Source of the DNA: a virus
Lineage: Duplodnaviria > Heunggongvirae > Uroviricota > Caudoviricetes
IMG/VR virus record: IMGVR_UViG_3300047554_000527
Location: 8,387-72,386 of that record
Reading direction: 5' to 3' (one strand)
Length of the DNA: 64,000 bases
Part shown: positions 1-64,000 of the stretch, in pieces
Layout of the letters: the number at the start of each line of letters is the position of its first letter
How positions within the stretch are numbered: position 1 is the first letter of the stretch
Translations under genes and position numbers: made by a program
The notes under the pieces: generated by a model
Database searches by the model: none
The model's input: only the letters and a program-made list of their open reading frames with translations
What the model was told of the DNA's origin: nothing

Positions 1-23
1 TGCTGTAGTCATCCTAAAACTTT

Positions 24-101
24 TGGTACGGACACTGGGATTCGAACCCAGACTTGACAATGTTTAAGACTGTTGCCTGCTACCAATTGGGCTATGTCCG
101 C
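24..101 (-). tRNA. tRNA with anticodon UAA (Leu-decoding, codon TTA on + strand); class-I length (78 nt incl. CCA), no long variable arm
   Basis: rc GGTTCGAATCC T-loop at 35-51, 7-bp acceptor 28-34/95-101 (G1-U72), encoded CCA (tgg 24-26), A73; anticodon arm 57-73 hand-folded (ACAGU/AUUGU stem, loop CUUAAAC). Confidence 0.55.
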
Positions 102-110
102 ATTAAATGT

Positions 111-188
111 TGGTACCCTCGGTCGGATTCGAACCGACACTGTATGACTTCTAAGGCCACTGCCTGCTACCAATTGGGCTACGAGGGC
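111..188 (-). tRNA. tRNA with anticodon UAG (Leu-decoding, codon CTA); class-I length, D-arm identical to the previous tRNA
   Basis: T-arm 122-138, acceptor 115-121/182-188, CCA encoded, A73; anticodon stem GUGGC/GUCAU with two G-U pairs, loop CUUAGAA. Confidence 0.55.
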
Positions 189-198
189 ATAAATTGCT

Positions 199-276
199 TG
201 GTGCGGGGTAGGAGATTCGAACTCCTTCCTTCTGGGTGGAAGCCAGAGATGCTAAACCGTTGAACACTAACCACGC
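199..276 (-). tRNA. tRNA-Gly (UCC)
   Basis: T-arm 210-226, anticodon arm 231-247 (loop shows codon GGA on + strand), acceptor 203-209/270-276 with one U4-C69 mismatch, CCA encoded. Confidence 0.55.
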
Positions 277-359
277 ATTGTATTGGTTGCGGAGGAAGTA
301 TTCGAAACTTCTAATCCGGCTTATGAGGCCTTCATCTACCCTGACTCTCCGCGATAACT

Positions 360-453
360 TGGCAGTGACGGAGGGATTCGAACCCTCGAGCCCGGTTTTT
401 GCCGAACTGTCTTCTTAGCAGGAAGGTGATTTAAGCCTCTCATCCACGTCACT
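360..453 (-). tRNA. tRNA-Ser (GCU), type II (94 nt, long variable arm)
   Basis: T-arm 371-387, acceptor 364-370/447-453 perfect, codon AGC in loop 415-421, G73, CCA encoded. Confidence 0.6.
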
Positions 454-459
454 ATAATC

Positions 460-538
460 TGGTCTGGGTGGCAGGATTCGAACCTGCGACCTCCGACTTC
501 CAAGGCCGGCCGTCTGACCTGACTGACATTACACCCAG
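460..538 (-). tRNA. tRNA-Pro (UGG)
   Basis: T-arm 471-487, anticodon arm 493-509 (codon CCA in loop), acceptor 464-470/532-538, A73. Confidence 0.65.
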
Positions 539-545
539 ATTAACT

Positions 546-622
546 TGGTGCGGGGTACAGGGTTCGAACCTGCGACCTTCTGGTTGGCAACCAGATGCTC
601 TACCAAACTGAGCTAACCACGC
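546..622 (-). tRNA. tRNA-Gly (GCC)
   Basis: T-arm 557-573, perfect anticodon arm 579-595 (codon GGC), canonical D-arm GCTCAGTTTGGTAGAGC, acceptor 550-556/616-622 (one U-C mismatch, same as Gly-UCC copy). Confidence 0.65.
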
Positions 623-788
623 ATGAATAGGTTTTTGAGAGCCTAACTATCCTCCTGAGAGGACTCACTAGATTGTCTCGAATAGGCAAGTTTAACATAC
701 CGGCTTCAGTCAGACTATAGTGTCACCACAGTTAACCCCACTGTGGCTAGACTGGCAGGGACTCAAACCCATCGTCTATCTCAAAACT

Positions 789-866
789 TGGAATACCGGG
801 TGAGATTCGAACTCACGGTTTTGCGGATTTGCAATCCACTGCATTGGGCCTCTCTGCCACCGGTAC
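789..866 (-). tRNA. tRNA-Cys (GCA)
   Basis: T-arm 800-816, anticodon arm 823-839 (codon TGC), acceptor 793-799/860-866, U73 discriminator consistent with Cys. Confidence 0.6.
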
Positions 867-867
867 A

Positions 868-993
868 TAAAAAACAGGATACGGTCTTTAAGACGAATGC
901 TCTACCTAATGAGCTAATCACGCATGAAGCGTAATGTTGGAATCGAACCAACTACCTATCGTTTGATAGAATTTGCTGTAAGTATCCTTGAAC
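868..993 (-). pseudogene. degenerate tRNA-like fragments: a 5' half (acceptor+D-arm, + strand 899-923) and a separate 3' half (T-arm+acceptor, 928-952) without foldable anticodon arms
   Basis: 5' fragment GCGTGATTAGCTCATTAGGTAGAGCA closely matches the 5' end of the Gly-GCC tRNA; 3' fragment has GTTGG-TTCGATT-CCAAC T-arm and an acceptor strand ATTACGC perfectly complementary to the other fragment's GCGTGAT, but their order is permuted and no anticodon stem forms. Confidence 0.4.
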
Positions 994-1067
994 TGGCACA
1001 CCCCCAGGGACTCGAACCCCGACGAACAGTTTTGGAGACTGTCATGCTGCCATTACATTAGGGATGT
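994..1067 (-). tRNA. tRNA-Trp (CCA)
   Basis: T-arm 1005-1021, perfect anticodon arm 1026-1042 (codon TGG), acceptor 998-1004/1061-1067, G73, CCA encoded. Confidence 0.65.
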
Positions 1068-1073
1068 ATAATT

Positions 1074-1163
1074 TGGCCGAAGCGGTGAGATTCGAACTCA
1101 CGGACCTGTTTCCAAGCCGACGGTGTTCAAGACCGTTGCAATAAACCGCTCTACCACGCTTCG
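1074..1163 (-). tRNA. tRNA-Ser (UGA), type II (90 nt)
   Basis: T-arm 1085-1101, perfect anticodon arm 1120-1136 (codon TCA), acceptor 1078-1084/1157-1163 perfect, G73. Confidence 0.65.
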
Positions 1164-1170
1164 ATTAAAT

Positions 1171-1246
1171 TGGTGCCACAAGCTGGACTCGAACCAGCAA
1201 CACAAGAATTTTCAGTCCTCTGCTCTACCATTGGAGCTATTGTGGC
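1171..1246 (-). tRNA. tRNA-Phe (GAA)
   Basis: T-arm 1182-1198, anticodon arm 1204-1220 (codon TTC; two G-U pairs), canonical D-arm, acceptor 1175-1181/1240-1246 perfect, A73. Confidence 0.65.
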
Positions 1247-1258
1247 ATTAAACTTCTT

Positions 1259-1333
1259 TGGGGTGACCAACGGGATTTGAACCCGTACTGACAAGGTCAC
1301 AACATGTAGTGCTACCGATTACACTATGGCCAC
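1259..1333 (-). tRNA. tRNA-His (GUG), tentative
   Basis: T-arm 1270-1286, anticodon arm 1291-1307 with one mismatch (codon CAC), acceptor 1263-1269/1327-1333, C73 discriminator as expected for His; no encoded G-1. Confidence 0.5.
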
Positions 1334-1349
1334 ACCAAAGAAGTCTATT

Positions 1350-1426
1350 TGGCACCCGCGGAAGGATTCGAACCTCCGACTCCTACGTTCGTAGCGTAGT
1401 ACTCTAATCCACTGAGTTACGCGGGC
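1350..1426 (-). tRNA. tRNA-Arg (ACG)
   Basis: T-arm 1361-1377, perfect anticodon arm 1383-1399 (codon CGT), acceptor 1354-1360/1420-1426. Confidence 0.65.
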
Positions 1427-1435
1427 ATTAAAAAT

Positions 1436-1509
1436 TGGCACCCCTACTTGGAATCGAACCAAGGACGACGAGTTCAAAGCCCGTTGTGTTACCATTACAC
1501 CATAGAGGA
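1436..1509 (-). tRNA. tRNA-Gln (UUG)
   Basis: T-arm 1447-1463, anticodon arm 1468-1484 (codon CAA), acceptor 1440-1446/1503-1509 with unpaired U1-U72 and G73 (Gln-like identity). Confidence 0.55.
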
Positions 1510-1586
1510 ACAAAATAAACAGGTTGCTTTTTTACGGTTTAGATTAAAAGTCTAATGTAATATGTTTGCTGAACGCAACCTAAAAC

Positions 1587-1662
1587 TGGCACCATAGACG
1601 GGAATCGAACCCGCCGCTGCTTCATAGACAGTGAAGTATCACCCCCAGGTGGTCTCTATGGT
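1587..1662 (-). tRNA. tRNA-Asp (GUC)
   Basis: T-arm 1598-1614, perfect anticodon arm 1620-1636 (codon GAC), acceptor 1591-1597/1656-1662 perfect, G73. Confidence 0.6.
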
Positions 1663-1669
1663 ATAAAAC

Positions 1670-1744
1670 TGGAGCTCCGTGACGGACTCGAACCGCCATC
1701 GCCGGACTACAAAACCGGAATTCTAGCCTTTGAAATAACAGAGC
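1670..1744 (-). tRNA. tRNA-Thr (UGU)
   Basis: T-arm 1681-1697, anticodon arm 1702-1718 (codon ACA; 31-39 mismatch), acceptor 1674-1680/1738-1744. Confidence 0.55.
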
Positions 1745-1750
1745 ATAAAT

Positions 1751-1825
1751 TGGTATCGCGTACGGGAATCGAACCCGTCTCTTTGGCTTGAAGGGCCAAG
1801 GACCTACCCAGAAGTCCAACGCGAT
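1751..1825 (-). tRNA. tRNA-Glu (UUC), tentative (C instead of U at position 33)
   Basis: T-arm 1762-1778 perfect, perfect anticodon stem 1783-1787/1795-1799 (codon GAA), acceptor 1755-1761/1819-1825 perfect. Confidence 0.5.
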
Positions 1826-1831
1826 ATAAAT

Positions 1832-1907
1832 TGGTGGAAGCCGAGGGAATCGAACCCTTCTAGACAGGAATCTTGCAAGGATACCCCGTAGCCCACTACT
1901 GCCCCCA
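1832..1907 (-). tRNA. tRNA-like gene, isotype undetermined (canonical T-arm, acceptor 3' strand and CCA, but no canonical anticodon/D arms by hand)
   Basis: T-arm 1843-1859 with AATCGAA loop, tgg 1832-1834; 5' portion (GGGGGCAGTAGTGGGCTACGGGGTATCCTTGCAAG...) does not fold canonically. Confidence 0.3.
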
Positions 1908-2334
1908 ATTAAAAAACACACTATTGAGAATTCAACTCAAGTCCGCCTAGCGGTACGACGCTGTTAGTATGTTTGTTAATTGGCTCCGTATCTGGGTAAC
2001 GATCCCAGCTAATCATTGATTAACAGTCAAGTCCGTGCACCATGCTCGAATTCTACGGAATATAAATCTTGTAGGCTACGCTTTTCCAATTCGCCCCTAC
2101 TTGAGTTGCTCTGCTCTGTCACTGTGTTTTATTCTCTGCCTAGTTACAGTTCTAGTCAGCGGTTCGAGGTGTTTTTATTTGTAACACCTTACCTTCTCGG
2201 GTCACCGCCCCCGGCCTTGACGCTGAGGCTTGCGACACAGATTCGTTCTGTGCTGACGGGATTAAACAGGATAGCTTTTGTCGCTAGACAACCAAAAAGT
2301 TTAGCTTTGAAATTTGCTGTAACTATCCTAAAAC

Positions 2335-2408
2335 TGGTTCCTCCAACAAGAATCGAACTTGTAATGACCGGTTATCAGCCGATTGTTATACCATTTAACT
2401 ATAGAGGA
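2335..2408 (-). tRNA. tRNA-Ile (GAU)
   Basis: T-arm 2346-2362 perfect, anticodon arm 2367-2383 (codon ATC), D-arm GTTA/TAAC, acceptor 2339-2345/2402-2408, A73. Confidence 0.6.
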
Positions 2409-2414
2409 ATAATT

Positions 2415-2501
2415 TGGTGGAACCCCAAGGAATCGAACCTCTTGCCACCACCCACCTTATTATGGCTACGATTTTACAGACCGCAAGCGGGAAAGGGCTC
2501 C
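2415..2501 (-). tRNA. tRNA-Tyr (GUA), type II (87 nt)
   Basis: T-arm around 2426-2442, anticodon loop CUGUAAA (codon TAC at 2473-2479) with GCGGU/AUCGU stem, acceptor 2419-2425/2495-2501, A73. Confidence 0.55.
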
Positions 2502-2929
2502 AAAATTTGTAACACACTCCCCGCTATGCGTTCCGGTCTTGCGTCAGAAGCAAGTGGTAGGGAATGTGTGTATTAAAAAGCACTACTCATCTGCTCGCGC
2601 AATTTGACTGTTCGGCAGTGCTCTTTAATACGCTACCTTTTATACTCTGCTGTTATCGCCAGCATTTCATCCGGTAGGCCGCCCGTTCGCTCCATGTTTT
2701 ACGTGCAGAGCGTGGTCCTCGTTACCACATATTCACACGTTTGCGTTAATCTGCGAGCAAAGCTCGAGTGTCACGCTGTCTTACAGAAAGACTATAAAAT
2801 CTAGCTCTCTCCATCTTTTCCTTAACAAGTTTAGAAAACTCATCTTGGGACAGAGTATGCTGTTTCATAAATTCTTCCTGCTTTACTTTGTCTTTTAAAT
2901 CAGTTTCTTTCATTTTTCCTTTCGGCAAA

Positions 2930-2966
2930 CAAAAACCCCAGGGTGTTTAGTCCTGGGGTCCTTTTG
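2930..2966 (-). terminator. rho-independent terminator (minus strand; hairpin CCCCAGGG/CCTGGGG followed by U-run)
   Basis: perfect 7-8 bp GC stem 2936-2943/2952-2958 flanked by A-run (2930-2935) on + strand = U-run on minus; downstream of methyltransferase gene. Confidence 0.6.
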
Positions 2967-3299
2967 AATAAGTTTCGGATACTTGTTATGCGTATCCGGC
3001 TCCTTCTCGGGACCCCTGGGTAATCTCTGGTGTGCGATCACTTTTATTTGACAGAGCATTCGCAGACCAATAGGTGGGCATAAAGCCGCCTTGTTGGGCC
3101 ACACAATGTAATCTACCAAATATGTTCGCAGTTTTCATTTGCTTTGATCTACCTTAAAAATTCTTTACATTGACAGCACCATTGCTGCCTATGTGTTAAT
3201 TGTACAGTTATTTAGTTCTGTTGTCAAGTACTATTTGCAATTTTGAGCAAAAAGTTTTTAACAACTGTTCTAACTAACTATGCCTCTATTGTATATTGT

Positions 3300-3929
3300 T
3301 TATTTAGTCTCGTCAAGATCTTTCTGTTGTTTTTTGGCAACTTTTTGAAGAATCACTAACGAATCTACTTGTAACACTTTAGTATAACCCAGGCTTACTA
3401 ATCTTTCAACTTCGATTTCGACTCCAGGCCATCTTAGGTTATGCGCCAAATGTAGCCAAGGTCGGCAGTCGTGTAGTGCAATTATACCATCGTCCTTTAA
3501 AAATTGCAACCAATAATTTAAATTTAGAGGAAGTCCTTGAACCGTGTGATCGCCGTCGTCAAACAACAGATCAATTGGATCACCTTGCCATTTAAATGAT
3601 CCGGGCAATCTAGGCAAAGACCTCCGTAGTTCTATATTTTGGTAAGAATTAGTTACTTTACTCACCGACTCTAGTGTTCGTTCTACTCCTGCTCCTAATG
3701 CTTTTTCAACTAGGCTTGTTCCAAAAAATGGATCTGAATCTTGTCCGTTATATAAATCGTATGTGAAAATTTTAATTGCAGGATTTGCTTCCGCCATAAT
3801 AGATGCGCTACCACCTAAGTAAGTTCCTACTTCGACTACAACAGAGGCCGGTGCTAGATCTTTTGCGAGTTTCCTTAGAAGAGACTTTTCGGCAATAGAC
3901 ATTAAACTAAATTCGTGATTTGGACTCAT
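3300..3929 (-). CDS. class I SAM-dependent methyltransferase (sugar O-methyltransferase-like)
   Basis: motif VVEVGTYLGGSA resembles Rossmann motif I of SAM MTases; sits beside sugar-modification operon. Confidence 0.45.
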   Translation of the reverse strand: MSPNHEFSLMSIAEKSLLRKLAKDLAPASVVVEVGTYLGGSASIMAEANPAIKIFTYDLYNGQDSDPFFGTSLVEKALGAGVERTLESVSKVTNSYQNIELRRSLPRLPGSFKWQGDPIDLLFDDGDHTVQGLPLNLNYWLQFLKDDGIIALHDCRPWLHLAHNLRWPGVEIEVERLVSLGYTKVLQVDSLVILQKVAKKQQKDLDETK

Positions 3930-3950
3930 GAATCTATTTATTGGACAAGG

Positions 3951-3978
3951 TTGCAGTATTAATTAAATACAGCTATAA
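3951..3978 (+). promoter_or_regulatory. sigma70-like early promoter candidate (TTGCAG-16 nt-TATAAT) upstream of + strand sugar operon
   Basis: -35 TTGCAG 3951-3956, -10 TATAAT 3973-3978, immediately upstream of ATG 3990 (very short leader). Confidence 0.3.
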
Positions 3979-3989
3979 TTTTAAGACCT

Positions 3990-4799
3990 ATGAAAAATAC
4001 AAACTATATTACACACTCAACATTCGGTGATATTGTTTATAGTCTTTGCGTTATGCGTATGATTGGTCCAGGCGACCTATATGTAAGACTAAACTATCAT
4101 GATGAATTTGCACAAAAGGTATTAGGGTGGCCTAACGCAGGTCCTGCTAGTGGCAGACTAACACAAAAAGATTTTGAAATCGTTGCTCCTTTACTTGAAG
4201 CACAGGATTTTATTGGTAAGGTTGCAGTATGGGCAGGAGAAGAAGACAGTTACCCACAACTGTTAGATCACTGGAAGATGCACTTACCTAGAGGTTGGCA
4301 AGGAAACCAAACTGAATGTTATGCGCTAACAATGGGGTGGGACATACACAATCCCGAGATCAAAAAGAAGCTGTTACATGATGCTTGGCTAACACCTGTT
4401 GATCCTATTCGAATACCCGGAAAGACTGTAGTAGTGAATAGAACTACACGCCACTTACACGGAGCAGAAGCAGGCGAGGGATGGATTGAACAAGGATTCA
4501 TTGAAAAGGGCATCGGAGATTGCGGAGTCTTTGTAGGTACAGCAGAAGAACATGCTGCCTGGGAAGAAAACTTCAAAACAAAAATACACTATCACAAAAC
4601 AGAAGATCTACTAGAAGTTGCAAGACTTATACAAGGTTGCGAGATGTTTATTGGCAATCAAAGCTCTGCCCTAAGTATTGCAGTAGGTCTGGGCAAAACA
4701 TACTGGTGTGAAGTTCGTGCAGATTACGAACGCACACGCACACCGCACGGTGGCTATGGAGACACATGGTTTCCTAGAGCAAACGGATTCTATTTTTAA
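3990..4799 (+). CDS. putative glycosyltransferase (GT9 heptosyltransferase-like C-terminal region)
   Basis: 269 aa; weak similarity pattern to GT-B fold heptosyltransferases; first gene of co-directional sugar operon. Confidence 0.35.
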   Translation: MKNTNYITHSTFGDIVYSLCVMRMIGPGDLYVRLNYHDEFAQKVLGWPNAGPASGRLTQKDFEIVAPLLEAQDFIGKVAVWAGEEDSYPQLLDHWKMHLPRGWQGNQTECYALTMGWDIHNPEIKKKLLHDAWLTPVDPIRIPGKTVVVNRTTRHLHGAEAGEGWIEQGFIEKGIGDCGVFVGTAEEHAAWEENFKTKIHYHKTEDLLEVARLIQGCEMFIGNQSSALSIAVGLGKTYWCEVRADYERTRTPHGGYGDTWFPRANGFYF

Positions 4800-4807
4800 G
4801 GACATAT

Positions 4808-5452
4808 ATGTACGCTGTTGTTAGCTTAAACGACGAAAAGTATCAGCCTTTAGCTGATTTAACTTGGACACAAAACAAACAAATCTACTGCAAACGACAC
4901 GGGTACGCAGGTATTAACAAGACTTCCGGATTTAGAGGCGGCATTCCAATTGGGTTTGAAAAGATTGTATTCTTACAAGATCTGCTTAATGAACGCAAGG
5001 ACATCGAGTGGGTTTGGTGGACTGGATCAGATGCTATGATCACCAATCACACTATTAAAATTGAAGACAAGATCATTCCAGAATACGATCTAATTATTGC
5101 CACAGACTGCAATGAAATCAACAATGATAGTTTCTTACTTAAAAACAGCGAATGGTCTAGAAACTATCTTGCACACATTATGGAAGTAATGCCGCAGTAC
5201 AAAAATCATTATTTCTACGAACAGCAGGCTATGATTGACAGCATTCCTGCTAACAAAGACAAAATTAAGATTGTTCCACAACGTTATCTAAATGCTTACA
5301 AGAACGATCTATATCCACATCAAAGCAAATACGATTTACTAGGCAACGACGGAACTTGGCAAAAAGGTGATTGGTTAATCCACTGGCCTGGAACTAGTTT
5401 AGACCTACGCCTACAACTTGCTAGACATTTCCTAAACGAAGTTGTACAATAA
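4808..5452 (+). CDS. putative nucleotide-sugar glycosyltransferase (GT34/GMA12-like?)
   Basis: 214 aa, D-x-D-like acidic motifs, operon context. Confidence 0.3.
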   Translation: MYAVVSLNDEKYQPLADLTWTQNKQIYCKRHGYAGINKTSGFRGGIPIGFEKIVFLQDLLNERKDIEWVWWTGSDAMITNHTIKIEDKIIPEYDLIIATDCNEINNDSFLLKNSEWSRNYLAHIMEVMPQYKNHYFYEQQAMIDSIPANKDKIKIVPQRYLNAYKNDLYPHQSKYDLLGNDGTWQKGDWLIHWPGTSLDLRLQLARHFLNEVVQ

Positions 5453-5455
5453 CAT

Positions 5456-6775
5456 ATGAAAGAAATCTTAGACCAAATCCGCGTTCTCATCGAAGAACGC
5501 CAAAAAAACAAAACATGGACTGCCGGCAAGGACTTTGTCAATTATGCAGGACCTCACTTTACAGCAGACGAGTATGTAGCAGCCGCAGAAAGCCTTTTAG
5601 GCGGTTGGCTTGTTATGGGTGACAAAAGCCTTAAGTTTGAACGTGAGTTTCCTAAACAATTTGGCAAACTAAACGGCATACTTACTAACAGTGGAAGCTC
5701 TAGCAATCTGCTAATGATGGCTAGCTTGACCAGCAAGCGAGGACACAACTTGCCCAAAGGTACTAAAGTATTAATGCCTATCGCAGGATTCCCTACCACA
5801 CTCAATCCTACACTACAGATGGGTTTTGAACCTGTGTTTGTAGATATCGAGTTAAGTACCTTAAACTTAGACTTAGATCAAGTCGAAAAGGCACTCTCAG
5901 AAAACCCAGACATTCGTGTAATCACTTTTGCACACGTACTAGGTAATCCGCCCGACATGGACAGACTGATGGAATTAGTTAAGAAACATGATCTTATCTT
6001 GCTTGAAGACTGTTGTGATGCACTAGGCAGTACCTATGACGGTAAGCCGTTAGGCTCGTTCGGTGAAATGGCGTCGTGCAGTTTCTATCCTGCACACCAT
6101 ATGACTATGGGGGAAGGCGGATATGTTGCCTGTAATACATACGAGCAAGAAGTTATCCTACGTTCGTTCCGTGAATGGGGCCGTGGATGCTACTGTGTAG
6201 GGCCAGAAGCTAACAAACTAAAGTGCGGTAGCTGTGGCAAGCGTTTCCAAGAATGGATTCCTACAATGCCCGGCGAAATCTTTGACCACAAATACGTCTA
6301 TGACGAAATTGGTTACAACTTAAAGCCTATCGAAATACAAGGCGCAATGGGATTAGTCCAGCTTGAGAAGCTAGATGAGATCCACAGACTACGTAAAAGG
6401 AATTATGCATTACTATTTGAGATCTACAGCAAGTATGAGGATTACTTCTATCTACCTCGTCCGCAAGCGAAAGCAGATCCTAGTTGGTTTGCCTTCCCGC
6501 TAACCATTAGAGAGAATGCTCCATTCAAGAGAGCAGACATTGTCGATTACCTAGAAGAAAATCTAATTCAAACTCGTCCATACTTTGCAGGCAACATTAT
6601 GTTGCAACCTGCTTACAGTCACATTATGGACCCTCAAAAGGCTAAAGACAACTTTCCAGTTGCTACGCTGACTATGACTAATACCTACTTCCATGGTACT
6701 AGTCCTGTTATTACTCCTGAACAGATTGCCTACATTGGAAAAACTGTTGATGGGTTTATGAGTCTATTTGTATGA
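5456..6775 (+). CDS. DegT/DnrJ/EryC1/StrS-family PLP enzyme, RfbH/DdhC-like (CDP-4-keto-6-deoxyglucose 3-dehydratase-like)
   Basis: 439 aa with insertions typical of RfbH relative to plain DegT aminotransferases; N-terminal ...GGWLVMGDK... segment. Confidence 0.6.
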   Translation: MKEILDQIRVLIEERQKNKTWTAGKDFVNYAGPHFTADEYVAAAESLLGGWLVMGDKSLKFEREFPKQFGKLNGILTNSGSSSNLLMMASLTSKRGHNLPKGTKVLMPIAGFPTTLNPTLQMGFEPVFVDIELSTLNLDLDQVEKALSENPDIRVITFAHVLGNPPDMDRLMELVKKHDLILLEDCCDALGSTYDGKPLGSFGEMASCSFYPAHHMTMGEGGYVACNTYEQEVILRSFREWGRGCYCVGPEANKLKCGSCGKRFQEWIPTMPGEIFDHKYVYDEIGYNLKPIEIQGAMGLVQLEKLDEIHRLRKRNYALLFEIYSKYEDYFYLPRPQAKADPSWFAFPLTIRENAPFKRADIVDYLEENLIQTRPYFAGNIMLQPAYSHIMDPQKAKDNFPVATLTMTNTYFHGTSPVITPEQIAYIGKTVDGFMSLFV

Positions 6776-7587
6776 AAATATTTGTTACAGGCAGCACAGG
6801 GTTCATAGGACAGAACCTTGTGCAATTTTACAAAGGTCATGAAATCTTTGAATTTAAAAGATACATGGATCTTGGTGCAAAGTTATATTATTTTAAGCCA
6901 GACCTTATTATAAATTGTGCTGCCGAAATATATGACAAAGACAGCATGTGGCATGTTAATGTTGAAATGACTAGAGAGTGTCTAGAATACTGTAAAGAAT
7001 ATCCTAACACTAAAATGATTCATCTCGGATCAAGTTCAGAGTACGGTTATGATTATAGTCGTGCTACTATGGAAACGGATGCTATCAATCCAGTAGATAT
7101 GTATGCAGGAACTAAAGGTATTGCTACAACACTGTGTCAGACATACGGTCATGTATATAAGACTGATGTTGTAACACTTAGACCCTATAGCCCTTATGGA
7201 CCAGGCGAGCGTCCTCATAGATTGTTTCCTAACCTATGGCGTAGTTTTAAATTAAATCGTCCAATGGACCTTGTATTAGGTGTTCATGATTTCTGTTATA
7301 TAGATGACTTTGTCGATGCTGTGGATATTATTGTAAAGAGTGATCGCAGGCACCCGGGTGAAGTAATCAATGTCAGTTCAGGAATTCAAACATCTAACGT
7401 AGAAGTATTAGAAGCATTTAGGAAAGTTACAGGTCTAACAGGCAATGTTAATATAGTCAATAAGTTTGTAACACCTACTGTATGGCGCTGTGACAACACA
7501 AAGATTAAACTTCGTTACGGTTGGAGTCCTAAAACTTCCATCGAACAAGGTATTAAATTATTTTTAGAAAGAGCAAATTATGAATGA
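6772..7587 (+). CDS. NAD-dependent epimerase/dehydratase family protein
   Basis: N-terminal VTGSTGFIGQNL Rossmann motif; ATGA start/stop overlap with upstream gene. Confidence 0.6.
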   Translation: MKIFVTGSTGFIGQNLVQFYKGHEIFEFKRYMDLGAKLYYFKPDLIINCAAEIYDKDSMWHVNVEMTRECLEYCKEYPNTKMIHLGSSSEYGYDYSRATMETDAINPVDMYAGTKGIATTLCQTYGHVYKTDVVTLRPYSPYGPGERPHRLFPNLWRSFKLNRPMDLVLGVHDFCYIDDFVDAVDIIVKSDRRHPGEVINVSSGIQTSNVEVLEAFRKVTGLTGNVNIVNKFVTPTVWRCDNTKIKLRYGWSPKTSIEQGIKLFLERANYE

Positions 7588-8188
7588 TGTTGAACGCAGA
7601 GTCGTTGATATCAGTTACAAAGAAAAAATAGGACACCTTAGTTCTAATCTTAATGCTGTTAATATCATCGAAGAAATTTATAAAACAAAAAAGTCCGGTG
7701 ATCCTTTTATCCTAAGTTCAGGTCATGCTGCTCTTGCACTATATGTTGTGCTAGAAAAATACGAGGGTCAAGATGCTGAAAAACTTTTTTACAAGCACGG
7801 AGTACATCCTCACCGAGATCTAGGTTCAGGCATTCATTGCAGTACAGGCAGTCTCGGAATGGGTCTTACAGTAGCCACAGGCTATGCACTAGCAGATAGA
7901 ACAAGAGATGTTTATTGTTTAATCAGCGACGGTGAAGCAGGAGAAGGATCAATTTGGGAAGCACTACGATTTGCTTATGAAGCAAAACTAGATAACCTAA
8001 AAGTATATGCTAACGTAAATGGTATGATTGCCTATGATATGATTGATAGAGAATATATCAATACTAGACTAAAAGCATTCCTGCCCAACATTAGAATTAG
8101 AAATACAGAACCTCCTAAGTGGCCTTTTGCCGAAGGTATCTTAACTCACTACTATGTATTAAAGCCAGAGGACTACGAATCACTATGA
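7580..8188 (+). CDS. transketolase N-terminal subunit (ThDP-binding)
   Basis: motif LISDGEAGEGSIWEA (TPP-binding GDG-type), 202 aa split-transketolase arrangement. Confidence 0.6.
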   Translation: MNDVERRVVDISYKEKIGHLSSNLNAVNIIEEIYKTKKSGDPFILSSGHAALALYVVLEKYEGQDAEKLFYKHGVHPHRDLGSGIHCSTGSLGMGLTVATGYALADRTRDVYCLISDGEAGEGSIWEALRFAYEAKLDNLKVYANVNGMIAYDMIDREYINTRLKAFLPNIRIRNTEPPKWPFAEGILTHYYVLKPEDYESL

Positions 8189-8667
8189 GAAATTTATTTG
8201 GAGAACTGTTAGCCGACAGTATCAAGAACGATGAACGCATTTGGCTACTTACAGGTGATCTAGGTTTTGGTGTCCTCAACAAAGCTCGTGAAGTTGCCCC
8301 CAATCGTGCATACAACGTAGGAGCCGCAGAACAGTTAATGTTGGGTGCTGCCGTAGGTCTTACACATAATCACAAGATTCCTATTTGCTACAGCATTACA
8401 CCATTTGTTATCTTTAGACCTTACGAGTATCTTCGTAACTATCTTAACCACGAATTTGCTCCAGTTAAACTTGTTGGTGCCGGAAGAGATAAAGACTACG
8501 GACACTTAGGATTTAGTCATTGGGCTATTGATGATGAAGATGCCCTTCGAGCATTTCCACATATCAAAATCTTCAAACCAAAAGACGAAGCAGAGTTAAG
8601 TAGTATGTGGCAGGACTATTTGTATAACGATCAGCCTTGCTATTTGAATATTTTAAGGAAAGCATGA
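8185..8667 (+). CDS. transketolase C-terminal/pyrimidine-binding subunit
   Basis: MRNLFGELLADS... start at ATG 8185 overlapping upstream TGA (ATGA); transketolase Pyr domain-like; 8119 extension judged non-coding. Confidence 0.55.
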   Translation: MRNLFGELLADSIKNDERIWLLTGDLGFGVLNKAREVAPNRAYNVGAAEQLMLGAAVGLTHNHKIPICYSITPFVIFRPYEYLRNYLNHEFAPVKLVGAGRDKDYGHLGFSHWAIDDEDALRAFPHIKIFKPKDEAELSSMWQDYLYNDQPCYLNILRKA

Positions 8668-9602
8668 AGAAGATTGTTTATGTTACAGGCTGCTTAGGCT
8701 TTATCGGTTACCACGTAACTAAAGCCTGCTTGGATAAAGGTTGGTATGTTCGTGGAGTTGATAAGGGTACCTATGCCGCTAATTGGAACTTATTGCCCGA
8801 ACTAGAAAGTTACGATAACTTTACGTTTGAAGAAACAGATATTAACGACTTAGATAGGATCTACGATTGTGATTATTTTATTAACACAGCCGCAGAAACT
8901 CATGTTGATAACAGTCTAGAAGAAAGCGATAGTTTTGTTCATAGCAACATCAACGGCGTACATCATATTCTTAAATTAATCAATCAAAAGAAATATCGCA
9001 AGCCTGTATTCCTGCACTTCAGCACAGACGAAGTATATGGAGACATCGAAGTAGGCAGTCACACAGAAAAAGATAAACTGTGTCCAAGCAATCCTTATAG
9101 TGCAACTAAAGCGGCTGCTGACATGCTGGTAATGGCCTGGGGTCGCAGTCACAAACTGCCATACATTATTGTACGCCCTACTAACAACTACGGTATTGGG
9201 CAGTACGTTGAAAAGCTAATTCCCAAGACCTGCAAGTTTTTAACAGTAGGTAAGAAGATTGATCTTCATAATAATGGAACTCCTGTACGTACTTGGTTAC
9301 ATGCTAGTGATACTGCTCGTGCCGTTATTACTATTATCGAAGCAGGAGTTGTAAATGAGATCTACAACATCAGTGGTCCATATCAAACTGAGAATATTAA
9401 TGTTGTTCAACAGATCTTAAAGTTGCACGGACACAAAGGTGATCCTTTTGAGCACATTACTCACATGGAACGTCAAGGACAGGATGTTCGTTACAGCATA
9501 GATGACAGTAAGTTAAGAGCACTAGGTTGGAAACCAAAAGCAGTGTTTGAAGATGAACTGAAAAAGATCGTCAAATACTACAAGAACAATTTTATTTGGT
9601 AA
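8664..9602 (+). CDS. dTDP-glucose 4,6-dehydratase-like NAD-dependent sugar dehydratase/epimerase
   Basis: VTGCLGFIGYHV Rossmann motif, YxxxK (YSATKAA) catalytic motif; ATGA overlap with upstream gene. Confidence 0.65.
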   Translation: MKKIVYVTGCLGFIGYHVTKACLDKGWYVRGVDKGTYAANWNLLPELESYDNFTFEETDINDLDRIYDCDYFINTAAETHVDNSLEESDSFVHSNINGVHHILKLINQKKYRKPVFLHFSTDEVYGDIEVGSHTEKDKLCPSNPYSATKAAADMLVMAWGRSHKLPYIIVRPTNNYGIGQYVEKLIPKTCKFLTVGKKIDLHNNGTPVRTWLHASDTARAVITIIEAGVVNEIYNISGPYQTENINVVQQILKLHGHKGDPFEHITHMERQGQDVRYSIDDSKLRALGWKPKAVFEDELKKIVKYYKNNFIW

Positions 9603-10101
9603 GTCCTTGATCGTAGTTAATGTTATCAAACTCAATAACACTAGCACGGGGACTCCTTAACCAAAAATCGACTGCATCAACAACTTGACTGTAGGGTATA
9701 GAATCGTACTTTAACCAGTTTTCTAAAAAGCCCATTTTCAATAATAACATTGGATATGGGCTGTTCTTTTTTAAGCGTCTATGTTCTATCTCTAATGCTT
9801 TCTTTGCTACTGCATAATCCATATACTCTTTTTTAGGATAGTCAGCAGCCATAGAACCGCAGGATACGATAGGCAATTTGTTTCCAAGTTTTGACAATAG
9901 TCTTACTTGTGCCATGCCAGCGTAAGCATTGTTTATAAACAGGTCAGATGATTCTACAATCTCTACTACCTGATCAATATTTTCAGGTAAAGTGTAACCG
10001 TTTGAACGGGCAAGACCTATGACAGTATCCCCACGTTCTACAAAGTAATTAAAAAAGGCGAGCCCGAGCCCGCCTGTGTGTCCTGTTATAACGACTCGCA
10101 T
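9592..10101 (-). CDS. short-chain dehydrogenase/reductase-like NAD(P)-binding protein
   Basis: ITGHTGGLGLAF glycine-rich motif, YAVAK (YxxxK). Confidence 0.45.
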   Translation of the reverse strand: MRVVITGHTGGLGLAFFNYFVERGDTVIGLARSNGYTLPENIDQVVEIVESSDLFINNAYAGMAQVRLLSKLGNKLPIVSCGSMAADYPKKEYMDYAVAKKALEIEHRRLKKNSPYPMLLLKMGFLENWLKYDSIPYSQVVDAVDFWLRSPRASVIEFDNINYDQGLTK

Positions 10102-10616
10102 TAGTTATTTAAAACTTTTGCAACTGAGTTCATAACAGAAGCGATCCTACCGATATCGCGAAGTTGTTCTACTGTGTAGCCTTCTTGCTTGAGTGTGTCG
10201 TAATGTGCCTTAACACAGAAATGACACTTACCGACAATACTAGCTGCTAGGCTGTATGCTTCAAAGCGAGCCTTAGTAGTTCCGCCGTGACTGGCAATTG
10301 CATTCATACGTAACTGTGCCGGCAAGCCTTTCAACTGCTCGTCATCTGCCATTTCAACAAATGGATACCATGTGTTGTTCTGTGCCATAATGCTTGCGGC
10401 TGTAAGAGCAGCATCTGCTTCCTTGCGGTCTGCAATCTGAGCATGTACCCATGTCCAGAACTTACTATTGCCTGTAGCAAACGCGGCTGCAACTGCAACA
10501 GCTTCTGCTTCTTCTACTGGCAATGTGCTACGCTTGATTACTGCATCTAAATTTAGTTTAGTATCCTTGGCGTAGTCTGGAATTGTTTCTTTAAGTGCAT
10601 CTACCCATGTTGTCAT
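10101..10616 (-). CDS. carboxymuconolactone decarboxylase-family protein (AhpD-like alkylhydroperoxidase)
   Basis: CHFCVKAH CxxC-H motif characteristic of AhpD/CMD family; adjacent to peroxiredoxin. Confidence 0.55.
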   Translation of the reverse strand: MTTWVDALKETIPDYAKDTKLNLDAVIKRSTLPVEEAEAVAVAAAFATGNSKFWTWVHAQIADRKEADAALTAASIMAQNNTWYPFVEMADDEQLKGLPAQLRMNAIASHGGTTKARFEAYSLAASIVGKCHFCVKAHYDTLKQEGYTVEQLRDIGRIASVMNSVAKVLNN

Positions 10617-10617
10617 T

Positions 10618-11238
10618 TTAATATTTCCCCGATGATAAAACGATTTGACAAATATGTTCTAATCGTTCAATGTGTTCAAAAGCCCGCCATGGGCTAGTAT
10701 CTATAGCCACTACTCCATGTCCCTTAATGCCTACAATGTCATAACTGATGTTGCCATAGTCGTCAAGTTTTAAATTCTTGTGACACTGGTCGGCAAGTTC
10801 TTGACTAATAGGAGGTACATCTCCTACATTAGGTGCTACCTTAGTATAGCGACTGAGTTCAGGGAAGCTGTCGGCAAGACTGCTCAACTCAATGCCGCGA
10901 TGCATAGCCGCAACACAATAAGTAGGATGTAGATGAACTACTACTCTAACATCATCACGATGCTGCCCCATATTTCGTTGTAATCCAAAATGTAACGGAA
11001 TTTCTCCACTGGGTTTTAAGTTAGCACTGATGTCAGTGTAGAACTCTTCTTGCCACAACATGCCATGAATACTGATCTTTTTAAATTGATCAGGTTGCAT
11101 AGTTTGCTTACGGACGCCACTGGGTGTGATATAAAAGTGATCACGATCGTGATGACGAATTGAAACATTGCCATCACGACTGGTAATCCAGTTGCGTCTA
11201 TATGCTTCAACTAATGTGTCGCATATAGTTTCTAACAT
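10618..11238 (-). CDS. class II aldolase/adducin-family protein
   Basis: VVVHLHPTYCVAAMHRG metal-binding His motif and N-terminal ...GNVSIR...ITPSG... pattern; start at ATG 11238 (TAATG overlap with peroxiredoxin stop), alternative 11271. Confidence 0.5.
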   Translation of the reverse strand: MLETICDTLVEAYRRNWITSRDGNVSIRHHDRDHFYITPSGVRKQTMQPDQFKKISIHGMLWQEEFYTDISANLKPSGEIPLHFGLQRNMGQHRDDVRVVVHLHPTYCVAAMHRGIELSSLADSFPELSRYTKVAPNVGDVPPISQELADQCHKNLKLDDYGNISYDIVGIKGHGVVAIDTSPWRAFEHIERLEHICQIVLSSGKY

Positions 11239-11771
11239 TATAGAGTCTCGCCGCCAACTGTGCGGTTGCAAGCACAGAGTTCGCCAGTCTGAAGCGCATC
11301 AAGAACACGAAGTGTTTCTTCCGGTGAGCGACCAACGTTCAAGTTATTGACAGTAACGTGCTGGATAATGTTGTCTGGATCAACAATAAATGTTGCACGA
11401 AGTGCGGCACCTGCTGGAGCATAGAATACACCTAGCTGCTCAATCAAGCTCAACTCGCCACGCTGTGTATCAGCAAATTGTGTGTGAGTAATCTTAGCAA
11501 GATCAGGGTGTGCTTTTTGCCATGCTAGTTTGCAGAACTCATTGTCTGTGCTACCTGTTAGCAATACTGCATCGCGATCTTTAAAATCACCTGCTAATTT
11601 GTCATAGGCAACAATTTCTGTTGGGCATACGAATGTGAAGTCTTTAGGGTAATAGACAACGACTTTCCACTTGCCTTCGAAAGACTTTTCAGTAATGTCA
11701 AAGAACTGATCGCTACCTGGGTTAATTCCAACTACGCTAAATGCTTCTAATTTATCGCCAACTGTTTTCAT
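11238..11771 (-). CDS. peroxiredoxin (AhpC/TSA family, 2-Cys type)
   Basis: FTFVCPTEI peroxidatic Cys motif; start at ATG 11771 preceded by GGAGAA SD; upstream part of 219-aa ORF judged non-coding. Confidence 0.75.
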   Translation of the reverse strand: MKTVGDKLEAFSVVGINPGSDQFFDITEKSFEGKWKVVVYYPKDFTFVCPTEIVAYDKLAGDFKDRDAVLLTGSTDNEFCKLAWQKAHPDLAKITHTQFADTQRGELSLIEQLGVFYAPAGAALRATFIVDPDNIIQHVTVNNLNVGRSPEETLRVLDALQTGELCACNRTVGGETL

Positions 11772-11911
11772 TTGTGTTTCTCCTTGTGTGTAAATGAAAT
11801 AGGAATTTCTAATTCCATAGTTAATTGTACATTTATTTACGCTATAAATCAAGGTTTTTTCATTGATTTTTCCTATGACTGAAATAGCTATGCTCAAAGA
11901 TAAACTCCCAA

Positions 11912-11919
11912 TATAAATA
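11912..11919 (+). promoter_or_regulatory. T4-type late promoter motif TATAAATA
   Basis: exact TATAAATA about 25 nt upstream of ATG 11945. Confidence 0.4.
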
Positions 11920-11944
11920 CAGTTACACTACAATTGGAGCGAAC

Positions 11945-12226
11945 ATGAACGAAATTTTCAAGTTAATTGGAGATTTAGGTTTCCCAATAGCCGTTGCCTT
12001 CGCTGGCGGCTATTTCGTATATCTAACCATTAAATTACTTTTGCAAGGCGTGCTTGGCAGTATCAAAGGCATGGCTGGTATTATTGTTGCACTCGATAAT
12101 CGAGTCAAAACAATGAACCACGATGTTGTACGTATTGATACTATTGTAAGTAATGCCCTTGGCCTACGTCCCGACGTTGATCGTATTGCTCGTGCAGACG
12201 GTAAGAACGATGCAAGGAGAGACTAA
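11945..12226 (+). CDS. small membrane protein (paralog of 12528..12950)
   Basis: N-terminus MNEIFKLIGDLGFPIAVAFAGGYFVYL aligns with MNEIVDLVNKYGFPIVMAVGMGYIIKY of downstream gene; one TM segment. Confidence 0.5.
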   Translation: MNEIFKLIGDLGFPIAVAFAGGYFVYLTIKLLLQGVLGSIKGMAGIIVALDNRVKTMNHDVVRIDTIVSNALGLRPDVDRIARADGKNDARRD

Positions 12227-12414
12227 TGCTACACTTTGATTATTCTTGGGATTTATACCCTGATAGAATCATACTAGACGAAGAACTTAACATAGACAAG
12301 TTAGGTTGGCAAGGCGGCGACTATTTTAAATTAGTCAATATTAACGGTAAGGCACAGTTAATCAAAATAGATCCTTTGGTAAAATTTTTAAAGGAAGGAA
12401 AACAAAATGGGTAA
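12226..12414 (+). CDS. hypothetical protein
   Basis: 62-aa ORF, 1-nt overlap with upstream gene. Confidence 0.3.
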   Translation: MLHFDYSWDLYPDRIILDEELNIDKLGWQGGDYFKLVNINGKAQLIKIDPLVKFLKEGKQNG

Positions 12415-12527
12415 GTGGGAAAAATTCTACGAAGCACAACCACAACATATTAAAGATTGGATGAATCAACCGAGAGCTATCTGGTATGACAGTGATATGT
12501 GGCGTGCAGGATTAATAGGAGCCGCAT

Positions 12528-12950
12528 TTGGATTCCTCATCGGCCTATGCTTCTAAGGAGAACAAAATGAATGAGATTGTTGATTTAGTTAATAAGTACG
12601 GATTCCCTATTGTGATGGCTGTAGGTATGGGCTACATCATTAAGTATGTGTGGGAGTGGAGTACGAAAGAAGTTAAGCCAGTTATTAGCGAAGCTAACAC
12701 TGTGTTGATTGCTCTAATTGATCGTATTCGTATGTTAGATAATGACCTTATTAGACTTAACCAAAAGGTGAATACGGTATTACACCTACGTGGTAAGATC
12801 ATTGAAAGCGATCGTGTATTAGAACAGGTCAAAGTTGAACGAGAAGCTGCAAAGCAATTTGATAAAGCAGTACGAATGGATGATCCAAAGTCGAAGAAGA
12901 AAGACGATAAAAGCGAGGATGACAAAGCAGCAGCTTCAGGTGAAGGATAA
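12528..12950 (+). CDS. small membrane protein with charged C-terminal tail (paralog of 11945..12226)
   Basis: shared N-terminal TM motif; C-terminal KKKDDKSEDDK tail. Confidence 0.5.
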   Translation: MDSSSAYASKENKMNEIVDLVNKYGFPIVMAVGMGYIIKYVWEWSTKEVKPVISEANTVLIALIDRIRMLDNDLIRLNQKVNTVLHLRGKIIESDRVLEQVKVEREAAKQFDKAVRMDDPKSKKKDDKSEDDKAAASGEG

Positions 12951-12983
12951 TTTGAGGTTTTGCTAGATTGTGAAGCCATACGA

Positions 12984-13015
12984 CACCCTCTACGGAGGGT
13001 GATCTTATGATGTTT
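12984..13015 (+). terminator. terminator-like hairpin (CACCCTC-tacg-GAGGGTG)
   Basis: perfect 7-bp stem right after stop of 12528..12950; weak U-tract. Confidence 0.3.
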
Positions 13016-13418
13016 GCTGAGTTGCTCGGCGCACACTTGACAGTAGGTATTTGATTTTCACTCTTCTGGGCTCTGTACCTTACCCCACCTACTACGACTT
13101 TTAAAGGAACTGCGGTGTCACTGTTCCTATGAGAGTATAGAAAATCTTTTCAACTATTATGACAATCCAAACGTTTCTCGCCAGCGGGCAGACGTTTAAG
13201 CATCCTCTCGGGTAGTGGATTGAAAATGCCCTCGCAATGAGGCAGGGTCAGTGGGTCGCACGTCAGAACCTTGACCAACAGAAAGTTACTGGCGCTGTCA
13301 CGCCTTTAGTTGCGAATGATGGAAGTGTGTAAGTGTAGTTACATTATACAGGTTATCCAAAATGATCGCGACCGAAATGGCAATATATTTTGGATAGTTT
13401 AATCGACTTAAATACTAT

Positions 13419-14138
13419 ATGTTAGAAATTTTATTATACACACTCGTCGTCACACAGATTACTATTGCATCTGTCACATTGTATCTGCACCGTGGTCAAG
13501 CACACAGGGCAGTAACATTCCATCCTGTAGTAGATCATTTCTTTAGATTATGGCTATGGCTTACAACAGGCATGAATACCAAGGAGTGGGTTGCTATCCA
13601 CCGTAAGCATCACCAAGGTAGCGACACTCCTGAAGATCCGCATAGTCCTAAAGTATATGGACTATGGAGAGTACTATTCGGTGGAGCCTTTCTATATGTT
13701 AAGGCATCTAAGAATAGAGAGATGATTGAGAAGTTAGGAGTAGGTACTCCTGACGATTGGGTAGAACGCAAAATATATACAGCGCATCCTTGGTTAGGTA
13801 TCCTAACAATGCTGATCGTAGATCTTGTTCTTTTCGGGGCTGTGGGTATAGTTGTATGGGGCGTTCAAATGATATGGATCCCGTTCTGGGCTGCAGGAGT
13901 AATTAACGGCCTAGCACATTCTGTAGGATATAGAAATCATGAAGTACCTGATACTAGCCGTAATTTGTTGCCTATTGCTATTTGGATTGGCGGTGAAGAA
14001 CTCCATAACAACCACCATGGAAAAGGTTCAGCAGCGAAATTTAGTCATAGATGGTTTGAGTTTGACATTGGGTGGTTCTACATCAAAACCTTAAGCGCTA
14101 TTGGGCTTGCAAAGGTTAGACCATCGAGCGCCGTTTAA
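13419..14138 (+). CDS. membrane fatty-acid (acyl-lipid/acyl-CoA) desaturase
   Basis: histidine boxes HRKHH and HNNHH, multiple TM segments. Confidence 0.7.
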   Translation: MLEILLYTLVVTQITIASVTLYLHRGQAHRAVTFHPVVDHFFRLWLWLTTGMNTKEWVAIHRKHHQGSDTPEDPHSPKVYGLWRVLFGGAFLYVKASKNREMIEKLGVGTPDDWVERKIYTAHPWLGILTMLIVDLVLFGAVGIVVWGVQMIWIPFWAAGVINGLAHSVGYRNHEVPDTSRNLLPIAIWIGGEELHNNHHGKGSAAKFSHRWFEFDIGWFYIKTLSAIGLAKVRPSSAV

Positions 14139-14238
14139 ACTAACGGCGTTCATCCACTTATCAACTTCGCTATCACCTGCTAACATATAAGGCAGGTAGT
14201 ACCAATATAGGAATAATACTACGGGCCAACTAGCAGGA

Positions 14239-16299
14239 TCACTTGCTAGTCGCTCTGTAAATTCCGTCCCAATCTTTTGGTAGATCATGAGTTCTCATCT
14301 CCTCGATACGTTCTAACCACAGTTCGTAATAATGATCCATCTGACCATCAAACTCGCCCATTAGTTCTCGACACTGCTCTGCTGCCTTGTCCCACTGTTG
14401 TTTTCTATAGTAGGCTAACATTAGATCGTGTAGCTCTTTTGCCATGACATATTCTGCCATAGCTCCGGCATCTGTGTGTAACAGAGGTGTGTAGATGTTT
14501 AAGCCGATTGCCTTGCCTTTAACAGCAATACAATCTAACTCTAGACAGAAAAAGTCGTCTTTGACTTCATCATATGTTGAAGGACCGATGATTACTAATA
14601 CACCGTAACCTTTTGTCTGCCCTTCTAAACGGCTGGCAACTGATACAGGGTCACCTAATACATCGTAACCCATTTTGCCCTGTGCGCCAATGTTACCTAC
14701 TAGGATCTTACCTGTATTAACACCTGCACCCATACCTACTGGAGGTTTGCCAATGGCTTCTAATTGCTTGTTGAATTCTTCAACAGCCTTAATCATTTCA
14801 ATTGTAGTTTTAACAGCGCGGTAAGCATGACGATCGTCATCTAATGGAGCGCCGTGAATATGTAAGGATGCATCGCCGATAAACTTGATTAGGCATCCGT
14901 CGTTAGCAAATACAGGCTGAGCAATAGCAGTCATGTATTCGTTCATGATCTTAGTAAAGCCTTCTACATCTGCTCCATACTTCTCACCTAGTCCTGTAAA
15001 GTTACGCATGTCTGTCATAACTGCGGTCAGTATCTTTTCCTCACCGCCCAGCTTGATAAGATCTGGATTCTTTTGTAAGCGCTCAACTATAACTGGACTT
15101 ACATAACTTCCAAACTGTTTCTTGATCTGTTGCTTCTGTAAGAACTCACTTACAAACTTGACGCCATAGGCATGCAGAGCGACCAATACTGTGCCAGCGG
15201 TAAAGACAGTAGTGTCGAATAAGAATAAAAAGTTATTGAAAGCGTAGCGACTAGCAAGATAGCCCCCAACAGCAATAACAATTGTCGTTGCCAATCCAAC
15301 ATATACATACCTCGTTAAAAATAGTAAAATCAATCCTGCTACTAGAATAGCAATAATTTCTACACCGTCAGCGTAGTCTGGACGTTGTATAACAACATTA
15401 TTGATCATAGTTCCGACAACTGCTGCCTGTACTTCGTGTGGCCAAACTGCTCCTAGTGAAGTTGGTAAAGGGTTGCCAATACCTGCGGCTGTCGGTCCTA
15501 TGATAACAATAGCCTTTTCTAAATCTTTTGGTAACTTGCTTAAACTAAAGCTACGACTCTGCTGACTCCAGTCAATCCATACGCGACCTAGACTGTCTGT
15601 AGTAACAGGACCGTAAGCAGGAATACGCATTTTCTCTACACCGTTCTCATTCAACTTTACTTGGAAGGTCGAATCGCCGGCCGCTACGCGGAGTGTTTCC
15701 ATAGCTAGACTAGGGTATAACTTACCATCAACTGTGACAATCAAAGGTAATCGACGATTTACACCATCTACTTCGGGCAATGTGCCAGTTATGCCAACCC
15801 CTACTGCTGAATTTTCTAGTGCAGGTACGTTTGCAATAAGTCCCGGGTATTGAACAATTTGATCTAAGAACTCTGGGCCTAGTACAGCCGATCCTGGAAC
15901 ACGTGGTGTATTCTTAGTTTGTTGTGCAGGAGCACTGCCTAGAACTACTGGGAACTCTTTTAGAGTTTGACCCAGCTGACTGTCACCACCTGTACGGTCT
16001 GCTTCTGGCATGAGTACGTTAAGTACAACAAGGCCTGCGTTCCTCTGATATAGATCTCGTATAATTTCACTGTATCGTGCTCTAGGTAGTGGCCACTGTC
16101 CGTATTTGTCCAATGCTGCCTCATCAATATTTACAGTTACAATATTGTTGTAAGTTGGCTCTTTGGCAGTAATTAATGTGTCAAAATAACGTAGTCTTAC
16201 GCTTTCGACAAAAGTGGGATCTGCTACACGTATGCCCAGTACTAACGCTAAGGTCAGTAGAGCAGTCCAGGGGCTGGTTAGAACTTTTTTAAACATCAA
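14239..16299 (-). CDS. CHASE2 sensor domain-containing class III adenylate/guanylate cyclase
   Basis: N-terminal signal/TM then periplasmic domain, TM cluster, C-terminal cyclase core (...MTDMRNFTGL..., ...FIGDASL...). Confidence 0.7.
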   Translation of the reverse strand: MMFKKVLTSPWTALLTLALVLGIRVADPTFVESVRLRYFDTLITAKEPTYNNIVTVNIDEAALDKYGQWPLPRARYSEIIRDLYQRNAGLVVLNVLMPEADRTGGDSQLGQTLKEFPVVLGSAPAQQTKNTPRVPGSAVLGPEFLDQIVQYPGLIANVPALENSAVGVGITGTLPEVDGVNRRLPLIVTVDGKLYPSLAMETLRVAAGDSTFQVKLNENGVEKMRIPAYGPVTTDSLGRVWIDWSQQSRSFSLSKLPKDLEKAIVIIGPTAAGIGNPLPTSLGAVWPHEVQAAVVGTMINNVVIQRPDYADGVEIIAILVAGLILLFLTRYVYVGLATTIVIAVGGYLASRYAFNNFLFLFDTTVFTAGTVLVALHAYGVKFVSEFLQKQQIKKQFGSYVSPVIVERLQKNPDLIKLGGEEKILTAVMTDMRNFTGLGEKYGADVEGFTKIMNEYMTAIAQPVFANDGCLIKFIGDASLHIHGAPLDDDRHAYRAVKTTIEMIKAVEEFNKQLEAIGKPPVGMGAGVNTGKILVGNIGAQGKMGYDVLGDPVSVASRLEGQTKGYGVLVIIGPSTYDEVKDDFFCLELDCIAVKGKAIGLNIYTPLLHTDAGAMAEYVMAKELHDLMLAYYRKQQWDKAAEQCRELMGEFDGQMDHYYELWLERIEEMRTHDLPKDWDGIYRATSK

Positions 16300-16303
16300 C
16301 TAT

Positions 16304-18316
16304 TTATTGACGTATAACGGTGTTACATCCTGCCGGATTAGTGCAACTTTGTATAAGAGTAAAGCTCTTTCCGCCTGATTGTTCTACATCAACAGTAGCG
16401 GCTCCGCCTGCATTTGTAACGTCTATTCTTGCGTTATTTCCGCCTGAACCGTATTGATTTACCAGTACATTATGCCCGTTACCTGTCATTCTTACATCTA
16501 AATAGTGCTGTCCAGCGCCGGACTGTGTAGTAGTTAAAGTGTTGTTATCACCATTTACAGTGCTGAATAATAGTCTATTGTTATTGTTGCTCTGCGTGTG
16601 ATTGACGATATTGTTATTACCACTAATTGTTGTTTCTGTGTAGTTGGTTCCGATAGTGTTAGTCTGGCTAGATGTTAGGCTGTTGTTATATCCATTTACA
16701 TCTGCTTTGATATAGTTCGATCCTACTTGTGTGATACCAATAGTATTTGTGCCAGCACCGTCGAGAGTTAGCTCTGTACGATTTTTACTGCCAGATAAGT
16801 TGATATTAACTGTGTTATTATCTCCACCTATTTGTGTAACATGTACAGCATTGTTATATGTTTGTGCTGTATTGGCCCAAGTTGAGATTCTAGAATTTTG
16901 AGCAGTCCTATCGTTGTTGTTAGTAAATGATGTGCCGCTTTGTAGTGTTTGATTGCTAGGAGAGCCCGACTGTGTAATAGTTCCGCCTTGAATAGTAGGA
17001 GCTGCTGCCGCCTGTACTGGATCAACTGGAGTAGTAGTTCCGCCTGTCGCTGAACTTGTTGTTGAATTATTAGCATCGTAGTAATATGTAATTTCACTGA
17101 TCTGCATACTGTCGCAGTCTAATCCACAGCCTGTTCCTGCTTTTGTACTAGGAAAGAAAATATAGTAATAAACGTAAGCAGAAGAATTAGTAACGTTAAT
17201 CATACTGCTAGTTGTTAAACGACTATCAGTTAATGATAGGTTACCTTCTTGTATTAGTACCCAATTTACACCATCGTTACTACCATATAACTTATAGCTT
17301 GTGGGATCTCGCCCACTAAAATCGTTAGCGGTAGTAATAGTAAAACCATTGACTACTCGACCTGTGTTTAGTTTAACAGTAACACCTGCATTTAATTTGT
17401 CAAAGTTTAAGTACTTAGTGTTTGGATTATTGTCGAACGCATTGGCAGCACCTTCACCTGCCGGACTGTTATTACTCGTTGGCCATATGTTAGTAATTTT
17501 AACTGTGGAGTTATCAAAATATATAGGTGTAGGTTGAGGAGTTGGAGTTCCAGCAGTAGCGCCTGTACCAGCATTAGTTACGGTCATTGTGTTGTTATAT
17601 CCGCCAGCCTGGCCGCTAGTTGTTCCACCTGTCGCACTTGGACCTCCACCGTTGGCGTTAGCAACTAAGCCAACTGTGCTAGAACCTGGCACACCATCAC
17701 TATTAACAATACAGGCATTTGATCCTCCCCAAGCACCTTGGCAAGCACCAAATCCTGGACTACTTGTCCAACCTTGTGCTGTTATGCCGTTGTAAGGTCC
17801 AAACTCTGGGTTGTATGTTAAGTTGCCTCCCCCGTTTAGTGTAAAGGTAGGAGCACGATACCAAGGACCATAATCCCCTGCCCAATAACTTCCATCAATG
17901 CCGTACATGCTAACTTTAGCATAAGCAACCTGTGATGCTTGTGCTGAAGTTAATGTTGAACTAACAGTAAGTGTTGTCCAGGGCACACTTGTATCAATAC
18001 ACGGATTACCGCAAATAGCATTTGGGTTTGGTAAGTTAGCACTATGGGCAGTTGCTACTTGAGTTATTAATCCTCCACTGCTGTTGTAGAATTCTATCTT
18101 AACGTTGGCTGTATCACTTTGGCCGGCACGGCCGCCACCGTTGTGTGCCAGGACACTAAAGGTAAATGTACCTCCAGCCTGCATAGCAGAATTAAAAACT
18201 ACATGCTGACTAATTGTTGTAGTAACATACGCAGTGGCAATAGCATTATAACCTGTCTGAGCTTGCGAACTAAAACAGAGTGCTAGTAGAAAAAGTTGTA
18301 GTAAATATTTTATCAT
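16304..18316 (-). CDS. secreted protein with F5/8 type C (discoidin) domain and C-terminal curlin (CsgA-like) repeats
   Basis: signal peptide MIKYLLQLFLLALCFSSQA; discoidin-like NAFDNNPNTKYLNF...YKLYGSNDGVNW; repeats VNQYGSGGNNARIDVTNAGGAATVDVEQSG matching curlin Q-x-G-x-G-N-x-A pattern. Confidence 0.6.
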   Translation of the reverse strand: MIKYLLQLFLLALCFSSQAQTGYNAIATAYVTTTISQHVVFNSAMQAGGTFTFSVLAHNGGGRAGQSDTANVKIEFYNSSGGLITQVATAHSANLPNPNAICGNPCIDTSVPWTTLTVSSTLTSAQASQVAYAKVSMYGIDGSYWAGDYGPWYRAPTFTLNGGGNLTYNPEFGPYNGITAQGWTSSPGFGACQGAWGGSNACIVNSDGVPGSSTVGLVANANGGGPSATGGTTSGQAGGYNNTMTVTNAGTGATAGTPTPQPTPIYFDNSTVKITNIWPTSNNSPAGEGAANAFDNNPNTKYLNFDKLNAGVTVKLNTGRVVNGFTITTANDFSGRDPTSYKLYGSNDGVNWVLIQEGNLSLTDSRLTTSSMINVTNSSAYVYYYIFFPSTKAGTGCGLDCDSMQISEITYYYDANNSTTSSATGGTTTPVDPVQAAAAPTIQGGTITQSGSPSNQTLQSGTSFTNNNDRTAQNSRISTWANTAQTYNNAVHVTQIGGDNNTVNINLSGSKNRTELTLDGAGTNTIGITQVGSNYIKADVNGYNNSLTSSQTNTIGTNYTETTISGNNNIVNHTQSNNNNRLLFSTVNGDNNTLTTTQSGAGQHYLDVRMTGNGHNVLVNQYGSGGNNARIDVTNAGGAATVDVEQSGGKSFTLIQSCTNPAGCNTVIRQ

Positions 18317-19428
18317 CTCTGTACAATAGTAATAATTGTATTACCGCCCGAATTAACTCTGTTCTTAAATTCAATACTACCCTGAATCTGTGTTATTACA
18401 CTGTTTTGTGTAAGAGGAGTTGTGACACATTGTAAGTCACTACCGTTATCTCTACAAAGACCTACTTGACCTTCGTCTTTGGTTACAACTATTCCGCTGG
18501 ATCTACGCCAGTCGGGCAATACACTATCTACATCATCTTTTAGATAATCTTCATCTAATCCATTTCCAATAATGTCAAACAAACTGTCTAAGAAATGATT
18601 GTCTAAAAAGTTACGAGTTAGTCTATCTTGAAAGAATTGTGCGTTCTGTTGATCTAGTTTGTTTTCTAATCCTTGCTCTCTTAAGAAATCGACATCTAAT
18701 ACATTAACTGTCGAAGCTGAATCTTTTTTGCTTGCTTGTTTTAATTCTAGGGGTGGGCTAAGAATTAAAAGATTGCTCATAGCATCTTCACTTAGATTTA
18801 AAATTATTGGTCTAGTAGGTTGAGCACTTCTGCTATTAACCTTAGTTGCTTGGAAAGGTTGATTAAGAATAACTTGCCCAACGTCAGTTTCAACAATAAT
18901 AGTGCCAGTAATACAGTTAGCTTCTATATCACGTTTAGATCTAGTAGGACGGTCGTTGGGACAACTAGGTAATAGTACAACTGTGCTAGCACCTACTTCA
19001 TCTACTGTGGCTGTAAAATCTGTACCACGAACACTGATAGTAGCAGTAGGAGTATTAACAGCTACGTTTTGCGGCGAGTTTTTAGCAATTTGGCCGCTGG
19101 CGTACCTAACAGTGCCCAGTGCCACCTTAACGCCCAACTTACCAGCCTTACTTTTAGGATCATATACAAAGTCATCAATTACTAGTCTTGAGTTTTCATT
19201 AACCTGTACTCGAGTCTGATCCTCGAAGGTTATTCCAACTTTGCCCGCCGCTGTCTTTACTGAATCGTTCATCTCGACTCCTGTGCCCTTGTTGGCCGTT
19301 AGCGTCGAGTTCTTGCGCTGTATGCTGGGAGGTGTGTTCAGCAACTCGGTCACTGTTCCTATATTGGCATGACTGCTCAATGAGAAACTCGTCAATAAGC
19401 CTAATAAGATTAAGCGACATAGTGTCAT
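18313..19428 (-). CDS. secreted protein of unknown function within curli-like operon
   Basis: signal peptide MTLCRLILLGLLTSFSLSSHA; 371 aa; 4-nt overlap with flanking genes. Confidence 0.4.
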   Translation of the reverse strand: MTLCRLILLGLLTSFSLSSHANIGTVTELLNTPPSIQRKNSTLTANKGTGVEMNDSVKTAAGKVGITFEDQTRVQVNENSRLVIDDFVYDPKSKAGKLGVKVALGTVRYASGQIAKNSPQNVAVNTPTATISVRGTDFTATVDEVGASTVVLLPSCPNDRPTRSKRDIEANCITGTIIVETDVGQVILNQPFQATKVNSRSAQPTRPIILNLSEDAMSNLLILSPPLELKQASKKDSASTVNVLDVDFLREQGLENKLDQQNAQFFQDRLTRNFLDNHFLDSLFDIIGNGLDEDYLKDDVDSVLPDWRRSSGIVVTKDEGQVGLCRDNGSDLQCVTTPLTQNSVITQIQGSIEFKNRVNSGGNTIITIVQR

Positions 19429-19436
19429 TTCACACC

Positions 19437-20219
19437 TTAATTACCAGTGATAATAGTGTATGTATTTCCGCTACCTGCTATAGCAAGATTAACAGTAGTA
19501 TCAATAGTACCACTTTGTGTGATAGTTGTGCTATTGCTAGAACCGGTAATGTTCAATGTAGCATTATGTCCATTGACTCCGCCTCCACTTTGAGTGATGC
19601 TGGTTACGTTAGTTGCTCCATTAGAAGTTAAATTAACTGTGCCTTTTGCACCAGTTAAGTTAAGAGTAGTAGAGTTTCCACCACCACCTGTTTGGTTAAG
19701 AATAACACTAATTTGATCAGCATTAAGAGTTGCTACAACACTGTTGTTAGCGCCACCTGCTGTATCGACTACAAAACTACTGTTAGAACCTAACATGTTT
19801 AAGTTAGCGATAGCACCATCGCCTGTTTGTTCAATATTAACAGTGTTGCTATTAGCTGTACCAGTTTCGGCATTGTTCATGTTGATTGTACCTACAGCAT
19901 TGTTACCTGTAACTTTATAGATTACACTAGTATCAACACCGCCGCTGGCTGTGGCTGTAACAACACCTAAGTTTAAAATGTTGCCGCTACCTATTTGTTC
20001 TACAGTTAATGTAACGTTATCACCTTTAATTTTAGACGGTGTGGTGTTACCTGTACCGGAACCTTGTATTCCTCGAATACGGTTTGATGCACCATCTTGT
20101 GTCATTGTAATAACACCATTGTCGCCTGCTTGATCGACGTAGATGGTATTGTCTGCCGCAAAAGATGACGCAGCAAACAATATCGCTATAACTGCCATAA
20201 CTTTATTCAGCTTCTTCAT
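19437..20219 (-). CDS. secreted curlin-repeat protein (CsgA/CsgB-like amyloid subunit candidate)
   Basis: signal peptide MKKLNKVMAVIAILFAASSFA (start 20219); repeated ITQSGGGVNGHNATLNITGSSNSTTITQSG units; Gly/Asn/Thr/Gln-rich. Confidence 0.55.
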   Translation of the reverse strand: MKKLNKVMAVIAILFAASSFAADNTIYVDQAGDNGVITMTQDGASNRIRGIQGSGTGNTTPSKIKGDNVTLTVEQIGSGNILNLGVVTATASGGVDTSVIYKVTGNNAVGTINMNNAETGTANSNTVNIEQTGDGAIANLNMLGSNSSFVVDTAGGANNSVVATLNADQISVILNQTGGGGNSTTLNLTGAKGTVNLTSNGATNVTSITQSGGGVNGHNATLNITGSSNSTTITQSGTIDTTVNLAIAGSGNTYTIITGN

Positions 20220-20281
20220 ATATACTACCAGTTCTTTTGGAACTGTCTCCTTGTTGGGGGAATTATGTATCATTCCCCGTT

Positions 20282-21193
20282 TTATTTGGTCCTAATTTCT
20301 TTGCTTCCTTCAGCATTTTTTCCGTTGCCGGACTGTTCCGTTGGGGGAGTTGCTTCTGCGGCTCCTTTACTCTCGGTCGTCTTTTGAACCAGCTCATTTT
20401 TATCTCCTTTGTAGTTCCAAAGCCCTTTACGAGCTCCATCTTTAATTAGCTCAACTACTCCGGCTTCGATTGCGGCCTTGACAGCATAAGTGCCCGGCTC
20501 GTTAATCGTTAAACCTGCTTCACCCTCAAACGCTTTAGTTCCCATATCAAAAAACTTCAATGCTGTTACCGCATCAGCACTACTGATGATTGTTTTTTGT
20601 ACGGTTACTGATGTAAGAACTTTACCAGTATTCACGCTAACTGCTCGCAAACTGATAGTAACTACATCCTGACTCCACTGTGTCTGTTTGCCTATTCCAA
20701 AAACTCTGGCTCCGATGCCACCGCTTTTAATAGAGCTATCATACCCAATAATACCGCCTTCTATAATAATCCCTGCAAACTGCATGGGCATTAAAGGTTT
20801 TGCGTTGTTGCCTTCATATGCTTCGCGCATCTGACGGATAATTAATCTTTCTTTAGTTAAGTTGTCAATACCTACACGCTCAACAACATCAAACCAACGA
20901 CCGCCACCTACATCTTGTAGGGCTTTAATCAAGAAGCTTTCCGCCCCTTGTGTTACTGCTGTACTTAAACTAGCAATGTTAGCCTGAGGGCGACGTTGTC
21001 CTGTTAGATCTCTAAAACTATAAACTGCTACACTTACTGGCCTTTCTGCTGCCGGTAATGGAACGGTATCAAATTCTTTCTGCATTACGCTAGAAGGAAT
21101 TGTTGGCATCTCTTCAAGAAGCCCATCTTGCTGTGTTATTGCACAGCCTGTTAATAAACTTGTGATTGCTAGAGTTAATAGTGTCTTTTTCAT
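20282..21193 (-). CDS. csgG: curli production assembly/transport lipoprotein CsgG
   Basis: lipobox LLTGC; extended colinear similarity to E. coli CsgG (...VAVY.F.D.TGQ..., ...A.VMVEGSIIGY.SNVKSGGVGARYFGIG..., ...NEPV..C.M.AIE.GV..LI.DG...GLW). Confidence 0.8.
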   Translation of the reverse strand: MKKTLLTLAITSLLTGCAITQQDGLLEEMPTIPSSVMQKEFDTVPLPAAERPVSVAVYSFRDLTGQRRPQANIASLSTAVTQGAESFLIKALQDVGGGRWFDVVERVGIDNLTKERLIIRQMREAYEGNNAKPLMPMQFAGIIIEGGIIGYDSSIKSGGIGARVFGIGKQTQWSQDVVTISLRAVSVNTGKVLTSVTVQKTIISSADAVTALKFFDMGTKAFEGEAGLTINEPGTYAVKAAIEAGVVELIKDGARKGLWNYKGDKNELVQKTTESKGAAEATPPTEQSGNGKNAEGSKEIRTK

Positions 21194-21194
21194 A

Positions 21195-21683
21195 TTATAC
21201 TCCAGGAATTACGAAACTACTTAACGGAACATCAATTTGTGTATTAATGCCCGGGCCGATAACAGTTAATCTAATCATTTCATTAAGATCAGCATCGACT
21301 ACTTTTTGCCAACTAATTCTGTTACCTTGGAAATCTATTTCACCCCTACATTGATCAACAGGAGTAGAAGTAGTACAACCATTGTTGGCAAACATAGCAG
21401 TAGCTACGTTTTGGCTGATCTGTGCGTAGATACGCGACTCTAAGTTACTGATAAACTTAGCTAAGTTAGTGTTCTTTTTGTCTGCTATTTCTTTATCGAT
21501 AGCAGCTTGAATTTTGTCTTGTAAAGCCTTTCTGCGTGTAGCTTCTTGGTTCTCAATAGTTAAGACGTGACTGCTATAGCCTGCGCCGTTAAACGCAGGG
21601 CTTTTAAACGTAAAATCGTTAATTGGTGCAGCCGTTGCTGTTAGTGTTGCAGACAAGGCCAGACCGAGAAATATTAATCGCAT
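21195..21683 (-). CDS. CsgF-like curli assembly protein
   Basis: signal peptide; mature N-terminus INDFTFKSPAFNGAGY resembles CsgF TMTFQFRNPNFGGNP; immediately upstream of csgG. Confidence 0.45.
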   Translation of the reverse strand: MRLIFLGLALSATLTATAAPINDFTFKSPAFNGAGYSSHVLTIENQEATRRKALQDKIQAAIDKEIADKKNTNLAKFISNLESRIYAQISQNVATAMFANNGCTTSTPVDQCRGEIDFQGNRISWQKVVDADLNEMIRLTVIGPGINTQIDVPLSSFVIPGV

Positions 21684-21762
21684 CCTAAATCCCCAGTGTA
21701 GTGTAATTGTATTTACAATTACCTGAGAATTGATTTTGTATGCAGTTAAAGTTTAATCTAGA

Positions 21763-22800
21763 TTAAACAGTTGGAGAAATACCTGTTTGTGGTGCAGGTG
21801 TAGTTCCCATAGGACCTTTAGGAGGAACAGGCGCACCTATTTTAGGTTTTGACACATCTAATGCAGGCTTCATAGGTTGTGCCTTTGCAGGCTTTGGTAA
21901 AGGATTCCACGGACGACCTGTGCTAGGATACGAAGAAATACGTGCTCCTGCTATACCAAAGTTTCCTCTATCTGCAGAGAATCTAACTATTAACACAGGA
22001 TCATATCCGTTTGCAGGAATATCTCCATTGTGCCAGGTATGTGCTCCAGTTAGAACAAAAGAACCTCTAGTACCTTTTTTAAGTGTAGGGTGTCCCTGCA
22101 ACACTAAATCTACATTACTACGACCAGGAGCACCGCCAAAGTCTTTTCCAAAAACAGTGAGAGCTTTTAATTTAGGATTCTTGATAGGAACCCCATATGT
22201 TGGACCTCTCGGAAATTGATCTCCGAATGCTGCCTTAATGCCTTTGACAAATGCCGATACTTCTGGATCTGAGGCAAGATGATCAACTCCGCCCCAATGA
22301 CCGAATCCTTTAGGTGTTGTGCCATCTTTTAAACTTATCCAAGCTACCGGGGTGCCTTGATCATCTACTATTTCTACGTCTGCTTTAACGTTTCCTGGAA
22401 CCTTAACAGCACCAGCGGCATTAACTACGCGAGTACCTATAGCTACTTTAATAAACGGTTGCCCGTTAAGATGCTCTTTAATAGTAGTATCGAGAGCAAG
22501 AATTTGCCCTTCTTCTTTTTCTAATCTTCCGCCTTGAGCTTCTGCGGGTTTTACCAAAACTGTAGCACCGTCGAAATGAATTACTTTACCATCAGCGGAG
22601 ACAGTAGATCCCGGTAAAGTTCTAGCAATATTTTGAACGCTGTCGAAACGATTTGCCGAAGGAACAACTACTTTAACTGTTGTACCTGTTTTCTTTTCAA
22701 CATCAAACCCCATGGGTTTAATATAGGAAATTAGTTCATCTGCTGATGTTTTTTCTGAAATAATTTCGATAGTTTCGTATAAAAAGTCACGTGCTCGCAT
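21763..22800 (-). CDS. hypothetical protein with Pro-rich C-terminal tail
   Basis: 345 aa; C-terminus PKPAKAQPMKPALDVSKPKIGAPVPPKGPMGTTPAPQ. Confidence 0.35.
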   Translation of the reverse strand: MRARDFLYETIEIISEKTSADELISYIKPMGFDVEKKTGTTVKVVVPSANRFDSVQNIARTLPGSTVSADGKVIHFDGATVLVKPAEAQGGRLEKEEGQILALDTTIKEHLNGQPFIKVAIGTRVVNAAGAVKVPGNVKADVEIVDDQGTPVAWISLKDGTTPKGFGHWGGVDHLASDPEVSAFVKGIKAAFGDQFPRGPTYGVPIKNPKLKALTVFGKDFGGAPGRSNVDLVLQGHPTLKKGTRGSFVLTGAHTWHNGDIPANGYDPVLIVRFSADRGNFGIAGARISSYPSTGRPWNPLPKPAKAQPMKPALDVSKPKIGAPVPPKGPMGTTPAPQTGISPTV

Positions 22801-22806
22801 AATAAG

Positions 22807-23475
22807 TTATTTACCTATTTCTGGGAACAGCACTTCATCAACGAAATCACGGATAACAGGTTCAGGAACACCCATGGCAATCATGCTACGATAAACATGT
22901 GGGTTTTTCTTTTGATTAATGCAGTAGAAATTTTGACGATCTTTAGAATTGGCAGTGCCCTTGCGATTGACGTTGCTAATATAGTATTCTAGGGTTTTTA
23001 AACCTAGGCTAACAAATTGATCAATTTCACTAGATTCTGTAAGATTGCCGGCAGCTACCATACTAGGGCTAAAGATGTTACTAGCCCACTCAGGCAGCTC
23101 ACGCTTTTTGTTCCACGTGATATCTTTAACTTCGTTAGCAAACCAATCATGCATTGTGTGTTGATTACTAACTAGGCTGAAGTCGTGGAATGCACCTGTG
23201 ATCTTGTTTTTACCGCAGACAGTATCGAACCCCCAAATAGGCGTATCGTCATCAGCATGTGGAAATACTGTAGCGTGTAGAATATAAATTCCGTGGCTTT
23301 CAGTTTTATCTACAATCTCAATGTGTGCTCTACGATAAGTTTCTGCATAATAGACATGATTTTCCCATGTGTATTTTGCATCGTGTTCTGGATTTCTGTG
23401 TAGTGTGCCAGTACGTGCAAATATCTTTTGTATTTCATCTGCACATGCTCGCATCTTTTCCCATACATGACTCAT
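22807..23475 (-). CDS. ferredoxin-dependent bilin reductase (FDBR family; PebB/PebS/PcyX-like), copy 2
   Basis: 222 aa, paralog of upstream FDBR (shared W.NKV...YRR.HI..VD......HC.VFPH......PI.GFD.V.GKNKITGAFHDFS...); ATGA overlap. Confidence 0.65.
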   Translation of the reverse strand: MSHVWEKMRACADEIQKIFARTGTLHRNPEHDAKYTWENHVYYAETYRRAHIEIVDKTESHGIYILHATVFPHADDDTPIWGFDTVCGKNKITGAFHDFSLVSNQHTMHDWFANEVKDITWNKKRELPEWASNIFSPSMVAAGNLTESSEIDQFVSLGLKTLEYYISNVNRKGTANSKDRQNFYCINQKKNPHVYRSMIAMGVPEPVIRDFVDEVLFPEIGK

Positions 23476-24155
23476 TGCGTTTCTCCTATCTTAGGAAAAA
23501 GACACTGCTGTATGAATACCTGCACATCTTCAGGATTAAGCCCTAACGCTGTCATAACCTTGGGAGTGTGCGGATTTAGTCTTTGATTGTCGCAGTAATA
23601 GTCTTGTGCGGACTGTGTATCTACTGCTGTATTGTTTGATAGGCCTACATTATCTAGGTAGTATCTAAGATCGTTAATAGCTGTTAGATACAGTTGATTT
23701 ATTTCTTCAGGATCTTGTACGTTGCCTGCAGAAATCATACTAGGTGTAAAGATACGTTCCGCCCAGTCTGGTAAGCGTCTAACTTTATTCCATTCTAGTT
23801 TTTGTGCAGAATCTGCAAACCAGTCGAGCATGAAGTGTTCGGGATCACCTGCAGGACTAAAGTCATGGAATGCACCTGTAATTTTATTTTTTCCTGCTAC
23901 TACATCAAAACCGAATATAGGTGCAGGATTGTGAGTATGGGGGAACACACAACAATGCATCATCCAGAGACCGCGAGTTTCCCTAGCATCAACGACGTCG
24001 ATGTGTGCTCTCCTATAAAGACTACTGGTCCAAACTTTGTTGTACCAATTGAATCTGTCTAGTCCAGGCTCTTGTATTTCTTGCCCGGTGCTGTTGAACA
24101 GCCTCTCAAATTCTTGCTGAATATCAATCAGCGTTGGCCAAACTAAGTTCGTCAT
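23472..24155 (-). CDS. ferredoxin-dependent bilin reductase (PebA-like), copy 1
   Basis: 227 aa FDBR-fold signature; immediately downstream of heme oxygenase as in cyanobacterial ho1-pebA-pebB clusters. Confidence 0.65.
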   Translation of the reverse strand: MTNLVWPTLIDIQQEFERLFNSTGQEIQEPGLDRFNWYNKVWTSSLYRRAHIDVVDARETRGLWMMHCCVFPHTHNPAPIFGFDVVAGKNKITGAFHDFSPAGDPEHFMLDWFADSAQKLEWNKVRRLPDWAERIFTPSMISAGNVQDPEEINQLYLTAINDLRYYLDNVGLSNNTAVDTQSAQDYYCDNQRLNPHTPKVMTALGLNPEDVQVFIQQCLFPKIGETQ

Positions 24156-24672
24156 TGTAGCTGTTCATAATTTTAATTGCCCAGTCAAAGGCCACGTTTG
24201 CTTCTTCTGCCATGCTGTCGTCTAGCATAGCACGAATTTTTTCTTTAAGGCCTTCGACATCATTAAAATCTAAGTTACGATGAGGAGCATTAATTACTTT
24301 TCTAATCATTTGACCGCCGAACAAGTCTCCCATGTGCCATGTGTAAAGATGTGCGGTAATCTTTGCTGGTTGTCCTACAAGGTCTAGGATATAACGACTG
24401 TAGGCAATAGTCTCAGGACGAAGTCTAGGATAGACCCCGTTATTCATCTCTTTAGCATCAAGGTACAGTTTTAATGCTCGTTCGATTTCTAACATGTCTG
24501 TTGTAAGTCCGGCATCTCTTGCAACAGTTTCGATACTGGCATAGAAGTTAGACTTTTGATAGGTATAGTCTGCCCAAACTTCAATTGGCATGTTTCTTTT
24601 AAACACTGCCTTCATGAATTTAGTTTCTTCTGCGGCTGTATGACTGTCTTTGGTTAGCTCTTTTAAACTCAT
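24124..24672 (-). CDS. heme oxygenase
   Basis: 182 aa; HO-like N-terminal LKE.T...H...E...FMK motif and overall length. Confidence 0.6.
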   Translation of the reverse strand: MSLKELTKDSHTAAEETKFMKAVFKRNMPIEVWADYTYQKSNFYASIETVARDAGLTTDMLEIERALKLYLDAKEMNNGVYPRLRPETIAYSRYILDLVGQPAKITAHLYTWHMGDLFGGQMIRKVINAPHRNLDFNDVEGLKEKIRAMLDDSMAEEANVAFDWAIKIMNSYNDELSLANAD

Positions 24673-25887
24673 TTATTCCTCGTAGCGTTTTAGCACAATG
24701 CAAGCGGAACGCCCGCTAAATGCAAAGTTATTCTTTATAGCGTACTTAGCATTGATAGCAGATGCTTCTGTAGGAATTGACATACCCGAATCGATAGGAG
24801 TTTTTAGATTGATAGTAGGCGGCGTTGTTTGTGTTTTTAAAGCCATTAGCGTATAGATAGTTTCAATAATGCCGCTAGCCGCTAATGTGTGTCCTATCTG
24901 CGCTTTATTCGCTACCATAGTTTTTTCAGGAAACAATTCTCGCATAGCATAGAATTCTATATCATCTCCTGCCTGAGTCCCTGTTGCATGAGCGTTAATA
25001 TATCCGATGTCGGATGTTGTAATTCCTGCAGACTTTAATGCTCTAGCAACTGAGGTTTTGGCAGCAATTCCATCTTTATCAGGACTGGTGTCGTGATGTC
25101 CTGCGCTAGCAACTCCTGATCCTACGATTAACCCATATATTTTTGCACCCCTAGCTTTTGCTTTTTCTAAAGGCTCAATAACTAAACAGCCTGCGCCCTC
25201 TCCTGCATTAAATCCTGCTCGATTTTGGTCAAAGGGTGTTGCAGGTTCGTTGCTCAGTGCTCCGAGATTTTGAAAATAATAACATTGATATGCTTCAATC
25301 GGCATATCTGCGCCACCGACTACAACTGCATCAATATCTGGCTCTGTTTCTAAAGTTCTTAACGCATAATCTATACTTAGAAGTCCGGTAGAACAGGCAG
25401 CGTTAATACCAGTAGATAATCCATTAAACTCAAACATTCGAGAAATAGTACCGCTAAGGTAATCTAATGTTGATTGAATTACCTGTCTAGGTAATATTCT
25501 TTCTCGGCCGTCTTCTAATGCTCGTGTAAGGTACCCTCTACTTACTGTATTTCCGCCTGTAGTGCTATAAACAACTGAAACATTTTTACTTTCGATGCCG
25601 CTATCTTTAACAGCATCTTCTACAGATCGTATTCCTAATTTAATGCAAGGATCCCAATGCTGGGCGATTCCACCATAGGCCATTTCTTCATAGATAGGAA
25701 TAGGTGCCGGAGCACCTATTTTTACTGTAAGACTTTTATGTGTTTTCGGAAACTTTTTAGGATTGTCTTCTGGCCAGGAAATTTCTTTAATAGCAGTTTG
25801 TCCTGCTAGTAAATTTGTCCAATTTTCTGCTAGTGTTTCGCCTAAGCCATTTATAATACCAATACCTGTTACTGCGTATTGTTTCAT
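24673..25887 (-). CDS. beta-ketoacyl-ACP synthase (FabF/FabB-type KAS)
   Basis: active-site Cys (INAACSTGL), His-His pair (NAHATGT, QIGHTLAASG), 404 aa. Confidence 0.7.
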   Translation of the reverse strand: MKQYAVTGIGIINGLGETLAENWTNLLAGQTAIKEISWPEDNPKKFPKTHKSLTVKIGAPAPIPIYEEMAYGGIAQHWDPCIKLGIRSVEDAVKDSGIESKNVSVVYSTTGGNTVSRGYLTRALEDGRERILPRQVIQSTLDYLSGTISRMFEFNGLSTGINAACSTGLLSIDYALRTLETEPDIDAVVVGGADMPIEAYQCYYFQNLGALSNEPATPFDQNRAGFNAGEGAGCLVIEPLEKAKARGAKIYGLIVGSGVASAGHHDTSPDKDGIAAKTSVARALKSAGITTSDIGYINAHATGTQAGDDIEFYAMRELFPEKTMVANKAQIGHTLAASGIIETIYTLMALKTQTTPPTINLKTPIDSGMSIPTEASAINAKYAIKNNFAFSGRSACIVLKRYEE

Positions 25888-26192
25888 TCTTCCTCTACTC
25901 TGATAACCAAAGGATATCCGTTTTGTCGGGCTAACATAGTTCCTTCGACGCCTTTTTGTTCGGCAATTTCGTGCGGATAAATTCCTGCAATGCCTGCACC
26001 TTCATTATGAACCTGCATAGTGACTGTTTTTGCACTGGCTTCATTATGTTTAAAAACGTGCATTAGTAGAGCAATGACAAAATCCATAGGAGTGTGGTCG
26101 TCATTCTGTAGGACAACTTTATAAAGTCCGGGGCTTAAGATATCAAAATCATTTTCAGTTTCGACGATATCTTTAGTTTTAGTTTCTGCCAT
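25884..26192 (-). CDS. clpS: ATP-dependent Clp protease adaptor ClpS
   Basis: YKVVLQNDDHTPMDFVIALLMHVF... matches ClpS core. Confidence 0.7.
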   Translation of the reverse strand: MAETKTKDIVETENDFDILSPGLYKVVLQNDDHTPMDFVIALLMHVFKHNEASAKTVTMQVHNEGAGIAGIYPHEIAEQKGVEGTMLARQNGYPLVIRVEEE

Positions 26193-26246
26193 CTTAAACT
26201 CTTTTCTGTGTATGGTGTAAATTGGGGGATTGCTCCCCCAATGCTT

Positions 26247-26672
26247 TTACTTGATGGCAATCATGCGAGGCTTGAGTGCTTCAGGTACTTCACGTGTTAG
26301 TTTAACACGAAGAATACCGTTTGTCAATTCTGCATCGCCCACGATGATATAATCAGCAAGTGTAAAGCTACGCTCAAAATCTCGAGCAGCTAGACCACGA
26401 TGTAGATACTTGCTAGCATCTTCATCTTTTAGACGCTGTCCTCGGATAGTGAGTTGGTTTTGATCAACTTCAATAGTGATATCCTCGCGATCAAACCCTG
26501 CAACAGCGATTTCAACTTCAAAAGTGTTGTCGTCGTGTTTTAGGACATTGTATGGTGGATAGTTGTGTTGAGCGGAGTTTGCAAAGCGTCTTTCAGCATC
26601 TGTGAAAATACGATCAAATCCGATAAGAGCTCTGTTTAGAGCAGAAGTGTCAAAACGAGTAATTGCGTTCAT
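26247..26672 (-). CDS. small heat-shock protein Hsp20 (IbpA-like)
   Basis: alpha-crystallin domain; start ATG 26672 after AGGAGA SD giving MNAITRFDTSALNRALIGFDRIF (IbpA-like N-terminus). Confidence 0.65.
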   Translation of the reverse strand: MNAITRFDTSALNRALIGFDRIFTDAERRFANSAQHNYPPYNVLKHDDNTFEVEIAVAGFDREDITIEVDQNQLTIRGQRLKDEDASKYLHRGLAARDFERSFTLADYIIVGDAELTNGILRVKLTREVPEALKPRMIAIK

Positions 26673-26752
26673 AGTTTTTCTCCTTAATAAGCAAGAACGT
26701 TTGGGCATTGTGCCCGATTTGTAAGACCCATTATGGCGTCCTACAAATTTAT

Positions 26753-27541
26753 TTATGCCGGCAAATTTGAAATTTCTTCCAAACTTGGAGCATAATTTCC
26801 TCGGTGCTGTACAGAAATACTAGCAGCCTTGTTAGCAAATAGTATAGCATCTTCTATGCTTTTTGTCTGTAGATACTGGTAGGCTAAAGATGCCAGAAAC
26901 GTATCCCCGCATCCACATACATCCATAACTTCTACTGCCCTTGTTGAAAACAGTGTTTCGGTATGAACTGTTTTTAGCATAGCTCCTCGATCGCCTAGTG
27001 TAACAATCAAGTTCCTTGGAATGCTGTATCTATTTTTGTATTCAGTTTCGTTGATTTTTATATAAGCATTATCGGCACTGAATCTCGATAAGTCTCGTTT
27101 CTTTGTGTCAATAAACACAGGACAGTTGGCAGACCTAATAACATGCTCAATATGCTCATAGGTTAGAAAACCTTTATCGTAATCAGAAATAACTACAGCA
27201 TCGAACGGTCCTGCAGGGATCTTTCCACTCCAGGGTGTTAGACTGTGTTCGTTATCGACTCGCAATAAGTGTTGCCCCGACTTTTTATCAATGAAGCGAG
27301 TTTTAGTTATAGTTTCGTAGTTAGTTATAAAATCAGGATCGATGCCTAAAGCAGTAAAGTTTCTGAATACATTCTCGGACATGCCGGGCAAGGACATTGT
27401 TTCAACTACCTTAATAACAGGTACAGGTGCTTCCGGGCTAAGTCTATCAACTGTGCCTATTTTATATTCGTCAATACAACTATCACCTATCAGCAATACG
27501 TTGAATGATGTTTGTTGTTGAATAGTCCCCGACTCGTTCAT
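26753..27541 (-). CDS. PfkB-family carbohydrate kinase (RfaE domain I-like D-glycero-beta-D-manno-heptose-7-phosphate kinase)
   Basis: N-terminal VLLIGDSCIDEY, C-terminal DVCGCGDTFLASLA (PfkB GAGD-like motif). Confidence 0.6.
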   Translation of the reverse strand: MNESGTIQQQTSFNVLLIGDSCIDEYKIGTVDRLSPEAPVPVIKVVETMSLPGMSENVFRNFTALGIDPDFITNYETITKTRFIDKKSGQHLLRVDNEHSLTPWSGKIPAGPFDAVVISDYDKGFLTYEHIEHVIRSANCPVFIDTKKRDLSRFSADNAYIKINETEYKNRYSIPRNLIVTLGDRGAMLKTVHTETLFSTRAVEVMDVCGCGDTFLASLAYQYLQTKSIEDAILFANKAASISVQHRGNYAPSLEEISNLPA

Positions 27542-27881
27542 AATAAATTACTTCTTTAGAATATTGATGGGCAGTACCCTCTCCGCCCTTCCAGTCACTG
27601 CCTTTGACATAGACCTCCGGTTTCCAACCTTTCATGATTTCAATCAGTTCTTCTTTACTGTCAAAGAACATAACTGCATCTACAGCTTTTAGATTTAATA
27701 AATGAAATTTTCGATCTTCTTGATTGTTAATAGGCCGATCAGTGCCCTTGAGCTCTTTTACACGACGGTCAGTATCTATAGCTACCAACAGCCGATCACC
27801 TTGACTACGTGCAAAGTTTAATAGTTCTATATGGCCCCTGTGTAGTATGTCAAAGGTACCATTAACCATTACACGTTTCAT
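27483..27881 (-). CDS. cytidylyltransferase-fold nucleotidyltransferase (RfaE domain II-like heptose-1-phosphate adenylyltransferase)
   Basis: VNGTFDILHRGHIELL (HxGH motif). Confidence 0.6.
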   Translation of the reverse strand: MKRVMVNGTFDILHRGHIELLNFARSQGDRLLVAIDTDRRVKELKGTDRPINNQEDRKFHLLNLKAVDAVMFFDSKEELIEIMKGWKPEVYVKGSDWKGGEGTAHQYSKEVIYYERVGDYSTTNIIQRIADR

Positions 27882-28234
27882 TTTTGACTGTCGCCCGGAG
27901 CAACACGATAATTGTCTGCGATTGAGTCCGGCGTGCTAACTTCAATGATAGTACCCTCTTCAATGCAGATCAGTTGATGCGGCTCGAGCGGCTCATTACG
28001 CCATGTACTACCTTCTTCAAGAATTTCTACTCGGCGACTAGCATCATGAGTTATAATGTAATGAACTTCAAACTTACCGTTGAGTACATACCAAGTCTCA
28101 TCTTTCTGTGCGTGGAAGTGCATGGAGAACTTTGCACCTTTGTTGAACTTTAGCAGTTTGCCGCAGTATTTGTCGTTGGTGGCCCAGATAAGTTCGTGCC
28201 CCCAACCTTTTTCTACGAATCCTTCGAGTCTCAT
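27878..28234 (-). CDS. cupin-domain protein
   Basis: 118 aa, His-rich two-motif cupin pattern (FSMHFHAQKDETWYVL...). Confidence 0.4.
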   Translation of the reverse strand: MRLEGFVEKGWGHELIWATNDKYCGKLLKFNKGAKFSMHFHAQKDETWYVLNGKFEVHYIITHDASRRVEILEEGSTWRNEPLEPHQLICIEEGTIIEVSTPDSIADNYRVAPGDSQK

Positions 28235-28482
28235 TAATATTCCTTGAGTTTTTGTTTTATGTCTTTGTGTTTGACAATTAAGATATTATGTCTCACACCA
28301 TTATATATGACAGGAAGGTCGGGCATGACGGTAATTCTGGGTCCTTCTATTAAACTGACTAACGTATCGTTACCTACACTGCCAATAAAGGGTATCTTGT
28401 TCCAATAGCCGAATACACGATCTCCAATAAAGTATTTAGGCTTGTAGGCAATCTTGTCAAAATATTCAGCATAGTTAGCCAT
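28234..28482 (-). CDS. hypothetical protein
   Basis: 82-aa ORF, 1-nt overlap with upstream gene. Confidence 0.3.
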   Translation of the reverse strand: MANYAEYFDKIAYKPKYFIGDRVFGYWNKIPFIGSVGNDTLVSLIEGPRITVMPDLPVIYNGVRHNILIVKHKDIKQKLKEY

Positions 28483-28666
28483 CTAACGGATCTCCAAAAA
28501 TATGATTCATCATACGCTTTTCTACCTGCTCTTTATCACATTTAGTAGTAGCACAATCGAAACAGATTTGTTCGCCGTTAGGCCCATAAGGACGGCATTC
28601 TGCAATTATACCACACATTTCGCAAGCCTGAGGAGGTTCCTCCATAATAACACCGCGACCGCTCAT
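28475..28666 (-). CDS. hypothetical zinc-ribbon protein
   Basis: CEMCG...CFDC four-Cys pattern. Confidence 0.3.
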   Translation of the reverse strand: MSGRGVIMEEPPQACEMCGIIAECRPYGPNGEQICFDCATTKCDKEQVEKRMMNHIFGDPLDG

Positions 28667-28878
28667 TTTGGCACTCCAATAAAATTTCTTAGATCTCGAA
28701 ACGCTTCTTCACGTCCCGCCTTATATGCTTGATTTAGAGCATCGACAATTTGCCAAGGCTTTAGATCTTCTTTGCGGATAACATAAGTTCTGAAGTCTGC
28801 ACTAAGACCGTGATCAAGCAGAATATCGCAAGGCTCGTAGCCGTTATCCGTTTCTCTAATACAGTAAAGGCGTGTCAT
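28663..28878 (-). CDS. hypothetical protein
   Basis: 71-aa ORF, overlapping start/stop packing. Confidence 0.3.
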   Translation of the reverse strand: MTRLYCIRETDNGYEPCDILLDHGLSADFRTYVIRKEDLKPWQIVDALNQAYKAGREEAFRDLRNFIGVPK

Positions 28879-29117
28879 TTTTTACTCGAGTTTGTTAATA
28901 GATACATGCTAACTTCGGGACCATCTACTTTAACAAGGTCTTGCGGATACTTATTCTGTTCCCACTTACTACCGATCTTAGCAACTTTGATCATTTTAGG
29001 GTTAAACTTTTTAATAACGCCAATGCCCAAGCTATTGCTCTGCGGATATACTACGCAGTCTCCAAGTTCGAGTATCCTACCTAGTTTGTCTTTATGTTGA
29101 GGTATTTCTTTAGCCAT
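28875..29117 (-). CDS. hypothetical protein
   Basis: 80-aa ORF in operon. Confidence 0.3.
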   Translation of the reverse strand: MAKEIPQHKDKLGRILELGDCVVYPQSNSLGIGVIKKFNPKMIKVAKIGSKWEQNKYPQDLVKVDGPEVSMYLLTNSSKK

Positions 29118-29413
29118 TAGTGGTAGCCTTCCTCTTCAGTATAAACCATCCAACGACCTTCTTCTTCATTCCAATGACGATTGTCGTAGAATGTAAAGCC
29201 AATGTGATATCCTAGTAATCCCAATTCAATATTAAATCCTGCGTGATCCTGACGAGTTGTTATTTCAATTTCAATACGGAACAGCTCAGGGCCTTTCATT
29301 ATTTGAAGTTCCCAGAATTTATTCTTAAATGGAGTATCTCCCATCCAAACTTTAATGTTCTTAAAGCGGTCCCACCAAAAAGGATTACGGATGTTGATAT
29401 TAAAGTAGATCAT
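29117..29413 (-). CDS. hypothetical protein
   Basis: 98-aa ORF. Confidence 0.3.
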   Translation of the reverse strand: MIYFNINIRNPFWWDRFKNIKVWMGDTPFKNKFWELQIMKGPELFRIEIEITTRQDHAGFNIELGLLGYHIGFTFYDNRHWNEEEGRWMVYTEEEGYH

Positions 29414-29886
29414 TCTTCGTCATCTCGTAGTTGGTCACGGTAGAAAGACAACTGATCAATCATATTTTGAATCCCTAGTCGATTCATAGTAACTTCACTA
29501 TAGCCCATAGTGAAGGATACTCGATTGTTATCAGTTAAACCTAACCGGTAATAGGTCCTGCCTGCCTTTTCGGGTTCAGGTTCTGGGGGCTCTACTTCCG
29601 GCATTTTGGGATAAGATTTAGGTTCCGGGAACTTAACTACATTAGTTTTTTCCATATCGTCTCCATTCTTTTTAATAAATCTAAAAAAATCAAACATTAA
29701 AGGCTCCATGTTAAAATAACGTGCTACCGGAGGGCACCAAAGAGGAATACTGAGTACCAATACGAAACACAGCGTTGCAAGTTCAGGTCGGGCTATCTTA
29801 GTTGTGATAAAGATAATGCCTACGATGAAATAGACAAAACTCGTCCAAAACAAATAGTAGCCACTTGTGCGTCCAAAGAGTTTCAT
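29410..29886 (-). CDS. hypothetical membrane protein
   Basis: two predicted TM segments near N-terminus. Confidence 0.35.
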   Translation of the reverse strand: MKLFGRTSGYYLFWTSFVYFIVGIIFITTKIARPELATLCFVLVLSIPLWCPPVARYFNMEPLMFDFFRFIKKNGDDMEKTNVVKFPEPKSYPKMPEVEPPEPEPEKAGRTYYRLGLTDNNRVSFTMGYSEVTMNRLGIQNMIDQLSFYRDQLRDDEE

Positions 29887-30086
29887 TTTGACCTCACACA
29901 GCGATAAGCATCAGTTTTCAATCCCAGCTGACGGGCGGCATCCTCACACATTTCTCGACCATTTTTACCCACATCAACGGAATTATAAAACTCGCCCAAT
30001 GGTCGCCAATCGTATTTGATAACATCGGCAGACTTGGCAGAAGCCCCTGCGCCAACTACTGTCCAGATCATTAGGATATAAATCAT
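29883..30086 (-). CDS. hypothetical secreted small protein
   Basis: signal-like N-terminus MIYILMIWTVVGAGASA. Confidence 0.3.
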   Translation of the reverse strand: MIYILMIWTVVGAGASAKSADVIKYDWRPLGEFYNSVDVGKNGREMCEDAARQLGLKTDAYRCVRSK

Positions 30087-31054
30087 TCTTCGATGTACTC
30101 CTCTTCTTCACCAACATTCTCAGACTCCCACTCTGCCTTTTCCTTATCCAACACAGTAACGGTAGCGTCGGCAAGCAAACGTAGAGCACCGCCACTGGAA
30201 CTTTGACTTCCTTCGTGTCCGCCCGGAATCCAAGTCTTACGTGCGGCGTGCATGAACCCATCGATGAATACAGCCTTGAGGTGATCGACAAGAACTTTTT
30301 CCAAATTGTTGATAGATTCAACTGTGCCTACTTCGAGTCCTCGGCGGATAACACTCTTCATATCTACAATGCGGCTGTAACGATAACTGTCCCCACGCAA
30401 CCATTTGGCTACCTTGTTAGGATGTCCATATGGAAACAAACCTTCAAAGCCATCGTAGAGCATGTAGCTGGCTAGTGTGTCGTTTTCGTCTTCTTTTGCT
30501 TTAGCAATCTTTTCCATTGCCTCGTTCAGCAAAGGCCGAATGTCTGCTACAATATCAGCAAACTTATATTTGATATAGTTGTTGCCGTAGCCGCAGGTGC
30601 CTTTGCCTTCTCCGACATAGTCTTGGATACGACGATTCTCAAGGATATGATCTACAATGTCCTTACGGAACATAGTGAAGTAAATCTGTGTAGGTTCTGC
30701 ACTAAGGCGTCCTTGGATCTGCAAACGATCTTCATGCACAGCTTCAAAAAACTTTTCCGGAGTGAATCCTTCTTTCTTGACAGCAATGTCGTGGTACTGA
30801 TTTTCACCTACTTCCATTTCTACAAGATCTTTTTTAATACCGCCCATGATCAAGTTAAGAGCAATACCATGACTGTCTTCGCCACCGCCGTAGTCATCGT
30901 AGGTGCTTTCAAATGGCAGAAGCAAGGGAGTAAATAGGCTAGTGCTATAGCAATGATCGTATGACTTGTTCTTTTCCAAAACAAACACATACACAGGAGT
31001 GCCCGCAGTAATGTGCAAATTGCTCAGGCCACAGGTTTTATTCCAACATCCCAT
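30083..31054 (-). CDS. hypothetical protein
   Basis: 323-aa ORF, no recognisable motif. Confidence 0.4.
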   Translation of the reverse strand: MGCWNKTCGLSNLHITAGTPVYVFVLEKNKSYDHCYSTSLFTPLLLPFESTYDDYGGGEDSHGIALNLIMGGIKKDLVEMEVGENQYHDIAVKKEGFTPEKFFEAVHEDRLQIQGRLSAEPTQIYFTMFRKDIVDHILENRRIQDYVGEGKGTCGYGNNYIKYKFADIVADIRPLLNEAMEKIAKAKEDENDTLASYMLYDGFEGLFPYGHPNKVAKWLRGDSYRYSRIVDMKSVIRRGLEVGTVESINNLEKVLVDHLKAVFIDGFMHAARKTWIPGGHEGSQSSSGGALRLLADATVTVLDKEKAEWESENVGEEEEYIEE

Positions 31055-31056
31055 GA

Positions 31057-31335
31057 TTACATCTTTCCAAAACTGCCAGGCTTGCCAGCATTAGGGTTTT
31101 CACAACGAACACCTTTGCCAAACTCGTCGAGAATTTGACGAGCCTGTCCTTCTTGCCCAACAATGAACTTGTATCCTTCGATACAACGGCTTTCAGTCAT
31201 ACCATTAATACCCCAGCTGATGGTATTGTTATTACTGGTATTGCCGGTAATAACTGGTATTGCAATCAATACAATGCAACAGGCAAAAATTGCCAGCACC
31301 ATAATTTCAATTAGAGACATTCCACGTTGTTTCAT
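31057..31335 (-). CDS. type IV pilin-like / pseudopilin-like protein (prepilin N-terminal methylation motif)
   Basis: N-terminus MKQRG-MSLIEIMVLAIFACCIVLIAIPV: G|(M)SLIE with Glu at +5 and hydrophobic helix. Confidence 0.5.
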   Translation of the reverse strand: MKQRGMSLIEIMVLAIFACCIVLIAIPVITGNTSNNNTISWGINGMTESRCIEGYKFIVGQEGQARQILDEFGKGVRCENPNAGKPGSFGKM

Positions 31336-31505
31336 TTTGAAGCCTTTTCATTACGAACCGCAGTCCAGACTAGAGGAGCAAACAGTACAATCATAAACAC
31401 AATCCAGGGCAAGACGGCACTTTTAAAAAGTTCGAAATCCAGGATATAAAACATGTAGCAGGTAAATGCCACTAACGAATAAGCAAGATAACCAAAAACA
31501 GCCAT
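31332..31505 (-). CDS. small hypothetical membrane protein (57 aa, below ORF-track cutoff)
   Basis: ATG 31505, two hydrophobic segments, ATGA overlap with pilin-like gene start. Confidence 0.25.
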   Translation of the reverse strand: MAVFGYLAYSLVAFTCYMFYILDFELFKSAVLPWIVFMIVLFAPLVWTAVRNEKASK

Positions 31506-31540
31506 TTCGGTCTTTCAGCATTAGTTGAACATGTATATAT

Positions 31541-31568
31541 TATAGCATAAAAGAAAAGGGCCGTCAAG
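31541..31568 (-). terminator. rho-independent terminator after SPFH gene
   Basis: AAGGGCC-gtcaa-GGCCCTT hairpin followed on minus strand by U-rich tract. Confidence 0.55.
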
Positions 31569-31591
31569 GCCCTTGTTCTTGTTTTTATTGC

Positions 31592-32398
31592 TTACTTAGG
31601 CAACATCAACGATGTCATGTTGCTAGGAACAACGATAGTCTGAACCTTACCATTCTTAATACCTTCGGAGATATTCAGAGCAGCCTGAGCATTCATGAAT
31701 GCAATTGAGCTAGAACTGTTGTTAGCCAGAGCAGCCATTCGACGTGCTTCTGCTTCGGCAGTTTTAACTTCGATTTCCTTTTGCTTCAACTCGTTCTTGC
31801 TACGAACCAAATCGTTAGCACTTTGAACAACACTATCAGCTGGAGTTACGTTACGAATCATAACCTGTGTAATAGTAATAGCACCATCTAGTTTTTCCTC
31901 AGCAAGGTTACGAGTGATTTCGTCCTTGATGAAGTTTTCCATGGCATCTCGGTTATCTGCCATGTCCAATGCTTCGTGCTTACGTGCGGCCTTGTAGATA
32001 GCGTTACGTGCATTTTGGACAATGTAGTTGTACATCAAGTAGGTATCACCTTTGTGATCAGCGTGGAAACTGCGGTTCTTAGTTGAGTACAGTTCTGCGG
32101 CCTGATTCTTATTGAGGTTATAAACAACCACAGCATCAAGATCCTTCATAGTGCTGTTGTCTTTGGCAACAGGAGTCATATTCTCCAAAACCACATTGAC
32201 ATCCTTGTAGGGGAAAGTCAAGACATCACCGATCAAGACTTGATTGAACGAGCCTGGCTCAAGTTCGCCCGGTTTGACCTGTTTGTCAAAACCAACTCGG
32301 ACACCAACCTCACCAGTTTCAATACGAGTACAACCAGTAGCAAAAACGGCCATACCCAAAACAGCAGCCACCAAACCAAAACGCTTCATTTTCAACAT
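31592..32398 (-). CDS. SPFH/band-7 (stomatin/prohibitin/HflKC-like) lipoprotein
   Basis: lipobox FATGC, SPFH-like core and C-terminal coiled coil (KQKEIEVKTAEAEARRMAA). Confidence 0.6.
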   Translation of the reverse strand: MLKMKRFGLVAAVLGMAVFATGCTRIETGEVGVRVGFDKQVKPGELEPGSFNQVLIGDVLTFPYKDVNVVLENMTPVAKDNSTMKDLDAVVVYNLNKNQAAELYSTKNRSFHADHKGDTYLMYNYIVQNARNAIYKAARKHEALDMADNRDAMENFIKDEITRNLAEEKLDGAITITQVMIRNVTPADSVVQSANDLVRSKNELKQKEIEVKTAEAEARRMAALANNSSSSIAFMNAQAALNISEGIKNGKVQTIVVPSNMTSLMLPK

Positions 32399-32410
32399 TT
32401 CATTTCCTTA

Positions 32411-32588
32411 AATTAAAAGAGGATTACCAAACCAAACATCAGTATCATCGCAACTGATGCACTAATTATAGCATAGACCGCGGCCTTTGTCAAGTCCAGG
32501 GCCTGCTTTCCTGTCATCTTTTGGACTCCAAGAATGCCTGCCCAGACCAGAGCCGCTAATACCAAGAATAGTAAAATGACTCTGATCA
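32411..32588 (-). CDS. small two-TM membrane protein upstream of SPFH gene (NfeD-like partner?)
   Basis: 58-aa ORF, two hydrophobic helices. Confidence 0.25.
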
Positions 32589-32592
32589 TGGA

Positions 32593-33588
32593 TTAGTCCT
32601 TAGTTGGAAACGGCCACTGTGCGGCAGGATTTTGACCTGCTGGCTTAGCCTTGGGCACATAGCGCCAACGTTCTGCTTGACCGTGATCAGCATCTAGGAC
32701 TCCAAGATCGTAGCCGTTGTCATAGTTCTGATAATCCTTACCACTATAGGTGTTATGGTAGTCCAAACGGCGGAAACCATCGCTGTAACCCTTCTTAAAG
32801 GCACTGTCGCCTTCGCGCGGAGCATCCGCATAAACAGTTTGGGTACCGTTGGCATTGGCCTGTACAGGAGCAGTAAAAGCATCTTCTGCCTTGACGCCCA
32901 TTTCACCGATAACTTCGTAGCGGCAAGCACGACCTTTGGCGCCGTTGTAGTCCGACGGAATCGAAACAACGTCACGTGGATTGATCTTGACAATAACGAT
33001 ACGGCTGTCACTGCCACCGAAGTGGTCCAGGTAACTCATACCACAGAAGTGAAGACCAGTGGAGCAGGTTTGATCCTTGTTGTCATCAACTTGGTTACGT
33101 TCCATTTCCACAATCTTACCAGGACTATTGTCCATAGTACCTGAATGGATATCCAGGAAGTTACGACGGACTTTCTTGTAAGCAAGGAAGTGACCATCTG
33201 GAGTTAGCGGCAGGTTGTTCTTTTCCAAGAAGCCGTAGAGTTCATCGACTGAACGCTTGCTTGGGTTCAACATGAGGTTTTCCATGAACAGAACCATGGG
33301 CTCAATGCTAAAGCCTTCTTCCAGCATGGCAATCATACGAGTTGCCAGTACGCCAGCAAACGGAGCACCTTTCCAGAACAGTTTCTCGCCCTGGATGCTA
33401 ACGTTACCACGACCGTAGTTGAGTACGATTTTAACTGGATCGATGATCTGCTTGACAGCATCCCAATCTCCGGCCTTGATAGCTTCAACTACCTTGGTAT
33501 AGGTAATGTGGGTTTTCGCAATAGTATGCGGCTTGCCATCAATAACAACAGTTACGTTTTGGCCTTGGATAATAAACGGATAACTCAT
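32593..33588 (-). CDS. rIIB: rIIB protein
   Basis: extended colinear match to T4 rIIB (...LENL..NPS...V..L..FL.N......DG.F.AYK.V...HS.T.DNSPGK.V.M.R..V.D...QTCS.GLH.C..SY..HFG.S.SR.V.VK..PRDVVSIP.DYN.AK.R.C.YEV); start 33588 right after rIIA stop. Confidence 0.85.
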   Translation of the reverse strand: MSYPFIIQGQNVTVVIDGKPHTIAKTHITYTKVVEAIKAGDWDAVKQIIDPVKIVLNYGRGNVSIQGEKLFWKGAPFAGVLATRMIAMLEEGFSIEPMVLFMENLMLNPSKRSVDELYGFLEKNNLPLTPDGHFLAYKKVRRNFLDIHSGTMDNSPGKIVEMERNQVDDNKDQTCSTGLHFCGMSYLDHFGGSDSRIVIVKINPRDVVSIPSDYNGAKGRACRYEVIGEMGVKAEDAFTAPVQANANGTQTVYADAPREGDSAFKKGYSDGFRRLDYHNTYSGKDYQNYDNGYDLGVLDADHGQAERWRYVPKAKPAGQNPAAQWPFPTKD

Positions 33589-33589
33589 T

Positions 33590-35791
33590 TTAAACGCCTT
33601 TCTTAGCATCAATCAAATTAACATATTCTGCGATTTCGCTCGCATCTACGCGGTAGGTACTCAACTTCAACAGCAATGGATAACGCATATTCACCTCACG
33701 AAGTTCATTGTTGTACTTAGTTTGGAGACTAGTGGGATCCAAAGTTTTGTTAGGAGCAAAGTTCCTAAACAGTCTTTCAATATTGTAGCGCGAACCATCG
33801 AACTTGTCAATACCGTTGAATACCGAAACAAACTTCAAATAAGGACTCGCCTTGTTTTCAATGAACATCGAAACATCACGGTTGTTGAACTGAAGAATGT
33901 CAGCATGATCCAAATTGCTACGAACCAAGCTCATCAGCATTTTAGTCATATCACGCTTAACCAATTGCTCGGCAATGTGTTCTTCAAAGTTCTTCCAGTT
34001 TGGCTTTTTCTTGATATCTTCAATGTCTTTTTTACGAACACCGTAGATTTCGCCGTTGAACAGACCTTTGAGACTCTTAACATCTTCGTAGAGTTCTTTG
34101 CCACCGGTGTAGCCTTTGGTACTCTGCATGTAGAAGCCACTCAGCGGAACATAGTAGTAGGTAATGGGCTGACCAGTAATAACATCCTTGTCGGGAAACT
34201 TGCTAGTATCACCGGCATCACGCCACACCATGTCCTCGTCACTACGACGATAGCCACTACCGCCACGACGTTCCAGTTTAAGAATCGTTACATCGCGACC
34301 CAACTTTTCACGTTCGGGCTTGTTTAATGTGCTAGCGGCAATACGACGATCATTAGGAGGTTCGCAGATTGCGGCAAAGAAACTCTTAAGGTCCATTTCC
34401 TTGCTCTTGTCTGCCTTCTCCAGAATCCAGATACGGCGGCTGTAGTGCTTAGTACCTTCTTCACGGAAGTGATAGTTAGCACGACCCTGAGCACCGGTCT
34501 TGATGTCGTTGATAACAAACACACTACCGGCATCAACATTAATATGCCATTCGGGCCAAGTAATGTAATGGCCTTTATCATCACGAGCATTGCCGTCTGC
34601 ATAGGCAGTGTAGGTCTTGCCGTTCTTAAGAGTCTTAGAACTAGCACTTTGCTCAGAACACTTGATAAGGATGTTATAGTCCTTGGCAAGATCACTGACC
34701 TTCAGTTCGAAAGTCTTAGGACGAGCACCATAGCCATGTTTGTCATCAAAAGTAGGCAAGGGGTTAGCTTTGACATACTCTTGCACAGCGGTACGCCACA
34801 GTTGAACATCACGCTTCTTATAAACGTAGAGAGCACGATCCCACAGGTTAGGCAGAGCATTGGCTTCACGAGCCAAAACTACACTCAGCGCCTTGCTGAC
34901 AGCTTCGAGTTTGTTCTTGATTGCTTCGATAGTCTGAGGAATGTAACTCAAACCTTCACGACTAGCTTGGAAGTCTAACTCGCCAATACCGAAGTGCATT
35001 TCCAAACCACAGTTCAACATAACTGCCAAGTCACCGAGCGTCTTGTCACTGCGAGGGATGTCAATAGGGTAAGCAATATTACCCATGATGGCAATACTTT
35101 GATGCTGACTCTTGATAGCATGAACACCAGGAATGATGTCGCGGCTTTCGTATTCAGTGTTAGTAAATTGGAAGTTATCAGCACCACTAACAACCGGACG
35201 CAGAGCAAAGTGCTTATAGACATGGCGAGCTTCTTGCTTGAACTTGTCAAAGTCGTAGCGATCATTGACTGCAAACTTAACTTCAACCCCAGCAGGATCT
35301 GTAGTGTCTTCAGTCATCATCAGTGCAATACTAGGCACACCAGCTTCGTTAATGAAAGCAGTGTAGATACCCTTCTTGCCATCTTTGATAGCAGTAACGG
35401 TAAAGTTGTCGGTGTAAGAGAACGGCGACTTGGAACCCAAGCCCAGCGCACCGATGAACTCGTTAGACGCAGTCTTAGTAGATTCGAAGTAAGTGGTGTA
35501 AATGTTAGTAACCTGTTCGTGGCTCAGACCAGTACCGTAGTCACGGATCGAGAAGAACGGTTCAAGTTGGTTAGGCAGGTGAACATCAAACGGAGTATCC
35601 TTTTTACCTGCGGCGGCATGACTATCTACAGCATTACAGCTCAATTCACGCACAATGGCACGAATCTTGTTAGCGTAAAGACCGCTGGAAAGAATGTTAA
35701 ATGCTTTGGCCGAATTGCGAATACGGAACTCGCCAATTTCGCCAACATTGGAAACAATAGCTTCATTTGCAGGAGCATTGTTGAGAATCAT
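33590..35791 (-). CDS. rIIA: rIIA protein
   Basis: N-terminal ...KAFNILSSGLYANKIRAIVRELSCNAVDSHA... and ...FIGALGLGSKSPFSYTDNFTVTA... match T4 rIIA (GHKL-like ATPase region); 733 aa. Confidence 0.85.
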   Translation of the reverse strand: MILNNAPANEAIVSNVGEIGEFRIRNSAKAFNILSSGLYANKIRAIVRELSCNAVDSHAAAGKKDTPFDVHLPNQLEPFFSIRDYGTGLSHEQVTNIYTTYFESTKTASNEFIGALGLGSKSPFSYTDNFTVTAIKDGKKGIYTAFINEAGVPSIALMMTEDTTDPAGVEVKFAVNDRYDFDKFKQEARHVYKHFALRPVVSGADNFQFTNTEYESRDIIPGVHAIKSQHQSIAIMGNIAYPIDIPRSDKTLGDLAVMLNCGLEMHFGIGELDFQASREGLSYIPQTIEAIKNKLEAVSKALSVVLAREANALPNLWDRALYVYKKRDVQLWRTAVQEYVKANPLPTFDDKHGYGARPKTFELKVSDLAKDYNILIKCSEQSASSKTLKNGKTYTAYADGNARDDKGHYITWPEWHINVDAGSVFVINDIKTGAQGRANYHFREEGTKHYSRRIWILEKADKSKEMDLKSFFAAICEPPNDRRIAASTLNKPEREKLGRDVTILKLERRGGSGYRRSDEDMVWRDAGDTSKFPDKDVITGQPITYYYVPLSGFYMQSTKGYTGGKELYEDVKSLKGLFNGEIYGVRKKDIEDIKKKPNWKNFEEHIAEQLVKRDMTKMLMSLVRSNLDHADILQFNNRDVSMFIENKASPYLKFVSVFNGIDKFDGSRYNIERLFRNFAPNKTLDPTSLQTKYNNELREVNMRYPLLLKLSTYRVDASEIAEYVNLIDAKKGV

Positions 35792-35850
35792 TTGAAAGCC
35801 TTTCTGTGTTTGTCTGTATGTATATATTATAGCAAGGTTTTACCTAAATG

Positions 35851-36090
35851 TCAAGCGGTTGTGCCCTGAGTAATCAACCAAAGTAGCACTTGATTCTTAT
35901 CCAAAACAGCAATATCTTTTGAGAATTTGGTTACTGGGCGAGCAGTATGCCCACCGTTCCAAATCATCATTTTAACATTGCCCCTACCACCATCGCGGGC
36001 TTTACCCAATGCTTTGACTTGGTATATGTTGCTGTAGAATACCACAAAGTCATCCACTTTGATCTCACGATTGATAATGTCTGTGATCAT
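35851..36090 (-). CDS. hypothetical protein
   Basis: 79-aa ORF. Confidence 0.3.
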   Translation of the reverse strand: MITDIINREIKVDDFVVFYSNIYQVKALGKARDGGRGNVKMMIWNGGHTARPVTKFSKDIAVLDKNQVLLWLITQGTTA

Positions 36091-36428
36091 TCTTCAACTC
36101 CGAATTCTACAGCCTTTGTAGCTTCAATCATAGCATCTGCTGGCGCCGCCCAAAAGTTAGGCTGTCGGTTTTTTTCAGTCTCTCGGAAAGTATCGAAAAT
36201 ACGATCTTGGACACGAGTGCAAAACTCTTTAGGCCAAGAATCCATAATGGCAAGGAACTTTTTAAGACTGGCTTCCTTTTGTTCTTTAGAAAGTCCATGC
36301 TTGTTGTGAGTTTCTCGAGCAAGTTTGGCAAGGTAGAGGATAACCGCATCTACCTGCTCGTCAGTAAAATCTGAAAGATTGACAGGATTAGATTCGGGCT
36401 GTTTCAGTGTATCAATTACATTGTCCAT
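36087..36428 (-). CDS. hypothetical protein
   Basis: 113-aa ORF. Confidence 0.35.
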   Translation of the reverse strand: MDNVIDTLKQPESNPVNLSDFTDEQVDAVILYLAKLARETHNKHGLSKEQKEASLKKFLAIMDSWPKEFCTRVQDRIFDTFRETEKNRQPNFWAAPADAMIEATKAVEFGVEE

Positions 36429-36482
36429 TTCTGGCTCCTTTGTGTCTGTATGTGTTAATTATACACTGGTTTTACCAGGAAG

Positions 36483-37421
36483 TCAAGTATCGTCAAAAAG
36501 ATTTATAACATTTTTTGTTTTTTTGGGCTTTTTAGCTTTTGGTTTAGCGTCCGGATTTCGAATAGCTTCCAAAACGCCCTGTTCGTACTTGTCGTCCGGT
36601 GTAGTTTGGACACCTTCCGGAAGTTGTGTGCTCAATTGCTTGTTGGCTGGAGTAACAGTAGATTCTACAGTTTGGTTAATTCGAGTAGTGGCAATGTCAA
36701 AGTATTCTTTGGTCATTTCTACGCCAATGAAGTTTCTTCCGGTAAGTTTGGCACTCACGCCGCAACTGCCCGAACCCATGGTAAAATCTAGTACAGTATC
36801 GCCCGGATTGCTATAGGTCATGATAAGCCAATTTAAGACGTTAGTCGGCTTCTGTGTTGGATGCACGGTCTGTTGAGCACTGAAATTGCGGCTAGCATGA
36901 AGAATACTTTTTGGATAACGAGTTCCGTGATTCTCCCCGCCTAGATAGACTTTGCCGTTGTTACCAAAACCGTATCCGTGACTGTTCTTGCCTGTGCCAT
37001 AACCTTTTTCTTTGTCCTTGGCTTCTCGCTTGTAGGCTTCACCTTCTTCCATAATAGGATTGTATGTGCCGCCACTTTCTTTGCTAAAGACCATAATGTT
37101 CTCATGGACTTTCTGAGGACGATATTTGGCTAGACCGGGACTACCGCACTTATTCTTGTTCCAAATAAGCTCGTGTCGGAACCAATCAATTTTACTAGCA
37201 ATAACAAGGCTAGTAAATGGCTGACTGCCGAAGATAATTATGTTGGCTTTTGGCTTGCAGATTCTATCTAGCTCTGCCCACATCTTAGTAAAGTCTAGTG
37301 TCTTATCCCACTCAATAGTAGTTGTACCGTATGGAGGATCAACACAGACCATATCTACACTTTTGTCTGCAATTTTTGCAAACGCTTCAAAACAAGATTC
37401 ATTAAACAGTGTTATATTCAT
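36483..37421 (-). CDS. DNA N6-adenine (or N4-cytosine) methyltransferase, beta-class (DPPY then SAM motif)
   Basis: VCVDPPYGTT (motif IV) followed later by DFTMGSGSCGVSA (motif I); start 37421 chosen (4 nt after upstream stop), longer ORF to 37598 would overlap. Confidence 0.7.
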   Translation of the reverse strand: MNITLFNESCFEAFAKIADKSVDMVCVDPPYGTTTIEWDKTLDFTKMWAELDRICKPKANIIIFGSQPFTSLVIASKIDWFRHELIWNKNKCGSPGLAKYRPQKVHENIMVFSKESGGTYNPIMEEGEAYKREAKDKEKGYGTGKNSHGYGFGNNGKVYLGGENHGTRYPKSILHASRNFSAQQTVHPTQKPTNVLNWLIMTYSNPGDTVLDFTMGSGSCGVSAKLTGRNFIGVEMTKEYFDIATTRINQTVESTVTPANKQLSTQLPEGVQTTPDDKYEQGVLEAIRNPDAKPKAKKPKKTKNVINLFDDT

Positions 37422-37425
37422 TGTG

Positions 37426-38205
37426 TTATTTACTTTTTGTTTTTGTGCTCTTTTCGATCTCAGGCTCGGCTTTGAAGTTAGCCTTTCGATAAGCAATGGC
37501 CGTTTTCCACTGCTCGGCTTTGAGTGCCCAGCATCGGAACGCACCGTCTGTGATAACATTATAAAAAACTTCTTCAAAGGTTTTCTCGCCGGGCGCACAA
37601 TCGTGTTCTTTATTCCAAACGATTTGCAAGTTATTGGTAGGATTTTTAAACCAATGAGTGATTTGTTTTACACCGCGTACCATAACATGACTAAAGTCTT
37701 TTTTATCTAAACTAAGAAACCAGTAATCGCGAGTAGTTTCTTTTTTATGTTTAATAATCAACTCTGCAAATTTTGTATCGCTGATCTTATTAGTAATTTT
37801 AAGTTTTTCGTACTGGTCGAGAGTTAGATCAGTAAGAGCCCACAATATCCCTAACTTACTAAAGGCATTGTCCGAACTACCGATAGAAGTTTTGATATTT
37901 ACAGCATGAGCAGAACCATCGTAGTCGATAACTTCCATATCCATAAAACTACGAAGCACACCTTCTTTAATACGGTCTTTAAATTTAGGCTGATTTTTCA
38001 ACCATGCAATAATCTTATCTTCATCATTTTTACTATTAACTCTCCCCTCGCTGTTCTCATTAACAGCCTTTAGGTTTGACTTTTTAAGTGCTTCGACAAT
38101 TTCGTTTAAGATTTGAGGGGCTTTTGGGTTGCTCATATTATTCCTGATGGTCTGCTGAGTCGATTTGTTCTTGCCAGAATTGGCGAGCTTCGGCTTCGTT
38201 GTCAA
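37426..38205 (-). CDS. hypothetical protein adjacent to MTase (candidate restriction endonuclease or anti-restriction partner)
   Basis: 259 aa, no recognised motif; position immediately upstream of MTase in same operon. Confidence 0.35.
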   Translation of the reverse strand: MTTKPKLANSGKNKSTQQTIRNNMSNPKAPQILNEIVEALKKSNLKAVNENSEGRVNSKNDEDKIIAWLKNQPKFKDRIKEGVLRSFMDMEVIDYDGSAHAVNIKTSIGSSDNAFSKLGILWALTDLTLDQYEKLKITNKISDTKFAELIIKHKKETTRDYWFLSLDKKDFSHVMVRGVKQITHWFKNPTNNLQIVWNKEHDCAPGEKTFEEVFYNVITDGAFRCWALKAEQWKTAIAYRKANFKAEPEIEKSTKTKSK

Positions 38206-38342
38206 ACGATTCTAAAACATTCATTCCGCCGAGTGGATGTGGGAACCAAACTAGCCATTCTTCACGGTCTTCGTCATATGTACAGTGTAGTTCAACCATA
38301 TCAGCTTCCTTTCAATATGTAACATTATAAACGAAAAAACCG

Positions 38343-38373
38343 ACTCTGTCAAGAGCCGGTTTTATCATTTTAA
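38343..38373 (-). terminator. rho-independent terminator (possibly bidirectional) after AAA+ ATPase gene
   Basis: ACCGACTCT-gtca-AGAGCCGGT stem flanked by A6 (U-run on minus) and T4 on plus. Confidence 0.5.
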
Positions 38374-38386
38374 CCTGAATTACAGA

Positions 38387-39484
38387 TTAAAAAGCGTCCC
38401 AATGATAGCCACGTTCGCGAACCTTAGTAAGTGACAAACGCTCACCGTCTTCGTTCATGAACACGAACTTGCCAGTTTGGCTATCGACCTGCTTAAGGTC
38501 TTGCCCATTAAATCGGGCACATTCCCAATCGAAGTCTCGGGAAACGGAGCCATCAACAGCTTCTGGGCCAGGAGTACCATCTTCGTCCCAGACCTTGTAG
38601 TCAATGCTGACATTCTGAACCAGTGGGTTGCCTTGCCATTCAGTATCAGCATCCTTTTCAGGAACATCGACACCATCAATCTGCAGGGAAACCTTGTAGC
38701 GAGTTTCGCCACCGAACTCTGGACGAGTGTTCAGCATCTTCATGACCTGATTCGGAGTTTCACCGTAACGGTTCATTTCTTCAACCATTGCTTTCAGCAT
38801 GTCAAAGTTGAACTGATCAAACAGTGTAGCAATACGGCAGACACTGGGAATGTGATCCTTGTTCTTCAAGTTGTCGTCGCAGTACTCGATGATAAAGTCC
38901 TGCTCCAAACCCTTGTACTCCATCATGTAGTAGATACGACCGGGACGGTTACGCATGTGTTCATTGACACGCCACTTGTCGTTACAGGTCAGAACGAACA
39001 GCTTTTTGCTGGGATATACGCCATCCAGCAGAGTCAGCATCTTTTCCTGATCTTCACGATCATAGACCTTTTCAAACTCGTCAAAGAGGATAATAGTCGG
39101 TTGTTCAATCATCTGCATGAAGCCGTTGAAGTCCTCACCGCACCATGGCTGGTTGATGACGATTGTAGGCACTCCGGCTTTGGCACCTTCAAGGCTCAGC
39201 ATTTTGGCTAGCAGGGTCTTACCAGAACCTTTTTCACCAGTCAGCATAATGCCAGTGGAGGCCGTACGGTCATTGAAGGTGTTAAGAATACGATCAGCTT
39301 GGCGCTTAGTATCGCCGTAGATCTTACCCTTTATTTCAAAGCCGTCAATTTGTTCAAGATAAAAGCAACCGGCCATTTTGTCAAACTTAACAGTGTAATG
39401 TCCAACTGGAAGAGCCTCGTGAAGGTCCATTGCTTCCTTAGTCGAAACATTAAAACGAGTACCGGATTTCAGAAAGTAAGTCAT
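38387..39484 (-). CDS. AAA+ family ATPase
   Basis: Walker A GEKGSGKT, Walker B IILFDEFEK. Confidence 0.6.
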   Translation of the reverse strand: MTYFLKSGTRFNVSTKEAMDLHEALPVGHYTVKFDKMAGCFYLEQIDGFEIKGKIYGDTKRQADRILNTFNDRTASTGIMLTGEKGSGKTLLAKMLSLEGAKAGVPTIVINQPWCGEDFNGFMQMIEQPTIILFDEFEKVYDREDQEKMLTLLDGVYPSKKLFVLTCNDKWRVNEHMRNRPGRIYYMMEYKGLEQDFIIEYCDDNLKNKDHIPSVCRIATLFDQFNFDMLKAMVEEMNRYGETPNQVMKMLNTRPEFGGETRYKVSLQIDGVDVPEKDADTEWQGNPLVQNVSIDYKVWDEDGTPGPEAVDGSVSRDFDWECARFNGQDLKQVDSQTGKFVFMNEDGERLSLTKVRERGYHWDAF

Positions 39485-39524
39485 TGTGTCTTTCAGTGTG
39501 TTGTTGCTATAGACAAATTATACA

Positions 39525-39554
39525 TTAAAAACAAGGGGTTGTCTAGACCCCTTG
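39525..39554 (-). terminator. rho-independent terminator after nadV
   Basis: CAAGGGGT-tgtctaga-CCCCTTG hairpin with U-run on minus strand. Confidence 0.55.
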
Positions 39555-39558
39555 TAGT

Positions 39559-40956
39559 TTATTTGCGAGCGTTAGCTCGAACTTCTTCGAAGGTAATCTC
39601 TTTTACAAGACGACCATCGCGATAGACTTCAACCATTGCCGATGTCCATCCACCGATGCCTTTGTCAGTCCAACCAGTAGGTGCAGTAACACCACTAGCA
39701 AACTCGCCGCCGCTGGTCCAGAGTTGAACACGACCTGCTTTGGACTTCTTGCCCGAATCGGTAACTGGGTCTTTTTGCACATCGATCCACTCGCCGTTGA
39801 TCTCTGCGGAACTGCACTTCATTGCGAATTTTTGGGTGTCTCGATCGACTTGCTGTAGAAGGGCGCCGCCCATGCCGAAAGCAATGTTGTCTGCACTCCA
39901 ACCATTAGCCATAAAGGCCCCCAATATACTGCGGATAGTGAGTTCATTAACCCCATCACCTTGGATAAGTCGGACATTGTTAAGGACTTTAAATCCTTTT
40001 GCGTTTGTTGTGTAACCAAATTTTTCTCCTAAGATTTCAACCAATCGACGATTAACTTCAACAGGATCACCGGAGTCAGGACGAATAACAACGGTAGCGC
40101 CACTATCAATAACAAGCTGGCGGAGATCTTCCCCCCAAAGTTTTGATGCCGCATTGTAAATATCGTAACTGTCACTAACCACGGCAACAATGCTGCCTGC
40201 TCTACCAAACTGACGAACCATGTTTTCATATGCTTTTACCTCGTTGTCTCGTCCCCAACTAGTAATTGTACTGTGCTCTGCGGCAGGGATAGAGAAACCC
40301 GCAACCCCAGCATTGTAAAATTCGCGAGCATACAAAACACCAGAAATAGTATCACTGCCCATGAAGTTAATAAGGTGTGATGCACCTCCGATTGCCGCTG
40401 ATTCAAGGCTAGAAACACCACGAGCACCGAAATCGTGCAACTTAAAATCAATGAGGCTAGGGTCACCTGTTTTCTCCAAGTAGTCAAGGATCACTTCGCG
40501 GATCTTGTGCGACTGTGTTGCCACAGTAGTTGGATACCAAATGGCACGAAGCAGAGCAGTTTCGAGCCAGGTAGTTAGCCAGAAGCATTCTGGGTCTGTG
40601 TTTTCAATTGTAGCAAGGACGTTTTTAACAGGTACAACGGTTCCCTCGGGGACAGCTCGAATGACAACTGGGAGGTATCCATTGTGCTTGTCAAGGATGT
40701 ACTGCCATCCTGCTCGGTTGAAGGGCTCACCGTGTGCGGTAAGGATTTCGTCAGCCACGTCAATGTCTGACTGTGTGATTGGCCCCAGTAGGTATTCCTT
40801 GATAAAAGCCTGTAGTCCGAAGAATACTGTTCTATCGTAACGCCCACCCCGGCTTTCAATATACGAATAAACACCAGTAGTTCCTGCCGGGTATTGTTTG
40901 AACATGCTAACTTTGTAGCTGTCTGTGTTCAGAATGATGTTGCTTGCTAATTTCAT
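39559..40956 (-). CDS. nadV: nicotinamide phosphoribosyltransferase (NadV/NAMPT)
   Basis: N-terminal MKLASNIILNTDSYKVSMFKQYP signature, 465 aa. Confidence 0.8.
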   Translation of the reverse strand: MKLASNIILNTDSYKVSMFKQYPAGTTGVYSYIESRGGRYDRTVFFGLQAFIKEYLLGPITQSDIDVADEILTAHGEPFNRAGWQYILDKHNGYLPVVIRAVPEGTVVPVKNVLATIENTDPECFWLTTWLETALLRAIWYPTTVATQSHKIREVILDYLEKTGDPSLIDFKLHDFGARGVSSLESAAIGGASHLINFMGSDTISGVLYAREFYNAGVAGFSIPAAEHSTITSWGRDNEVKAYENMVRQFGRAGSIVAVVSDSYDIYNAASKLWGEDLRQLVIDSGATVVIRPDSGDPVEVNRRLVEILGEKFGYTTNAKGFKVLNNVRLIQGDGVNELTIRSILGAFMANGWSADNIAFGMGGALLQQVDRDTQKFAMKCSSAEINGEWIDVQKDPVTDSGKKSKAGRVQLWTSGGEFASGVTAPTGWTDKGIGGWTSAMVEVYRDGRLVKEITFEEVRANARK

Positions 40957-41036
40957 GATAAACTCCTTATCAGTTAAATCACCCTTGCGTCTATCGCTTG
41001 GGCTTAGTTATAGTATAACAGAACCCCATTGTCCTG

Positions 41037-41564
41037 TCAACCGAATTCGACTAAAGTAACTGTACCACCTTTAGCCGAAATTTCTTTGGCAAAGTTTTCA
41101 ATCATTGCCAAAATTCTTTTCTTGTCGCCGCCAGCCAAACCCATACCAATGTAGGGCAGACCGTAGCGTTGTGCGCCATATTGATGCGCCAATTTACGCA
41201 GAATCAATTCAAACGATGCATACTCAAACACATCTTCGCCCTGACTACTGGTACTGTATTGTGTATAAGCATTGATAATTCCAAATCGGACTGGAGCACT
41301 GCCAGCCTCGTCATTCCAAGCAAAAGTCCAATTGCCTAGTTTGTTGATACTACCTTTGACAGTTTTGCTATCAACTGCCTCTGCCATTGGATAGCGCCGA
41401 GCAATCTGCGGAGCAAGACCTGCACCCATTGCATTGAAACAATTACAGCCTTGGATGATGATATCAAAATCACCACGGTCTGCCATGTCCAACAAATTAC
41501 CTTTAACTTTGTTCAGCATTTTGATACCTGTATTCACGTTTGAGCCAATATTTGTATTTGGCAA
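41037..41564 (-). CDS. macro domain protein (ADP-ribose/O-acetyl-ADP-ribose processing)
   Basis: DIIIQGCNCFNAMGAGLA resembles macro-domain glycine-rich ADP-ribose-binding loop; NAD-cluster context. Confidence 0.45.
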   Translation of the reverse strand: MPNTNIGSNVNTGIKMLNKVKGNLLDMADRGDFDIIIQGCNCFNAMGAGLAPQIARRYPMAEAVDSKTVKGSINKLGNWTFAWNDEAGSAPVRFGIINAYTQYSTSSQGEDVFEYASFELILRKLAHQYGAQRYGLPYIGMGLAGGDKKRILAMIENFAKEISAKGGTVTLVEFG

Positions 41565-41623
41565 AATATTCTTTTGCGGTATAACTCAGTGGTTGTCCAT
41601 AAGATTGTAACTCATCTTTGTGT

Positions 41624-41995
41624 TCATACCATTGTTCTTGACACCAGCTTCTGAAGGTCATATTGACTCCTATACTTTTTCATGCGTTGATAAATTTGCG
41701 GATGCACAGTTAGCAGGTCTTTTGTATAACAGCGAACATAATGCTCCCTATGTTGCTCCCCGATGCCCGAGCCATCTACGTTGTAGAAGTCTGCACGACT
41801 ACAGTGTCTTGCTCGAGCCATTACGTCTAGCCAGTCAATTCGATCAATGCGACCAATTTGACAGTAGGCGTTACTGACTCCAATGTAACCTTTTTTAGCT
41901 AGCTCAAGTGCAAACACTTCGGCAACGAGCTCGTCGGGATCAGTAGGACCGTAGGTCACATCTTCTTCAGTAATCTTTGTTTTGAACAGAAGCAT
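41624..41995 (-). CDS. hypothetical protein
   Basis: 123-aa ORF between macro-domain gene and NMNAT gene. Confidence 0.35.
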   Translation of the reverse strand: MLLFKTKITEEDVTYGPTDPDELVAEVFALELAKKGYIGVSNAYCQIGRIDRIDWLDVMARARHCSRADFYNVDGSGIGEQHREHYVRCYTKDLLTVHPQIYQRMKKYRSQYDLQKLVSRTMV

Positions 41996-42087
41996 TTTCT
42001 AATCCTTTGACAAACAAACTGCCTACCATTGCCAACAGGAACAAACAGGCAAGACCTACAGCATAAACTATCAAAAATTCAATCATA

Positions 42088-43107
42088 TTAGGCACCTAAG
42101 AAGTGTTGCAGGATTTCGTAATGGTCTTCAAAACACTCTTCGCTCTTTACTTCGGCAATAGGAACCCAACGTGCTTTCTCAGCATCGTCTAGACCTTTTA
42201 CACGAGGCAGTTCCCCATCAGGCAACTGGATATAAAATGCGTGAGTAATAGTACGACCACGAGCGCTACGATCAACAGCATCAAAAACCTTAGAACGCTG
42301 GATATTTCCTCGGAGGACTGGCGCCGGGACTTTGATACCGGTTTCTTCGCGGAGTTCGCGGATTGCGGCATCTTCGACTGATTTGTCGGTGTTGGCATTT
42401 ACGAAACCTCCAGGAAGTGCCCACAGACCTTTACCGGGTTCTGAACGGCGTTTAATCATAAGTACGTGCCCGCTTTGAATCACTACTGCATCGGCAGTAG
42501 AGAAGATTGGAGGATAAGGTAATGATGCATACTGTTTCTTGTAATTGGCAACAAATTCACGCTCCTTGATGATTTGTTCATATTCAGATGTGGCACGGAA
42601 CTGTTCCAAGAATTCAAAAGTAGTTTCGGGAACAACACCTTTAATGAACTTCATATTAACATCGGACTTGAAGTACAGGTCGCGAATATTAACAGCGCTC
42701 AACGGTTCAATTTCTTCCACGTTAATGTACTCCCATTGAGGGAACATGTCGAGGTAGAACGAACTGTCATCTTTCTTATGACCGATGATAGCATCTTTAG
42801 TTCCAAGGCAACGGTACTTGCTGTGGATACCTTGAACACGAACTGCCCATGCTTGGTCATTGTAGATAGTGTCAATGTTGGGTTCAACATACACACGCAT
42901 ACTGAGCCCAGCAGTAGCCGCACGAATCATTCGACTGCGTTCATCGAACGTAAATGGGTTTTTATAAGTACGCGGTTGATTAGCACTACCGACAACTACA
43001 ACCAACTGATCAGTTAGTGCGGTGCATCGCTTGATGATCTCAAGGTGTGCTGAGTGTAAGGGCTGGAAACGCCCGATGAGCATAATGGTGCCATATGGCT
43101 TAGACAT
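42088..43107 (-). CDS. bifunctional NMN adenylyltransferase / Nudix (ADP-ribose pyrophosphatase) NadM-Nudix (NatV-like)
   Basis: IGRFQPLHSAH (HxGH-type nucleotidyltransferase) plus Nudix box GGFVNANTDKSVEDAAIRELREETGI; start ATG 43107 after AAGGA SD. Confidence 0.75.
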   Translation of the reverse strand: MSKPYGTIMLIGRFQPLHSAHLEIIKRCTALTDQLVVVVGSANQPRTYKNPFTFDERSRMIRAATAGLSMRVYVEPNIDTIYNDQAWAVRVQGIHSKYRCLGTKDAIIGHKKDDSSFYLDMFPQWEYINVEEIEPLSAVNIRDLYFKSDVNMKFIKGVVPETTFEFLEQFRATSEYEQIIKEREFVANYKKQYASLPYPPIFSTADAVVIQSGHVLMIKRRSEPGKGLWALPGGFVNANTDKSVEDAAIRELREETGIKVPAPVLRGNIQRSKVFDAVDRSARGRTITHAFYIQLPDGELPRVKGLDDAEKARWVPIAEVKSEECFEDHYEILQHFLGA

Positions 43108-43209
43108 AGAAAAATCCTTTCTATAATTGTTAGCGCGGAGTCTATCTCTTTGCTGTATGTATTTATTATACAGGAAACATGCCCACCTGTAAAGTGGGCA
43201 TTTGTCCAA

Positions 43210-43443
43210 TTATTTGTACTTTATTTTTAAAAATAGTTCATTTGGATTGGGATATAGCTCAATTTCATAGTATCCCTGTGGTATATATGCACTAAACGGC
43301 TTGTGCCGAACATTGAGCCGCTTAATATCATTAATGAACTCAGTTATTCTGGGTGGCGGAATTTTAAATGTCGTCATCGTCGTCCTCCCAATCCATAGCA
43401 TCTTCATCAATAAAGGGAACATCCTTATATTTTGGATCATCAT
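43210..43443 (-). CDS. hypothetical protein
   Basis: 77-aa ORF; true start may be internal (43377). Confidence 0.25.
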   Translation of the reverse strand: MMIQNIRMFPLLMKMLWIGRTTMTTFKIPPPRITEFINDIKRLNVRHKPFSAYIPQGYYEIELYPNPNELFLKIKYK

Positions 43444-43933
43444 AGTATTTGTAATAGCCCTCGTTAGGCATCAATACTCTGAAACTTAGACAACTACTCA
43501 TTGCCAATGCCAGCATGGAAAACTGTGGCTTCTCCAAAATATCAGTCATATAGAATGTGCTGGTACAGGCACCGCCTACACCCTTAATGGGACCGTGTTT
43601 AATCTTCAGCTGTTTGAGCGTTTCTTTAAACTTCCAATGATCTGCACCTTCTTTGACAATGATGCGAGTAATACCCAGCTTCTGATTCCTCAGACGGATT
43701 TTATCTACAAAGGTAAGTTTAGTTAGTGTTGCACAGTTATCATCGTCAATTTGGAGCAGAGCGTCCTTGACTTTGATACTGCCTTTAGTGTGTGGATTGT
43801 CACTGGTTTCTTTAGTGCTCCACGGAATTTGACATTCTACGTGATTAACGTAAAAAGATTCTCCATGTGTTTTTAAGACCCACATTGGAATGGTCTGATC
43901 TTCTAGGTGTTTTTTGTTGAAATGGAACACCAC
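43364..43933 (-). CDS. hypothetical protein with acidic C-terminus
   Basis: 189 aa ending DWEDDDDDI. Confidence 0.35.
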   Translation of the reverse strand: MVFHFNKKHLEDQTIPMWVLKTHGESFYVNHVECQIPWSTKETSDNPHTKGSIKVKDALLQIDDDNCATLTKLTFVDKIRLRNQKLGITRIIVKEGADHWKFKETLKQLKIKHGPIKGVGGACTSTFYMTDILEKPQFSMLALAMSSCLSFRVLMPNEGYYKYYDDPKYKDVPFIDEDAMDWEDDDDDI

Positions 43934-43976
43934 GTCCTTACATGCGTACTCAATCTATGCCATTTTGTTTTCTCCT

Positions 43977-44186
43977 TTAAAAATCGAATATAGAGCGTTT
44001 CTCTTTTTTAACAAATTCTGCCGCCGCTCTGGCGCCTTCTAACCTTACAGCAGGATCCGGACTCATAAGCATTTCATTGATTAATGCTATCTTAGCCATA
44101 CTTTCCATAGTTTTATCGCGACTGACAGATTCGGTATTAACAGTAGCACACCCTGTCAAAAACAATAAAAGGAAAAGTATTCGCAT
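43977..44186 (-). CDS. small lipoprotein
   Basis: lipobox LFLTGC. Confidence 0.35.
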   Translation of the reverse strand: MRILFLLLFLTGCATVNTESVSRDKTMESMAKIALINEMLMSPDPAVRLEGARAAAEFVKKEKRSIFDF

Positions 44187-44198
44187 ACAGTAATTATA

Positions 44199-44426
44199 TT
44201 AAACTTCTTCGTCAGTGTCAAGCTCTTGAGCTTGATTTTGAGGCTGACGTTTTGCAGCCATTTGGCCTTTAGCGATGTTACAACCAGAATTAAAGCTCTT
44301 ATTTTTAGAGTTGCAGTTTTTGTTGGCGTTTTTCATAGCCCACTGATATCCAGCCGAATGACCGCTACAGTCTTTAGTGCAGGGTTCGCCTTGGAAAGTT
44401 GCTTCAAGTAGTTCTGAAATTCGCAT
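44199..44426 (-). CDS. hypothetical Cys-rich small protein
   Basis: 75-aa ORF with CTKDCSGH...CNSKN...GCN pattern. Confidence 0.3.
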   Translation of the reverse strand: MRISELLEATFQGEPCTKDCSGHSAGYQWAMKNANKNCNSKNKSFNSGCNIAKGQMAAKRQPQNQAQELDTDEEV

Positions 44427-44439
44427 GAAATATTTAGTC

Positions 44440-44466
44440 GAAAAAAAAATAGGACCGGTCGGTCCT
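44440..44466 (-). terminator. rho-independent terminator
   Basis: A9 (U9 on minus) then TAGGACC-ggtc-GGTCCTA hairpin between two minus-strand genes. Confidence 0.55.
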
Positions 44467-44509
44467 ATTACTGGCTACTTATCCTATTATACGCTGCCAG
44501 CGAAGCGAG

Positions 44510-45505
44510 TTATTTTTCGATCAAATTATCTTTAAATATCTGCCAAGCACGATCCCATGACCAGCGATGACTACCTTCCCAAACACGCTGTCTATTTAAC
44601 ATTAATGCATCTTTGACTGCTTGTTTTAGATCATCATTTAGGCAACCAGTAACACCTTCATCTACAACATCTTCAGGTCCTTGACAAGGATAGGCTGCTA
44701 CTGGTGTGCCGCAGGCCATGGCCTCAATCATAACAATGCCAAATGTTTCCCAACGACTAGGAAATACAAATACTTCTGCATTGGCATAGTACATGGCTAG
44801 TTCTAGGCCTGTCTTAAATCCTGTGAATGTTACATCTGGGTACTTGGCTTTATATTCTTCTAGCATAGGGCCATCACCGACCATGATCTTTTGATAGCCG
44901 GGATAATCTAAATTAAGAAAGTCTTCTAAGTTCTTTTCTTTACTAACACGACTAACACATAGTAGATATTTGCCGGGCAAGTTCTCTCTTAAACTAGGGC
45001 TAAAGATATTACGATCAACACCTCGAGTCCATGGAATAACTTCCCCTCCAAACCCCTGTTGTTTTAATTCTGTTACCATTGATTCAGTAGTAGTCAATAC
45101 TTTTCCAGCATGTTTATGGAACCATCTGACTAAAGGCCAAGTAATGGCTTCAGGTATTCCAAATAAAGCACGGAGTCCTTCAGGAAACTTAGTGTGATAA
45201 GCAGTATTGTACCTAACATTATGTTTTGAAAGATATTTTCTAGCAGACAGACCAACAGGACCCTCTGTGGCGATATGGATATGATCCGGATTGATCTCCT
45301 CAATCTTCTTGCCCATCTGCCTCGGAAGGGCAATCTTGACTTCGTTGTAGCGAGGACAATCAAAGTAGCGGAAGTCCCTGGGAGTAATGTAAATAACCCT
45401 ATAACCATCCAGAACCGCATGAGCCTCAATATTTTTATAGGTCGTGACGACACCATTAATCTGCTCCGATAAATTATCAGTAATGATCAAGATTGTTTTT
45501 GACAT
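44510..45505 (-). CDS. glycosyltransferase family 1 (GT4-like, GT-B fold)
   Basis: E-x7-E motif region FPSRWETFGIVMIEAMACGTPV. Confidence 0.7.
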   Translation of the reverse strand: MSKTILIITDNLSEQINGVVTTYKNIEAHAVLDGYRVIYITPRDFRYFDCPRYNEVKIALPRQMGKKIEEINPDHIHIATEGPVGLSARKYLSKHNVRYNTAYHTKFPEGLRALFGIPEAITWPLVRWFHKHAGKVLTTTESMVTELKQQGFGGEVIPWTRGVDRNIFSPSLRENLPGKYLLCVSRVSKEKNLEDFLNLDYPGYQKIMVGDGPMLEEYKAKYPDVTFTGFKTGLELAMYYANAEVFVFPSRWETFGIVMIEAMACGTPVAAYPCQGPEDVVDEGVTGCLNDDLKQAVKDALMLNRQRVWEGSHRWSWDRAWQIFKDNLIEK

Positions 45506-45526
45506 GTTGCTGTTATCTTAAATGAA

Positions 45527-46414
45527 TTAAATTTTAGTTGATACTGCATCGTCTTTAGAGTCGATTCGCAAGACTGTTGATCCGGAAACATCAGACTTAT
45601 TCTTCCTGGTTGATCGCTTGGATTTGATACGCTCACTGCTATCAATAACATTATCCACATTGTCGTACTCCTTGGTCCATGTTACTAGTTCCCAGCGACC
45701 GTCCCAGTGTTCTACAAGTGCTGTGCATGACTCTACCCAGTCGCCGTCGTTCATGTAGATCACACCGTCTATCTCTTTAATTTCTGCATGATGTATGTGT
45801 CCGCAGATAACACCATCAAACCCACGCTTCTTGCAGTAGCCTGCTAGATTCTGTTCGAACTTAAACATAAAATCTACAGCCTTTTTAACTTTGTGTTTTA
45901 GGTATTTGCTAAGACTCCAGTAACCAAATCCAAATTTGTGACGAATCCAGTTAAACTTGCCATTTAGCATTAGTACAAAATCGTATGCCTTATCGCCTAG
46001 AAAACTCAGCCAGGGTGCTAGTCTAGTAATACCGTCAAAAAGATCACCATGAACTACAAGATAATGCTTACCGTCAGCACCTATATGTTCTATTTGATTA
46101 TGTATTTCTACATGACCAAAACTGAAACCATAAGGTATCATTGGTCTTAGGAATTCGTCGTGATTGCCTGCTATATAAACAACTCTAGTACCACGTTTAG
46201 CATGACCTAAAATTCGTCGAACTACATTAGTGTGACTTTGTTTCCATCGCCATTTATTTTGTTGTATTCTCCAGGCATCAATAATATCTCCGATGAGATA
46301 TAAGGTATCGCAGGTATTGTGTTTGAGAAAGTTGTTTAACTTTTCCGCTTGACTATCTTTAGTGCCTAAATGCACGTCACTAATAAAAATAGAGCGATAA
46401 GTCTTGGCTGTCAT
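45527..46414 (-). CDS. calcineurin-like metallophosphoesterase (LpxH-like)
   Basis: motifs SDVHLG, GDIID, GNHDE. Confidence 0.55.
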   Translation of the reverse strand: MTAKTYRSIFISDVHLGTKDSQAEKLNNFLKHNTCDTLYLIGDIIDAWRIQQNKWRWKQSHTNVVRRILGHAKRGTRVVYIAGNHDEFLRPMIPYGFSFGHVEIHNQIEHIGADGKHYLVVHGDLFDGITRLAPWLSFLGDKAYDFVLMLNGKFNWIRHKFGFGYWSLSKYLKHKVKKAVDFMFKFEQNLAGYCKKRGFDGVICGHIHHAEIKEIDGVIYMNDGDWVESCTALVEHWDGRWELVTWTKEYDNVDNVIDSSERIKSKRSTRKNKSDVSGSTVLRIDSKDDAVSTKI

Positions 46415-46459
46415 GCCAGTATTTATCGCTCTATCTGTTACAGAATGATTACAATGTAA

Positions 46460-46651
46460 TCAAATCTGAACTACGGTCCAACGGTGTGTAAAATGCTTAC
46501 CTTCGGCCTTGCGTTTCAGTATCTTCGCAAACTCTTTTTTACGGAGTTTGGCGATGGTTTCTGTATCATGGTCGAAGCAAGCCTTAAACAACTTGGAAAC
46601 TAGTTTCTTTTGTTTCATAGTCTTGCCCCTCCTTGAAAAATATTTATGCAA
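46460..46651 (-). CDS. hypothetical protein
   Basis: 63-aa basic ORF. Confidence 0.25.
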   Translation of the reverse strand: MHKYFSRRGKTMKQKKLVSKLFKACFDHDTETIAKLRKKEFAKILKRKAEGKHFTHRWTVVQI

Positions 46652-47549
46652 AAATTTCTAATGCTGTTCCGCATTGGCTACAGAACTTAGCACTGTGCTT
46701 GTTCTGATGACCGCAGGTTACACATTTAGGCTTTGCTTTAACAGTGACAGGCTCAGTTACAGGCTTGTTATGTCCGAGGTCGCCGACAATGCGTAGAACA
46801 ATATTGTGCTTGGTAGGATCAAGTGCGCCTACTGTAGTAGTCTGGAAACTCTGTGTGCTCTTGCTACCTGCTACAGTGATACCGGTTTCATTAGCACACC
46901 AATCCATTGTGGCCATACCATCGTGTAGTTCAGTTGCATTTGGAATAGCCTTGTCGATTGCGGCACTAGCAGATGCCTGCATGGCGGCACCGTTGGCACT
47001 GAAATCAACACCACGCATTGCTCCACCGACATTAGTAGAGTATGTAGCGCCGCTGGCCTGAATCCAGCTATTTCCACTAGTTGTAGAATACTTATCAACA
47101 ACACCTGGATACTCACTATTCAGTCCGCGAACGCCCGGTGGGTAGTGTGGGAATGTATTACTACCAAAGATCTGGTTAATGTTGATAACAGGACGCGGTA
47201 GTTCAAACTGATACTCAATACGGATCAGCCCGTCCTCTTCTTTAATACCACGTGGACCGTTTTCGACTGCGGCAGTGCGTTCAATAAACTTGAACTTGTT
47301 GCCTTCGGATAAGTCGCCGTTCTTAATCCAACGCTCAAGATCGACTGATCGACCCGGGTCTATGACCAATCCGCCAGGAACGGCATTCTCGCCATCGATA
47401 AAAACATTAACGATAGCTCGAACTGTATTTAGGTTTTTTAGTAAAATGCTATATTCGCTGGCAAATGGAATATAGACTGTGTCTTTAAATTCGCGGAGAA
47501 TTTTGCCTTTTGATTTAATAGAGGCTACTAGTTTTTGATTGTACATCAT
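46644..47549 (-). CDS. hypothetical protein with C-terminal zinc ribbon
   Basis: C-terminus CVTCGHQNKHSAKFCSQCG. Confidence 0.4.
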   Translation of the reverse strand: MMYNQKLVASIKSKGKILREFKDTVYIPFASEYSILLKNLNTVRAIVNVFIDGENAVPGGLVIDPGRSVDLERWIKNGDLSEGNKFKFIERTAAVENGPRGIKEEDGLIRIEYQFELPRPVININQIFGSNTFPHYPPGVRGLNSEYPGVVDKYSTTSGNSWIQASGATYSTNVGGAMRGVDFSANGAAMQASASAAIDKAIPNATELHDGMATMDWCANETGITVAGSKSTQSFQTTTVGALDPTKHNIVLRIVGDLGHNKPVTEPVTVKAKPKCVTCGHQNKHSAKFCSQCGTALEIFA

Positions 47550-47626
47550 TTTTCTTCCTTTTTACTGCACACAGACTAAGTGCATATTAGTTAAAGTCTG
47601 TTGGTTTGTAGGACCTTCCTACAAAT

Positions 47627-47812
47627 TTATTTAGTGTCGTTATCTAACCCGAACACAAATTTGATTCTGTTTGCGGCTACCTGTCCATCGTAGCGAGTGT
47701 TTTCACAAATATCAATACACTCTTCAACGATCAGTTTAGCAAACTCTTCATAGTCAAAATTGCTATAGGGTTTATAGCATTTGATCATTATTTCTTTAAT
47801 TTTTTCGTTCAT
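47627..47812 (-). CDS. hypothetical protein
   Basis: 61-aa ORF. Confidence 0.25.
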   Translation of the reverse strand: MNEKIKEIMIKCYKPYSNFDYEEFAKLIVEECIDICENTRYDGQVAANRIKFVFGLDNDTK

Positions 47813-48093
47813 TCTTTCGTCCTCAACATTTCAAACAACTCTTTACCGAGTTTGTTTTTAAACTCTTCTTCAGTCATATCCACAAGGACTTCCTTAGCCA
47901 GTTCCATAGGCAAGGCTAATGTTATTATCATTTCTGGAGCAAAGGTATTTGGATTTGCTTTTATGTGTCTGCTGATTAATCTCATTTTGTAATCCTAAAT
48001 CCCACGCACCACAAATCGATGCGGGCAAACCAATTGCCATCGTTTTTACCAAATCCAATGCGTAGCATACGATTGTCTTTGTCTAAATCAAGT

Positions 48094-48327
48094 TTAACTA
48101 GTTGCATTAACTTTTTTATCCATAGTGGGTGCAATTTTTTCTGCTTCTGCTTCAGAAACAAATCGTGGAGGGTCATTCGCCCAATGAGGCATCCATTGCC
48201 ATCCCCATGTCTTCCAATATTTTGCTATTAGATTGTTAGCGATTAGAACTGCTCCTAAAATTACTAAACCACCAAGTGCTGTTAAAACTGAACCGGCCAA
48301 AAATACTGCCGCTTGATCCATGTCCAT
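48094..48327 (-). CDS. small membrane protein
   Basis: hydrophobic LAGSVLTALGGLVILGAVLIA helix. Confidence 0.3.
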   Translation of the reverse strand: MDMDQAAVFLAGSVLTALGGLVILGAVLIANNLIAKYWKTWGWQWMPHWANDPPRFVSEAEAEKIAPTMDKKVNATS

Positions 48328-48345
48328 ATTATCTCCTTGTTAATT

Positions 48346-48420
48346 GGTGCGCTAGGCGGGAATCGAACCCGCGATTCAGAGTTTTAGAGGCTCCTGCTAT
48401 GCCACTTAGCTACTAACGCA
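48346..48420 (-). tRNA. tRNA with anticodon CUA (amber/UAG-reading suppressor tRNA candidate)
   Basis: perfect T-arm GCGGG-TTCGATT-CCCGC, 7-bp acceptor GCGTTAG/CTAGCGC, encoded CCA, A73; anticodon stem GGAG/CUCU(+C-A) with 7-nt loop C-U-CUA-A-A. Confidence 0.5.
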
Positions 48421-48429
48421 ATGAATTTA

Positions 48430-48813
48430 TTATACACTATCATGCGAATATGTCAAGACATCAAATAGCTCAGCATACTCAACTTGAGGCTCCATGTGAA
48501 AGCCTGTACCCCACACTACCCACACCCTCCTCTTATATACCTTTCTACCCCAAATCTTTTTCCCCCCAACAGTCTTAACTGGTAACCAAGCAAATACTTC
48601 ACGCCACGGATAGCAACCAGCACCGTCTGTAATAACAGTATATTCCATGTACTTCTTTCCAGGACTAGGATTGAATTTTTCTGCGCCTCTATAACTCATT
48701 CTTGCCTTATGTAGTTCTATATTGAACCCTATGCTCCGGCCCCATACTATCTTCATTTGACCAATGATTCGACGATACGATATTGACGAATTGCTTCTTC
48801 TACATTTTGCCAA
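48430..48813 (-). CDS. hypothetical protein
   Basis: 127-aa ORF. Confidence 0.35.
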   Translation of the reverse strand: MAKCRRSNSSISYRRIIGQMKIVWGRSIGFNIELHKARMSYRGAEKFNPSPGKKYMEYTVITDGAGCYPWREVFAWLPVKTVGGKKIWGRKVYKRRVWVVWGTGFHMEPQVEYAELFDVLTYSHDSV

Positions 48814-49106
48814 GCAATATCCAATGCTGGATTAGGTGTTTCTTTCATTTTGTGCAACTGAACACTGGGAGGATCTTGGTCTGTCCAATCATCGGGCGTA
48901 GCATCTGTCCAATAATAGACAATAGCATAACTACTGCTAAGGGATTGATAAGTGCGCCACTCGTTTATTTTCTTGTCGTAATAGACATAGCCGTGGTCGC
49001 TATCACCATCTGCCTTGCCGCCCATTCCCCAACCGCGATAACATAGATAGTATCCCGAATTATCAGGTTGCCGTTGTTCTGTACGATGCCAAATGCTTGT
49101 TCTCAT
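48753..49106 (-). CDS. hypothetical protein
   Basis: 117-aa Trp/Tyr-rich ORF. Confidence 0.35.
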   Translation of the reverse strand: MRTSIWHRTEQRQPDNSGYYLCYRGWGMGGKADGDSDHGYVYYDKKINEWRTYQSLSSSYAIVYYWTDATPDDWTDQDPPSVQLHKMKETPNPALDIAWQNVEEAIRQYRIVESLVK

Positions 49107-49411
49107 AATTCGGGTATTTTTACAATGTGATCTGGAATTGAGTGAAAGATTTGAAGTATCTTTAAATCATCACCGTACTTTAATTTTAGCATAGATTCTT
49201 GTTTATCGCAAGTTGTTGTAATTCGTATAAAAGGACTTCCTGCACCCACATGCCATTGAGATCCGTCGGTTGCGGTAATGACCTGTGGTTCCGGTACTAC
49301 GACTTCTACATGACATTCTAGACCAATAATGAATGTAGCATCGATCACTGTAGCGTCAGGTCTGTGTAAGGCCCAAATTTTTCTTTTAATCATACCCATC
49401 TCAATATACAC
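49103..49411 (-). CDS. hypothetical protein
   Basis: 102-aa ORF, 4-nt overlap packing. Confidence 0.35.
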   Translation of the reverse strand: MYIEMGMIKRKIWALHRPDATVIDATFIIGLECHVEVVVPEPQVITATDGSQWHVGAGSPFIRITTTCDKQESMLKLKYGDDLKILQIFHSIPDHIVKIPEL

Positions 49412-49620
49412 ATCGCAGCAACCTTTTCATCATAGAACCAAACATCCAGTTCTCGTTTGTCAATGGCTATCCGCATACTATAATGTCCTGGTTGCCAATC
49501 AGTTGCTTCATCTAGCCAATCTCTTATAGTTTTGATTTCTTCAACCGCAAGATCAATTTCCCAAACATTACTAGTACGGAGAGGAATGACTACACGGTGT
49601 TCGAGATTATTCATGACCAC
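49390..49620 (-). CDS. member of paralogous small-protein family (C-terminal F..LRW motif)
   Basis: ends ...WFYDEKVAAMCILRWV. Confidence 0.45.
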   Translation of the reverse strand: MVMNNLEHRVVIPLRTSNVWEIDLAVEEIKTIRDWLDEATDWQPGHYSMRIAIDKRELDVWFYDEKVAAMCILRWV

Positions 49621-49877
49621 TTTAGGCTAAACAACACAGCATCTTTTTCTTTGGAAAACATCCAAATGCTTCCTCTACCTCTATATATGCCCGACAAGTT
49701 TGTTCTACACCATTCTTTAATATGATGTGCCTGTAGCTCATTCATCCTATCAGACCATTTCATTTTGACTTCAGTCCAGCCAATAGTCTTTAACATGTCG
49801 CACATAATTTCCCAGTCTATTTCTTCCTGGATCATCTTAGCCATATCTTCGACCATAGTTTCTTCAGTGTTTTTCAT
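49611..49877 (-). CDS. member of paralogous small-protein family
   Basis: ends ...HHIKEWCRTNLSGIYRGRGSIWMFSKEKDAVLFSLKWS. Confidence 0.5.
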   Translation of the reverse strand: MKNTEETMVEDMAKMIQEEIDWEIMCDMLKTIGWTEVKMKWSDRMNELQAHHIKEWCRTNLSGIYRGRGSIWMFSKEKDAVLFSLKWS

Positions 49878-49878
49878 A

Positions 49879-50208
49879 TTACATCCACCTTAGCGCAAAC
49901 ATGACAGCATCTTTCTCACGTTTGAATACAAACTTATTGTGGTTGTTGTTCCAATACCTTCCCTTGAAACGTTCCCAGCACCAACGTTCAGCTTCAGTAA
50001 TCTTGTCACGAGCAACGGTATATTGATAGGGCCAGTGTTTCTTGCTATAAGGTTTATTAAACCAATCGTAATAGTATTCTTTGAATAGACTTTTACCAGT
50101 TCCCATCATAGGTTGTACTCCTACAATCTGACTAGCTATTGTCTGCGGCATTATATTCCTTATGATGGGAATCATTACTTTCGGATCAGAAGTTGTGTTT
50201 ATAGCCAT
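49879..50208 (-). CDS. member of paralogous small-protein family
   Basis: ends ...ERWCWERFKGRYW...FVFKREKDAVMFALRWM. Confidence 0.5.
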   Translation of the reverse strand: MAINTTSDPKVMIPIIRNIMPQTIASQIVGVQPMMGTGKSLFKEYYYDWFNKPYSKKHWPYQYTVARDKITEAERWCWERFKGRYWNNNHNKFVFKREKDAVMFALRWM

Positions 50209-50492
50209 TTTAAATAGTAAATTACTGCATCTCGTTCAGGAACATAGAATTCGATATCGCTCAGACCAATCTGCCACAAAGGCCAATCTGTATGATCTTG
50301 CCACACACTACAATTCTTTTGTATCCAATCACAGCGTTCCCACCATGTTATTCTGTCGGTGATGCGGACAAGTGCCCACTCCACTTGATCAAGAAGAATG
50401 TCAGATATTTGTCCGGAACATCCAGGGTCCATTCTAGTTCCTTCGACCACTCTTGAGGTAGTATGCTCATAGCATGAATCAATTCGGCACAT
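50199..50492 (-). CDS. member of paralogous small-protein family
   Basis: ends ...EFYVPERDAVIYYLKWL. Confidence 0.45.
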   Translation of the reverse strand: MCRIDSCYEHTTSRVVEGTRMDPGCSGQISDILLDQVEWALVRITDRITWWERCDWIQKNCSVWQDHTDWPLWQIGLSDIEFYVPERDAVIYYLKWL

Positions 50493-50701
50493 TTTTCTCT
50501 ATCAATGTCTCTTTCAAAACACCATCTAATAATATCAATGGCGTAACGGTAAGGCAAAGGATTTAAATCTAAAATCATGAACTCCACTTTAGTGCAAACA
50601 TTGTTGCATCTTTTGTGTTTCGAAAGTAATAATGAACACCTTTCATTGTAGGAACCATGTTCCAACGGCCTTTGAAAGCACCCATGTTCTCGCCTAGCCA
50701 A
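50348..50701 (-). CDS. hypothetical protein (overlaps family members; possibly alternative frame)
   Basis: 117-aa ORF overlapping neighbours; no family motif. Confidence 0.2.
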   Translation of the reverse strand: MARREHGCFQRPLEHGSYNERCSLLLSKHKRCNNVCTKVEFMILDLNPLPYRYAIDIIRWCFERDIDREKCAELIHAMSILPQEWSKELEWTLDVPDKYLTFFLIKWSGHLSASPTE

Positions 50702-50787
50702 GTTTCAATGTAATAGTGATAGCCGTCAAACTCATCTTTAGGGATAAGAATTTTTGCAGGCCACAACTCTTTTTTAAGAACTCTCAT
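50575..50787 (-). CDS. member of paralogous small-protein family
   Basis: ends ...GAFKGRWNMVPTMKGVHYYFRNTKDATMFALKWSS. Confidence 0.5.
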   Translation of the reverse strand: MRVLKKELWPAKILIPKDEFDGYHYYIETWLGENMGAFKGRWNMVPTMKGVHYYFRNTKDATMFALKWSS

Positions 50788-51221
50788 GACATATCCGTAC
50801 TAATAGCACGCCACACTTTCATTTTCTTTTGAGTGCGCTCGTTATCTTCTTCAGCCTTTTTGCGAGCGCCTATTTCAGTTTGTGCCCTAAAGTCTAGCCT
50901 ACGATTTTCTTGTCTAAGTTCTTCAATAAAATCTGCCACAGTGAGTGTTTCGCGCTCTGCTAGTTTTTCCTGTGTAGTATGCAGTTCTCGACTTAGATAG
51001 TCAATTTCGTTTTCTAGGTGATTAATGTAATCTCCCGGATCGTAAGTGTTTTCAAACAGGCAGGTTTCTGGATTCATGCCTACATCTTCTAAACGCTTTA
51101 GAATGAAGCCGGGCATATTATCCATTATCTTAGCAAGCCTAACACGTACAGGATCTGTGTCATACTTAATAATATGATCGATCAGTTCTCCGTCTGTTAA
51201 ATGATTTAAATTCATGACCAC
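50784..51221 (-). CDS. hypothetical coiled-coil protein
   Basis: 145 aa, charged heptad-like region. Confidence 0.35.
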   Translation of the reverse strand: MVMNLNHLTDGELIDHIIKYDTDPVRVRLAKIMDNMPGFILKRLEDVGMNPETCLFENTYDPGDYINHLENEIDYLSRELHTTQEKLAERETLTVADFIEELRQENRRLDFRAQTEIGARKKAEEDNERTQKKMKVWRAISTDMS

Positions 51222-51505
51222 CTCAAAATAAACACTGTCATATCCCGCTCGTCCTTGAAATAGAACTTGCCTTCCTTTTCAAACCAACGAGCACCACTCT
51301 TGCCGTATTGTTCAAGACACCAATCTCGAGCAGGATCAACAATGTTCATGTGCTTGTTCCTTTCAGTAACAGGTAATGTGACCCAACTATAGGTCATGCC
51401 CCAACCTTTGGCTGTGCCCTTTTTCATTGGAGCAATTTCTGGCTCCATTTGAACACCATTAAACGAACTAGCAGTAAAAGGACCAATACTTACACTCATA
51501 ATCAA
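51212..51505 (-). CDS. member of paralogous small-protein family
   Basis: ends ...DWCLEQYGKSGARWFEKEGKFYFKDERDMTVFILRWS. Confidence 0.5.
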   Translation of the reverse strand: MIMSVSIGPFTASSFNGVQMEPEIAPMKKGTAKGWGMTYSWVTLPVTERNKHMNIVDPARDWCLEQYGKSGARWFEKEGKFYFKDERDMTVFILRWS

Positions 51506-51726
51506 TCTTTCGATAAAATTCTACGTTGTGCCTTATTACAGTAACCACAACTTCTAAATTGTTCTACATAATCGTATGCACCGCGACGATTCTTAACAGG
51601 ATCTCTCCACGGCAACCAAGTATGAACTCCGCAGGCACATTGCCATTGTTTTCTAGCAAGCAAGGGTTTCTCCGACAATGCTCGCATAGTGTTTTCTTTT
51701 TCTATGTTCATAAACAATTGTAACAT
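51502..51726 (-). CDS. hypothetical Cys-containing small protein
   Basis: 74 aa with CxC...C..C pattern. Confidence 0.3.
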   Translation of the reverse strand: MLQLFMNIEKENTMRALSEKPLLARKQWQCACGVHTWLPWRDPVKNRRGAYDYVEQFRSCGYCNKAQRRILSKD

Positions 51727-51727
51727 A

Positions 51728-52174
51728 TTATGTCCATTTGAGCAAGAACATTAGGTAGTCTCGCTCGTTTTCAAAAGCAAAAAACAGAGCATCTCCGCCC
51801 ATTTCGTTTATTTCCAAACTGTACTGGGCTTGATATACACGGAGAATGTCGTGCCGCCAAGCGCCCTGGCAACTGTCTTTGCACCAATCTCTAATAGCTT
51901 GATATCCTTCCATCCAAGTTGGATATAGAATAAATGGCGCCACGCGACTTGAATGATATGAATAGAAAAATGGATAACCGTGATAGTAATCTTTAACACG
52001 ATTAGCTCCCTGGTTGCGTCGAGGATCGTTATACTCTTGATACTGCTCCTCAGTCCAACCCATTTTTTTAAGATAATTACGGTGCTGATAAAAGTCGTAG
52101 CGGTGTTTTAACTCTTCTACGACATTTGCCATCAGTTCTTTGATGCTTTCAATCTGCTTTTTTTCGACCATCAA
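51728..52174 (-). CDS. member of paralogous small-protein family
   Basis: ends ...IRDWCKDSCQGAWRHD...FFAFENERDYLMFLLKWT. Confidence 0.5.
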   Translation of the reverse strand: MMVEKKQIESIKELMANVVEELKHRYDFYQHRNYLKKMGWTEEQYQEYNDPRRNQGANRVKDYYHGYPFFYSYHSSRVAPFILYPTWMEGYQAIRDWCKDSCQGAWRHDILRVYQAQYSLEINEMGGDALFFAFENERDYLMFLLKWT

Positions 52175-52415
52175 GATACTCCGAATATTTTAGCAGGAAC
52201 ATGGTACGCTTAGGTTCGTCATAGAAGTCTAAACAGATGTGACTCATGTAACCCTTCTGATGATCGTACCATAGATGCTCTCGTTCTACAAACCCTAAGA
52301 CTTTCTTACGCTTATCGCGGATCATCATGACACTAGGGCTGTAGTCGTTGGTTAGACGATTCTTCAGCTTTTCCCACTGATGATGCAATAGTACAATTGG
52401 TTTGCTCATGACCAC
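52149..52415 (-). CDS. member of paralogous small-protein family (divergent)
   Basis: contains ...FYDEPKRTMFLLKYSEY... Confidence 0.4.
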   Translation of the reverse strand: MVMSKPIVLLHHQWEKLKNRLTNDYSPSVMMIRDKRKKVLGFVEREHLWYDHQKGYMSHICLDFYDEPKRTMFLLKYSEYLDGRKKAD

Positions 52416-52603
52416 CTCAACAGAAACATCATATGATCCCGACGATCAGCAAAATAGATTTTAGGATGCCTATAGTGCCATCGGCGGCCGTCTCCTGGGC
52501 CAAACTTAACCTGTAGCCATTCGAACACTTCGTCAGGTACCCTGACATTATTCAGTTCGACTACATAGTATTCGTGATTGATAATTACACCTGGATGTAT
52601 CAT
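52406..52603 (-). CDS. member of paralogous small-protein family
   Basis: ends ...FEWLQVKFGPGDGRRWHYRHPKIYFADRRDHMMFLLRWS. Confidence 0.5.
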   Translation of the reverse strand: MIHPGVIINHEYYVVELNNVRVPDEVFEWLQVKFGPGDGRRWHYRHPKIYFADRRDHMMFLLRWS

Positions 52604-53355
52604 AACTTAGTTAATATTTCTTTCATTTGACGGTATCGGTCTAGTTTTGTTCTAGCACCTAACACAACTACAATGTACCGCTGGGCATTCTTTTCGACCA
52701 TCATGCCCAGGCACCAACCAGCCGGAGTAGTTAGACCAGTTTTAGTAAGTGTAATATTATCAAACTCGAACAACAGCTCTTGGTTGGTATTTTGAAGTTC
52801 GATCTTTCTTATTTTGTTTTTAATGATCTGTTGAAATGACGCTTCTTTTTTAGTTGTAGTTTGTTTGATCAAGGGATAAGTGGCGCTGGCAATCAGCAGT
52901 CTCTTAACGCCAAGAATAGTAGTAACATTCCTACTATCTAGACCGCTGGCATCGCTAAAGTTTGCACTAGGCATTTCTAATAGACGTGCTTTGGCATTCA
53001 TTGCTTCAATAAATGCAGTTCTGCCTCCGGGATAATCTTCTGCTAGCGTTTCTGCGGCGTTGTTATCACTGCGAACTAACATAGCCTGTAGCAGTTCTCC
53101 ACGTGTCCATGTTCCATGTGGAAGAACTCCCCATACTTTAGCTACGGATTTTAAAGGTCGATCTAAATCAGTGCTGTAGTCAAGTGCCACCATTGCAGTC
53201 ATTAGTTTAGTAAGACTGGCAATAGGCCGTACTTGATCTACATTTTCTTGTATTAGAGCATGTCCTGTATCTGTGTTGTATAGCAGGACGCTCTGCGGAA
53301 TTGGTTTAGACCAAGCAGAGCCACATAACAGAATAAGGGCAAGGAACCGAAACAT
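52600..53355 (-). CDS. D-alanyl-D-alanine carboxypeptidase (peptidase S11, PBP5/6-like) with signal peptide
   Basis: SxxK (IASLTKLMT), SxN (RSDNNAAE), KTG (LTKTGLT) motifs in correct order. Confidence 0.65.
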   Translation of the reverse strand: MFRFLALILLCGSAWSKPIPQSVLLYNTDTGHALIQENVDQVRPIASLTKLMTAMVALDYSTDLDRPLKSVAKVWGVLPHGTWTRGELLQAMLVRSDNNAAETLAEDYPGGRTAFIEAMNAKARLLEMPSANFSDASGLDSRNVTTILGVKRLLIASATYPLIKQTTTKKEASFQQIIKNKIRKIELQNTNQELLFEFDNITLTKTGLTTPAGWCLGMMVEKNAQRYIVVVLGARTKLDRYRQMKEILTKL

Positions 53356-53816
53356 TACTTGCCATTTTCTTTAACCAACTGACACATTAGAATAAAGTGT
53401 TCGTAGGCCTTTCGAACACTGTCGTGTTCCATTAGCTTGTCTGCTTCTTGCATCATGGCCTTAACTCCTTCTTCAGCAATTTCTCTGGCACTTGGTAGTT
53501 CGATGTAAAATCGATCAGTATCAAAGACTTCTGTCATCTTATCCCAAGCCGCACGTTGCTCTTCGGTAATAGGCTTGTTGCGGGGGCGCATTTCACTGGC
53601 CTTAACTACAGCTGAACTGATAGCATCTTCGGCGACACGACCTGCGGCAATCATTGCCGCATAGTTTGGATCAATATTGTAGCGAGTACTAGAGCCCCCA
53701 GGGTAACTCATAATAATATGAGTTCCTTTGGGCATGGCGCTCATAAGGTCGCTGTCGTACTCATAAACTGGTACATACTTGCGTCCTACTTTTTCATAGA
53801 ATATCTTCTTCGTCAT
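53355..53816 (-). CDS. hypothetical protein
   Basis: 153-aa ORF. Confidence 0.35.
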   Translation of the reverse strand: MTKKIFYEKVGRKYVPVYEYDSDLMSAMPKGTHIIMSYPGGSSTRYNIDPNYAAMIAAGRVAEDAISSAVVKASEMRPRNKPITEEQRAAWDKMTEVFDTDRFYIELPSAREIAEEGVKAMMQEADKLMEHDSVRKAYEHFILMCQLVKENGK

Positions 53817-54108
53817 TTTTCAATCCGTTGCTGTGTCGGTCTGTGTGTTTGTCAGGATCTTGGAATAAACGTTTTTCTTGTGCAGTCAGTTTATCTTTGT
53901 GCGTCTTACGAGGGTTACCACACATGAAGCATTCGGGATTGCCGCAGTCCATGGCGTGATGCTTATGGAATCGATGAGGTTGTTTTCCTACTTTGCTGTT
54001 GTACTCAGACACGCCATGTTGTTTAGCAATCTTGGCCTGCTTACGCACAGCGTTTTCGTCCTTAAGACGGCGGCGGCTGTTTAGATATTTTGCCAGTTCA
54101 TTAGCCAC
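53794..54108 (-). CDS. hypothetical protein with His/Cys metal-binding cluster
   Basis: HKHHAMDCGNPECFMCGNPRK. Confidence 0.3.
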   Translation of the reverse strand: MANELAKYLNSRRRLKDENAVRKQAKIAKQHGVSEYNSKVGKQPHRFHKHHAMDCGNPECFMCGNPRKTHKDKLTAQEKRLFQDPDKHTDRHSNGLKNDEEDIL

Positions 54109-54655
54109 GTATAAAATCCTTTGCTCGTTGTTTCATACCTTCTGGGTCACGTTGGTATTCATCGATAGCATGACGCAGTGCTTCTTCAACAAAAGCATTA
54201 AAGGTCATGTCACGGTCATGCGCTAACTTCATATACTTTAGAAGCTCTTCGTCAGTGAAGTCGATCGGAACTTGTACTCGTTCGTCGTAGTCTTTGCCAT
54301 CATAGATAGCAGTAGCTTTTTCTAGCCAATCTTCATCAACTTCGAGATCAGTGTAATTAACATCATCCCAAGCCATATCGGCAAAACCTCCCATTTCTTG
54401 AACTTTGGCTTTTTGGGCTTCCTTATACAGGGGATTGATCATTCGGTAAGCACGATTATGGACATAGTCGTGTGCCTGGACTTCATAGACCATCTGTGTC
54501 TCTGTGTCAAAGATGATTGTAAAACTGTGTCCGTTTTGCTCACCATTCCAACTATCTAGCATGTAGGCTTTATGACCGTAACAGTTCCAACCAAAATCGC
54601 TACCTTCGGTAATACGGTAATTAACAATTTCCATCCATTGCTTGAGAGTGATCAT
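54101..54655 (-). CDS. hypothetical acidic protein
   Basis: 184-aa ORF. Confidence 0.35.
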   Translation of the reverse strand: MITLKQWMEIVNYRITEGSDFGWNCYGHKAYMLDSWNGEQNGHSFTIIFDTETQMVYEVQAHDYVHNRAYRMINPLYKEAQKAKVQEMGGFADMAWDDVNYTDLEVDEDWLEKATAIYDGKDYDERVQVPIDFTDEELLKYMKLAHDRDMTFNAFVEEALRHAIDEYQRDPEGMKQRAKDFIRG

Positions 54656-54704
54656 CTAAATCTCCTATGTTGATGTATTATTATAGCAGGAGATGTGGTA
54701 AAGG

Positions 54705-55727
54705 TCAAGCAGGATTTCTTATCCAAATTATTTCGTGTGGTGTGTATTTGAATAATGGTTGATTGGGAGCAGGATGAACTGGCTTTACATTAATTGGACA
54801 CCTATCTCCAATCCGTTCTTTAAATTTTTTATAAACTGATTGGGCTGTGTCCAAATTACCAGGATCAACCATAATACGAACATTTACCCAATTTGAACCA
54901 CGACCTACAATAGCTTGCTCAACACTATCCAAAAACTTTTCAACTCCTTGTTCCTTAACATAATTTAGGTGTATGCTAAAACAGACATCGCTGACTGCGG
55001 CCAACTCACAATAATATTCTGCATTTCTACTACCGTTGGTTGTAGTAATAGACCGATGTCCTATGCTGTATAGATATTGTACAAAGGGCAGATAATCTTT
55101 ATAAACAGTTAATTCCCCGCCAAGCATACTGAATTTCACTCTAGCTCCATGTATCCAATATTGATCAATACTATGATAGGCAGACACCATTTGTTCTAAT
55201 GTTTTGTGTGCTTCGTGATTGTTGTGATCAGATTCTGGACAATACCAGCAATCAAAATTGCACCTTCTTCCCAATGCCCATGTTATAGTTTTAAAGTTAG
55301 TATCATTCGTTGATATTACCATATCGGCTTTTACTGTGTCGTGCTGACTATCTAACTTAAACTCTTCAACTATTCCATCTTTAAAAAATTCAACAACCTG
55401 CTCTTGTTGCTTAACTTTAGGGATTTCCATGTCTGCACCACAAGTACAAAGGTTCTTAGAACAAACAATCCATTCTTTATTAGATTTTAAATCATGTGTT
55501 ATTGTATAGATGTTTCCTATTATGCCGCCTTCTCTACAGACAGCGTTGTAGATATTTCCGTCGTAGTCGATATACAGAGAATTAAGTCCTGCTGAACAAA
55601 ACCAGTCTTTCCAATGACTTAGACCTTTTCCTAACATGCTTTCTACAGTATGCAGAGCATAGTTTTTATTTTGATCTATTAGGACAATATTTTTGCCTGT
55701 AAAGGGTATGCTCTTAGAAGTTGTCAT
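54705..55727 (-). CDS. radical SAM domain protein
   Basis: CNFDCWYC (Cx3Cx2C) cluster; start taken at MTTSKSIPF (55727) to avoid overlap with divergent ALAS gene; alternative 55823. Confidence 0.5.
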   Translation of the reverse strand: MTTSKSIPFTGKNIVLIDQNKNYALHTVESMLGKGLSHWKDWFCSAGLNSLYIDYDGNIYNAVCREGGIIGNIYTITHDLKSNKEWIVCSKNLCTCGADMEIPKVKQQEQVVEFFKDGIVEEFKLDSQHDTVKADMVISTNDTNFKTITWALGRRCNFDCWYCPESDHNNHEAHKTLEQMVSAYHSIDQYWIHGARVKFSMLGGELTVYKDYLPFVQYLYSIGHRSITTTNGSRNAEYYCELAAVSDVCFSIHLNYVKEQGVEKFLDSVEQAIVGRGSNWVNVRIMVDPGNLDTAQSVYKKFKERIGDRCPINVKPVHPAPNQPLFKYTPHEIIWIRNPA

Positions 55728-55758
55728 AGTAATATTTATTTGGTTAAATACACACATT

Positions 55759-56952
55759 ATGATTAAACCTAAGTCACAAGACGCTATTGCCGCTAGCTTA
55801 GAAAAACTTAAAACTGAAGGCAACTATAGGGTTTTCACCGACATTCTTCGTGAGCGTGGTGAGTTCCCTAAAGCTGTTTATTACGGCAAATACAATATTA
55901 AACATATCACCAATTGGTGTAGCAACGACTATCTAGGCATGGGACAACACAAAGTTGTTCTAGATGCTATGCATACCGCACTAGATACGGCAGGTGCAGG
56001 ATCCGGAGGCACTCGAAACATTTCCGGCACGACACACTATCATGTAGCCCTAGAATGGGAATTGGCCAAGCTTCACGACAAGACCAGTGCTTTATTATTC
56101 ACTAGTGGTTATGTTGCCAATCAAGCAACATTAAGTATCTTAGGTCGTATGATTCCCGGAGCACACTATATCAGTGATGCTAATAATCACAATAGTATGA
56201 TTGTAGGAATGAAGTCAGCACAGTGTCCTATCACAGTGTGGAAACATAACGATCTAGCACACTTGAGAGAAATACTATCAGCATTAGATTCGTCGGCACA
56301 ACCTATTATTGCCATGGAAGGTGTGTATAGTATGGATGGCGATAAAGGTTTAATCAGCGACGTTTGCGAAATTGCTCGTTTGTACGGCGCTATGGTCTAT
56401 GTTGATGAAGTACATGCTGTAGGCTTATACGGTACAAGAGGTGCTGGTGTAGCAGAAGAACAACGTTGCATCGACGGAGTGGATGTATTTCAAGGCACCC
56501 TGGCCAAAGCCTATGGAGTACAGGGCGGGTACATTGCCGCTGGCAGAGACTTAGTCGATATGGTTCGCAGTTATGCACAGGGATTTATTTTCAGTACTAG
56601 TATGAGTCCTGTACTGTGTGCAGGTGCGCTGGCCAGCGTAAAGTATGTCAGTGATCATCCTGAGCTACGTGATCGTATTTTTACAGTGGCGCAACAGACT
56701 AAGGAACACTTGTTGTCCAACGGCATTGATGTTCTAGAAGGCAATACACATATTGTACCTATTATGGTACGTGATGCTAAAAAATGTAAGATGATCAGTG
56801 ATTGGCTGCTAGAAGAACGTGCTATCTATCTACAGCCTATTAACTATCCAACAGTACCTTGGGGCACCGAACGACTTCGCGCTACTCCATCGCCTAACCA
56901 CACAGAAGCAGACATAGATTATTTGACAAGAAGTCTTAAGGAGATATTATGA
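55759..56952 (+). CDS. 5-aminolevulinate synthase (alpha-oxoamine synthase family, ALAS/HemA-like)
   Basis: start MIKPKSQDAIAASLEKLKTEGNYRVFTDILRERGEFPKA...WCSNDYLGMGQH and DEVHAVGLYGTRGAGVAE...GTLAKAYG closely track Rhodobacter HemA; PLP-lysine context. Confidence 0.7.
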   Translation: MIKPKSQDAIAASLEKLKTEGNYRVFTDILRERGEFPKAVYYGKYNIKHITNWCSNDYLGMGQHKVVLDAMHTALDTAGAGSGGTRNISGTTHYHVALEWELAKLHDKTSALLFTSGYVANQATLSILGRMIPGAHYISDANNHNSMIVGMKSAQCPITVWKHNDLAHLREILSALDSSAQPIIAMEGVYSMDGDKGLISDVCEIARLYGAMVYVDEVHAVGLYGTRGAGVAEEQRCIDGVDVFQGTLAKAYGVQGGYIAAGRDLVDMVRSYAQGFIFSTSMSPVLCAGALASVKYVSDHPELRDRIFTVAQQTKEHLLSNGIDVLEGNTHIVPIMVRDAKKCKMISDWLLEERAIYLQPINYPTVPWGTERLRATPSPNHTEADIDYLTRSLKEIL

Positions 56953-57368
56953 ACAAGATTAAAAAAGCGTTTTGGGTTGCTCTAGGATTCCTATTCTTAG
57001 GCATAGCTTATATTGGCGTTGTAACGCCCGGGATCCCCTGGAGCACACCTACAGTTATTGCCGCATTCTGTTTTGCCAAAGGTAGCGAGCGTTGGCACAA
57101 CTGGATCATGAATCACAAGCTGTTCGGTCCGTTCCTCAGCAACTGGGGAGAGAAGCGTGTGTTTCCGACTAAAGCCAAGTGGGCTATGTTTATTACCATG
57201 GACTGTAGCTTGATTATTATTTGGCTCACTACCGGCAACTGGAAAGCTGTAGTGGGAACAGGCATCTTTATGATGATGTGTGCAGTATGGGCTTGGCGCT
57301 ATCCGGGTAGCGTAGAAGAATGGAAACGCCGTGTAGATAACGGCTTAAAGGTCGGCTGGTTCAAGTAA
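56949..57368 (+). CDS. YbaN/DUF454-family inner membrane protein
   Basis: N-terminus MNKIKKAFWVALGFLFLGIAYIGVVTPGIP... typical of DUF454. Confidence 0.55.
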   Translation: MNKIKKAFWVALGFLFLGIAYIGVVTPGIPWSTPTVIAAFCFAKGSERWHNWIMNHKLFGPFLSNWGEKRVFPTKAKWAMFITMDCSLIIIWLTTGNWKAVVGTGIFMMMCAVWAWRYPGSVEEWKRRVDNGLKVGWFK

Positions 57369-57566
57369 CTGAGCGTTCCAACGTAGGCACATGAGTAGAG
57401 CATCTTTTGTATTAGAAAACTCGAACTCCATGTTTTCTACGTTGGCATGAGTTACAAACCGTTCGCCGGGCAATCCATAGTGTTCGATTGCCCAGGCACA
57501 GACTTCGTTCCAATAGGTATTGTTATCAAAATCTCGAATCCAAGATATGCGTACTACAGCAGTCAT
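57345..57566 (-). CDS. member of paralogous small-protein family (isolated copy)
   Basis: ...YWNEVCAWAIEHYGLPGERF...FEFSNTKDALLMCLRWNA. Confidence 0.45.
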   Translation of the reverse strand: MTAVVRISWIRDFDNNTYWNEVCAWAIEHYGLPGERFVTHANVENMEFEFSNTKDALLMCLRWNAQLLEPADL

Positions 57567-57961
57567 CGAGTCTTTTCTGCTAGGTCTTTATAACCTGCCC
57601 AACTGGGATGAACTCCGTCGGGTTGCAATCGTGTAATTGGCAATACAGTATCTCCGTACTCTGTTGCCATATTCTTAACAATATCTTGAATTTCAGGTTT
57701 GATTGCAGGCAGTATCCAAAATACTCTTGTGTTCGGACCTACCTTTTCTCTAATGCGTTGTAATTCTGCCTTAGTTCGAACACCCTTGTGGTCGTTACTA
57801 CCTAGGCTGATAATAACTGTACGAGCAGCCAAATTATTTTTAAGGTAATCGCGATTCCACTGCCAAGTATTCCACCCACCTTTGGCATGGGCAACACATT
57901 CAGGCCGAAACTGATGTGTGCCTACTGCAATACTATCACCGAGAATTAAACAGTCAATCAT
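57563..57961 (-). CDS. SGNH/GDSL-like hydrolase
   Basis: N-terminal ILGDSIAVG block. Confidence 0.5.
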   Translation of the reverse strand: MIDCLILGDSIAVGTHQFRPECVAHAKGGWNTWQWNRDYLKNNLAARTVIISLGSNDHKGVRTKAELQRIREKVGPNTRVFWILPAIKPEIQDIVKNMATEYGDTVLPITRLQPDGVHPSWAGYKDLAEKTR

Positions 57962-58488
57962 CGTGGTCTGATTTTTAGTTTAGCATAGACATTTTGTACG
58001 CCCACTGCCTGACGAATAGCATCTTGTAGAGCATCGTGCTTACTGCCCTTGGGCATGTCTGGATCAACACCGAGGTCAAACAGTGTGCGGGTATCCCGCA
58101 ATTGCCAATAGTTCCAAGGACGTGGCTTTTTAAGTTGGCTGTATAGGCTTTCTAAAATTACCAAGTCGAATGTAGCGCCGTGGCTCCAAAATGCATCACA
58201 CCCCCAGGCAAACTTATGAAACTGATCCATAGCATCTGCAAGTGGAATACGATTGTCGGGACTGAACGCTTCTTCCATAATAACAGGATCTTGCTTGGCC
58301 CACCAATCAAGTGTATTTGGATCAATTTCTCGACCTAGCGCATCTTGATCGTCGAGATTAATTTTGAAATACAGTTTATCACCGTATCCATTACCATAGG
58401 GATTAAAATGTACTGCGCCTAGACTAAGAACTACAGCATTAGGTGAGACAGCCATGGTCTCCATATCGACCATTAGGTGTTTTGGCAT
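57958..58488 (-). CDS. dexA: DexA-like 3'-5' exonuclease (DEDD family)
   Basis: MVDMETMAVSPNAVVLSLGAVHF resembles T4 DexA ...IIDFETMG...AVIDLAVIAF. Confidence 0.6.
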   Translation of the reverse strand: MPKHLMVDMETMAVSPNAVVLSLGAVHFNPYGNGYGDKLYFKINLDDQDALGREIDPNTLDWWAKQDPVIMEEAFSPDNRIPLADAMDQFHKFAWGCDAFWSHGATFDLVILESLYSQLKKPRPWNYWQLRDTRTLFDLGVDPDMPKGSKHDALQDAIRQAVGVQNVYAKLKIRPR

Positions 58489-58724
58489 TAGTTTAGCTTT
58501 CTGGGTTCGTCTGGAAGATCGTTGAGCTTACGAAGTAGAGTTTCTGCAAACTCTGGATCTTCGTCAATTAGTTCGTCGATGTCCAATGGTTGAGATTTTT
58601 CAAAGAGCTCACCGCTTTCGGCCATACGCTGAATTTCAGCAACCAACTCGTCGAGCTCTTCCTGTGTGCCTTCAAAGTTTTCAAAAGCACCAGGGGCGAA
58701 TTCAATTTTGATTTTTTTGTCCAT
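58488..58724 (-). CDS. hypothetical acidic protein
   Basis: 78-aa ORF. Confidence 0.3.
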   Translation of the reverse strand: MDKKIKIEFAPGAFENFEGTQEELDELVAEIQRMAESGELFEKSQPLDIDELIDEDPEFAETLLRKLNDLPDEPRKLN

Positions 58725-58755
58725 GCGTTAATTATACTATAATTCTTTACGCTTG

Positions 58756-58986
58756 TCAATACATTTTCTTGGGTAATTGTTGTTCTCTGAGTTTTTTTAA
58801 CCAACGAGAACGAGCGGCTCCGGCTTTTCTTTTGCGCTCTGTTGTGGGTTTTTCATAATGCTGCCGTGCTAGAACATCGATCAGTTTATTTGACTCATCC
58901 ACTTTCTTTTTAAATTTTCTTAGGGCAACATTTACGTTGTCATCGCGGACTTCTACAGTTAATCCTCTTTTATTGCTTTTTCTCAT
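58756..58986 (-). CDS. rpsU: ribosomal protein bS21
   Basis: ...VALRKFKKKV...QHYEKPTTERKRKAGAARSR... matches bS21 (ALRRFKR...EFYEKPTTERKRAK). Confidence 0.75.
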   Translation of the reverse strand: MRKSNKRGLTVEVRDDNVNVALRKFKKKVDESNKLIDVLARQHYEKPTTERKRKAGAARSRWLKKLREQQLPKKMY

Positions 58987-60202
58987 TTTCTACTTTGTCA
59001 AAAATTAGCACAGCTGGTTTTCCATCAACTGTTTCTTTACTTATCACAATTTTGGTTAAACCACGTTGCACAAGCTCAGCGGCTTCGAATTGATATTTAA
59101 GAAGAATTTTTTCAATAATATTTTTAAGTCCGCGGGCGTTAGTATCTAGCTTTTTAGCCTGTTCTGCAATAGCAACTAAGGCATCGTCTTCGAACTGTAG
59201 CTCAACTCCGTCTAGTTCGAAAATATATTGATACTGCCTAACTAGGCTGTTTTTTGGTTCTTTAAGAATCTTGGTTAAGTGTTCAATTTTCAATTCTTCG
59301 ACACTGGTACTAATTCCAAAACGGCCGATAAACTCAGGAATGAGTCCAAAACTGATTAAGTCCTTAGTAACAACTTCTTTGAAAAGGTCGTCACGTTCTA
59401 CAGCCTGCTCGAGTTTAGAGCCGAATCCAATAGAGCTAGTCTTAGTTCTACGACTGACAATCTTGTCAAGGCCGACAAATGCTCCACCGCAGATAAACAG
59501 AATGTTGCGTGTATCGATTTCGTTCATTTCACCACGAGGATGCTTACGCTTTTCTCCTGCAGGTAATCGAACTACACTGCCTTCAATCATTTTAAGCAGG
59601 CCCTGCTGTACGCCTTCACCACTAACATCTCGTGTAATACTAGTACTTTCACCCTTACGAGCAATCTTATCAATCTCGTCGATATATACAATACCGTGCT
59701 CTGCTTTTTTAATATCACCGTCGGCATTGGCTACTAGACGTACAAGAACACTTTCAACGTCGTCGCCGACATATCCTGCTTCAGTAAGACCTGTAGCATC
59801 GCAGATAGCAAACGGTACATCTAGATACTCTGCTAGTTTGCGTACAAGGAATGTCTTGCCGCAACCTGTAGGACCCATCATTAGCACGTTAGTCTTATCG
59901 ATCTCAATGTTTTGATCGTTTTTGGCAATACGCTTGAAATGTTGGCATACTGCTACAGCTAAGGTCATCTTAGCTTCGTCTTGTCCAATAACGTATTCGT
60001 CAAGATACTCTTTTACTCGAACAGGATTGAGTAACTGAGATGTGTCGGAGGGAAACTTTTTGATCTTTTCTTCTTTTAGAATATCAACACATAGATCAAC
60101 ACAGTCATTGCAGATGGCAATATCGTCACCACCTACAATTAACTTTTCAACTTCTTCTTTAGTTTTGCCGCAGAAACTGCAACTGGGAGTCTTTTCAGCC
60201 AA
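58970..60202 (-). CDS. clpX: ATP-dependent Clp protease ATP-binding subunit ClpX
   Basis: N-terminal CSFCGK...CNDC zinc-binding domain, Walker A GPTGCGKT, 410 aa. Confidence 0.85.
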   Translation of the reverse strand: MAEKTPSCSFCGKTKEEVEKLIVGGDDIAICNDCVDLCVDILKEEKIKKFPSDTSQLLNPVRVKEYLDEYVIGQDEAKMTLAVAVCQHFKRIAKNDQNIEIDKTNVLMMGPTGCGKTFLVRKLAEYLDVPFAICDATGLTEAGYVGDDVESVLVRLVANADGDIKKAEHGIVYIDEIDKIARKGESTSITRDVSGEGVQQGLLKMIEGSVVRLPAGEKRKHPRGEMNEIDTRNILFICGGAFVGLDKIVSRRTKTSSIGFGSKLEQAVERDDLFKEVVTKDLISFGLIPEFIGRFGISTSVEELKIEHLTKILKEPKNSLVRQYQYIFELDGVELQFEDDALVAIAEQAKKLDTNARGLKNIIEKILLKYQFEAAELVQRGLTKIVISKETVDGKPAVLIFDKVENEKKQ

Positions 60203-60569
60203 AATGTACCTCTAAAAATTCTGTAATGTTATTTACTGATCGTTGATTGATGTAACTCATTAATGAACGAAAGTTCTCGTCCTTGGCACTATACCAAACA
60301 TTATGCTTGCTCAGTATGTAGCTAGTCAGCCACTTAGTAAAGTCGCTGTCGTTGTCGCAGTTCAAATAAACTCCCTTTGAAACTGCAAGGGCATGTAATA
60401 ACCATGACATGTTATTTTCGCCCTGGTAGTAGTATAGGTTTAACGGATCTACAGTGTGCTCCGCAAACCAACGGCTAGAAGCTTCTTGTTCTTCTTCTGA
60501 TATATTCATAAACAGGATACTGTTGTTTCCGTTTTCAAAAATATCAGGAGGAGTAATCAATGTTATCAT
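60195..60569 (-). CDS. hypothetical protein
   Basis: 124-aa ORF overlapping clpX start. Confidence 0.35.
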   Translation of the reverse strand: MITLITPPDIFENGNNSILFMNISEEEQEASSRWFAEHTVDPLNLYYYQGENNMSWLLHALAVSKGVYLNCDNDSDFTKWLTSYILSKHNVWYSAKDENFRSLMSYINQRSVNNITEFLEVHFG

Positions 60570-61936
60570 TGTTTCTTCGAAGCCTGTTCCATGTATTCTT
60601 CTTCGCTGATCCTAGTGCTTTCGCTAAGACGATTCCATAGACTGTTCGGGTTTTGCTCTTCGTTTTGAATGTAGTCGTTTAATTGTTTAAACTCAGACGC
60701 CGAATACGTATCATTGGCAACTTTAATAATTCCGTTGTCACTGCTATATCCATGCACCTTAACATCGTCAGATAACTTTCTAGCTCTTAGTGCTAGTTTA
60801 AGCTCATCGTTCTCTTGTTGCAAGCGATTTACAGTACCTTCGAGCGCATCAATAAGCTCTGCTTCAACCAAATACTCTTTCTTTTCCTCGGGTGCAGGTG
60901 CAGGCTCTGGTTTATAAACCATTGGCTCTAGACCTTCGAAGTGTGTAAATCCGTTGTTAAGATAGGGATGTTGCTCTAGAATAGATTCTGTGACAGTGGC
61001 TGTGCTGACTACATCAGATTCCTTTTCTGGGCTGTCACCCTCCGCAATTGGTGTTATTTCTTCGTATGTAGGGAAGAGGTCATCTTCTGGAGCAAGCTCT
61101 TCAACAGTAGGTTTTTCTCCTACATCTGCTACATACGGATCTGGCGTATATTCTTCTTGTTCTCTAAGCTTCTGGAATGTAATTTGGCTGGCCAACAATA
61201 GGATAACAGCCATTGGATCAAACACAACTACAATAAGAATAATAACCCACGTGACTGCTTTCTCTAATACATTGGCATCTGTATTGTCGCCGTAGATAAA
61301 TGCCGCTATGTACTTTACTGGACCAACCTCTGCTTCCACCTTGCGTACTTCAGCGGCGATGGGTGCCCTCTCCTCACTAAGTTTGGCAATAACTTTCTGT
61401 TCGGCTGTAATCTCAGAAAGTAATCTAGTGCGTTCTTTGGCCTGCCCCCTACGTAGCGCAACTGCCTTGTCCGCACCTTTTTCGTCTTGACTTCGACCCA
61501 TAACTTGGTCCACAGCCTCATCCATTTGTTTGAGTGCTTTGCGATTAGCATCTATATTGTCCTTTGCTACTTTAATTTTCTCGTCGTATATCGCTATTTT
61601 AGAAAGTGCATCGCCACTGACAAGACTCTGGTCACTGTGTGCTTTACTTAGAAAGCCAAAGATGCCCATGCTGGTAATCAGCATAAGAGTAGCGATAGCA
61701 GTTAATAGGTATATCTTAATAGTCCAGGGAGAAATTTCCCAGTTCTGTTTTAACCATACAGTGGCTACTAATTTACCCACGCCTAGTGCAATTCCCATGA
61801 TAACGATAGGGAGAAACGCAGTTGGGAAAATGGCGGTAAGTCCTACAATACTGTAGAACTCTGCCACCGCCGAAATCAATAATCCGCTAAAAAGTGTTAG
61901 ATAGGCAATTAGTCTTTCTGTTCTTGTGTTAGTCAT
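60566..61936 (-). CDS. hypothetical multi-pass membrane protein with central coiled coil
   Basis: 3-4 N-terminal TM helices, charged helical region, further TM segment. Confidence 0.4.
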   Translation of the reverse strand: MTNTRTERLIAYLTLFSGLLISAVAEFYSIVGLTAIFPTAFLPIVIMGIALGVGKLVATVWLKQNWEISPWTIKIYLLTAIATLMLITSMGIFGFLSKAHSDQSLVSGDALSKIAIYDEKIKVAKDNIDANRKALKQMDEAVDQVMGRSQDEKGADKAVALRRGQAKERTRLLSEITAEQKVIAKLSEERAPIAAEVRKVEAEVGPVKYIAAFIYGDNTDANVLEKAVTWVIILIVVVFDPMAVILLLASQITFQKLREQEEYTPDPYVADVGEKPTVEELAPEDDLFPTYEEITPIAEGDSPEKESDVVSTATVTESILEQHPYLNNGFTHFEGLEPMVYKPEPAPAPEEKKEYLVEAELIDALEGTVNRLQQENDELKLALRARKLSDDVKVHGYSSDNGIIKVANDTYSASEFKQLNDYIQNEEQNPNSLWNRLSESTRISEEEYMEQASKKQ

Positions 61937-61946
61937 AGAATTTTAT

Positions 61947-62339
61947 TTATCGACGCATGTTAGCAATATCCTTGGCTTCATCGTCAGTGAAAATTGGCAC
62001 AGCATTGGATTTGTGCATAGTACCAATACCTTTAATCTTTGTACCTGTATAAACTTTAGCAGGGGCTAGTGTTGCGGCGCCTACACCGTCGCCTCGACTA
62101 GGGATGTGATTGCTAGTAGTACGTCCTGCTGGAGCACTCAACTTATAGGTCAGTGGCTCTGCAGAAAGAGCACGGCGGCGCTTTTTATCTTCTGCTTCTA
62201 CAGCCCACTTGGTCTGCAATTCTTTCCAAGAGGCATCGAGCTCACGAGCCTTGCGAGCTTCGTCGGCATTACGAAACTTTTGCTTGCCCTTTTTCTTACC
62301 GTTGAGGCTAAGACTAGGGTGATGAAGGTGCATGGTCAT
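61947..62339 (-). CDS. hypothetical basic protein
   Basis: 130-aa ORF, Lys/Arg-rich. Confidence 0.35.
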   Translation of the reverse strand: MTMHLHHPSLSLNGKKKGKQKFRNADEARKARELDASWKELQTKWAVEAEDKKRRRALSAEPLTYKLSAPAGRTTSNHIPSRGDGVGAATLAPAKVYTGTKIKGIGTMHKSNAVPIFTDDEAKDIANMRR

Positions 62340-62716
62340 ACGTTGTATGCTTCAAATTCTTGTTCAGGTTGGACTGCAACTTTTTGATCTACAGGCTCGA
62401 ATGTCTTTTGAATTTTACTAGGAATTCCAGTAAAACGCAAGATGGTGCCGTGTTCAGCAATTTTAAGACTTCCTGCTACTACCCAGATCTGTTTTCCGCT
62501 AGCATCAATACCTGCTAACTTTCGTACTACACCATTAACTAGTCCAGTAGCAGTATCTTTGCCCCTGTTCCAATGATATGTAGTACCTTTGTTTGTCCAA
62601 ATCTGTTCATTGCCAGATTGTTTAATGCACCAAAGTTTCAATTGTGTAAGTGTGTATTCAGCGTTCATAACGAACCTCCTATGATATAGTGTAACATGGT
62701 ACAACCACTTTGTCAA
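62336..62716 (-). CDS. hypothetical protein
   Basis: 126-aa ORF. Confidence 0.35.
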   Translation of the reverse strand: MTKWLYHVTLYHRRFVMNAEYTLTQLKLWCIKQSGNEQIWTNKGTTYHWNRGKDTATGLVNGVVRKLAGIDASGKQIWVVAGSLKIAEHGTILRFTGIPSKIQKTFEPVDQKVAVQPEQEFEAYNV

Positions 62717-62747
62717 TCACTGATTTTACCAAATTGTAAATATCAAT

Positions 62748-63464
62748 ATGGAGTTATTATTTGATAATTGTAGAGGATTTATCTGTTCTATTCTGGACTA
62801 CGAAAATGTCTTGAAAATTTACAAGTCTAGATCTCATATACACGGAACCTTAAGAACTATTAAATCCGATGAATTATTTGAAAAATACTTAACTGAAGTG
62901 CTGTTAGGTAATGTCGAAAATTGTTATGTATTGGGTGCAGAAAATGTAACTACAAAAGAACTAGTTTCTTATTCAATAGTTTCGTTTCCAAAAACTAGTC
63001 CTTTTGGATTTATAATTTCTGCAGGAACAATACCTCCGTCGTCTGCATTAACTAATCGAGCACACGCAGGTGGTATTTCTTTACTAAGATTAGGAGTACT
63101 TCTAGGAAAAGAAAAAGGATATTTTGATATTTTCTGTAGTGTTAAATTAAGTTCGTATCTTCCACTGTGTAAAATGTTCAATGCATCTGAAAAATTGACT
63201 ACTAATATAAGCTATTGGATGATGCATAAAGTAGTTTATCCAAATGATCAATTAGTTACACCGATTGAAAAAGTATTACTAGGTCATAATGTACTTAAAA
63301 GAAAATACCCTATCGCTATTATTCAAATGTCAATAAAAGAAGAATTTAGAATAGAGTATTATAAAAAACATTTTACTGTTTCCGAAGAAACAATTAAAAA
63401 ATGTACGGTTCCGAATTATGCCTGTTCTACTTCGACAATAACATCACTGGCAACTAATTCTTGA
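62748..63464 (+). CDS. hypothetical protein (AT-rich, opposite strand to surrounding block)
   Basis: 238-aa ORF with visibly lower GC than neighbours. Confidence 0.35.
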   Translation: MELLFDNCRGFICSILDYENVLKIYKSRSHIHGTLRTIKSDELFEKYLTEVLLGNVENCYVLGAENVTTKELVSYSIVSFPKTSPFGFIISAGTIPPSSALTNRAHAGGISLLRLGVLLGKEKGYFDIFCSVKLSSYLPLCKMFNASEKLTTNISYWMMHKVVYPNDQLVTPIEKVLLGHNVLKRKYPIAIIQMSIKEEFRIEYYKKHFTVSEETIKKCTVPNYACSTSTITSLATNS

Positions 63465-63688
63465 ACAACCTGTTCAATGGTCGCAGGCAGATCATCAAAT
63501 CCTGTTTTCTCAGCAATGTCACCTCGGTCTCGAACCAGCTGACTCAATTTTACTACAAATACTGTCTCTTGAATTTTAGCCATTTGGCTTCTCCTCTTTA
63601 GTAGGTTGTTTTTTCTTGCCGAAGATTCTATCGTAACCTTCGTCAAATTTCTCTTTATCTGTAGGGCGTTGTCTATCGCCCTTACCAC
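63416..63688 (-). CDS. hypothetical small acidic protein (ACP-like?)
   Basis: helical acidic C-terminal half; lacks canonical DSL Ser motif. Confidence 0.25.
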   Translation of the reverse strand: MVRAIDNALQIKRNLTKVTIESSARKNNLLKRRSQMAKIQETVFVVKLSQLVRDRGDIAEKTGFDDLPATIEQVVQELVASDVIVEVEQA

Positions 63689-63699
63689 CGTTACCCATT

Positions 63700-63963
63700 T
63701 TAATCTCCAATTCTTAATGCTACAGCCACTACTAGATCATCTTCATGGCTTAGAGTCAAATGATATTTACCCTCTAGTAGATTGTCTGGATCTTCTATCT
63801 TGGGCGCGGAGTTAAATGGAAAACGAATTCTAAGTTGAGAGACCCTAAAAACTTCGCCTTTGGCTTTGACCAGTGCTTCTAAGCAGGCCCAGGTCTTTGC
63901 GGCGGCAACCGGTGTATTACCATCGACACTGAACTTTTCTAAAAAAGTATCCAGTGTTTTCAT
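63700..63963 (-). CDS. 4'-phosphopantetheinyl transferase (AcpS-like), C-terminal part (N-terminus beyond window end)
   Basis: ...TWACLEALVKAKGEVF... resembles AcpS W..KEA..KA.G motif. Confidence 0.4.
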   Translation of the reverse strand: MKTLDTFLEKFSVDGNTPVAAAKTWACLEALVKAKGEVFRVSQLRIRFPFNSAPKIEDPDNLLEGKYHLTLSHEDDLVVAVALRIGD

Positions 63964-64000
63964 TTTTTCAAATCTTGAAATGCGGGTTATGTCAATGCCA

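Follow-up and report, generated by a model that had tools for sequence, protein, structure and literature searches.

The analysed stretch of viral DNA, 64,000 nucleotides long and hereafter called the window, carries on its minus strand a block of curli-type (T8SS) envelope genes followed by a gene for a predicted membrane-bound nucleotidyl cyclase (Table 1). In the ORF listing of the window the cyclase is a single ORF of 686 aa that opens with TTG, followed directly by an ATG. A 685-aa NCBI protein of 100% identity begins at this second codon, so the true start is probably the ATG at 16296. The earlier note had described a transmembrane (TM) segment, a periplasmic CHASE2-like domain, a TM cluster and a C-terminal class III core, and this layout is confirmed by Pfam, by hydropathy and by an AF2 model of the monomer (mean pLDDT 92.4). 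CHASE2 (PF05226) covers residues 16–324 and scores 128.8 bits (E 3.6e-37; cutoff 26.3), whereas Guanylate_cyc (PF00211) covers residues 425–596 and scores 57.2 bits (E 2.1e-15; cutoff 21.9). From hydropathy and the model, TM1 spans about residues 10–27 and is followed by a periplasmic alpha/beta domain (28–312), three TM helices (313–378), a long linker helix, the catalytic domain (421–600) and a helical tail (605–686) that is found in bacterial relatives too and is absent from HTVC008M. The sensor thus scores above the Pfam threshold and has the one N-terminal and three C-terminal flanking TM helices of the CHASE2 family, and the catalytic domain is class III in both sequence and fold. The full-length BFVD match is labelled COG4252, and phrog_35576 also matches over the full length (E 8.5e-201). 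The linker helix lines up with the equivalent segment of Cya2/IlaC (6fht) and is presumably akin to the cyclase-transducer element.

Table 1. Features of the cyclase gene and the adjoining curli-type block (window coordinates)
Feature	Coordinates	Strand	Basis
CHASE2-sensor class III adenylate cyclase (predicted)	14239..16299	-	whole ORF including stop codon
N-terminal cytoplasmic stub and TM1, residues 1-27	16219..16299	-	hydropathy; AF2 helix 10-26
Periplasmic CHASE2 sensor domain, residues 28-312	15364..16218	-	PF05226
Three transmembrane helices, residues 313-378	15166..15363	-	hydropathy, AF2
Cytoplasmic linker helix, residues 379-420	15040..15165	-	invariant F396, Y399
Class III catalytic domain, residues 421-600	14500..15039	-	D430, K472, D476, K542, D546, S553, R557
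Helical C-terminal tail, residues 601-686	14242..14499	-	conserved
Secreted 670-aa protein, F5/8-type-C (CBM32-like) with C-terminal curlin-like repeats	16304..18316	-	Pfam, BLASTP
Secreted FecR-domain protein	18313..19428	-	Pfam FecR E 1.4e-11; phrog_37870; synteny; bacterial FecR-cyclase adjacency
Curlin-repeat (CsgA/B-like) fibre protein	19437..20273	-	CsgA/CsgB models, 8c50
CsgG outer-membrane lipoprotein pore	20282..21193	-	Pfam E 6e-50; NCBIfam
CsgF	21195..21683	-	Pfam E 4e-7; phrog_35372
Perfect palindrome GTAATTGT-AAAT-ACAATTAC	21703..21722	.	inside the 79-nt gap upstream of csgF

The carrier is an uncultured large marine phage. An 18-tRNA array and the presence of NAMPT, rIIA (phrog_612, E 2e-128) and further phage families make its phage identity clear, and together with the phrog_35576 match they bear out the phage origin proposed for the cyclase gene. 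As regards membership of the pelagiphages, the GC content lies near 41% and no cultured phage is close; the carrier differs from the HTVC008M-type pelagimyophage. Megablast of 12 kb around the cyclase against cultured phages gave no match, the rIIA protein is only 32% identical to that of any cultured phage, and relatives of the window lie on contigs of 373–383 kb.

The genes follow the order csgF-csgG-csgA/B-FecR-(csgA/B)-AC of the viral module, all on one strand of a phage genome. As the earlier note had it, the cyclase lies 4 nt behind the last amyloid gene, in the same orientation; the gap reads ATAG, and the gene before it ends at 16304. This neighbour is a second fibre gene, within a variable slot; over its C-terminal 200 aa its product shows a relationship to the 278-aa curlin-like protein (BLASTP E 3e-5). 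The latter has weak matches of its own, to CsgA/CsgB models (NCBIfam E 5e-7) and to 8c50, a curlin-repeat protein of solved structure (E 9e-4), and its probable start is Met19 (20219). The palindrome upstream of csgF is unique within the window, with 0 expected by chance, and may serve the block as an operator or an RNA hairpin. It does not match the half-site spacing of CRP sites. Scans of positions 13000–25000 for sigma-70 promoters and intrinsic terminators gave no more sites than shuffled sequences, and the only copy of the T4 late-promoter motif TATAAATA in the window lies outside the curli block.

Four catalytic residues, Asp430, Lys472, Asp476 and Arg557, show no variation among 204 phage sequences and almost none among 142 cluster representatives; most glycine positions of the catalytic domain are likewise invariant across the 204, and Asp430 and Asp476 align with the metal-binding Asp residues of Cya2, CyaB and CyaC. 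When the specificity residues are inspected as the earlier note had proposed, Lys472 and Asp546 form an adenine pair of the ATP type, and the cyclase is predicted to use ATP; the guanylate cyclase Cya2 has Glu and Gly at these positions. The same note had named loss of the metal Asp pair or of the transition-state Asn/Arg as the mark of a dead domain. The metal pair and the Arg are in place, but the Asn is replaced by Ser553, which aligns with the transition-state, ribose-positioning Asn of all solved relatives, a residue that normally hydrogen-bonds ribose O4′ (PMC9223806).

This serine is fixed in 188 of the 204 phage sequences and strictly coupled to Asp546 (188/188); Asn is present in the remaining 16 viral sequences and in every one of the 78 bacterial relatives. 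Since it is fixed and coupled in this way, and the rest of the catalytic set is invariant, Ser553 does not look like a mark of decay and a dead domain appears unlikely; we infer that the cyclase is enzymatically active. Yan et al. reportedly found in 1997 that the equivalent N1025S mutation cuts the kcat of a mammalian adenylate cyclase 30–100 fold, so the activity could be low or altered. The second specificity position carries Thr or Ser, the class IIIb mark, in the bacterial relatives and in the 16 phage sequences, and the window has Asp546 there instead, which suggests descent from class IIIb-like ancestors with loss of the mark. Altogether nine substitutions are fixed in the 68 sequences of this type (D/S), and none of them occurs in the remaining 16 viral or in the 78 bacterial ones. 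They cluster in the nucleotide pocket and comprise T/S546D, N553S and seven more, among them D471I, A480H and W482H, by which IDK[YF]IGDAxMAFW becomes LIKFIGDASLHIH. To judge from these alignments, the pocket of the window cyclase is a phage-only catalytic variant.

Mean identity among 203 phage homologues is 72% for CHASE2, with 28 invariant residues, and likewise 72% for the cyclase domain, and the linker helix is the most conserved segment at 88%. Purifying selection therefore acts on the sensor and catalytic halves alike, and both sensing and catalysis are selected. In an NJ distance tree without bootstrap, 84 viral cyclases are monophyletic against 78 bacterial ones, with none of the latter inside. 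The catalytic-domain tree also groups the D/S type into one clade, whose members are all viral. In the whole-protein tree the D/S and T/N states are interleaved; repeated switching between them was considered and discarded, since the domain trees point to a single origin with recombination, and the sensor and catalytic halves thus appear to have recombined.

The FecR-like protein starts with a signal peptide, and its sole domain is a periplasmic FecR domain at residues 57–151. Since it has neither the anti-sigma N-terminal domain nor a TM helix, and no sigma factor or TonB-dependent transducer gene lies inside the curli block, its label as an iron regulator is not supported by the sequence. 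It is a candidate periplasmic partner of the T8SS, of CHASE2, or of both. A PDB sequence search returned no real match, and its AF2 model (pLDDT 43, from homologues all at least 68% identical) is unusable. Its evolutionary distances correlate with those of CsgG at r 0.87 and with those of CHASE2 at 0.45 (partial r 0.15). This weak mirror-tree signal gives no support to FecR-CHASE2 co-evolution, and within phages FecR seems to belong to the T8SS block and to be no dedicated partner of the cyclase. Podovirus modules often retain FecR without the cyclase (PMC9599517).

The nearest bacterial relatives of the phage cyclase are Alphaproteobacteria with at most 34% identity. A FecR-domain gene lies within 8 kb of the cyclase in 30 of 80, and in about 12 of those 30 directly upstream on the same strand, whereas none of the 80 has csgG or csgF in this neighbourhood. 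From these neighbourhoods the cyclase probably came from an older FecR plus CHASE2 sensor pair, to which, most likely, the phage would have joined the curli secretion set.

The curli-cyclase arrangement has already been published for SAR11 phages, and the window is a further example. Wittmers et al. (2022) described the viral module of T8SS, FecR and AC, reported its genes to be expressed in ocean metatranscriptomes, and proposed both the rewiring of host cNMP signalling and the coordination of the amyloid module that the earlier note put forward again; CHASE2, the catalytic residues and the bacterial FecR adjacency are not mentioned there (PMC9599517). Pelagibacter phage HTVC008M (AGE60353) and Methylophilales phage Melnitz (gp104, QZI94833) have the order of the window, csgF-csgG-curlin-FecR-(curlin)-cyclase, and share its full-length cyclase architecture at 35% and 42% identity, respectively; HTVC008M, retaining the ancestral S/N pocket, differs from the window and Melnitz, which have the D/S type. 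The design of a TM helix, CHASE2, three TM helices and a class III cyclase is also that of CyaD1, CyaD2 and CyaK of the alphaproteobacterium S. meliloti, which make cAMP upon an extracellular protein signal received via an outer-membrane beta-barrel; CyaD1 without CHASE2 is constitutive (PMC13001267, PMC5498481). The nearest bacterial relatives, often with CRP-like genes adjoining, have a T/S plus Asn pocket where the window has D/S. The best sequence and fold matches are the class IIIb enzymes CyaB of P. aeruginosa (3r5g), Cya2 of Synechocystis (2w01) and CyaC of Spirulina (1wc1), with which the window shares the metal Asp pair, the Arg and a linker element before the domain. It departs from them by Asp for Thr/Ser, Ser for the ribose Asn and His/His for Ala/Trp after the second metal Asp, and their sensors (MASE2, none, others) differ from CHASE2. 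In the Burkholderia BiofilmReg operon, which regulates biofilm, a response regulator, a LysM/FecR periplasmic protein and a CHASE2 histidine kinase are encoded together (PMC5192318). As in the window, a gene for a secreted FecR-domain protein adjoins that of a CHASE2 membrane sensor, and the Burkholderia locus is linked to a biofilm or surface phenotype; BiofilmReg has a histidine kinase output, no T8SS and a cellular locus, as against the cyclase, T8SS and viral setting of the window.

Taken together, it is reasonably probable that the protein is an inner-membrane, signal-gated CHASE2 receptor adenylate cyclase of the infected cell, likely making cAMP, whose gene ends the phage envelope block of CsgF/CsgG pore, curlin-repeat proteins and secreted FecR-domain protein. 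The periplasmic CHASE2 domain, held between TM1 and TM2–4, would control the cytoplasmic class III domain through the linker helix. The catalytic domain presumably acts as a homodimer, and its product would most likely be 3′,5′-cAMP. In this scheme the cyclase would inform the cytoplasm about conditions in the periplasm or at the surface. These could be the assembly of fibre or pore, contact or aggregation, or a protein signal from outside, and the signal may pass via the FecR-like protein in contact with CHASE2. A phmmer search with E. coli CRP as its single query found no CRP-like receptor in the window or within 10 kb on either side in 83 viral loci, and the same query did find bacterial neighbours of the cyclase relatives. 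As the phage loci yielded no such receptor, the nucleotide would probably be read by a host CRP-type or other cNMP-binding protein. Rather improbable, in our judgement, is a complete outside-in chain owned by the phage, running from the fibre/CsgG pore over a FecR relay and CHASE2 to the Asp546/Ser553/His480/His482 pocket. If it were true, the phage could use the nucleotide, cAMP or another, to sense what is happening at the cell surface, be it superinfection, damage to the envelope or aggregation ("sibling capture"), and could adjust its programme, for example the timing of lysis.

The redesigned pocket also bears on two other readings of the catalytic domain. The D/S domain may still bind metal-NTP and have taken on a new function, with a product or regulator other than that of its class IIIb-like ancestor (for example a cyclic nucleotide other than cAMP, or cAMP made with altered kinetics or altered dependence on bicarbonate or metal), and could serve a phage purpose such as interference with host nucleotide signalling or defence. 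This we regard as unlikely but worth weighing, given the nine clustered substitutions, the single virus-only clade and a weak similarity to PycC (E 8e-10). Identification as a Pycsar PycC defence cyclase itself is rejected: the PADLOC similarity is generic only, and close PycC homology joined to an adjacent cNMP-activated effector was not found. Pycsar cyclases have the Lys position replaced (PMC11224242). The loss of the Asn that contacts ribose O4′, together with that of the conserved Asp before Lys472 and an Arg-to-Lys change at 542, could instead mean a weak or inactive pseudo-cyclase that serves the envelope module as a scaffold or receptor, its domain kept for dimerization or nucleotide binding only. 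Such a role is very doubtful, since both Asp residues, Lys472, Arg557 and most glycines remain invariant in sequences down to about 35% identity, a constraint that would not be expected of a non-catalytic domain, and since the tie between Asn-to-Ser and Thr/Ser-to-Asp looks like compensated redesign, not decay.

The neighbourhood raises another alternative, that of an independent auxiliary cyclase which happens to lie by the curli block in a hypervariable island, with signal and targets unrelated to T8SS or FecR. The gap between FecR and cyclase indeed ranges between 3 and 6575 nt, and close relatives carry different cargo there (unrelated genes for GH19, DUF6321, a carbamoyltransferase and a GATase-like protein), the history of the cyclase is decoupled from that of FecR and CsgG, and pelagimyophage curli genes sit in a hypervariable region (PMC7029224). 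In one lineage (loci L044, L045, L048, L050 and L069) the cyclase adjoins genes for a D-Ala-D-Ala carboxypeptidase and a radical-SAM protein, and no T8SS lies within 10 kb of it. The variable slot and this lineage weaken a strict functional tie between cyclase and amyloid. We nevertheless give full independence little credence: csgG, FecR and cyclase keep their order and strand in 57 of 65 informative IMG/VR loci, over divergence down to about 35% identity; the order recurs in Melnitz, HTVC008M and jumbo-size contigs and, by report, in podoviruses (PMC9599517); and FecR-domain genes adjoin the bacterial relatives too.

The present results leave the basic picture in the literature unchanged, revise the interpretation of "FecR" as an iron regulator and sharpen experiments through the identity of the CHASE2 receptor, the curli-independent FecR near bacterial relatives and the virus-only pocket of most phage copies. 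The cyclase is the only component of the module with a predictable cytoplasmic output, and since a heterologous host allows cAMP to be measured, it is the most tractable entry point. Few auxiliary gene sets of ocean phages are as widespread as the curli-type secretion genes, which have been reported at all 65 GOV2.0 stations (PMC9599517).

From the ORF listing, it is clear that the cyclase gene is a single minus-strand ORF of 686 codons with a TTG start; since an ATG follows as codon 2 and NCBI-derived data contain a 685-aa protein with 100% identity (P0001), 16296 is its likely start. Pfam detects a CHASE2 domain at residues 16-324 (E 3.6e-37) and a class III cyclase domain at residues 425-596 (E 2.1e-15), both far over threshold, as the earlier note had proposed from the sequence alone, and PHROG 35576 matches the protein end to end. 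The layout in the table was derived from hydropathy and a confident AlphaFold model (mean pLDDT 92.4). The position of the gene behind a curli-like operon had also been described correctly: csgF, csgG, the curlin-repeat gene, the FecR-domain gene, the gene for the 670-aa protein and the cyclase follow one another on the same strand, with 4 nt between the stop of the upstream gene and the cyclase start.

Coordinates of genes, protein segments, catalytic residues and neighbouring features (L-numbers are loci used for comparison)
Feature	Position	Strand	Remark
CsgF	21195-21683	-	upstream of cyclase
CsgG lipoprotein pore	20282-21193	-	E 6e-50
Curlin-repeat protein	19437-20273	-	weak matches to CsgA/CsgB models and solved curlin-repeat protein 8c50
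Secreted FecR-domain protein	18313-19428	-	upstream of cyclase
Secreted 670-aa protein (second fibre gene)	16304-18316	-	F5/8-type-C carbohydrate-binding domain, curlin-like C-terminus
Cyclase	14239-16299	-
TM1	residues ~10-27
Alpha/beta periplasmic domain	residues 28-312
Three TM helices	residues 313-378
Long linker helix			leads into catalytic domain
Catalytic domain	residues 421-600
Three-helix C-terminal tail	residues 605-686
Metal binding	D430, D476		canonical Asp
Base reading	K472, D546		canonical Lys + Asp/Thr
Phosphate position	K542		canonical Arg
Ribose positioning	S553		canonical Asn
Transition state	R557		canonical Arg
Palindrome	21703-21722		before csgF
Fe_bilin_red-like ORF pair (phrog_7278)	22807-24155	-	two genes upstream of csgF
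Auxiliary metabolic gene run	7580-14138		downstream of cyclase
18-tRNA array	24-2408
tRNA-Pyl (ARAGORN label)	48345-48419	-	anticodon CTA, reading UAG
Melnitz cyclase	L001 9998-12049
HTVC008M cyclase	L002 9998-11833		without ~80-aa C-tail
Bacterial FecR-adhesin genes	L084 3335-7885; L093 1763-7840; L086 4027-7707		directly upstream of CHASE2 cyclase
Heme oxygenase/bilin reductase genes	L003 3872-5066; L164 4118-5986		upstream of csgF
Cyclase, radical-SAM protein, D-Ala-D-Ala carboxypeptidase	L045 9989-13921		in this order

The F5/8-type-C domain of the 670-aa protein is CBM32-like, with a GH92 mannosidase module as its best PDB match (E 1e-14), and its fusion to curlin-like repeats suggests a glycan-binding amyloid subunit; relatives occur as 581-aa versions. 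A perfect 8+8 palindrome, GTAATTGT-AAAT-ACAATTAC, present only once in the window, lies some 20 nt away from the ribosome-binding site, within the 79-nt gap that precedes csgF, and could be an operator or RNA hairpin controlling the curli block.

This gene arrangement is already known. By tblastn, full-length cyclase homologues were found in Methylophilales phage Melnitz (42% identity) and Pelagibacter phage HTVC008M (35%), whose records show the same six-gene order as the window (csgF, csgG, curlin, FecR/hypothetical, curlin/hypothetical, adenylate cyclase). Discussion in Zaragoza-Solas et al. 2020 (PMC7029224) and Buchholz et al. 2022 (PMC9004378) is limited to the CsgGF pore; in Wittmers et al. 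2022 (PMC9599517), a viral curli (T8SS) module that also contains FecR, an adenylate cyclase and a second CsgA/B gene is described for myo- and podoviruses, its origin is given as alphaproteobacterial, its expression in metatranscriptomes is reported, and a regulatory role is proposed for it. The observation in the earlier note is confirmed, and its interpretation of the cyclase, which is plausible, was already in print. CHASE2 and the catalytic residues are unmentioned in these three papers; new here are the CHASE2 identification, the bacterial FecR adjacency, the intact core catalytic set, a virus-only pocket redesign and evidence for domain-level recombination. The cyclase family is very abundant (7826 of 8000 scored candidates match at E<=1e-20), the best 120 matches having 72-100% identity. 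In one phage lineage (L045, also L044, L048, L050 and L069), genes for radical-SAM and D-Ala-D-Ala carboxypeptidase proteins come after the cyclase, and T8SS and FecR genes are absent within 10 kb of the cyclase.

We consider the window cyclase to be probably an inner-membrane receptor adenylate cyclase, that is, a regulated cAMP synthase. Alignment to Cya2, CyaB and CyaC identifies Lys472 and Asp546 as the adenine pair, the K/D combination named in the earlier note for ATP, in contrast to the Glu and Gly of the guanylate cyclase Cya2. The Lys position, altered in Pycsar pyrimidine cyclases (PMC11224242), never varies in the phage cyclases. A pseudo-enzyme appears quite improbable: of the residues whose loss would have indicated a dead domain, the metal-binding Asp430 and Asp476 and the transition-state Arg557 are present and, with Lys472, invariant across 204 phage sequences, although the canonical Asn, which hydrogen-bonds the ribose ring oxygen (PMC9223806), is Ser553. 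Conservation is the same in the CHASE2 sensor and the catalytic domain (72% each) and peaks in the linker (88%); together with the invariant core residues, this is the pattern that a working, signal-controlled enzyme would be expected to show, and not that of a decayed domain. A changed product or regulation in cyclases carrying Asp546 and Ser553 (D/S) is unlikely, if less so. We regard it as just as improbable as a pseudo-enzyme that the cyclase is a functionally unrelated neighbour of the curli block: among the 65 IMG/VR cyclase loci with enough upstream DNA, five have no curli block within 10 kb of the cyclase and two or three carry it inverted downstream, against 57 with csgG, FecR and cyclase in this order on one strand.

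For the regulated cAMP synthase, the S. meliloti CHASE2 cyclases provide the example, since they respond to an extracellular protein signal relayed by an outer-membrane protein, and removal of CHASE2 renders CyaD1 constitutive (PMC13001267, PMC5498481). By analogy, the periplasmic CHASE2 domain would gate cAMP synthesis via the linker helix. The input in the infected cell may be some state of the co-encoded envelope block; our confidence in each such further step is lower than in the regulated synthase itself. A CRP-like protein was not found in the window or 83 viral loci by a weak test (one query, +/-10 kb each); among the bacterial loci, by contrast, CRP-like ORFs occur in about a dozen, in several cases immediately after the cyclase gene.

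Ser553 is shared well beyond the window: Asp546 and Ser553 occur together in 188 of the 204 phage sequences; the other 16 have Thr/Ser546 and Asn553 (T/N), with no mixed cases. Asn553 is found in all 78 bacterial relatives and in 133 of 142 cluster representatives. Nine substitutions, fixed throughout the D/S group and seen in none of the other sequences, set this group apart; most of them lie in the hairpin bearing Lys472 and Asp476, where IDK[YF]IGDAxMAFW becomes LIKFIGDASLHIH. The two states are interleaved in the whole-protein tree and mixed in the CHASE2-domain tree, whereas the catalytic-domain tree, built with residues 540-560 removed, splits cleanly into 68 D/S and 15 T/N sequences with HTVC008M basal; distances of the sensor and catalytic halves correlate with r 0.43 only. 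The simplest reading, which we infer from distance trees without support values, would be that the D/S catalytic domain arose once within the viral clade and that the sensor and catalytic halves later recombined. The Melnitz cyclase, HTVC008M-like in its CHASE2 half and grouping with the D/S clade in its catalytic half, thus looks chimeric.

The bacterial scan (one genome per species) returned 80 cyclase loci, mostly from Alphaproteobacteria and with at most 34% identity to the window cyclase. With profiles made from the phage proteins, csgF and csgG were found in none of the 80 and a FecR-domain ORF within 8 kb of the cyclase in 30 (domain confirmed by Pfam), directly upstream on the same strand in about a dozen. 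In Bradyrhizobium and Methylobacterium, the sensor cyclase has as its upstream partner a gene for a FecR-adhesin fusion, an adhesin-like protein of 1200-2000 aa in which an N-terminal FecR domain precedes cadherin-like, Big_9 and RTX repeats. Since a FecR protein also adjoins a CHASE2 kinase in Burkholderia (PMC5192318), a FecR-domain protein and a CHASE2 receptor appear to have been paired in bacteria earlier, and the phage block appears to be this pair with a curli secretion set joined to it. Within phages, FecR distances follow CsgG (r 0.87) far better than CHASE2 (0.45; partial 0.15), and the FecR-to-cyclase space, 3-6575 nt long, serves as a variable cargo slot, so a direct FecR-CHASE2 relay is offered as conjecture. 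This possible trans-envelope relay and the pocket variant are the parts meriting experiment. The published 'iron regulator' reading of phage FecR is unsupported here, since the protein carries a signal peptide but no anti-sigma N-terminus.

The window is phage DNA, with an 18-tRNA array, rIIA, NAMPT, a NadR-like enzyme and other phage families. No cultured phage is a close relative: 12 kb around the cyclase gave no megablast match among them, and the rIIA of the window reaches at most 32% identity to theirs across most of the protein. The cyclase and FecR genes have relatives on 373-383 kb contigs, which makes a jumbo T4-like marine phage the probable source. The tRNA with anticodon CTA, far from the array, may be an amber-suppressor tRNA of a marine T4-like or jumbo phage. 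Two adjoining Fe_bilin_red-like ORFs lie near csgF; related loci have heme oxygenase and one or two bilin reductases there, immediately upstream in L003 and one gene off in L164 and L165, so that a pigment-synthesis set is consistently found beside the curli block. The metabolic run on the other side of the cyclase includes a split transketolase-like pair, an NAD-dependent epimerase/dehydratase, AhpD-like and class II aldolase-like proteins, a peroxiredoxin and a fatty-acid desaturase convergent with the cyclase, and this set flanks the cyclase in L164 and L165 too.

Follow-up and report, generated by a model that had tools for sequence, protein, structure and literature searches.

Gene content of the operon

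Six tightly packed genes occupy positions 14239-21683 on the minus strand of the window, the 64-kb stretch of viral DNA that was analysed. In order, they encode a CsgF-like protein, CsgG, a first curlin subunit, a FecR-domain protein, a second curlin subunit and a CHASE2 adenylate/guanylate cyclase (Table 1). The junctions of the first five genes are, in order, a 1-nt gap, gaps of 8 nt and 8 nt, and a 4-nt overlap; the cyclase gene starts 7 nt after the stop of curlin subunit 2. Signal peptides are present in all five non-cyclase proteins. An initial annotation had recognized a five-gene operon; the five open reading frames stand, and the cyclase gene had been overlooked. The same annotation had named misassembly as a possible refutation. 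Identical CsgG with the same flanking genes on both sides was found in contigs of five different sequencing runs, so the arrangement is no assembly artefact. About 80 viral contigs of IMG/VR keep this gene order too, with a CsgG that is 49-80% identical to that of the window. With gaps of 1-8 nt or overlaps, an order kept across phages and purifying selection on one head region (see below), the six genes form one selected unit. An HMM search that covered the larger ORFs detected no CsgE, CsgC or CsgD in the module; CsgE and CsgC are small proteins.

Table 1. Features of the operon, in window coordinates
Feature	Position	Strand	Length or remark
CsgF-like protein	21195-21683	minus	162 aa
CsgG	20282-21193	minus	303 aa
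Curlin subunit 1, ORF	19437-20273	minus	278 aa
Curlin subunit 1, preferred start	19437-20219	minus	260 aa from Met19
FecR-domain protein	18313-19428	minus	371 aa
Curlin subunit 2	16304-18316	minus	670 aa
Subunit 2, signal peptide	18260-18316	minus	MIKYLLQLFLLALCFSSQA, followed by Q; read from translation
Subunit 2, N-terminal head	17537-18259	minus	no known family; beta-sandwich and Gly/Ser/Asn-rich segment
Subunit 2, F5/8 type C (discoidin / CBM32-like) domain	17072-17536	minus	residues ~261-415
Subunit 2, C-terminal putative polymerisation domain	16304-16852	minus	residues 489-670
CHASE2 adenylate/guanylate cyclase	14239-16296	minus	685 aa from ATG at 16296

CsgG is matched by the Pfam CsgG profile with E = 6.1e-50 (169.9 bits, cut-off 20.8) and by the NCBIfam CsgG model with 2.4e-55, below the equivalog cut-off. 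Against the E. coli CsgG structures 3x2r and 4uv3 (E = 5e-52), residues 5-263 are colinear with residues 4-256 of 277. The protein carries an LLTGC lipobox and ends in a low-complexity tail of about 40 aa. In line with the initial annotation, which had named the lipobox and colinear matches across most of the protein, it is an outer-membrane lipoprotein that is homologous along its entire length to the curli channel of E. coli. It has a constriction loop with a one-residue insertion, and Y51, N55 and F56 of E. coli align with Q, S and L.

CsgF caps the CsgG channel on its extracellular side and serves as its nucleation factor, and in E. coli its N-terminal segment plugs into the CsgG barrel. 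The CsgF-like protein matches Pfam CsgF (E = 4e-7, 30.7 bits, cut-off 25.8), in agreement with its earlier identification, and PHROG 35372 (6e-45). Its signal peptide, MRLIFLGLALSATLTATA, is followed by AP, and the mature N-terminus NDFTFKSPAFNGAGYSSHVLTIENQE is almost invariant across 79 phage orthologues. When a profile of 30 orthologues was compared with the PDB, E. coli CsgF was the top match (E = 0.025), with an alignment limited to the N-terminal FxFxxPxFxG segment. By this comparison, the phage protein retains the channel-plugging segment known from E. coli.

The 278-aa ORF of curlin subunit 1 most likely starts at Met19, as this start yields the predicted signal peptide MKKLNKVMAVIAILFAASSFA, followed by AD, and most homologues have 259-262 aa. 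The Sec signal peptide is followed by some ten strand-turn-strand repeats, in all of which Q-x-G-x-x-N is invariant. The C-terminal domain of curlin subunit 2 consists of about eight curlin repeats with a conserved Cys658/Cys664 pair. AF2 models of both subunits are stable monomeric solenoids with pLDDT of 85-90. The Pfam check suggested earlier gave a negative result, as neither repeat protein of the window reached Curlin_rpt (PF07012) at E ≤ 0.1, and Foldseek returned only weak generic beta-helix matches. The closest solved relative is Pontibacter CsgA (PDB 8c50). The curlin identity of both proteins rests on profile, structural and orthologue evidence, and sequence and structure comparison shows a curlin beta-solenoid fold in each of these Sec-exported proteins. 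The initial claim of two secreted curlin-type proteins is upheld, and both repeat strings that it quoted are present.

The discoidin fusion proposed for curlin subunit 2 was confirmed by Pfam F5_F8_type_C (5.5e-10, 39.9 bits, cut-off 28.2). The head that precedes this domain has no match in Pfam or PHROG. It comprises a beta-sandwich (residues ~20-190, pLDDT 80-94 in the AF2 model) and a Gly/Ser/Asn-rich segment (residues 191-260, with pLDDT below 50 at 191-257). Nothing else in the module is as conserved as this head: its amino-acid identity to orthologues is 76-96%, while their CsgG is just 54-75% identical, and one of its segments is about 95% conserved. The same codon is used at only about 55% of the identical residues. 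The head region is under strong purifying selection. Homologues of the head were found solely as curlin fusions or fragments. Across loci, the protein in the fifth slot is between 139 and 852 aa long and joins a common curlin end to an F5/8C, PA14 or other head. The fifth gene probably encodes a modular adhesin with exchangeable heads on a curlin polymerisation domain, an architecture that is not described in the published accounts of the viral curli module that were consulted.

The FecR-domain protein, the cyclase and the carrier phage

The 371-aa protein, initially listed as of unknown function, belongs to a known family, as it contains a FecR domain (Pfam 1.4e-11). Its match to PHROG 37870 (2e-127) covers residues 12-370, which supports the long start. 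With its signal peptide MTLCRLILLGLLTSFSLSSHA, followed by N, the protein is predicted to be secreted or periplasmic; neither an anti-sigma part nor a transmembrane part was found in it. It contains an invariant LLPSC...C motif and ends in a curlin-like strand, GGNTIITIVQR; the FecR-domain alignment took in the orthologues of Melnitz, HTVC008M and loci L008 and L010.

The cyclase matches Pfam CHASE2 (3.6e-37), Guanylate_cyc (2.1e-15) and PHROG 35576 (8.5e-201), and holds the same position in Melnitz, HTVC008M and most of the 80 IMG/VR loci. The metal Asp residues, Lys, Asp and Arg of its site are present, and the transition-state Asn is replaced by Ser, which is true of 39 phage loci. The activity and product of the cyclase are uncertain because this canonical Asn is absent. 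Among 68 bacterial loci that encode a related FecR protein, 20-21 have a CHASE2 cyclase gene no more than 4 kb away; CsgG and CsgF were found in none of the 68. The pairing of FecR with a CHASE2 cyclase has been published for the S. meliloti cyaD1 locus, SMc02177 (PMC5498481), and FecR with CHASE2 for a Burkholderia biofilm-regulating operon (PMC5192318). By homology, the two phage genes correspond to this recurrent bacterial signalling pair, here joined to a curli core, a combination that is not described in the published accounts of the viral module that were consulted.

The carrier had been called a T4-like phage, which the window does not show. The sole T4-type marker in the window is rIIA (PHROG, 1.9e-128), with jumbo phage PA5oct as its best cultured match (32% identity), and the T4 late-promoter motif is not enriched in the window. 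T4-type replication and baseplate genes, which flank the module in pelagimyophages, are absent around it here; its neighbours are genes for heme oxygenase, bilin reductase, FabF, ClpS and HSP20. There are 18 tRNA genes in the window and 46 in a longer public contig, and relatives are found on contigs of 229-370 kb. The rIIA gene, the tRNA array and the size of the relatives point to a jumbo phage lineage. The carrier is a very large aquatic phage, probably jumbo, with a genomic context unlike that of pelagiphages. The window also contains NAMPT and NadR-like genes and is rich in metabolic genes.

Function of the module

With moderate confidence, the operon is regarded as a complete module for type VIII (curli-type) secretion and fibre assembly, of the pelagiphage kind but borne by a different, very large phage. 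The host Sec and Lol machinery would place the CsgG channel in the outer membrane during infection. Both curlin subunits would cross it unfolded and polymerise to amyloid-like fibres on the infected cell. The curlin domain of the 670-aa subunit would enter the fibre and its exchangeable glycan-binding heads would be displayed, which may make the infected cell adhere to particles, to polysaccharide or to its neighbours. As a periplasmic-sensor/receptor-cyclase pair, rather than as iron regulators, the FecR-domain protein and the CHASE2 cyclase would couple an envelope or surface signal to cAMP within the infected cell. The phage might benefit by capturing new hosts, by keeping out competing phages or by being retained on particles. 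Several observations speak against fibre assembly. No clumping of Melnitz-infected cells was seen by Buchholz et al. (PMC9004378), the repeat proteins miss Curlin_rpt and have weak Foldseek matches, the CsgG constriction residues are unlike those of E. coli, and CsgE, CsgC and CsgD were undetected among the larger ORFs of the module. A 400-residue head with conserved Cys pairs must also cross a channel about 1 nm wide, for which it would need an unfolded state or short disulphide loops. Against the signalling part stands the missing transition-state Asn.

An unlikely reading that retains some weight is that CsgG exports the repeat proteins as monomeric or short beta-solenoid adhesins or as a surface coat, without long amyloid fibres. 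Either would alter the properties of the host surface or keep competing phages from their receptors. The lack of clumping, the stable monomeric solenoids of the models and the lectin heads, which are typical of adhesins, agree with it, and both subunits (~8-10 repeats) are far longer than E. coli CsgA. However, Pontibacter CsgA is likewise a long multi-repeat protein from a study of curli fibres, the Q-x-G-x-x-N ladders that define curlin stacking are invariant here, and CsgF, the fibre nucleation and anchoring factor of E. coli, is retained.

It is decidedly improbable that CsgG and CsgF, the best-conserved recognisable parts of the module, form a functional core that times lysis as a pinholin- or secretin-like gated pore, the repeat proteins being accessory or vestigial. 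From what is established about type VIII secretion and lysis, CsgG is an outer-membrane channel and holins act at the inner membrane, which opening of this channel alone would not depolarise. Both curlin genes, FecR and the cyclase are kept in order across the ~80 diverged contigs, and the strongest purifying selection of the module is on the subunit 2 head, unlike vestigial cargo. The lysis pore was proposed for Melnitz on the basis of structure models and because no clumping was seen, and csgA and csgB were stated to be lacking (PMC9004378), but curlin-fold subunits are clearly present.

Use of the channel as an ungated import/export pore for small molecules (cofactors, siderophores, nutrients), as suggested in PMC7029224 and PMC9599517, is very improbable. 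It fits the absence of a detected CsgE gate from the module and the presence of a 'FecR' gene, but leaves two conserved curlin-fold subunits with lectin heads and the retention of CsgF unexplained; moreover, this FecR protein has a signal peptide without anti-sigma or transmembrane part, and the partners of its bacterial relatives are CHASE2 sensors instead of TonB-dependent iron transporters. Finally, a bacterial origin of the region, as a host curli locus or through chimeric assembly, is extremely improbable. Every module gene has bacterial homologues, metabolic genes abound and close relatives occur in MAG bins that carry the labels of various bacterial phyla (loci L093-L103), but those matches are short contigs assigned to six phyla without relation to one another, a pattern that fits mis-binned phage DNA, the five sequencing runs agree in arrangement and flanks, rIIA, the NAMPT and NadR-like genes and the tRNA array share the window, the module recurs in the 80 viral contigs and two cultured phages, and the 68 genuine bacterial FecR loci are without CsgG and CsgF.

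Comparison with known systems

The initial annotation had known of no curli modules among phage auxiliary genes. Pelagiphage curli genes were reportedly annotated by Zhao in 2013, and the annotations of Pelagibacter phage HTVC008M and Methylophilales phage Melnitz show an identical order (CsgF, CsgG, curlin repeat protein, FecR, second curlin repeat protein, adenylate cyclase). The viral type VIII secretion system has been discussed by Zaragoza-Solas 2020 (PMC7029224), Buchholz 2022 (PMC9004378) and Wittmers 2022 (PMC9599517). It is widespread in the ocean, at all 65 GOV2 stations (PMC7029224, PMC9004378, PMC9599517), and expressed in marine metatranscriptomes (PMC9599517). The roles suggested in the initial annotation (fibres that decorate the infected cell, a remodelled matrix, a pore) parallel hypotheses already in print. 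The present operon is a further example of the published six-gene set, with some unreported features. Its proteins are 34-46% identical to those of the pelagiphage modules, which likewise show no CsgE, CsgC or CsgD and consist of secreted or membrane proteins throughout. The second curlin subunit has 670 aa here, with a head of no known family and F5/8C, versus 341 aa in Melnitz and 441 aa in HTVC008M, and the cyclase is of the Asn-to-Ser subtype, unlike the pelagiphage version. The HTVC023P-type podovirus module has an upstream histidine kinase, which this module does not.

In the S. meliloti and Burkholderia pairs, as here, the gene of a secreted FecR-domain protein lies next to that of a CHASE2 membrane sensor; the outputs of those bacterial systems have ties to exopolysaccharide and biofilm. 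In pairs of Alphaproteobacteria and Myxococcota, the sensor shares the CHASE2 and class III cyclase architecture of the phage protein, whereas the Burkholderia 'BiofilmReg' operon combines LysM-FecR with a CHASE2 histidine kinase. The bacterial pairs are not linked to CsgG/CsgF, whereas the phage FecR gene sits between two curlin genes and its product has a distinct C-terminal half, including the curlin-like terminal strand.

Pontibacter korlensis CsgA, from Bacteroidota, is a long multi-repeat curli subunit without lectin or head domains. With E. coli and Salmonella curli, the phage module shares a CsgG homologous end to end, the N-terminal motif of CsgF and the strand-turn-strand solenoid of E. 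coli curlin with its Gln/Asn/Gly ladders. It differs in having 8-10 repeats per subunit instead of 5, an N-terminal extension of 470 residues with a lectin domain in one subunit, and Q/S/L instead of Y/N/F at the CsgG constriction. A CsgD regulator, CsgE gate and CsgC chaperone were also not detected among its larger ORFs. The curli genes of E. coli and Salmonella form two divergent operons, csgBAC and csgDEFG, and are encoded by the bacterium, whereas those described here form a single operon encoded by a virus.

Operon layout and outer-membrane channel

Six closely packed genes on the minus strand form a curli-type operon (type VIII secretion system, T8SS). They encode, from the upstream end, a CsgF-like protein, the CsgG lipoprotein, curlin subunit 1, a FecR-domain protein, curlin subunit 2 and a CHASE2 cyclase. 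The successive junctions measure 1, 8, 8, -4 and 7 nt, and a convergent fatty-acid desaturase gene abuts the operon end. The five ORFs of the initial annotation are all present, together with the motifs quoted from them. The proposed operon of five genes is real and incomplete, as the cyclase gene was overlooked, and the 371-aa protein then regarded as being of unknown function contains a FecR domain. All module proteins but the cyclase have an N-terminal signal peptide. Met19 (position 20219) is almost certainly the start of subunit 1 in its 278-aa ORF, since the protein then has a canonical signal peptide and falls in the 259-262 aa range of most homologues.

Positions of the features in the window (nt)
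Feature	Position	Strand	Remark
tRNA genes	24-2408	-	18 genes, window start
Sugar-nucleotide gene cluster	3990-9602	+	
Curli-type module	14239-21683	-	six genes
CHASE2 cyclase	14239-16296	-	685 aa
Curlin subunit 2	16304-18316	-	670 aa
Subunit 2, residues 191-260	17537-17746	-	Gly/Ser/Asn-rich
FecR-domain protein	18313-19428	-	371 aa
Curlin subunit 1	19437-20273	-	278-aa ORF
CsgG lipoprotein	20282-21193	-	303 aa
CsgF-like protein	21195-21683	-	162 aa
Restriction endonuclease-like protein	21763-22800	-	345 aa
Auxiliary-gene cluster	22807-27541	-	
Ferredoxin-dependent bilin reductase	22807-23475	-	
Ferredoxin-dependent bilin reductase	23472-24155	-	
Heme oxygenase	24124-24672	-	
FabF-like ketoacyl synthase	24673-25887	-	
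rIIA	33590-35791		
Nicotinamide phosphoribosyltransferase (NAMPT)	39559-40956	-	NAD salvage pair
NadR-like adenylyltransferase/NUDIX protein	42088-43209	-	NAD salvage pair
Lone tRNA, anticodon CTA	48345-48419	-	

A promoter and terminator scan of positions 13800-23000 found no minus-strand terminator inside the module, which is consistent with a single transcription unit. Promoter-like sites were rarer than in shuffled sequence, and the scan is otherwise uninformative. No family match to CsgD, CsgE or CsgC (the latter two being small proteins) was obtained among the six module proteins and the neighbours scanned. The published viral and alphaproteobacterial modules likewise lack csgD, csgE and csgC (PMC9599517). 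The 345-aa protein encoded just upstream of csgF resembles type II restriction endonucleases (PADLOC REase_II, 3.4e-10; PHROG 13937). The protein lacks a signal peptide, and its absence from most related loci rules it out as a member of the module.

CsgG matches Pfam PF03783 with 169.9 bits (6e-50, cut-off 20.8) and is colinear with E. coli CsgG (PDB 3x2r, E = 5e-52, residues 5-263 versus 4-256), in agreement with the initial annotation. Scoring 188 bits against the NCBIfam CsgG equivalog, for which the cut-off is 505, it is classed by its sequence as a homologue and not an equivalog. The lipoprotein signal read from the translation is MKKTLLTLAITSLLTG/C; its lipobox LLTG/C, already pointed out earlier, aligns with LLSGC of E. 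coli. The constriction loop is kept, with a one-residue insertion and the replacement of E. coli Tyr51, Asn55 and Phe56 by Q, S and L, so that the chemistry of the pore would be unlike that of E. coli.

The CsgF assignment likewise stands, with 30.7 bits against Pfam PF10614 (cut-off 25.8). As a phmmer search of the PDB with the window CsgF returned spurious repeat-protein matches only, a profile of phage orthologues was required. Its top match is E. coli CsgF, still at a marginal E = 0.025, and the alignment is limited to the N-terminal FxFxxPxFxG segment. From the published CsgG-CsgF structures, we take this segment to be the part that inserts into the CsgG barrel. The N-terminus of mature CsgF is almost invariant over 79 phage orthologues, with the consensus AAP-x-D-[FY]-x-FKSP-[AS]-FNG-x-GYSSHVLTIENQE.

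Curlin subunits and the mosaic of subunit 2

Neither repeat protein of the window matches the Pfam curlin repeat (Curlin_rpt, PF07012) at E ≤ 0.1, and curlin identity was therefore tested by other routes. Subunit 1 matches the NCBIfam CsgA (5.4e-7) and CsgB (1.1e-4) models far under their equivalog cut-offs, and the solved curli subunit 8c50 by phmmer (4.5e-4). PF07012 is carried by about a third of its homologues with more than 50% identity. When a 57-sequence profile was compared with 177,635 PDB sequences, only two were retrieved at E ≤ 0.01, both of them curli subunits (8c50, 1.6e-8; E. coli CsgA 8enq, 0.0056). Within each repeat of this family the columns that do not vary are those of Q-x-G-x-x-N, and the AF2 model consists of strand-turn-strand repeats (pLDDT 85, pTM 0.82).

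Subunit 2 is not detected by the subunit 1 family HMM. Its AF2 model has a confident C-terminal solenoid (residues 489-669, pLDDT ~90). A profile built from 48 proteins encoded in the subunit 2 gene slot matches only 8c50 (4e-24) and 8enq (0.0027) in the whole PDB, and PF07012 is found in 29 of the 48 (best 5.5e-25). The predicted folds show the two-sheet strand-turn-strand β-solenoid of curlin subunits. It is concluded from profiles and models that both repeat proteins are curlin-fold subunits. The curlin repeats of the initial annotation thus hold through the family profiles, the slot proteins and the fold, and fail with PF07012 on the window proteins themselves.

After its signal peptide, subunit 2 has a β-sandwich head of unrecognised family (residues ~20-190), a Gly/Ser/Asn-rich stretch not modelled by AF2 (residues 191-260, disordered), a linker with one helix and, last, the curlin domain. 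The F5/8 type C (discoidin/CBM32) domain, the fusion of which had been noticed before, scores above its family threshold and has the expected fold. More than 120 full-length homologues, with 53-74% identity, are present in metagenomes. The gene slot is variable. Its limits could be set in 62 phage loci, in which the ORF directly following the FecR gene encodes 139-852 aa, and extra genes are sometimes inserted. Heads are shuffled: in some phages the N-terminal head is shared and the middle domain differs, in others the F5/8C and curlin parts are shared and follow another head, and one protein of the slot has a PA14 domain.

Between phages with 54-75% identity in CsgG and 31-58% in the subunit 2 curlin domains, the head of subunit 2 keeps 76-96% identity, in particular over residues 191-260. 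Residues 191-260 reach 94-96% identity in most of the phages compared, which are otherwise diverged; the exceptions are two phages with 77-87% and L013, a database locus with an unrelated segment. Only ~55% of the identical head residues share a codon. High identity despite this codon usage indicates that the head is under strong purifying selection and was not recently transferred. Residues 191-260 are the most constrained part of the module and probably mark an interaction site. As guesses, the segment could be a signal for targeting or could bind a partner that does not vary.

FecR/CHASE2-cyclase pair and proposed mechanism

The FecR gene has been termed an iron-dependent regulator (Wittmers et al., PMC9599517). 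An alignment of the FecR protein was scanned against one genome per prokaryotic species. About 11 whole-module loci were found (L093-L103), on short MAG contigs to which unrelated phyla are assigned. CsgF, CsgG, FecR and the cyclase are present in most, and two are fragments with FecR only. The bins are labelled Actinobacteria, Rhodobacteraceae, Flavobacteriaceae, Legionellales, Luteolibacter, Pirellulales and Caulobacteraceae, and these contigs are probably of phages mis-binned into bacterial genomes. The scan also yielded 68 more distant bacterial loci, mostly from Alphaproteobacteria with some assigned to Myxococcota or 'Deltaproteobacteria'. Within 8 kb, neither CsgG nor CsgF was found at any of the 68, and 20-21 have a cyclase of the same CHASE2 and class III architecture within 4 kb. 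In S. meliloti, the SMc02177 gene presumably adjoins cyaD1. Its product, a FecR-domain protein, is part of the cAMP regulon under the CHASE2 cyclases CyaD1, CyaD2 and CyaK (PMC5498481), and an operon of Burkholderia that regulates biofilm encodes a LysM-FecR protein beside a CHASE2 histidine kinase (PMC5192318). Because the pairing occurs in bacteria without CsgG or CsgF, and because such pairs are published, the phage module appears to join a curli core with a bacterial FecR/CHASE2 sensor pair. The two proteins are best read, from these gene neighbourhoods, as a sensor pair taken from bacteria and not as iron regulation, which makes a concrete biochemical hypothesis.

As read from the sequence, the cyclase starts with a membrane helix, which is followed by a periplasmic CHASE2 domain and more hydrophobic segments; its catalytic domain is cytoplasmic. 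Five of the six class III catalytic residues are kept (the two metal Asp, Lys/Asp and Arg). The transition-state Asn is replaced by Ser in the motif YDVLGDPVSVASRLE (residues 545-559). This Ser occurs in 39 phage loci, and Asn is kept in 15 phage and 20 bacterial loci; the substitution possibly changes the activity or the product. Matches of the cyclase to PADLOC PycC are weak (36 bits) and are due to the shared cyclase fold. A Pycsar system was rejected for want of an effector and because CHASE2 is the sensor. The FecR protein ends with a curlin-like strand, x-I-T-I-x-Q, also present in Melnitz, HTVC008M and two orthologues from jumbo contigs. As the subunit 1 HMM scores it at noise level, this likeness is visual only, and a true curlin repeat is not supported.

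From the gene identities, folds, synteny and selection, we infer the following mechanism, which we consider probable. The phage would place a curli-type channel in the outer membrane of its host. The two curlin subunits would be exported and would then polymerise at the cell surface, where the large subunit would display glycan-binding heads. The FecR/CHASE2-cyclase pair would tie an envelope signal to cyclic-nucleotide signalling. Swappable glycan-binding heads on a fibre subunit point to an adhesive function. Fibres, if real, would make infected cells aggregate or attach, with effects on particle formation, carbon export and phage transmission.

A more specific version is put forward tentatively. 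Subunit 2 may be a modular 'lectin-on-amyloid' adhesin, controlled or reported on by the co-opted FecR/CHASE2-cyclase sensor. Its conserved curlin domain would serve in polymerisation and carry swappable heads, namely F5/8C, PA14 and the β-sandwich of unrecognised family with its ~95%-conserved Gly-rich segment. If so, a jumbo aquatic phage lineage would reprogramme the cells that it infects for binding to specific glycans or particles. The virus would thereby drive a change from a free-living to an attached life, an idea absent from the pelagiphage publications.

Other functions have been considered. A surface adhesin or coat that is not amyloid has a modest chance of being the correct explanation. 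A pore for the timing of lysis was proposed by Buchholz et al. (2022), who stated that csgA and csgB are missing (PMC9004378). This role is unlikely here, as it leaves the conserved and selected subunits unexplained. The same objection applies to an import pore, a possibility slightly less likely still, which Wittmers et al. (2022) discussed along with aggregation and superinfection defence (PMC9599517). Export and assembly of curlin fibres bearing glycan-binding heads remains the preferred mechanism.

Carrier phage and published phage modules

There is hardly any chance that the DNA is bacterial or chimeric: the identical CsgG with the same flanks occurs in contigs of five sequencing runs, and phage-origin markers are present in the window (rIIA, NAMPT with the NadR-like gene, and a DNA methylase). 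The NAD salvage pair is known from large vibriophages. The rIIA gene matches its PHROG with 1.9e-128, and its best cultured match is in the jumbo phage PA5oct (32% identity). By megablast, window positions 14000-24000 and 30000-54000 match none of 50,697 phage records, and there is therefore no close cultured relative.

CsgG was found with 49-80% identity in 80 IMG/VR contigs. Its closest relatives lie on contigs of 193-229 kb and others on contigs of up to 266 kb. The same module is also present in more distant relatives, on contigs of 332 and 370 kb, where it adjoins genes for HSP70, HSP20, ClpS, ribosomal protein S21, heme oxygenase and bilin reductase. The tRNA genes at the window start continue in L174, a longer public contig with identical genes, in which 46 tRNAs with duplicated sets extend over ~7.7 kb (729-8419); such an array fits a very large phage.

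The phage was initially annotated as T4-like, which is unproven. Within the 64-kb window rIIA is the only T4-type gene, capsid, portal and terminase being beyond the window, and the T4 late-promoter motif TATAAATA is not enriched (1 observed, 4.6 expected). The gp32, gp59 and baseplate neighbours of the pelagimyophage type are absent beside the window module; such T4-type neighbours were found in only four of the loci compared. Exact-protein matches past the window ends gave short contigs only, with no structural genes. A jumbo lineage is more likely than a T4-like carrier. The host must have an outer membrane.

The window holds many auxiliary metabolic genes. The cluster directly upstream of the curli module encodes, besides the enzymes listed in the table, ClpS, HSP20 and a PfkB kinase, and in about half of the 80 related viral contigs heme oxygenase and bilin reductase are encoded 3-4 kb upstream of CsgF. 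A sugar-nucleotide cluster comprises genes for a glycosyltransferase, a DegT-type aminotransferase, two epimerase/dehydratases and a split transketolase, which suggests that the phage modifies surface glycans or DNA. A lone tRNA of the amber-suppressor type, called 'tRNA-Pyl' by ARAGORN, lies well away from the main tRNA array and could indicate TAG read-through or recoding in part of the phage genome.

A tblastn search with CsgG in 50,697 phage records found the Methylophilales phage Melnitz (four isolates) and the Pelagibacter phage HTVC008M, with 46-49% identity. The order and orientation of the six genes are identical in the annotations of both phages and in about 80 IMG/VR loci. The window thus has on a phage genome the arrangement CsgF-CsgG-CsgA/B-FecR-(CsgA/B)-adenylate cyclase of viral T8SS. 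A "curli operon" of pelagimyophages was described by Zaragoza-Solas et al. (2020), who proposed "sibling capture" (PMC7029224). In podo- and myo-pelagiphages, CsgA/B, FecR and the cyclase were recognised by Wittmers et al. (2022), who found the genes at 65 of 65 GOV2 stations and in metatranscriptomes (PMC9599517). The initial annotation considered such genes unfamiliar in phages; this novelty is superseded, the six-gene order being already annotated and published for Melnitz, HTVC008M and pelagiphages.

The terms discoidin, lectin, CHASE2 and jumbo are absent from the text of Wittmers et al. (2022; PMC9599517), and no literature linking curli with jumbo or huge phages was found. The window module therefore belongs to the published type, with some features unreported. 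Phage curli systems are common in aquatic viromes. With the module described here, their known carriers include, besides phages of SAR11 and OM43, a very large phage lineage that has many relatives in public metagenomes, as counted by the subunit 2 homologues and the viral contigs.

Follow-up and report, generated by a model that had tools for sequence, protein, structure and literature searches.

A phage heme oxygenase cassette with two PcyX-lineage bilin reductases that differ in active-site residues

Phages of heterotrophic bacteria can carry a heme oxygenase gene (hemO) together with a gene for a ferredoxin-dependent bilin reductase (FDBR), and such cassettes raise two questions: what purpose a bilin serves in these phages, and how PcyX came to make phycoerythrobilin (PEB) within the PcyA lineage. 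The locus described here bears on both, with one hemO followed by two FDBR genes. It is found in a window of 64,000 nt, which refers to the whole stretch of DNA that was analysed. Our main reading, to which we give a probability of ca. 55%, is that the cassette would open two parallel four-electron branches from biliverdin, with the product of the second reductase (FDBR2) being phycocyanobilin (PCB) or at least a bilin other than that of the first (FDBR1).

A three-gene heme to bilin cassette

An initial annotation had placed three overlapping genes at positions 22807-24672 of the window and had read them as a module leading from heme to biliverdin and phycobilin in a T4-like phage. The coordinates proved exact, with all three genes on the minus strand, and the reading as a module was borne out. 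All three products match their families above the Pfam cut-offs. The first gene, vHemO, encodes a heme oxygenase (HO) of 182 aa (24124..24672; PF01126, 49 bits for a curated cut-off of 23, E=8.5e-13) and overlaps by 32 nt the gene for FDBR1, a reductase of 227 aa of the canonical PcyX type (23472..24155; PF05996, 59.6 bits for a cut-off of 31, E=4.7e-16). The latter overlaps by 4 nt (ATGA) the gene for FDBR2, a Glu-type reductase of the PcyX lineage with 222 aa (22807..23475; PF05996, 56.3 bits for the same cut-off, E=4.7e-15), upstream of which lies an AGGAG ribosome-binding site. The motif previously ascribed to both reductases was recovered for the most part, with VFPH(5 aa)PI.GFD.V.GKNKITGAFHDFS common to the two, but its gap has five residues and not six, and the preceding HC occurs only in FDBR1, with HA in FDBR2.

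The cassette belongs to a gap-free co-directional string whose upstream part (24673..26192) encodes ClpS (25884-26192, minus strand; PF02617, E=3.4e-26) and a FabF-like beta-ketoacyl-ACP synthase (KAS; 24673-25887, minus strand; PF00109 and PF02801). These two genes overlap by 4 nt and the KAS stop abuts the HO start with a gap of 0 nt; they are context genes and not bilin enzymes. A scan for promoters and terminators returned sites at chance frequency only and defined no transcription unit.

Alignment of the HO with human HO-1 and HO-2 puts His11 in line with their proximal His, and its distal-helix motif GDLFGGQ (residues 115-121) in line with theirs (GDLSGGQ in HO-1). Given its family membership and intact catalytic residues, vHemO would thus open host heme to yield biliverdin IX-alpha, iron and CO. 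Related phage HemOs (marine; CB_2) have been reported to be active (PMC11480375).

The closest known system is the hemO-pcyX cassette of uncultured marine phages and of Pelagibacter phage Mosig (PcyX_EBK42635, PDB 5OWG; Ledermann et al. 2016/2018), in which a short HO gene likewise overlaps the downstream pcyX in a T4-like myovirus of a heterotroph. Mosig, however, is a marine pelagiphage of 141 kb with a single pcyX, whereas in the present cassette the PcyX gene is immediately followed by a second FDBR gene from a different subclade and the setting is that of large freshwater T4-like phages, with related contigs of 193-335 kb. The HO also differs from that of the hemO-pcyX cassette, as it comes from a lineage that usually partners the Glu type and not the PcyX type. 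Three-gene or "broken" hemO-pcyA/X-valaS cassettes have been described in aquatic phages (PMC11480375, Nat Commun 2024), and the Grosse Fuchskuhle lake dataset of that study contains relatives of both FDBRs (GROS_794 for FDBR1 and GROS_623 for FDBR2). The available parts of its text and supplementary files give one FDBR per contig and do not mention a two-FDBR cassette. While the cassette type itself is known, the pairing of a standard PcyX with a relative that keeps the PcyA catalytic residues has not been described before.

Active sites and candidate products of the two reductases

FDBR1 and FDBR2 align along their whole length with 41% identity (E=2e-69). For both, the best match among solved structures is PcyX_EBK42635 (5OWG), with 218 bits for FDBR1 (E=9.4e-64, residues 4-227) and 155 bits for FDBR2 (E=1.6e-44), against ca. 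50 for PcyA in either case, and among cultured phages Pelagibacter phage Mosig comes closest; this agrees with the earlier mention of PcyX-kind enzymes. Neighbour-joining trees with bootstrap were built in which 107 viral sequences were set against CB_2 vPcyA, Bradyrhizobium PcyA and cyanobacterial PcyA (Cyanothece). All 107 form one clade (bootstrap 0.95) with both FDBRs inside, neither of which is placed with cyanobacterial or AX-clade PcyA. A subclade with moderate support (0.72) contains FDBR2; its 72 members are 70 sequences of the E[IV]HTD type together with GROS_540 and GROS_823. FDBR1 lies outside this subclade, together with DMHCD sequences, the smallest enclosing clade (which includes the KLHND type) having a support of 0.39. 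The two genes thus occur in different deep subclades, and the pair is not the outcome of a recent duplication. With the NCBIfam PcyA equivalog NF002760, FDBR1 and FDBR2 score 82.9 and 85.0 bits, respectively, below the cut-off of 206.

The view that the two genes form a PebA/PebB-like pair, also put forward in the initial annotation, found no support. FDBR2 reaches 15.8 bits with the PebA model (NF009720, cut-off 263) and FDBR1 has no match to it, the PebB model matches neither, BLAST searches against PebA, PebB and PebS give E values of 0.09 or worse, and the phylogeny puts both FDBRs inside the single viral PcyX-like clade. The locus does recall the PebA/PebB route and cyanophage PebS in having two adjacent FDBR genes downstream of a heme-derived substrate, with PEB expected from at least one product, but its FDBRs are of another lineage and of the stand-alone four-electron kind. 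A sequential scheme, in which the first two-electron step would fall to one enzyme and the resulting dihydrobiliverdin would be passed on to the other, would fit with a gene order and a tight coupling (4-nt overlap) that resemble pebA/pebB operons, and a helper would be plausible for PcyX, which is reported to be slow in vivo (PMC13197396). It nevertheless appears very improbable when faced with the lack of any match to the PebA or PebB models, with the complete His/Asp pair that both FDBRs keep, as in four-electron enzymes of the PcyA/PcyX kind, and with the finding that each type is the sole FDBR beside hemO in most related loci (see below). Both would accordingly be stand-alone biliverdin reductases with no obligate two-step relay.

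As far as FDBR1 is concerned, its signature Asp55/Met67/His69/Cys71/Asp86 (PcyX numbering) is the same as in PcyX 5OWG, with Asp in place of the Glu of the PcyA triad (Glu76-His88-Asp105). Identity is 46% to Mosig PcyX, 43% to EBK42635, 64% to GROS_794 and 66% over 149 aa to an acI-SAG sequence. FDBR1 is on these grounds a canonical PcyX and a predicted PEB synthase, which would reduce biliverdin to PEB via 15,16-dihydrobiliverdin.

The situation differs for FDBR2, whose signature Glu55/Ile67/His69/Thr71/Asp86 (PcyX numbering) corresponds to the PcyA Glu-His-Asp triad (E53/H67/D84 in its own numbering, with Glu53 at the position of PcyX Asp55). These five residues are kept in 118-120 of the 120 closest clusters of a family that comprises at least 120 clusters with 51-97% identity. 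At positions 55, 67 and 68, all eight PcyA references have E, I or V, and V or L, as does the Glu type, versus D, M, and M or A in the PcyX type. Elsewhere FDBR2 is PcyX-like, with AFHDFS and with N-P-H at positions 198-200, and its identity to GROS_623 is 57%. Its AlphaFold2 model (pLDDT 91.7) has the FDBR fold, with TM scores of 0.81 to PcyA and 0.86 to PcyX, and all 46 matches of the model in the PDB at E<=1e-3 are FDBR or RCCR. What has been called the "PcyX" clade is shown by these alignments to contain at least two fixed active-site states, the commoner freshwater state being the one that keeps the PcyA triad. The available parts of PMC11480375 lump Glu-type sequences under "PcyX" and report an assay for none of them; no assayed member of the Glu-type subclade was found in the literature. 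In GTDB genomes, no Glu-type gene of more than 50% identity was detected and only three distant PcyX-like matches were found, all in MAGs.

FDBR2 shares the Glu at the Glu76 position, the Val/Ile two positions before the catalytic His, the His and the Asp with AX-clade PcyA, namely vPcyA of the Crystal-bog phage CB_2 and PcyA of Bradyrhizobium sp. ORS278, which both convert biliverdin to PCB in experiments and whose genes both adjoin a heme oxygenase gene as the FDBRs do here. Its identity to the two, however, is no more than 30-34%, its place in the tree is within the viral PcyX-like clade (0.95), and it has AFHDFS and N-P-H where they have FLDLSP and N-E-H. The fold (TM 0.81) and the Glu-His-Asp triad are also shared with cyanobacterial and cyanophage PcyA (2D1E, 2G18), but identity is 25-34% and the NF002760 scores given above lie well under the cut-off.

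We propose that FDBR2 would reduce the 18-vinyl group to give PCB, or at least a product unlike that of FDBR1, because its Glu76 equivalent, the Ile/Val two residues before the catalytic His, the His and the Asp represent the PcyA state around the D-ring vinyl site. Reduction of the 18-vinyl group cannot proceed without Glu76, which has been described as specific to PcyA, with Asp at this position in PcyX (PMC13446030; PMC10151467), and CB_2 vPcyA, which has no Asp55, makes PCB (PMC11480375); FDBR regiospecificity is hard to predict from sequence (PMC13193486). PCB appears the likeliest product of FDBR2, and we infer the activities of the HO and of both FDBRs, above all this product, from sequence comparison. 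Ledermann et al. are said to have found in 2018 that Asp55 of PcyX is non-catalytic and that the D55E exchange did not turn PcyX into PcyA; if so, Glu alone cannot carry the PCB prediction. In the main reading, the two stand-alone four-electron reductases of the PcyX lineage would share one biliverdin pool and act on it in parallel.

Distribution, retention and origin of the tandem

Ca. 290 related loci were surveyed, most of which consist of hemO and one reductase of either type. The tallies of architectures (D for PcyX-type, E for Glu-type) are raw, the same contigs recurring between scans. They amount to ca. 100 loci with hemO and one FDBR versus 8 tandem loci in the first IMG/VR set and two look-ups, to 71 HO-D, 6 D-HO and 11 tandem loci (one truncated) in the scan for FDBR1-like sequences and later look-ups, and to 49 HO-E and 13 tandem loci in JGI metagenomes. 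The tandem loci total 32, with 17 non-identical D copies, and one IMG/VR contig carries both FDBR types ca. 25 kb apart.

The window and the other compared tandem orthologues are 51-82% identical at the amino-acid level. In the two unsaturated pairs, dN/dS is 0.04-0.06 for the HO, 0.05-0.08 for FDBR1 and 0.05-0.07 for FDBR2, which shows purifying selection on all three cassette genes. The locus in the window and its 31 relatives show that in some phages both active-site states are kept next to each other under such selection. In one of them (L291), the D copy groups with PcyX genes of single cassettes, which indicates that the tandem arose at least twice.

ClpS and Hsp20 precede hemO in ca. 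130 related loci, and where related phages share this ClpS/Hsp20...CsgF/CsgG synteny, one or the other FDBR type fills the slot alone, so that the two types could be functionally interchangeable. In sister loci, the FDBR1 slot is occupied by an unrelated ORF of 191 aa; the idea that it is a decayed FDBR was rejected, as it encodes an alpha/beta-hydrolase with an HSLGG motif and gives no FDBR HMM signal.

The HO further documents how the tandem may have been assembled. Protein distances of tandem-cassette HOs are 0.24-0.73 to the HOs of Glu-type-only cassettes versus 0.86-0.97 to PcyX-only HOs; for the HO of the window, which is identical to locus L127 in this comparison, the values are 0.59 and 0.94, respectively. 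The cassette HO thus groups with those of Glu-type-only cassettes, and the heme oxygenase co-evolves with its Glu-type partner. In one lineage of large T4-like phages from freshwater, a PcyX-type gene would have come to separate hemO from its native Glu-type partner.

These data also bear on another explanation, namely that both FDBRs are PEB synthases with PcyX activity, set apart only by their kinetics, by the ferredoxin they pair with or by their expression and dosage; the tandem would then be a long-lasting stage in the replacement of one cassette by another among related phages. This would account for the recombinant look of the cassette (a Glu-type HO plus a PcyX-type gene) and for the related phages of the same synteny that manage with either type alone; it is consistent with the position of both FDBRs in one viral PcyX-like clade (0.95), with 5OWG as best match of both, and with the D55E exchange, which reportedly left the PcyX product unchanged. 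It is, however, at odds with strong purifying selection on both copies across tandem lineages that are as little as 51% and at most 82% identical, with the tandem having arisen at least twice, and with clade differences at positions 55, 67 and 71 which are fixed within each clade, a pattern unexpected for mere isoenzymes. Beta-strand periodicity suggests that the residues at these three positions would face the pocket, next to the catalytic ones. Overall we regard this explanation as rather unlikely; if both copies do make PEB, the tandem comes down to ordinary isoenzyme redundancy.

The reading of two parallel branches can be taken further. Host heme would then be turned by one cassette into two different bilins in a host that is not phototrophic, with the PcyX copy making PEB and the Glu-type copy making PCB or some other bilin, and the Glu type would be the surviving "PcyA-state" ancestor of the PEB-making PcyX. 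The Glu type is taken as the ancestral state because Glu is present in every outgroup (CB_2, Bradyrhizobium, cyanobacterial and cyanophage PcyA), with Asp/Met being derived. We put this extended version forward as a tentative one, at somewhat under even odds. If it is true, the paralogue pairs would define a few pocket residues (55, 67, 71) that switch regiospecificity, a matter on which exchanges of single residues have given no answer to date. The tandem loci also suggest a need for more than one bilin in some phages, which would point to signalling or regulatory targets rather than to simple iron scavenging. As naturally paired enzymes, the two FDBRs offer a ready test set for the determinants of D-ring versus C15=C16 reduction.

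Phage, host and tetrapyrrole supply

The T4-like context recognized in the initial annotation is supported by rIIA (33590-35791; PHROG phrog_612, E=1.9e-128) and rIIB (32593-33612; phrog_609, E=2.6e-81). No structural genes were found in the 64-kb window. Relatives are present in IMG/VR. A megablast search of 50,697 phage genomes with the 24 kb around the locus found nothing similar; the phage is without a close cultured relative. The window contains 19 tRNAs, including a suppressor tRNA; TAG recoding was checked for this reason and no convincing read-through ORFs were found.

That the host is not a cyanobacterium, as had been supposed, is consistent with the absence of cyanobacterial genes around the module and with its curli CsgG/CsgF genes, which have homologues in SAR11 phage HTVC008M and OM43 phage Melnitz. 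Non-phototrophic heterotrophs appear to serve as hosts. A phage ferredoxin was detected neither by Cys-motif scans of 108 ORFs nor by Pfam searches of ten small Cys-rich or unannotated ORFs, and since none is encoded in the window the reductases would have to use that of the host.

The 5-aminolevulinate synthase (ALAS) noted earlier was likewise retrieved (vAlaS, 55759..56952, plus strand; TIGR01821, 535.6 bits for a cut-off of 338.55), 31 kb from the hemO module. Its ORF spans 55693-56952 with TTG at 55693 as the longest start, but translation probably begins with the ATG at 55759, giving 397 aa compared with 399-403 aa for the homologues in loci L043, L044 and L130. As in the "broken" cassettes of PMC11480375, hemO and FDBR lie together with ALAS elsewhere on the same phage, and a fatty-acid desaturase is likewise encoded.

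ALAS is relevant to the possibility that the identity of the bilin is irrelevant, the module driving heme breakdown for iron release or for relief of HO inhibition by biliverdin, with two reductases to raise the flux. Iron supply has been discussed for such cassettes (PMC11480375), no bilin acceptor (GAF/phytochrome, globin/BBAG or lyase) was found among the ca. 40 annotated ORFs of the window, and the apparent heterotrophy of the hosts would also be in line with this. On the other hand, the phage also carries ALAS, an enzyme that drives the making of tetrapyrroles and not their scavenging, and the conserved clade-specific residue signatures argue for selection on product chemistry; we consider heme breakdown as the driving purpose improbable. 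As an explanation of purpose, it is compatible with either enzymology.

Finally, two neighbouring ORFs deserve mention. The conserved ORF downstream of the cassette (21763-22800) was rejected as a member of the module, being a generic T4-like hypothetical protein with no PDB relative; its homologues occur in cyanophages S-PRM1 and S-CAM9 and in Sinorhizobium phage phiM12. Directly 3' of ALAS lies a gene for a DUF454 protein (56949..57368, plus strand; PF04304, E=1.7e-28), and the same ALAS-DUF454 pair is also found in L043 and L130, the DUF454 protein being a conserved partner of vAlaS in related phages.

A heme oxygenase and two bilin reductases in one gene string

The initial annotation had reported a heme oxygenase gene (hemO) and two ferredoxin-dependent bilin reductase (FDBR) genes, and all three products matched their Pfam profiles above the curated cut-offs. 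The heme oxygenase (HO; 24124-24672, minus strand) has 182 aa (Heme_oxygenase, E=8.5e-13) and is followed by FDBR1 (23472-24155, minus strand; 227 aa) and FDBR2 (22807-23475, minus strand; 222 aa), both matching Fe_bilin_red (E=4.7e-16 and 4.7e-15, respectively). HO and FDBR1 overlap by 32 nt and the two reductase genes by 4 nt (ATGA). The proximal heme ligand is present in the HO, whose His11 aligns with the proximal His of HO-1 and HO-2, and the distal GDLFGGQ motif is retained. FDBR1 and FDBR2 share 41% identity over their full length. The initial observation is thus confirmed, save for two trivial slips in the motif given as common to both.

Upstream of hemO lies a FabF-like beta-ketoacyl-ACP synthase II gene (KAS; 24673-25887). 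Because the KAS stop directly adjoins the HO start and KAS overlaps ClpS by 4 nt, ClpS-KAS-HO-FDBR1-FDBR2 forms a single gap-free co-directional string. KAS is missing from this position in two related loci (L043 and L044). ClpS and Hsp20 (25884-26708 in the window) are found directly upstream of hemO in ca. 130 related phage loci, whatever the FDBR type, and represent with hemO a conserved proteostasis-plus-heme island; DnaK joins them in 85 related loci and is absent from the window. A perfect GC-rich palindrome, ATTGGGGGATTGCTCCCCCAAT (26221-26242), occurs inside the 54-nt Hsp20-ClpS gap and is possibly a terminator or a regulatory hairpin at the start of the ClpS-KAS-hemO-FDBR string.

Class, active site and phylogeny of the reductases

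For both reductases, the first match to a solved structure was PcyX_EBK42635 (5OWG; E=9.4e-64 for FDBR1 and 1.6e-44 for FDBR2), the PcyA structure scoring ca. 50 bits with each. With NCBIfam models, they reached 83-85 bits for the PcyA equivalog, below its cut-off of 206; PebA matched FDBR2 only (15.8 bits versus a cut-off of 263) and PebB matched neither. The pair is therefore not PebA/PebB-like, which departs from the initial annotation.

Residues were mapped on 5OWG by subtracting 8 from the chain number, whereby the published Asp55 was recovered. FDBR1 has Asp55/Met67/His69/Cys71/Asp86, identical to PcyX (hereafter Asp-type), and FDBR2 has Glu, Ile, His, Thr and Asp at these positions (Glu-type). 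The latter state recurs: at least 120 FDBR2-like clusters at 51-97% identity were retrieved from 5.8 billion proteins, Glu being conserved in 118/120 and every cluster having Ile, His and Thr. The columns that strictly split the viral Asp- and Glu-types are 32 (F/Y), 55 (D/E), 71 (C/T) and 89 (A/C), and position 67 likewise separates Met from Ile/Val. At positions 55, 67 and 68 the Glu-type has the PcyA state (E, I/V and L), the Asp-type having D, M and M/A. Residues 67, 69 and 71 alternate along the catalytic-His strand and, by beta-strand periodicity, would point the same way. Position 55 corresponds to Glu76 of PcyA, a residue required for reducing the 18-vinyl group and termed PcyA-specific (PMC13446030; PMC10151467). 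The predicted structure of FDBR2 is that of a complete FDBR (pLDDT 91.7), with TM-scores of 0.81 to PcyA and 0.86 to PcyX. In 2018, Ledermann reportedly found that D55E by itself failed to turn PcyX into PcyA.

The reading we favor, with a probability of ca. 0.55, is that FDBR1 and FDBR2 act in parallel, each by itself, and make different products. HO would convert heme to biliverdin (BV), which FDBR1, as a PcyX, would reduce to phycoerythrobilin, while FDBR2 would in parallel yield phycocyanobilin (PCB), most likely via reduction of the 18-vinyl group and the A ring. Electrons would come from host ferredoxin, since no ferredoxin gene is encoded in the window. Redundancy of the two enzymes is possible but doubtful. 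The main caveat on product assignment is that FDBR regiospecificity is hard to predict (PMC13193486), and it is conceivable, albeit unlikely, that product identity is irrelevant and that the module serves only to drive heme breakdown.

Across clusters of phage FDBRs, the PcyA-Glu76/PcyX-Asp55 position is highly variable and may be D, E, S, N, K or Q (representatives P0121-P0270, GROS_540 and GROS_823 from lake Grosse Fuchskuhle, and loci L025-L034 and L039), and its neighbours on the His strand co-vary with it, which suggests that further regiospecificities may exist among phage FDBRs. One example is the K/L/H/N/D type (L025-L034 and L039), in which hemO and the FDBR gene do not overlap.

In neighbour-joining trees (300 bootstraps) with the references of Supplementary Data 6 of PMC11480375, all 107 viral FDBRs fell into one clade versus CB_2 vPcyA, Bradyrhizobium ORS278 PcyA and Cyanothece PcyA (bootstrap 0.95). 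The Glu-type subclade comprised 72 sequences, namely 70 of Glu-type plus GROS_540 and GROS_823 (0.72); the Asp-type PcyX lie outside it, their smallest enclosing clade, KLHND sequences included, having a bootstrap of just 0.39. By this placement, FDBR1 and FDBR2 come from separate deep lineages and are not recent duplicates. Since all outgroups carry Glu, parsimony suggests that the ancestor of the viral clade had Glu and that Asp/Met is the derived PcyX state. The CB_2 enzyme, shown experimentally to produce PCB (PMC11480375), differs from FDBR2 in having FLDLSP and N-E-H motifs and in sitting outside the viral clade, with 30% identity; FDBR2 therefore cannot be assigned the same activity by simple analogy.

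Distribution and origin of the tandem cassette

Related loci were surveyed in IMG/VR (three scans), JGI metagenomes and GTDB genomes and by exact-protein look-ups; counts per scan are raw, with contigs recurring from scan to scan. The first set contained the signatures EIHTD (55), DMHCD (33), EVHTD (30) and KLHND (10), with hemO next to a single FDBR at nearly all loci and eight tandems of hemO, Asp-type and Glu-type genes. The FDBR1-like scan and later look-ups gave 71 hemO-Asp, 6 Asp-hemO, 10 tandem and 1 truncated Asp-Glu loci (5 of these tandems being IMG/VR contigs already counted earlier), and the JGI scan gave 49 hemO-Glu, 13 tandem and 2 hemO-hydrolase-Glu loci. No Glu-type gene above 50% identity was found among GTDB species genomes. 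Overall there were 32 tandem loci, all in the order hemO-Asp-type-Glu-type, with 17 non-identical Asp-type copies. Most often a single type stands beside hemO; each type must therefore use BV unaided, and this makes a PebA/PebB-like relay between FDBR1 and FDBR2 very improbable.

A second architecture joining both types is seen in IMGVR_UViG_3300010354_014451 (34 kb), in which an Asp-type PcyX gene (L005, 5983-6678) lies among tail-fibre-like genes without adjoining hemO, ca. 25 kb from a hemO-Glu-type pair (L066, 7484-8672); this may be a chimeric assembly. Single-polypeptide fusions of HO and PcyX-like FDBR, in both orders, also occur in metagenomes (P0128, 504 aa; P0155, 391 aa; P0259, 380 aa).

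The hemO-pcyX cassette, its ALAS (5-aminolevulinate synthase) link and its setting in phages of heterotrophs are already published. In the literature covered, including PMC11480375 and its supplement, neither a phage cassette with two FDBRs nor a separate Glu-type subclade was found to be described. Glu-type members are grouped under "PcyX" in PMC11480375 (e.g. GROS21-1_SAMEA9560623) and appear to be without assay in the literature covered. The paired FDBRs allow a concrete and cheap experimental test.

Between the window and the other tandem orthologues compared, protein divergence was 18-49%. In the two orthologue pairs with unsaturated dS, dN/dS was 0.04-0.06 for HO, 0.05-0.08 for FDBR1 and 0.05-0.07 for FDBR2. 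Tandem Asp-type copies are mutual nearest neighbours in two subgroups with the exception of that of L291, which clusters with single-cassette PcyX genes and indicates a second origin of the tandem. Tandem HOs are at a distance of 0.24-0.73 to those of Glu-only cassettes versus 0.86-0.97 to those of PcyX-only ones. In sister phages, the PcyX gene is replaced between hemO and the Glu-type gene by one for an unrelated 191-aa alpha/beta-hydrolase with an HSLGG nucleophile motif (L044, 9426-10001; L052, 7429-8004; L078, 7430-8008; L225; L228), translationally coupled as the PcyX gene is. The simplest history would be insertion of a PcyX-type gene into a native hemO-Glu-type cassette. Asp-only, Glu-only and double cassettes have in common the ClpS/Hsp20 genes upstream and CsgF/CsgG/FecR downstream; the slot has therefore been swapped among related phages.

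Phage context and other genes of the window

The window is phage DNA and carries rIIA (phrog_612, E=1.9e-128) and rIIB (phrog_609, E=2.6e-81). No near-identical cultured phage was found; identical or related contigs, of up to 193-335 kb, originate from lake metagenomes, and the best cultured match of both FDBRs is Pelagibacter phage Mosig. The layout fits the "broken cassette" of hemO-pcyA/X and valaS described in aquatic phages (PMC11480375). The ALAS gene (TIGR01821, 535.6 bits versus a cut-off of 338.55; likely start ATG 55759) is directly followed by a DUF454 gene and is divergent from a radical-SAM gene (54705-55823, minus strand) whose best match, a weak one, is the prokaryotic viperin family (34 bits versus a cut-off of 180). 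As the longest ORFs of these divergent genes overlap, each gene probably starts at an internal ATG.

Eighteen tRNA genes form an array (24-2408), and a lone amber suppressor tRNA with anticodon CTA (48345-48419) is labelled tRNA-Pyl by ARAGORN. Among the 66 non-overlapping ORFs with 100 aa or more, 39 stop at TAA, 27 at TGA and none at TAG. The TAG trinucleotide as such shows no overall depletion, and a check for ORFs with in-frame TAG read-through gave no convincing case in the window. TAG as a stop codon is apparently avoided by this phage, which carries a suppressor tRNA.

Besides ClpS and Hsp20, auxiliary genes include ClpX (58970-60202) and an NAD+ salvage pair (39559-43209) composed of NAMPT (465 aa; 60% identity to Ralstonia phage RsoM2USA) and an NMNAT-Nudix fusion (373 aa). 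A DesA-family fatty-acid desaturase (13419-14138; 417.9 bits versus a cut-off of 400) is, with KAS, a lipid-metabolism auxiliary gene. The curli secretion genes CsgG (20282-21193; 46-49% identity to genes of Pelagibacter (SAR11) phage HTVC008M and Methylophilales (OM43) phage Melnitz) and CsgF (21195-21683) adjoin a Gly/Asn/Thr-rich repeat protein of 278 aa with a signal-like N-terminus (19437-20273), possibly a curlin-like substrate. Downstream of them, a CHASE2-sensor adenylate/guanylate cyclase (686 aa), an F5/8 type C (discoidin) protein (670 aa) and a FecR-domain protein (371 aa) are consecutive (14239-19428), the latter two being syntenic in related phages. Finally, a sugar-nucleotide/glycan modification cluster (3300-11900), partly syntenic in L044, encodes a methyltransferase, a GT34-like glycosyltransferase, a DegT aminotransferase, two epimerase/dehydratases, a split transketolase-like protein and a class II aldolase.
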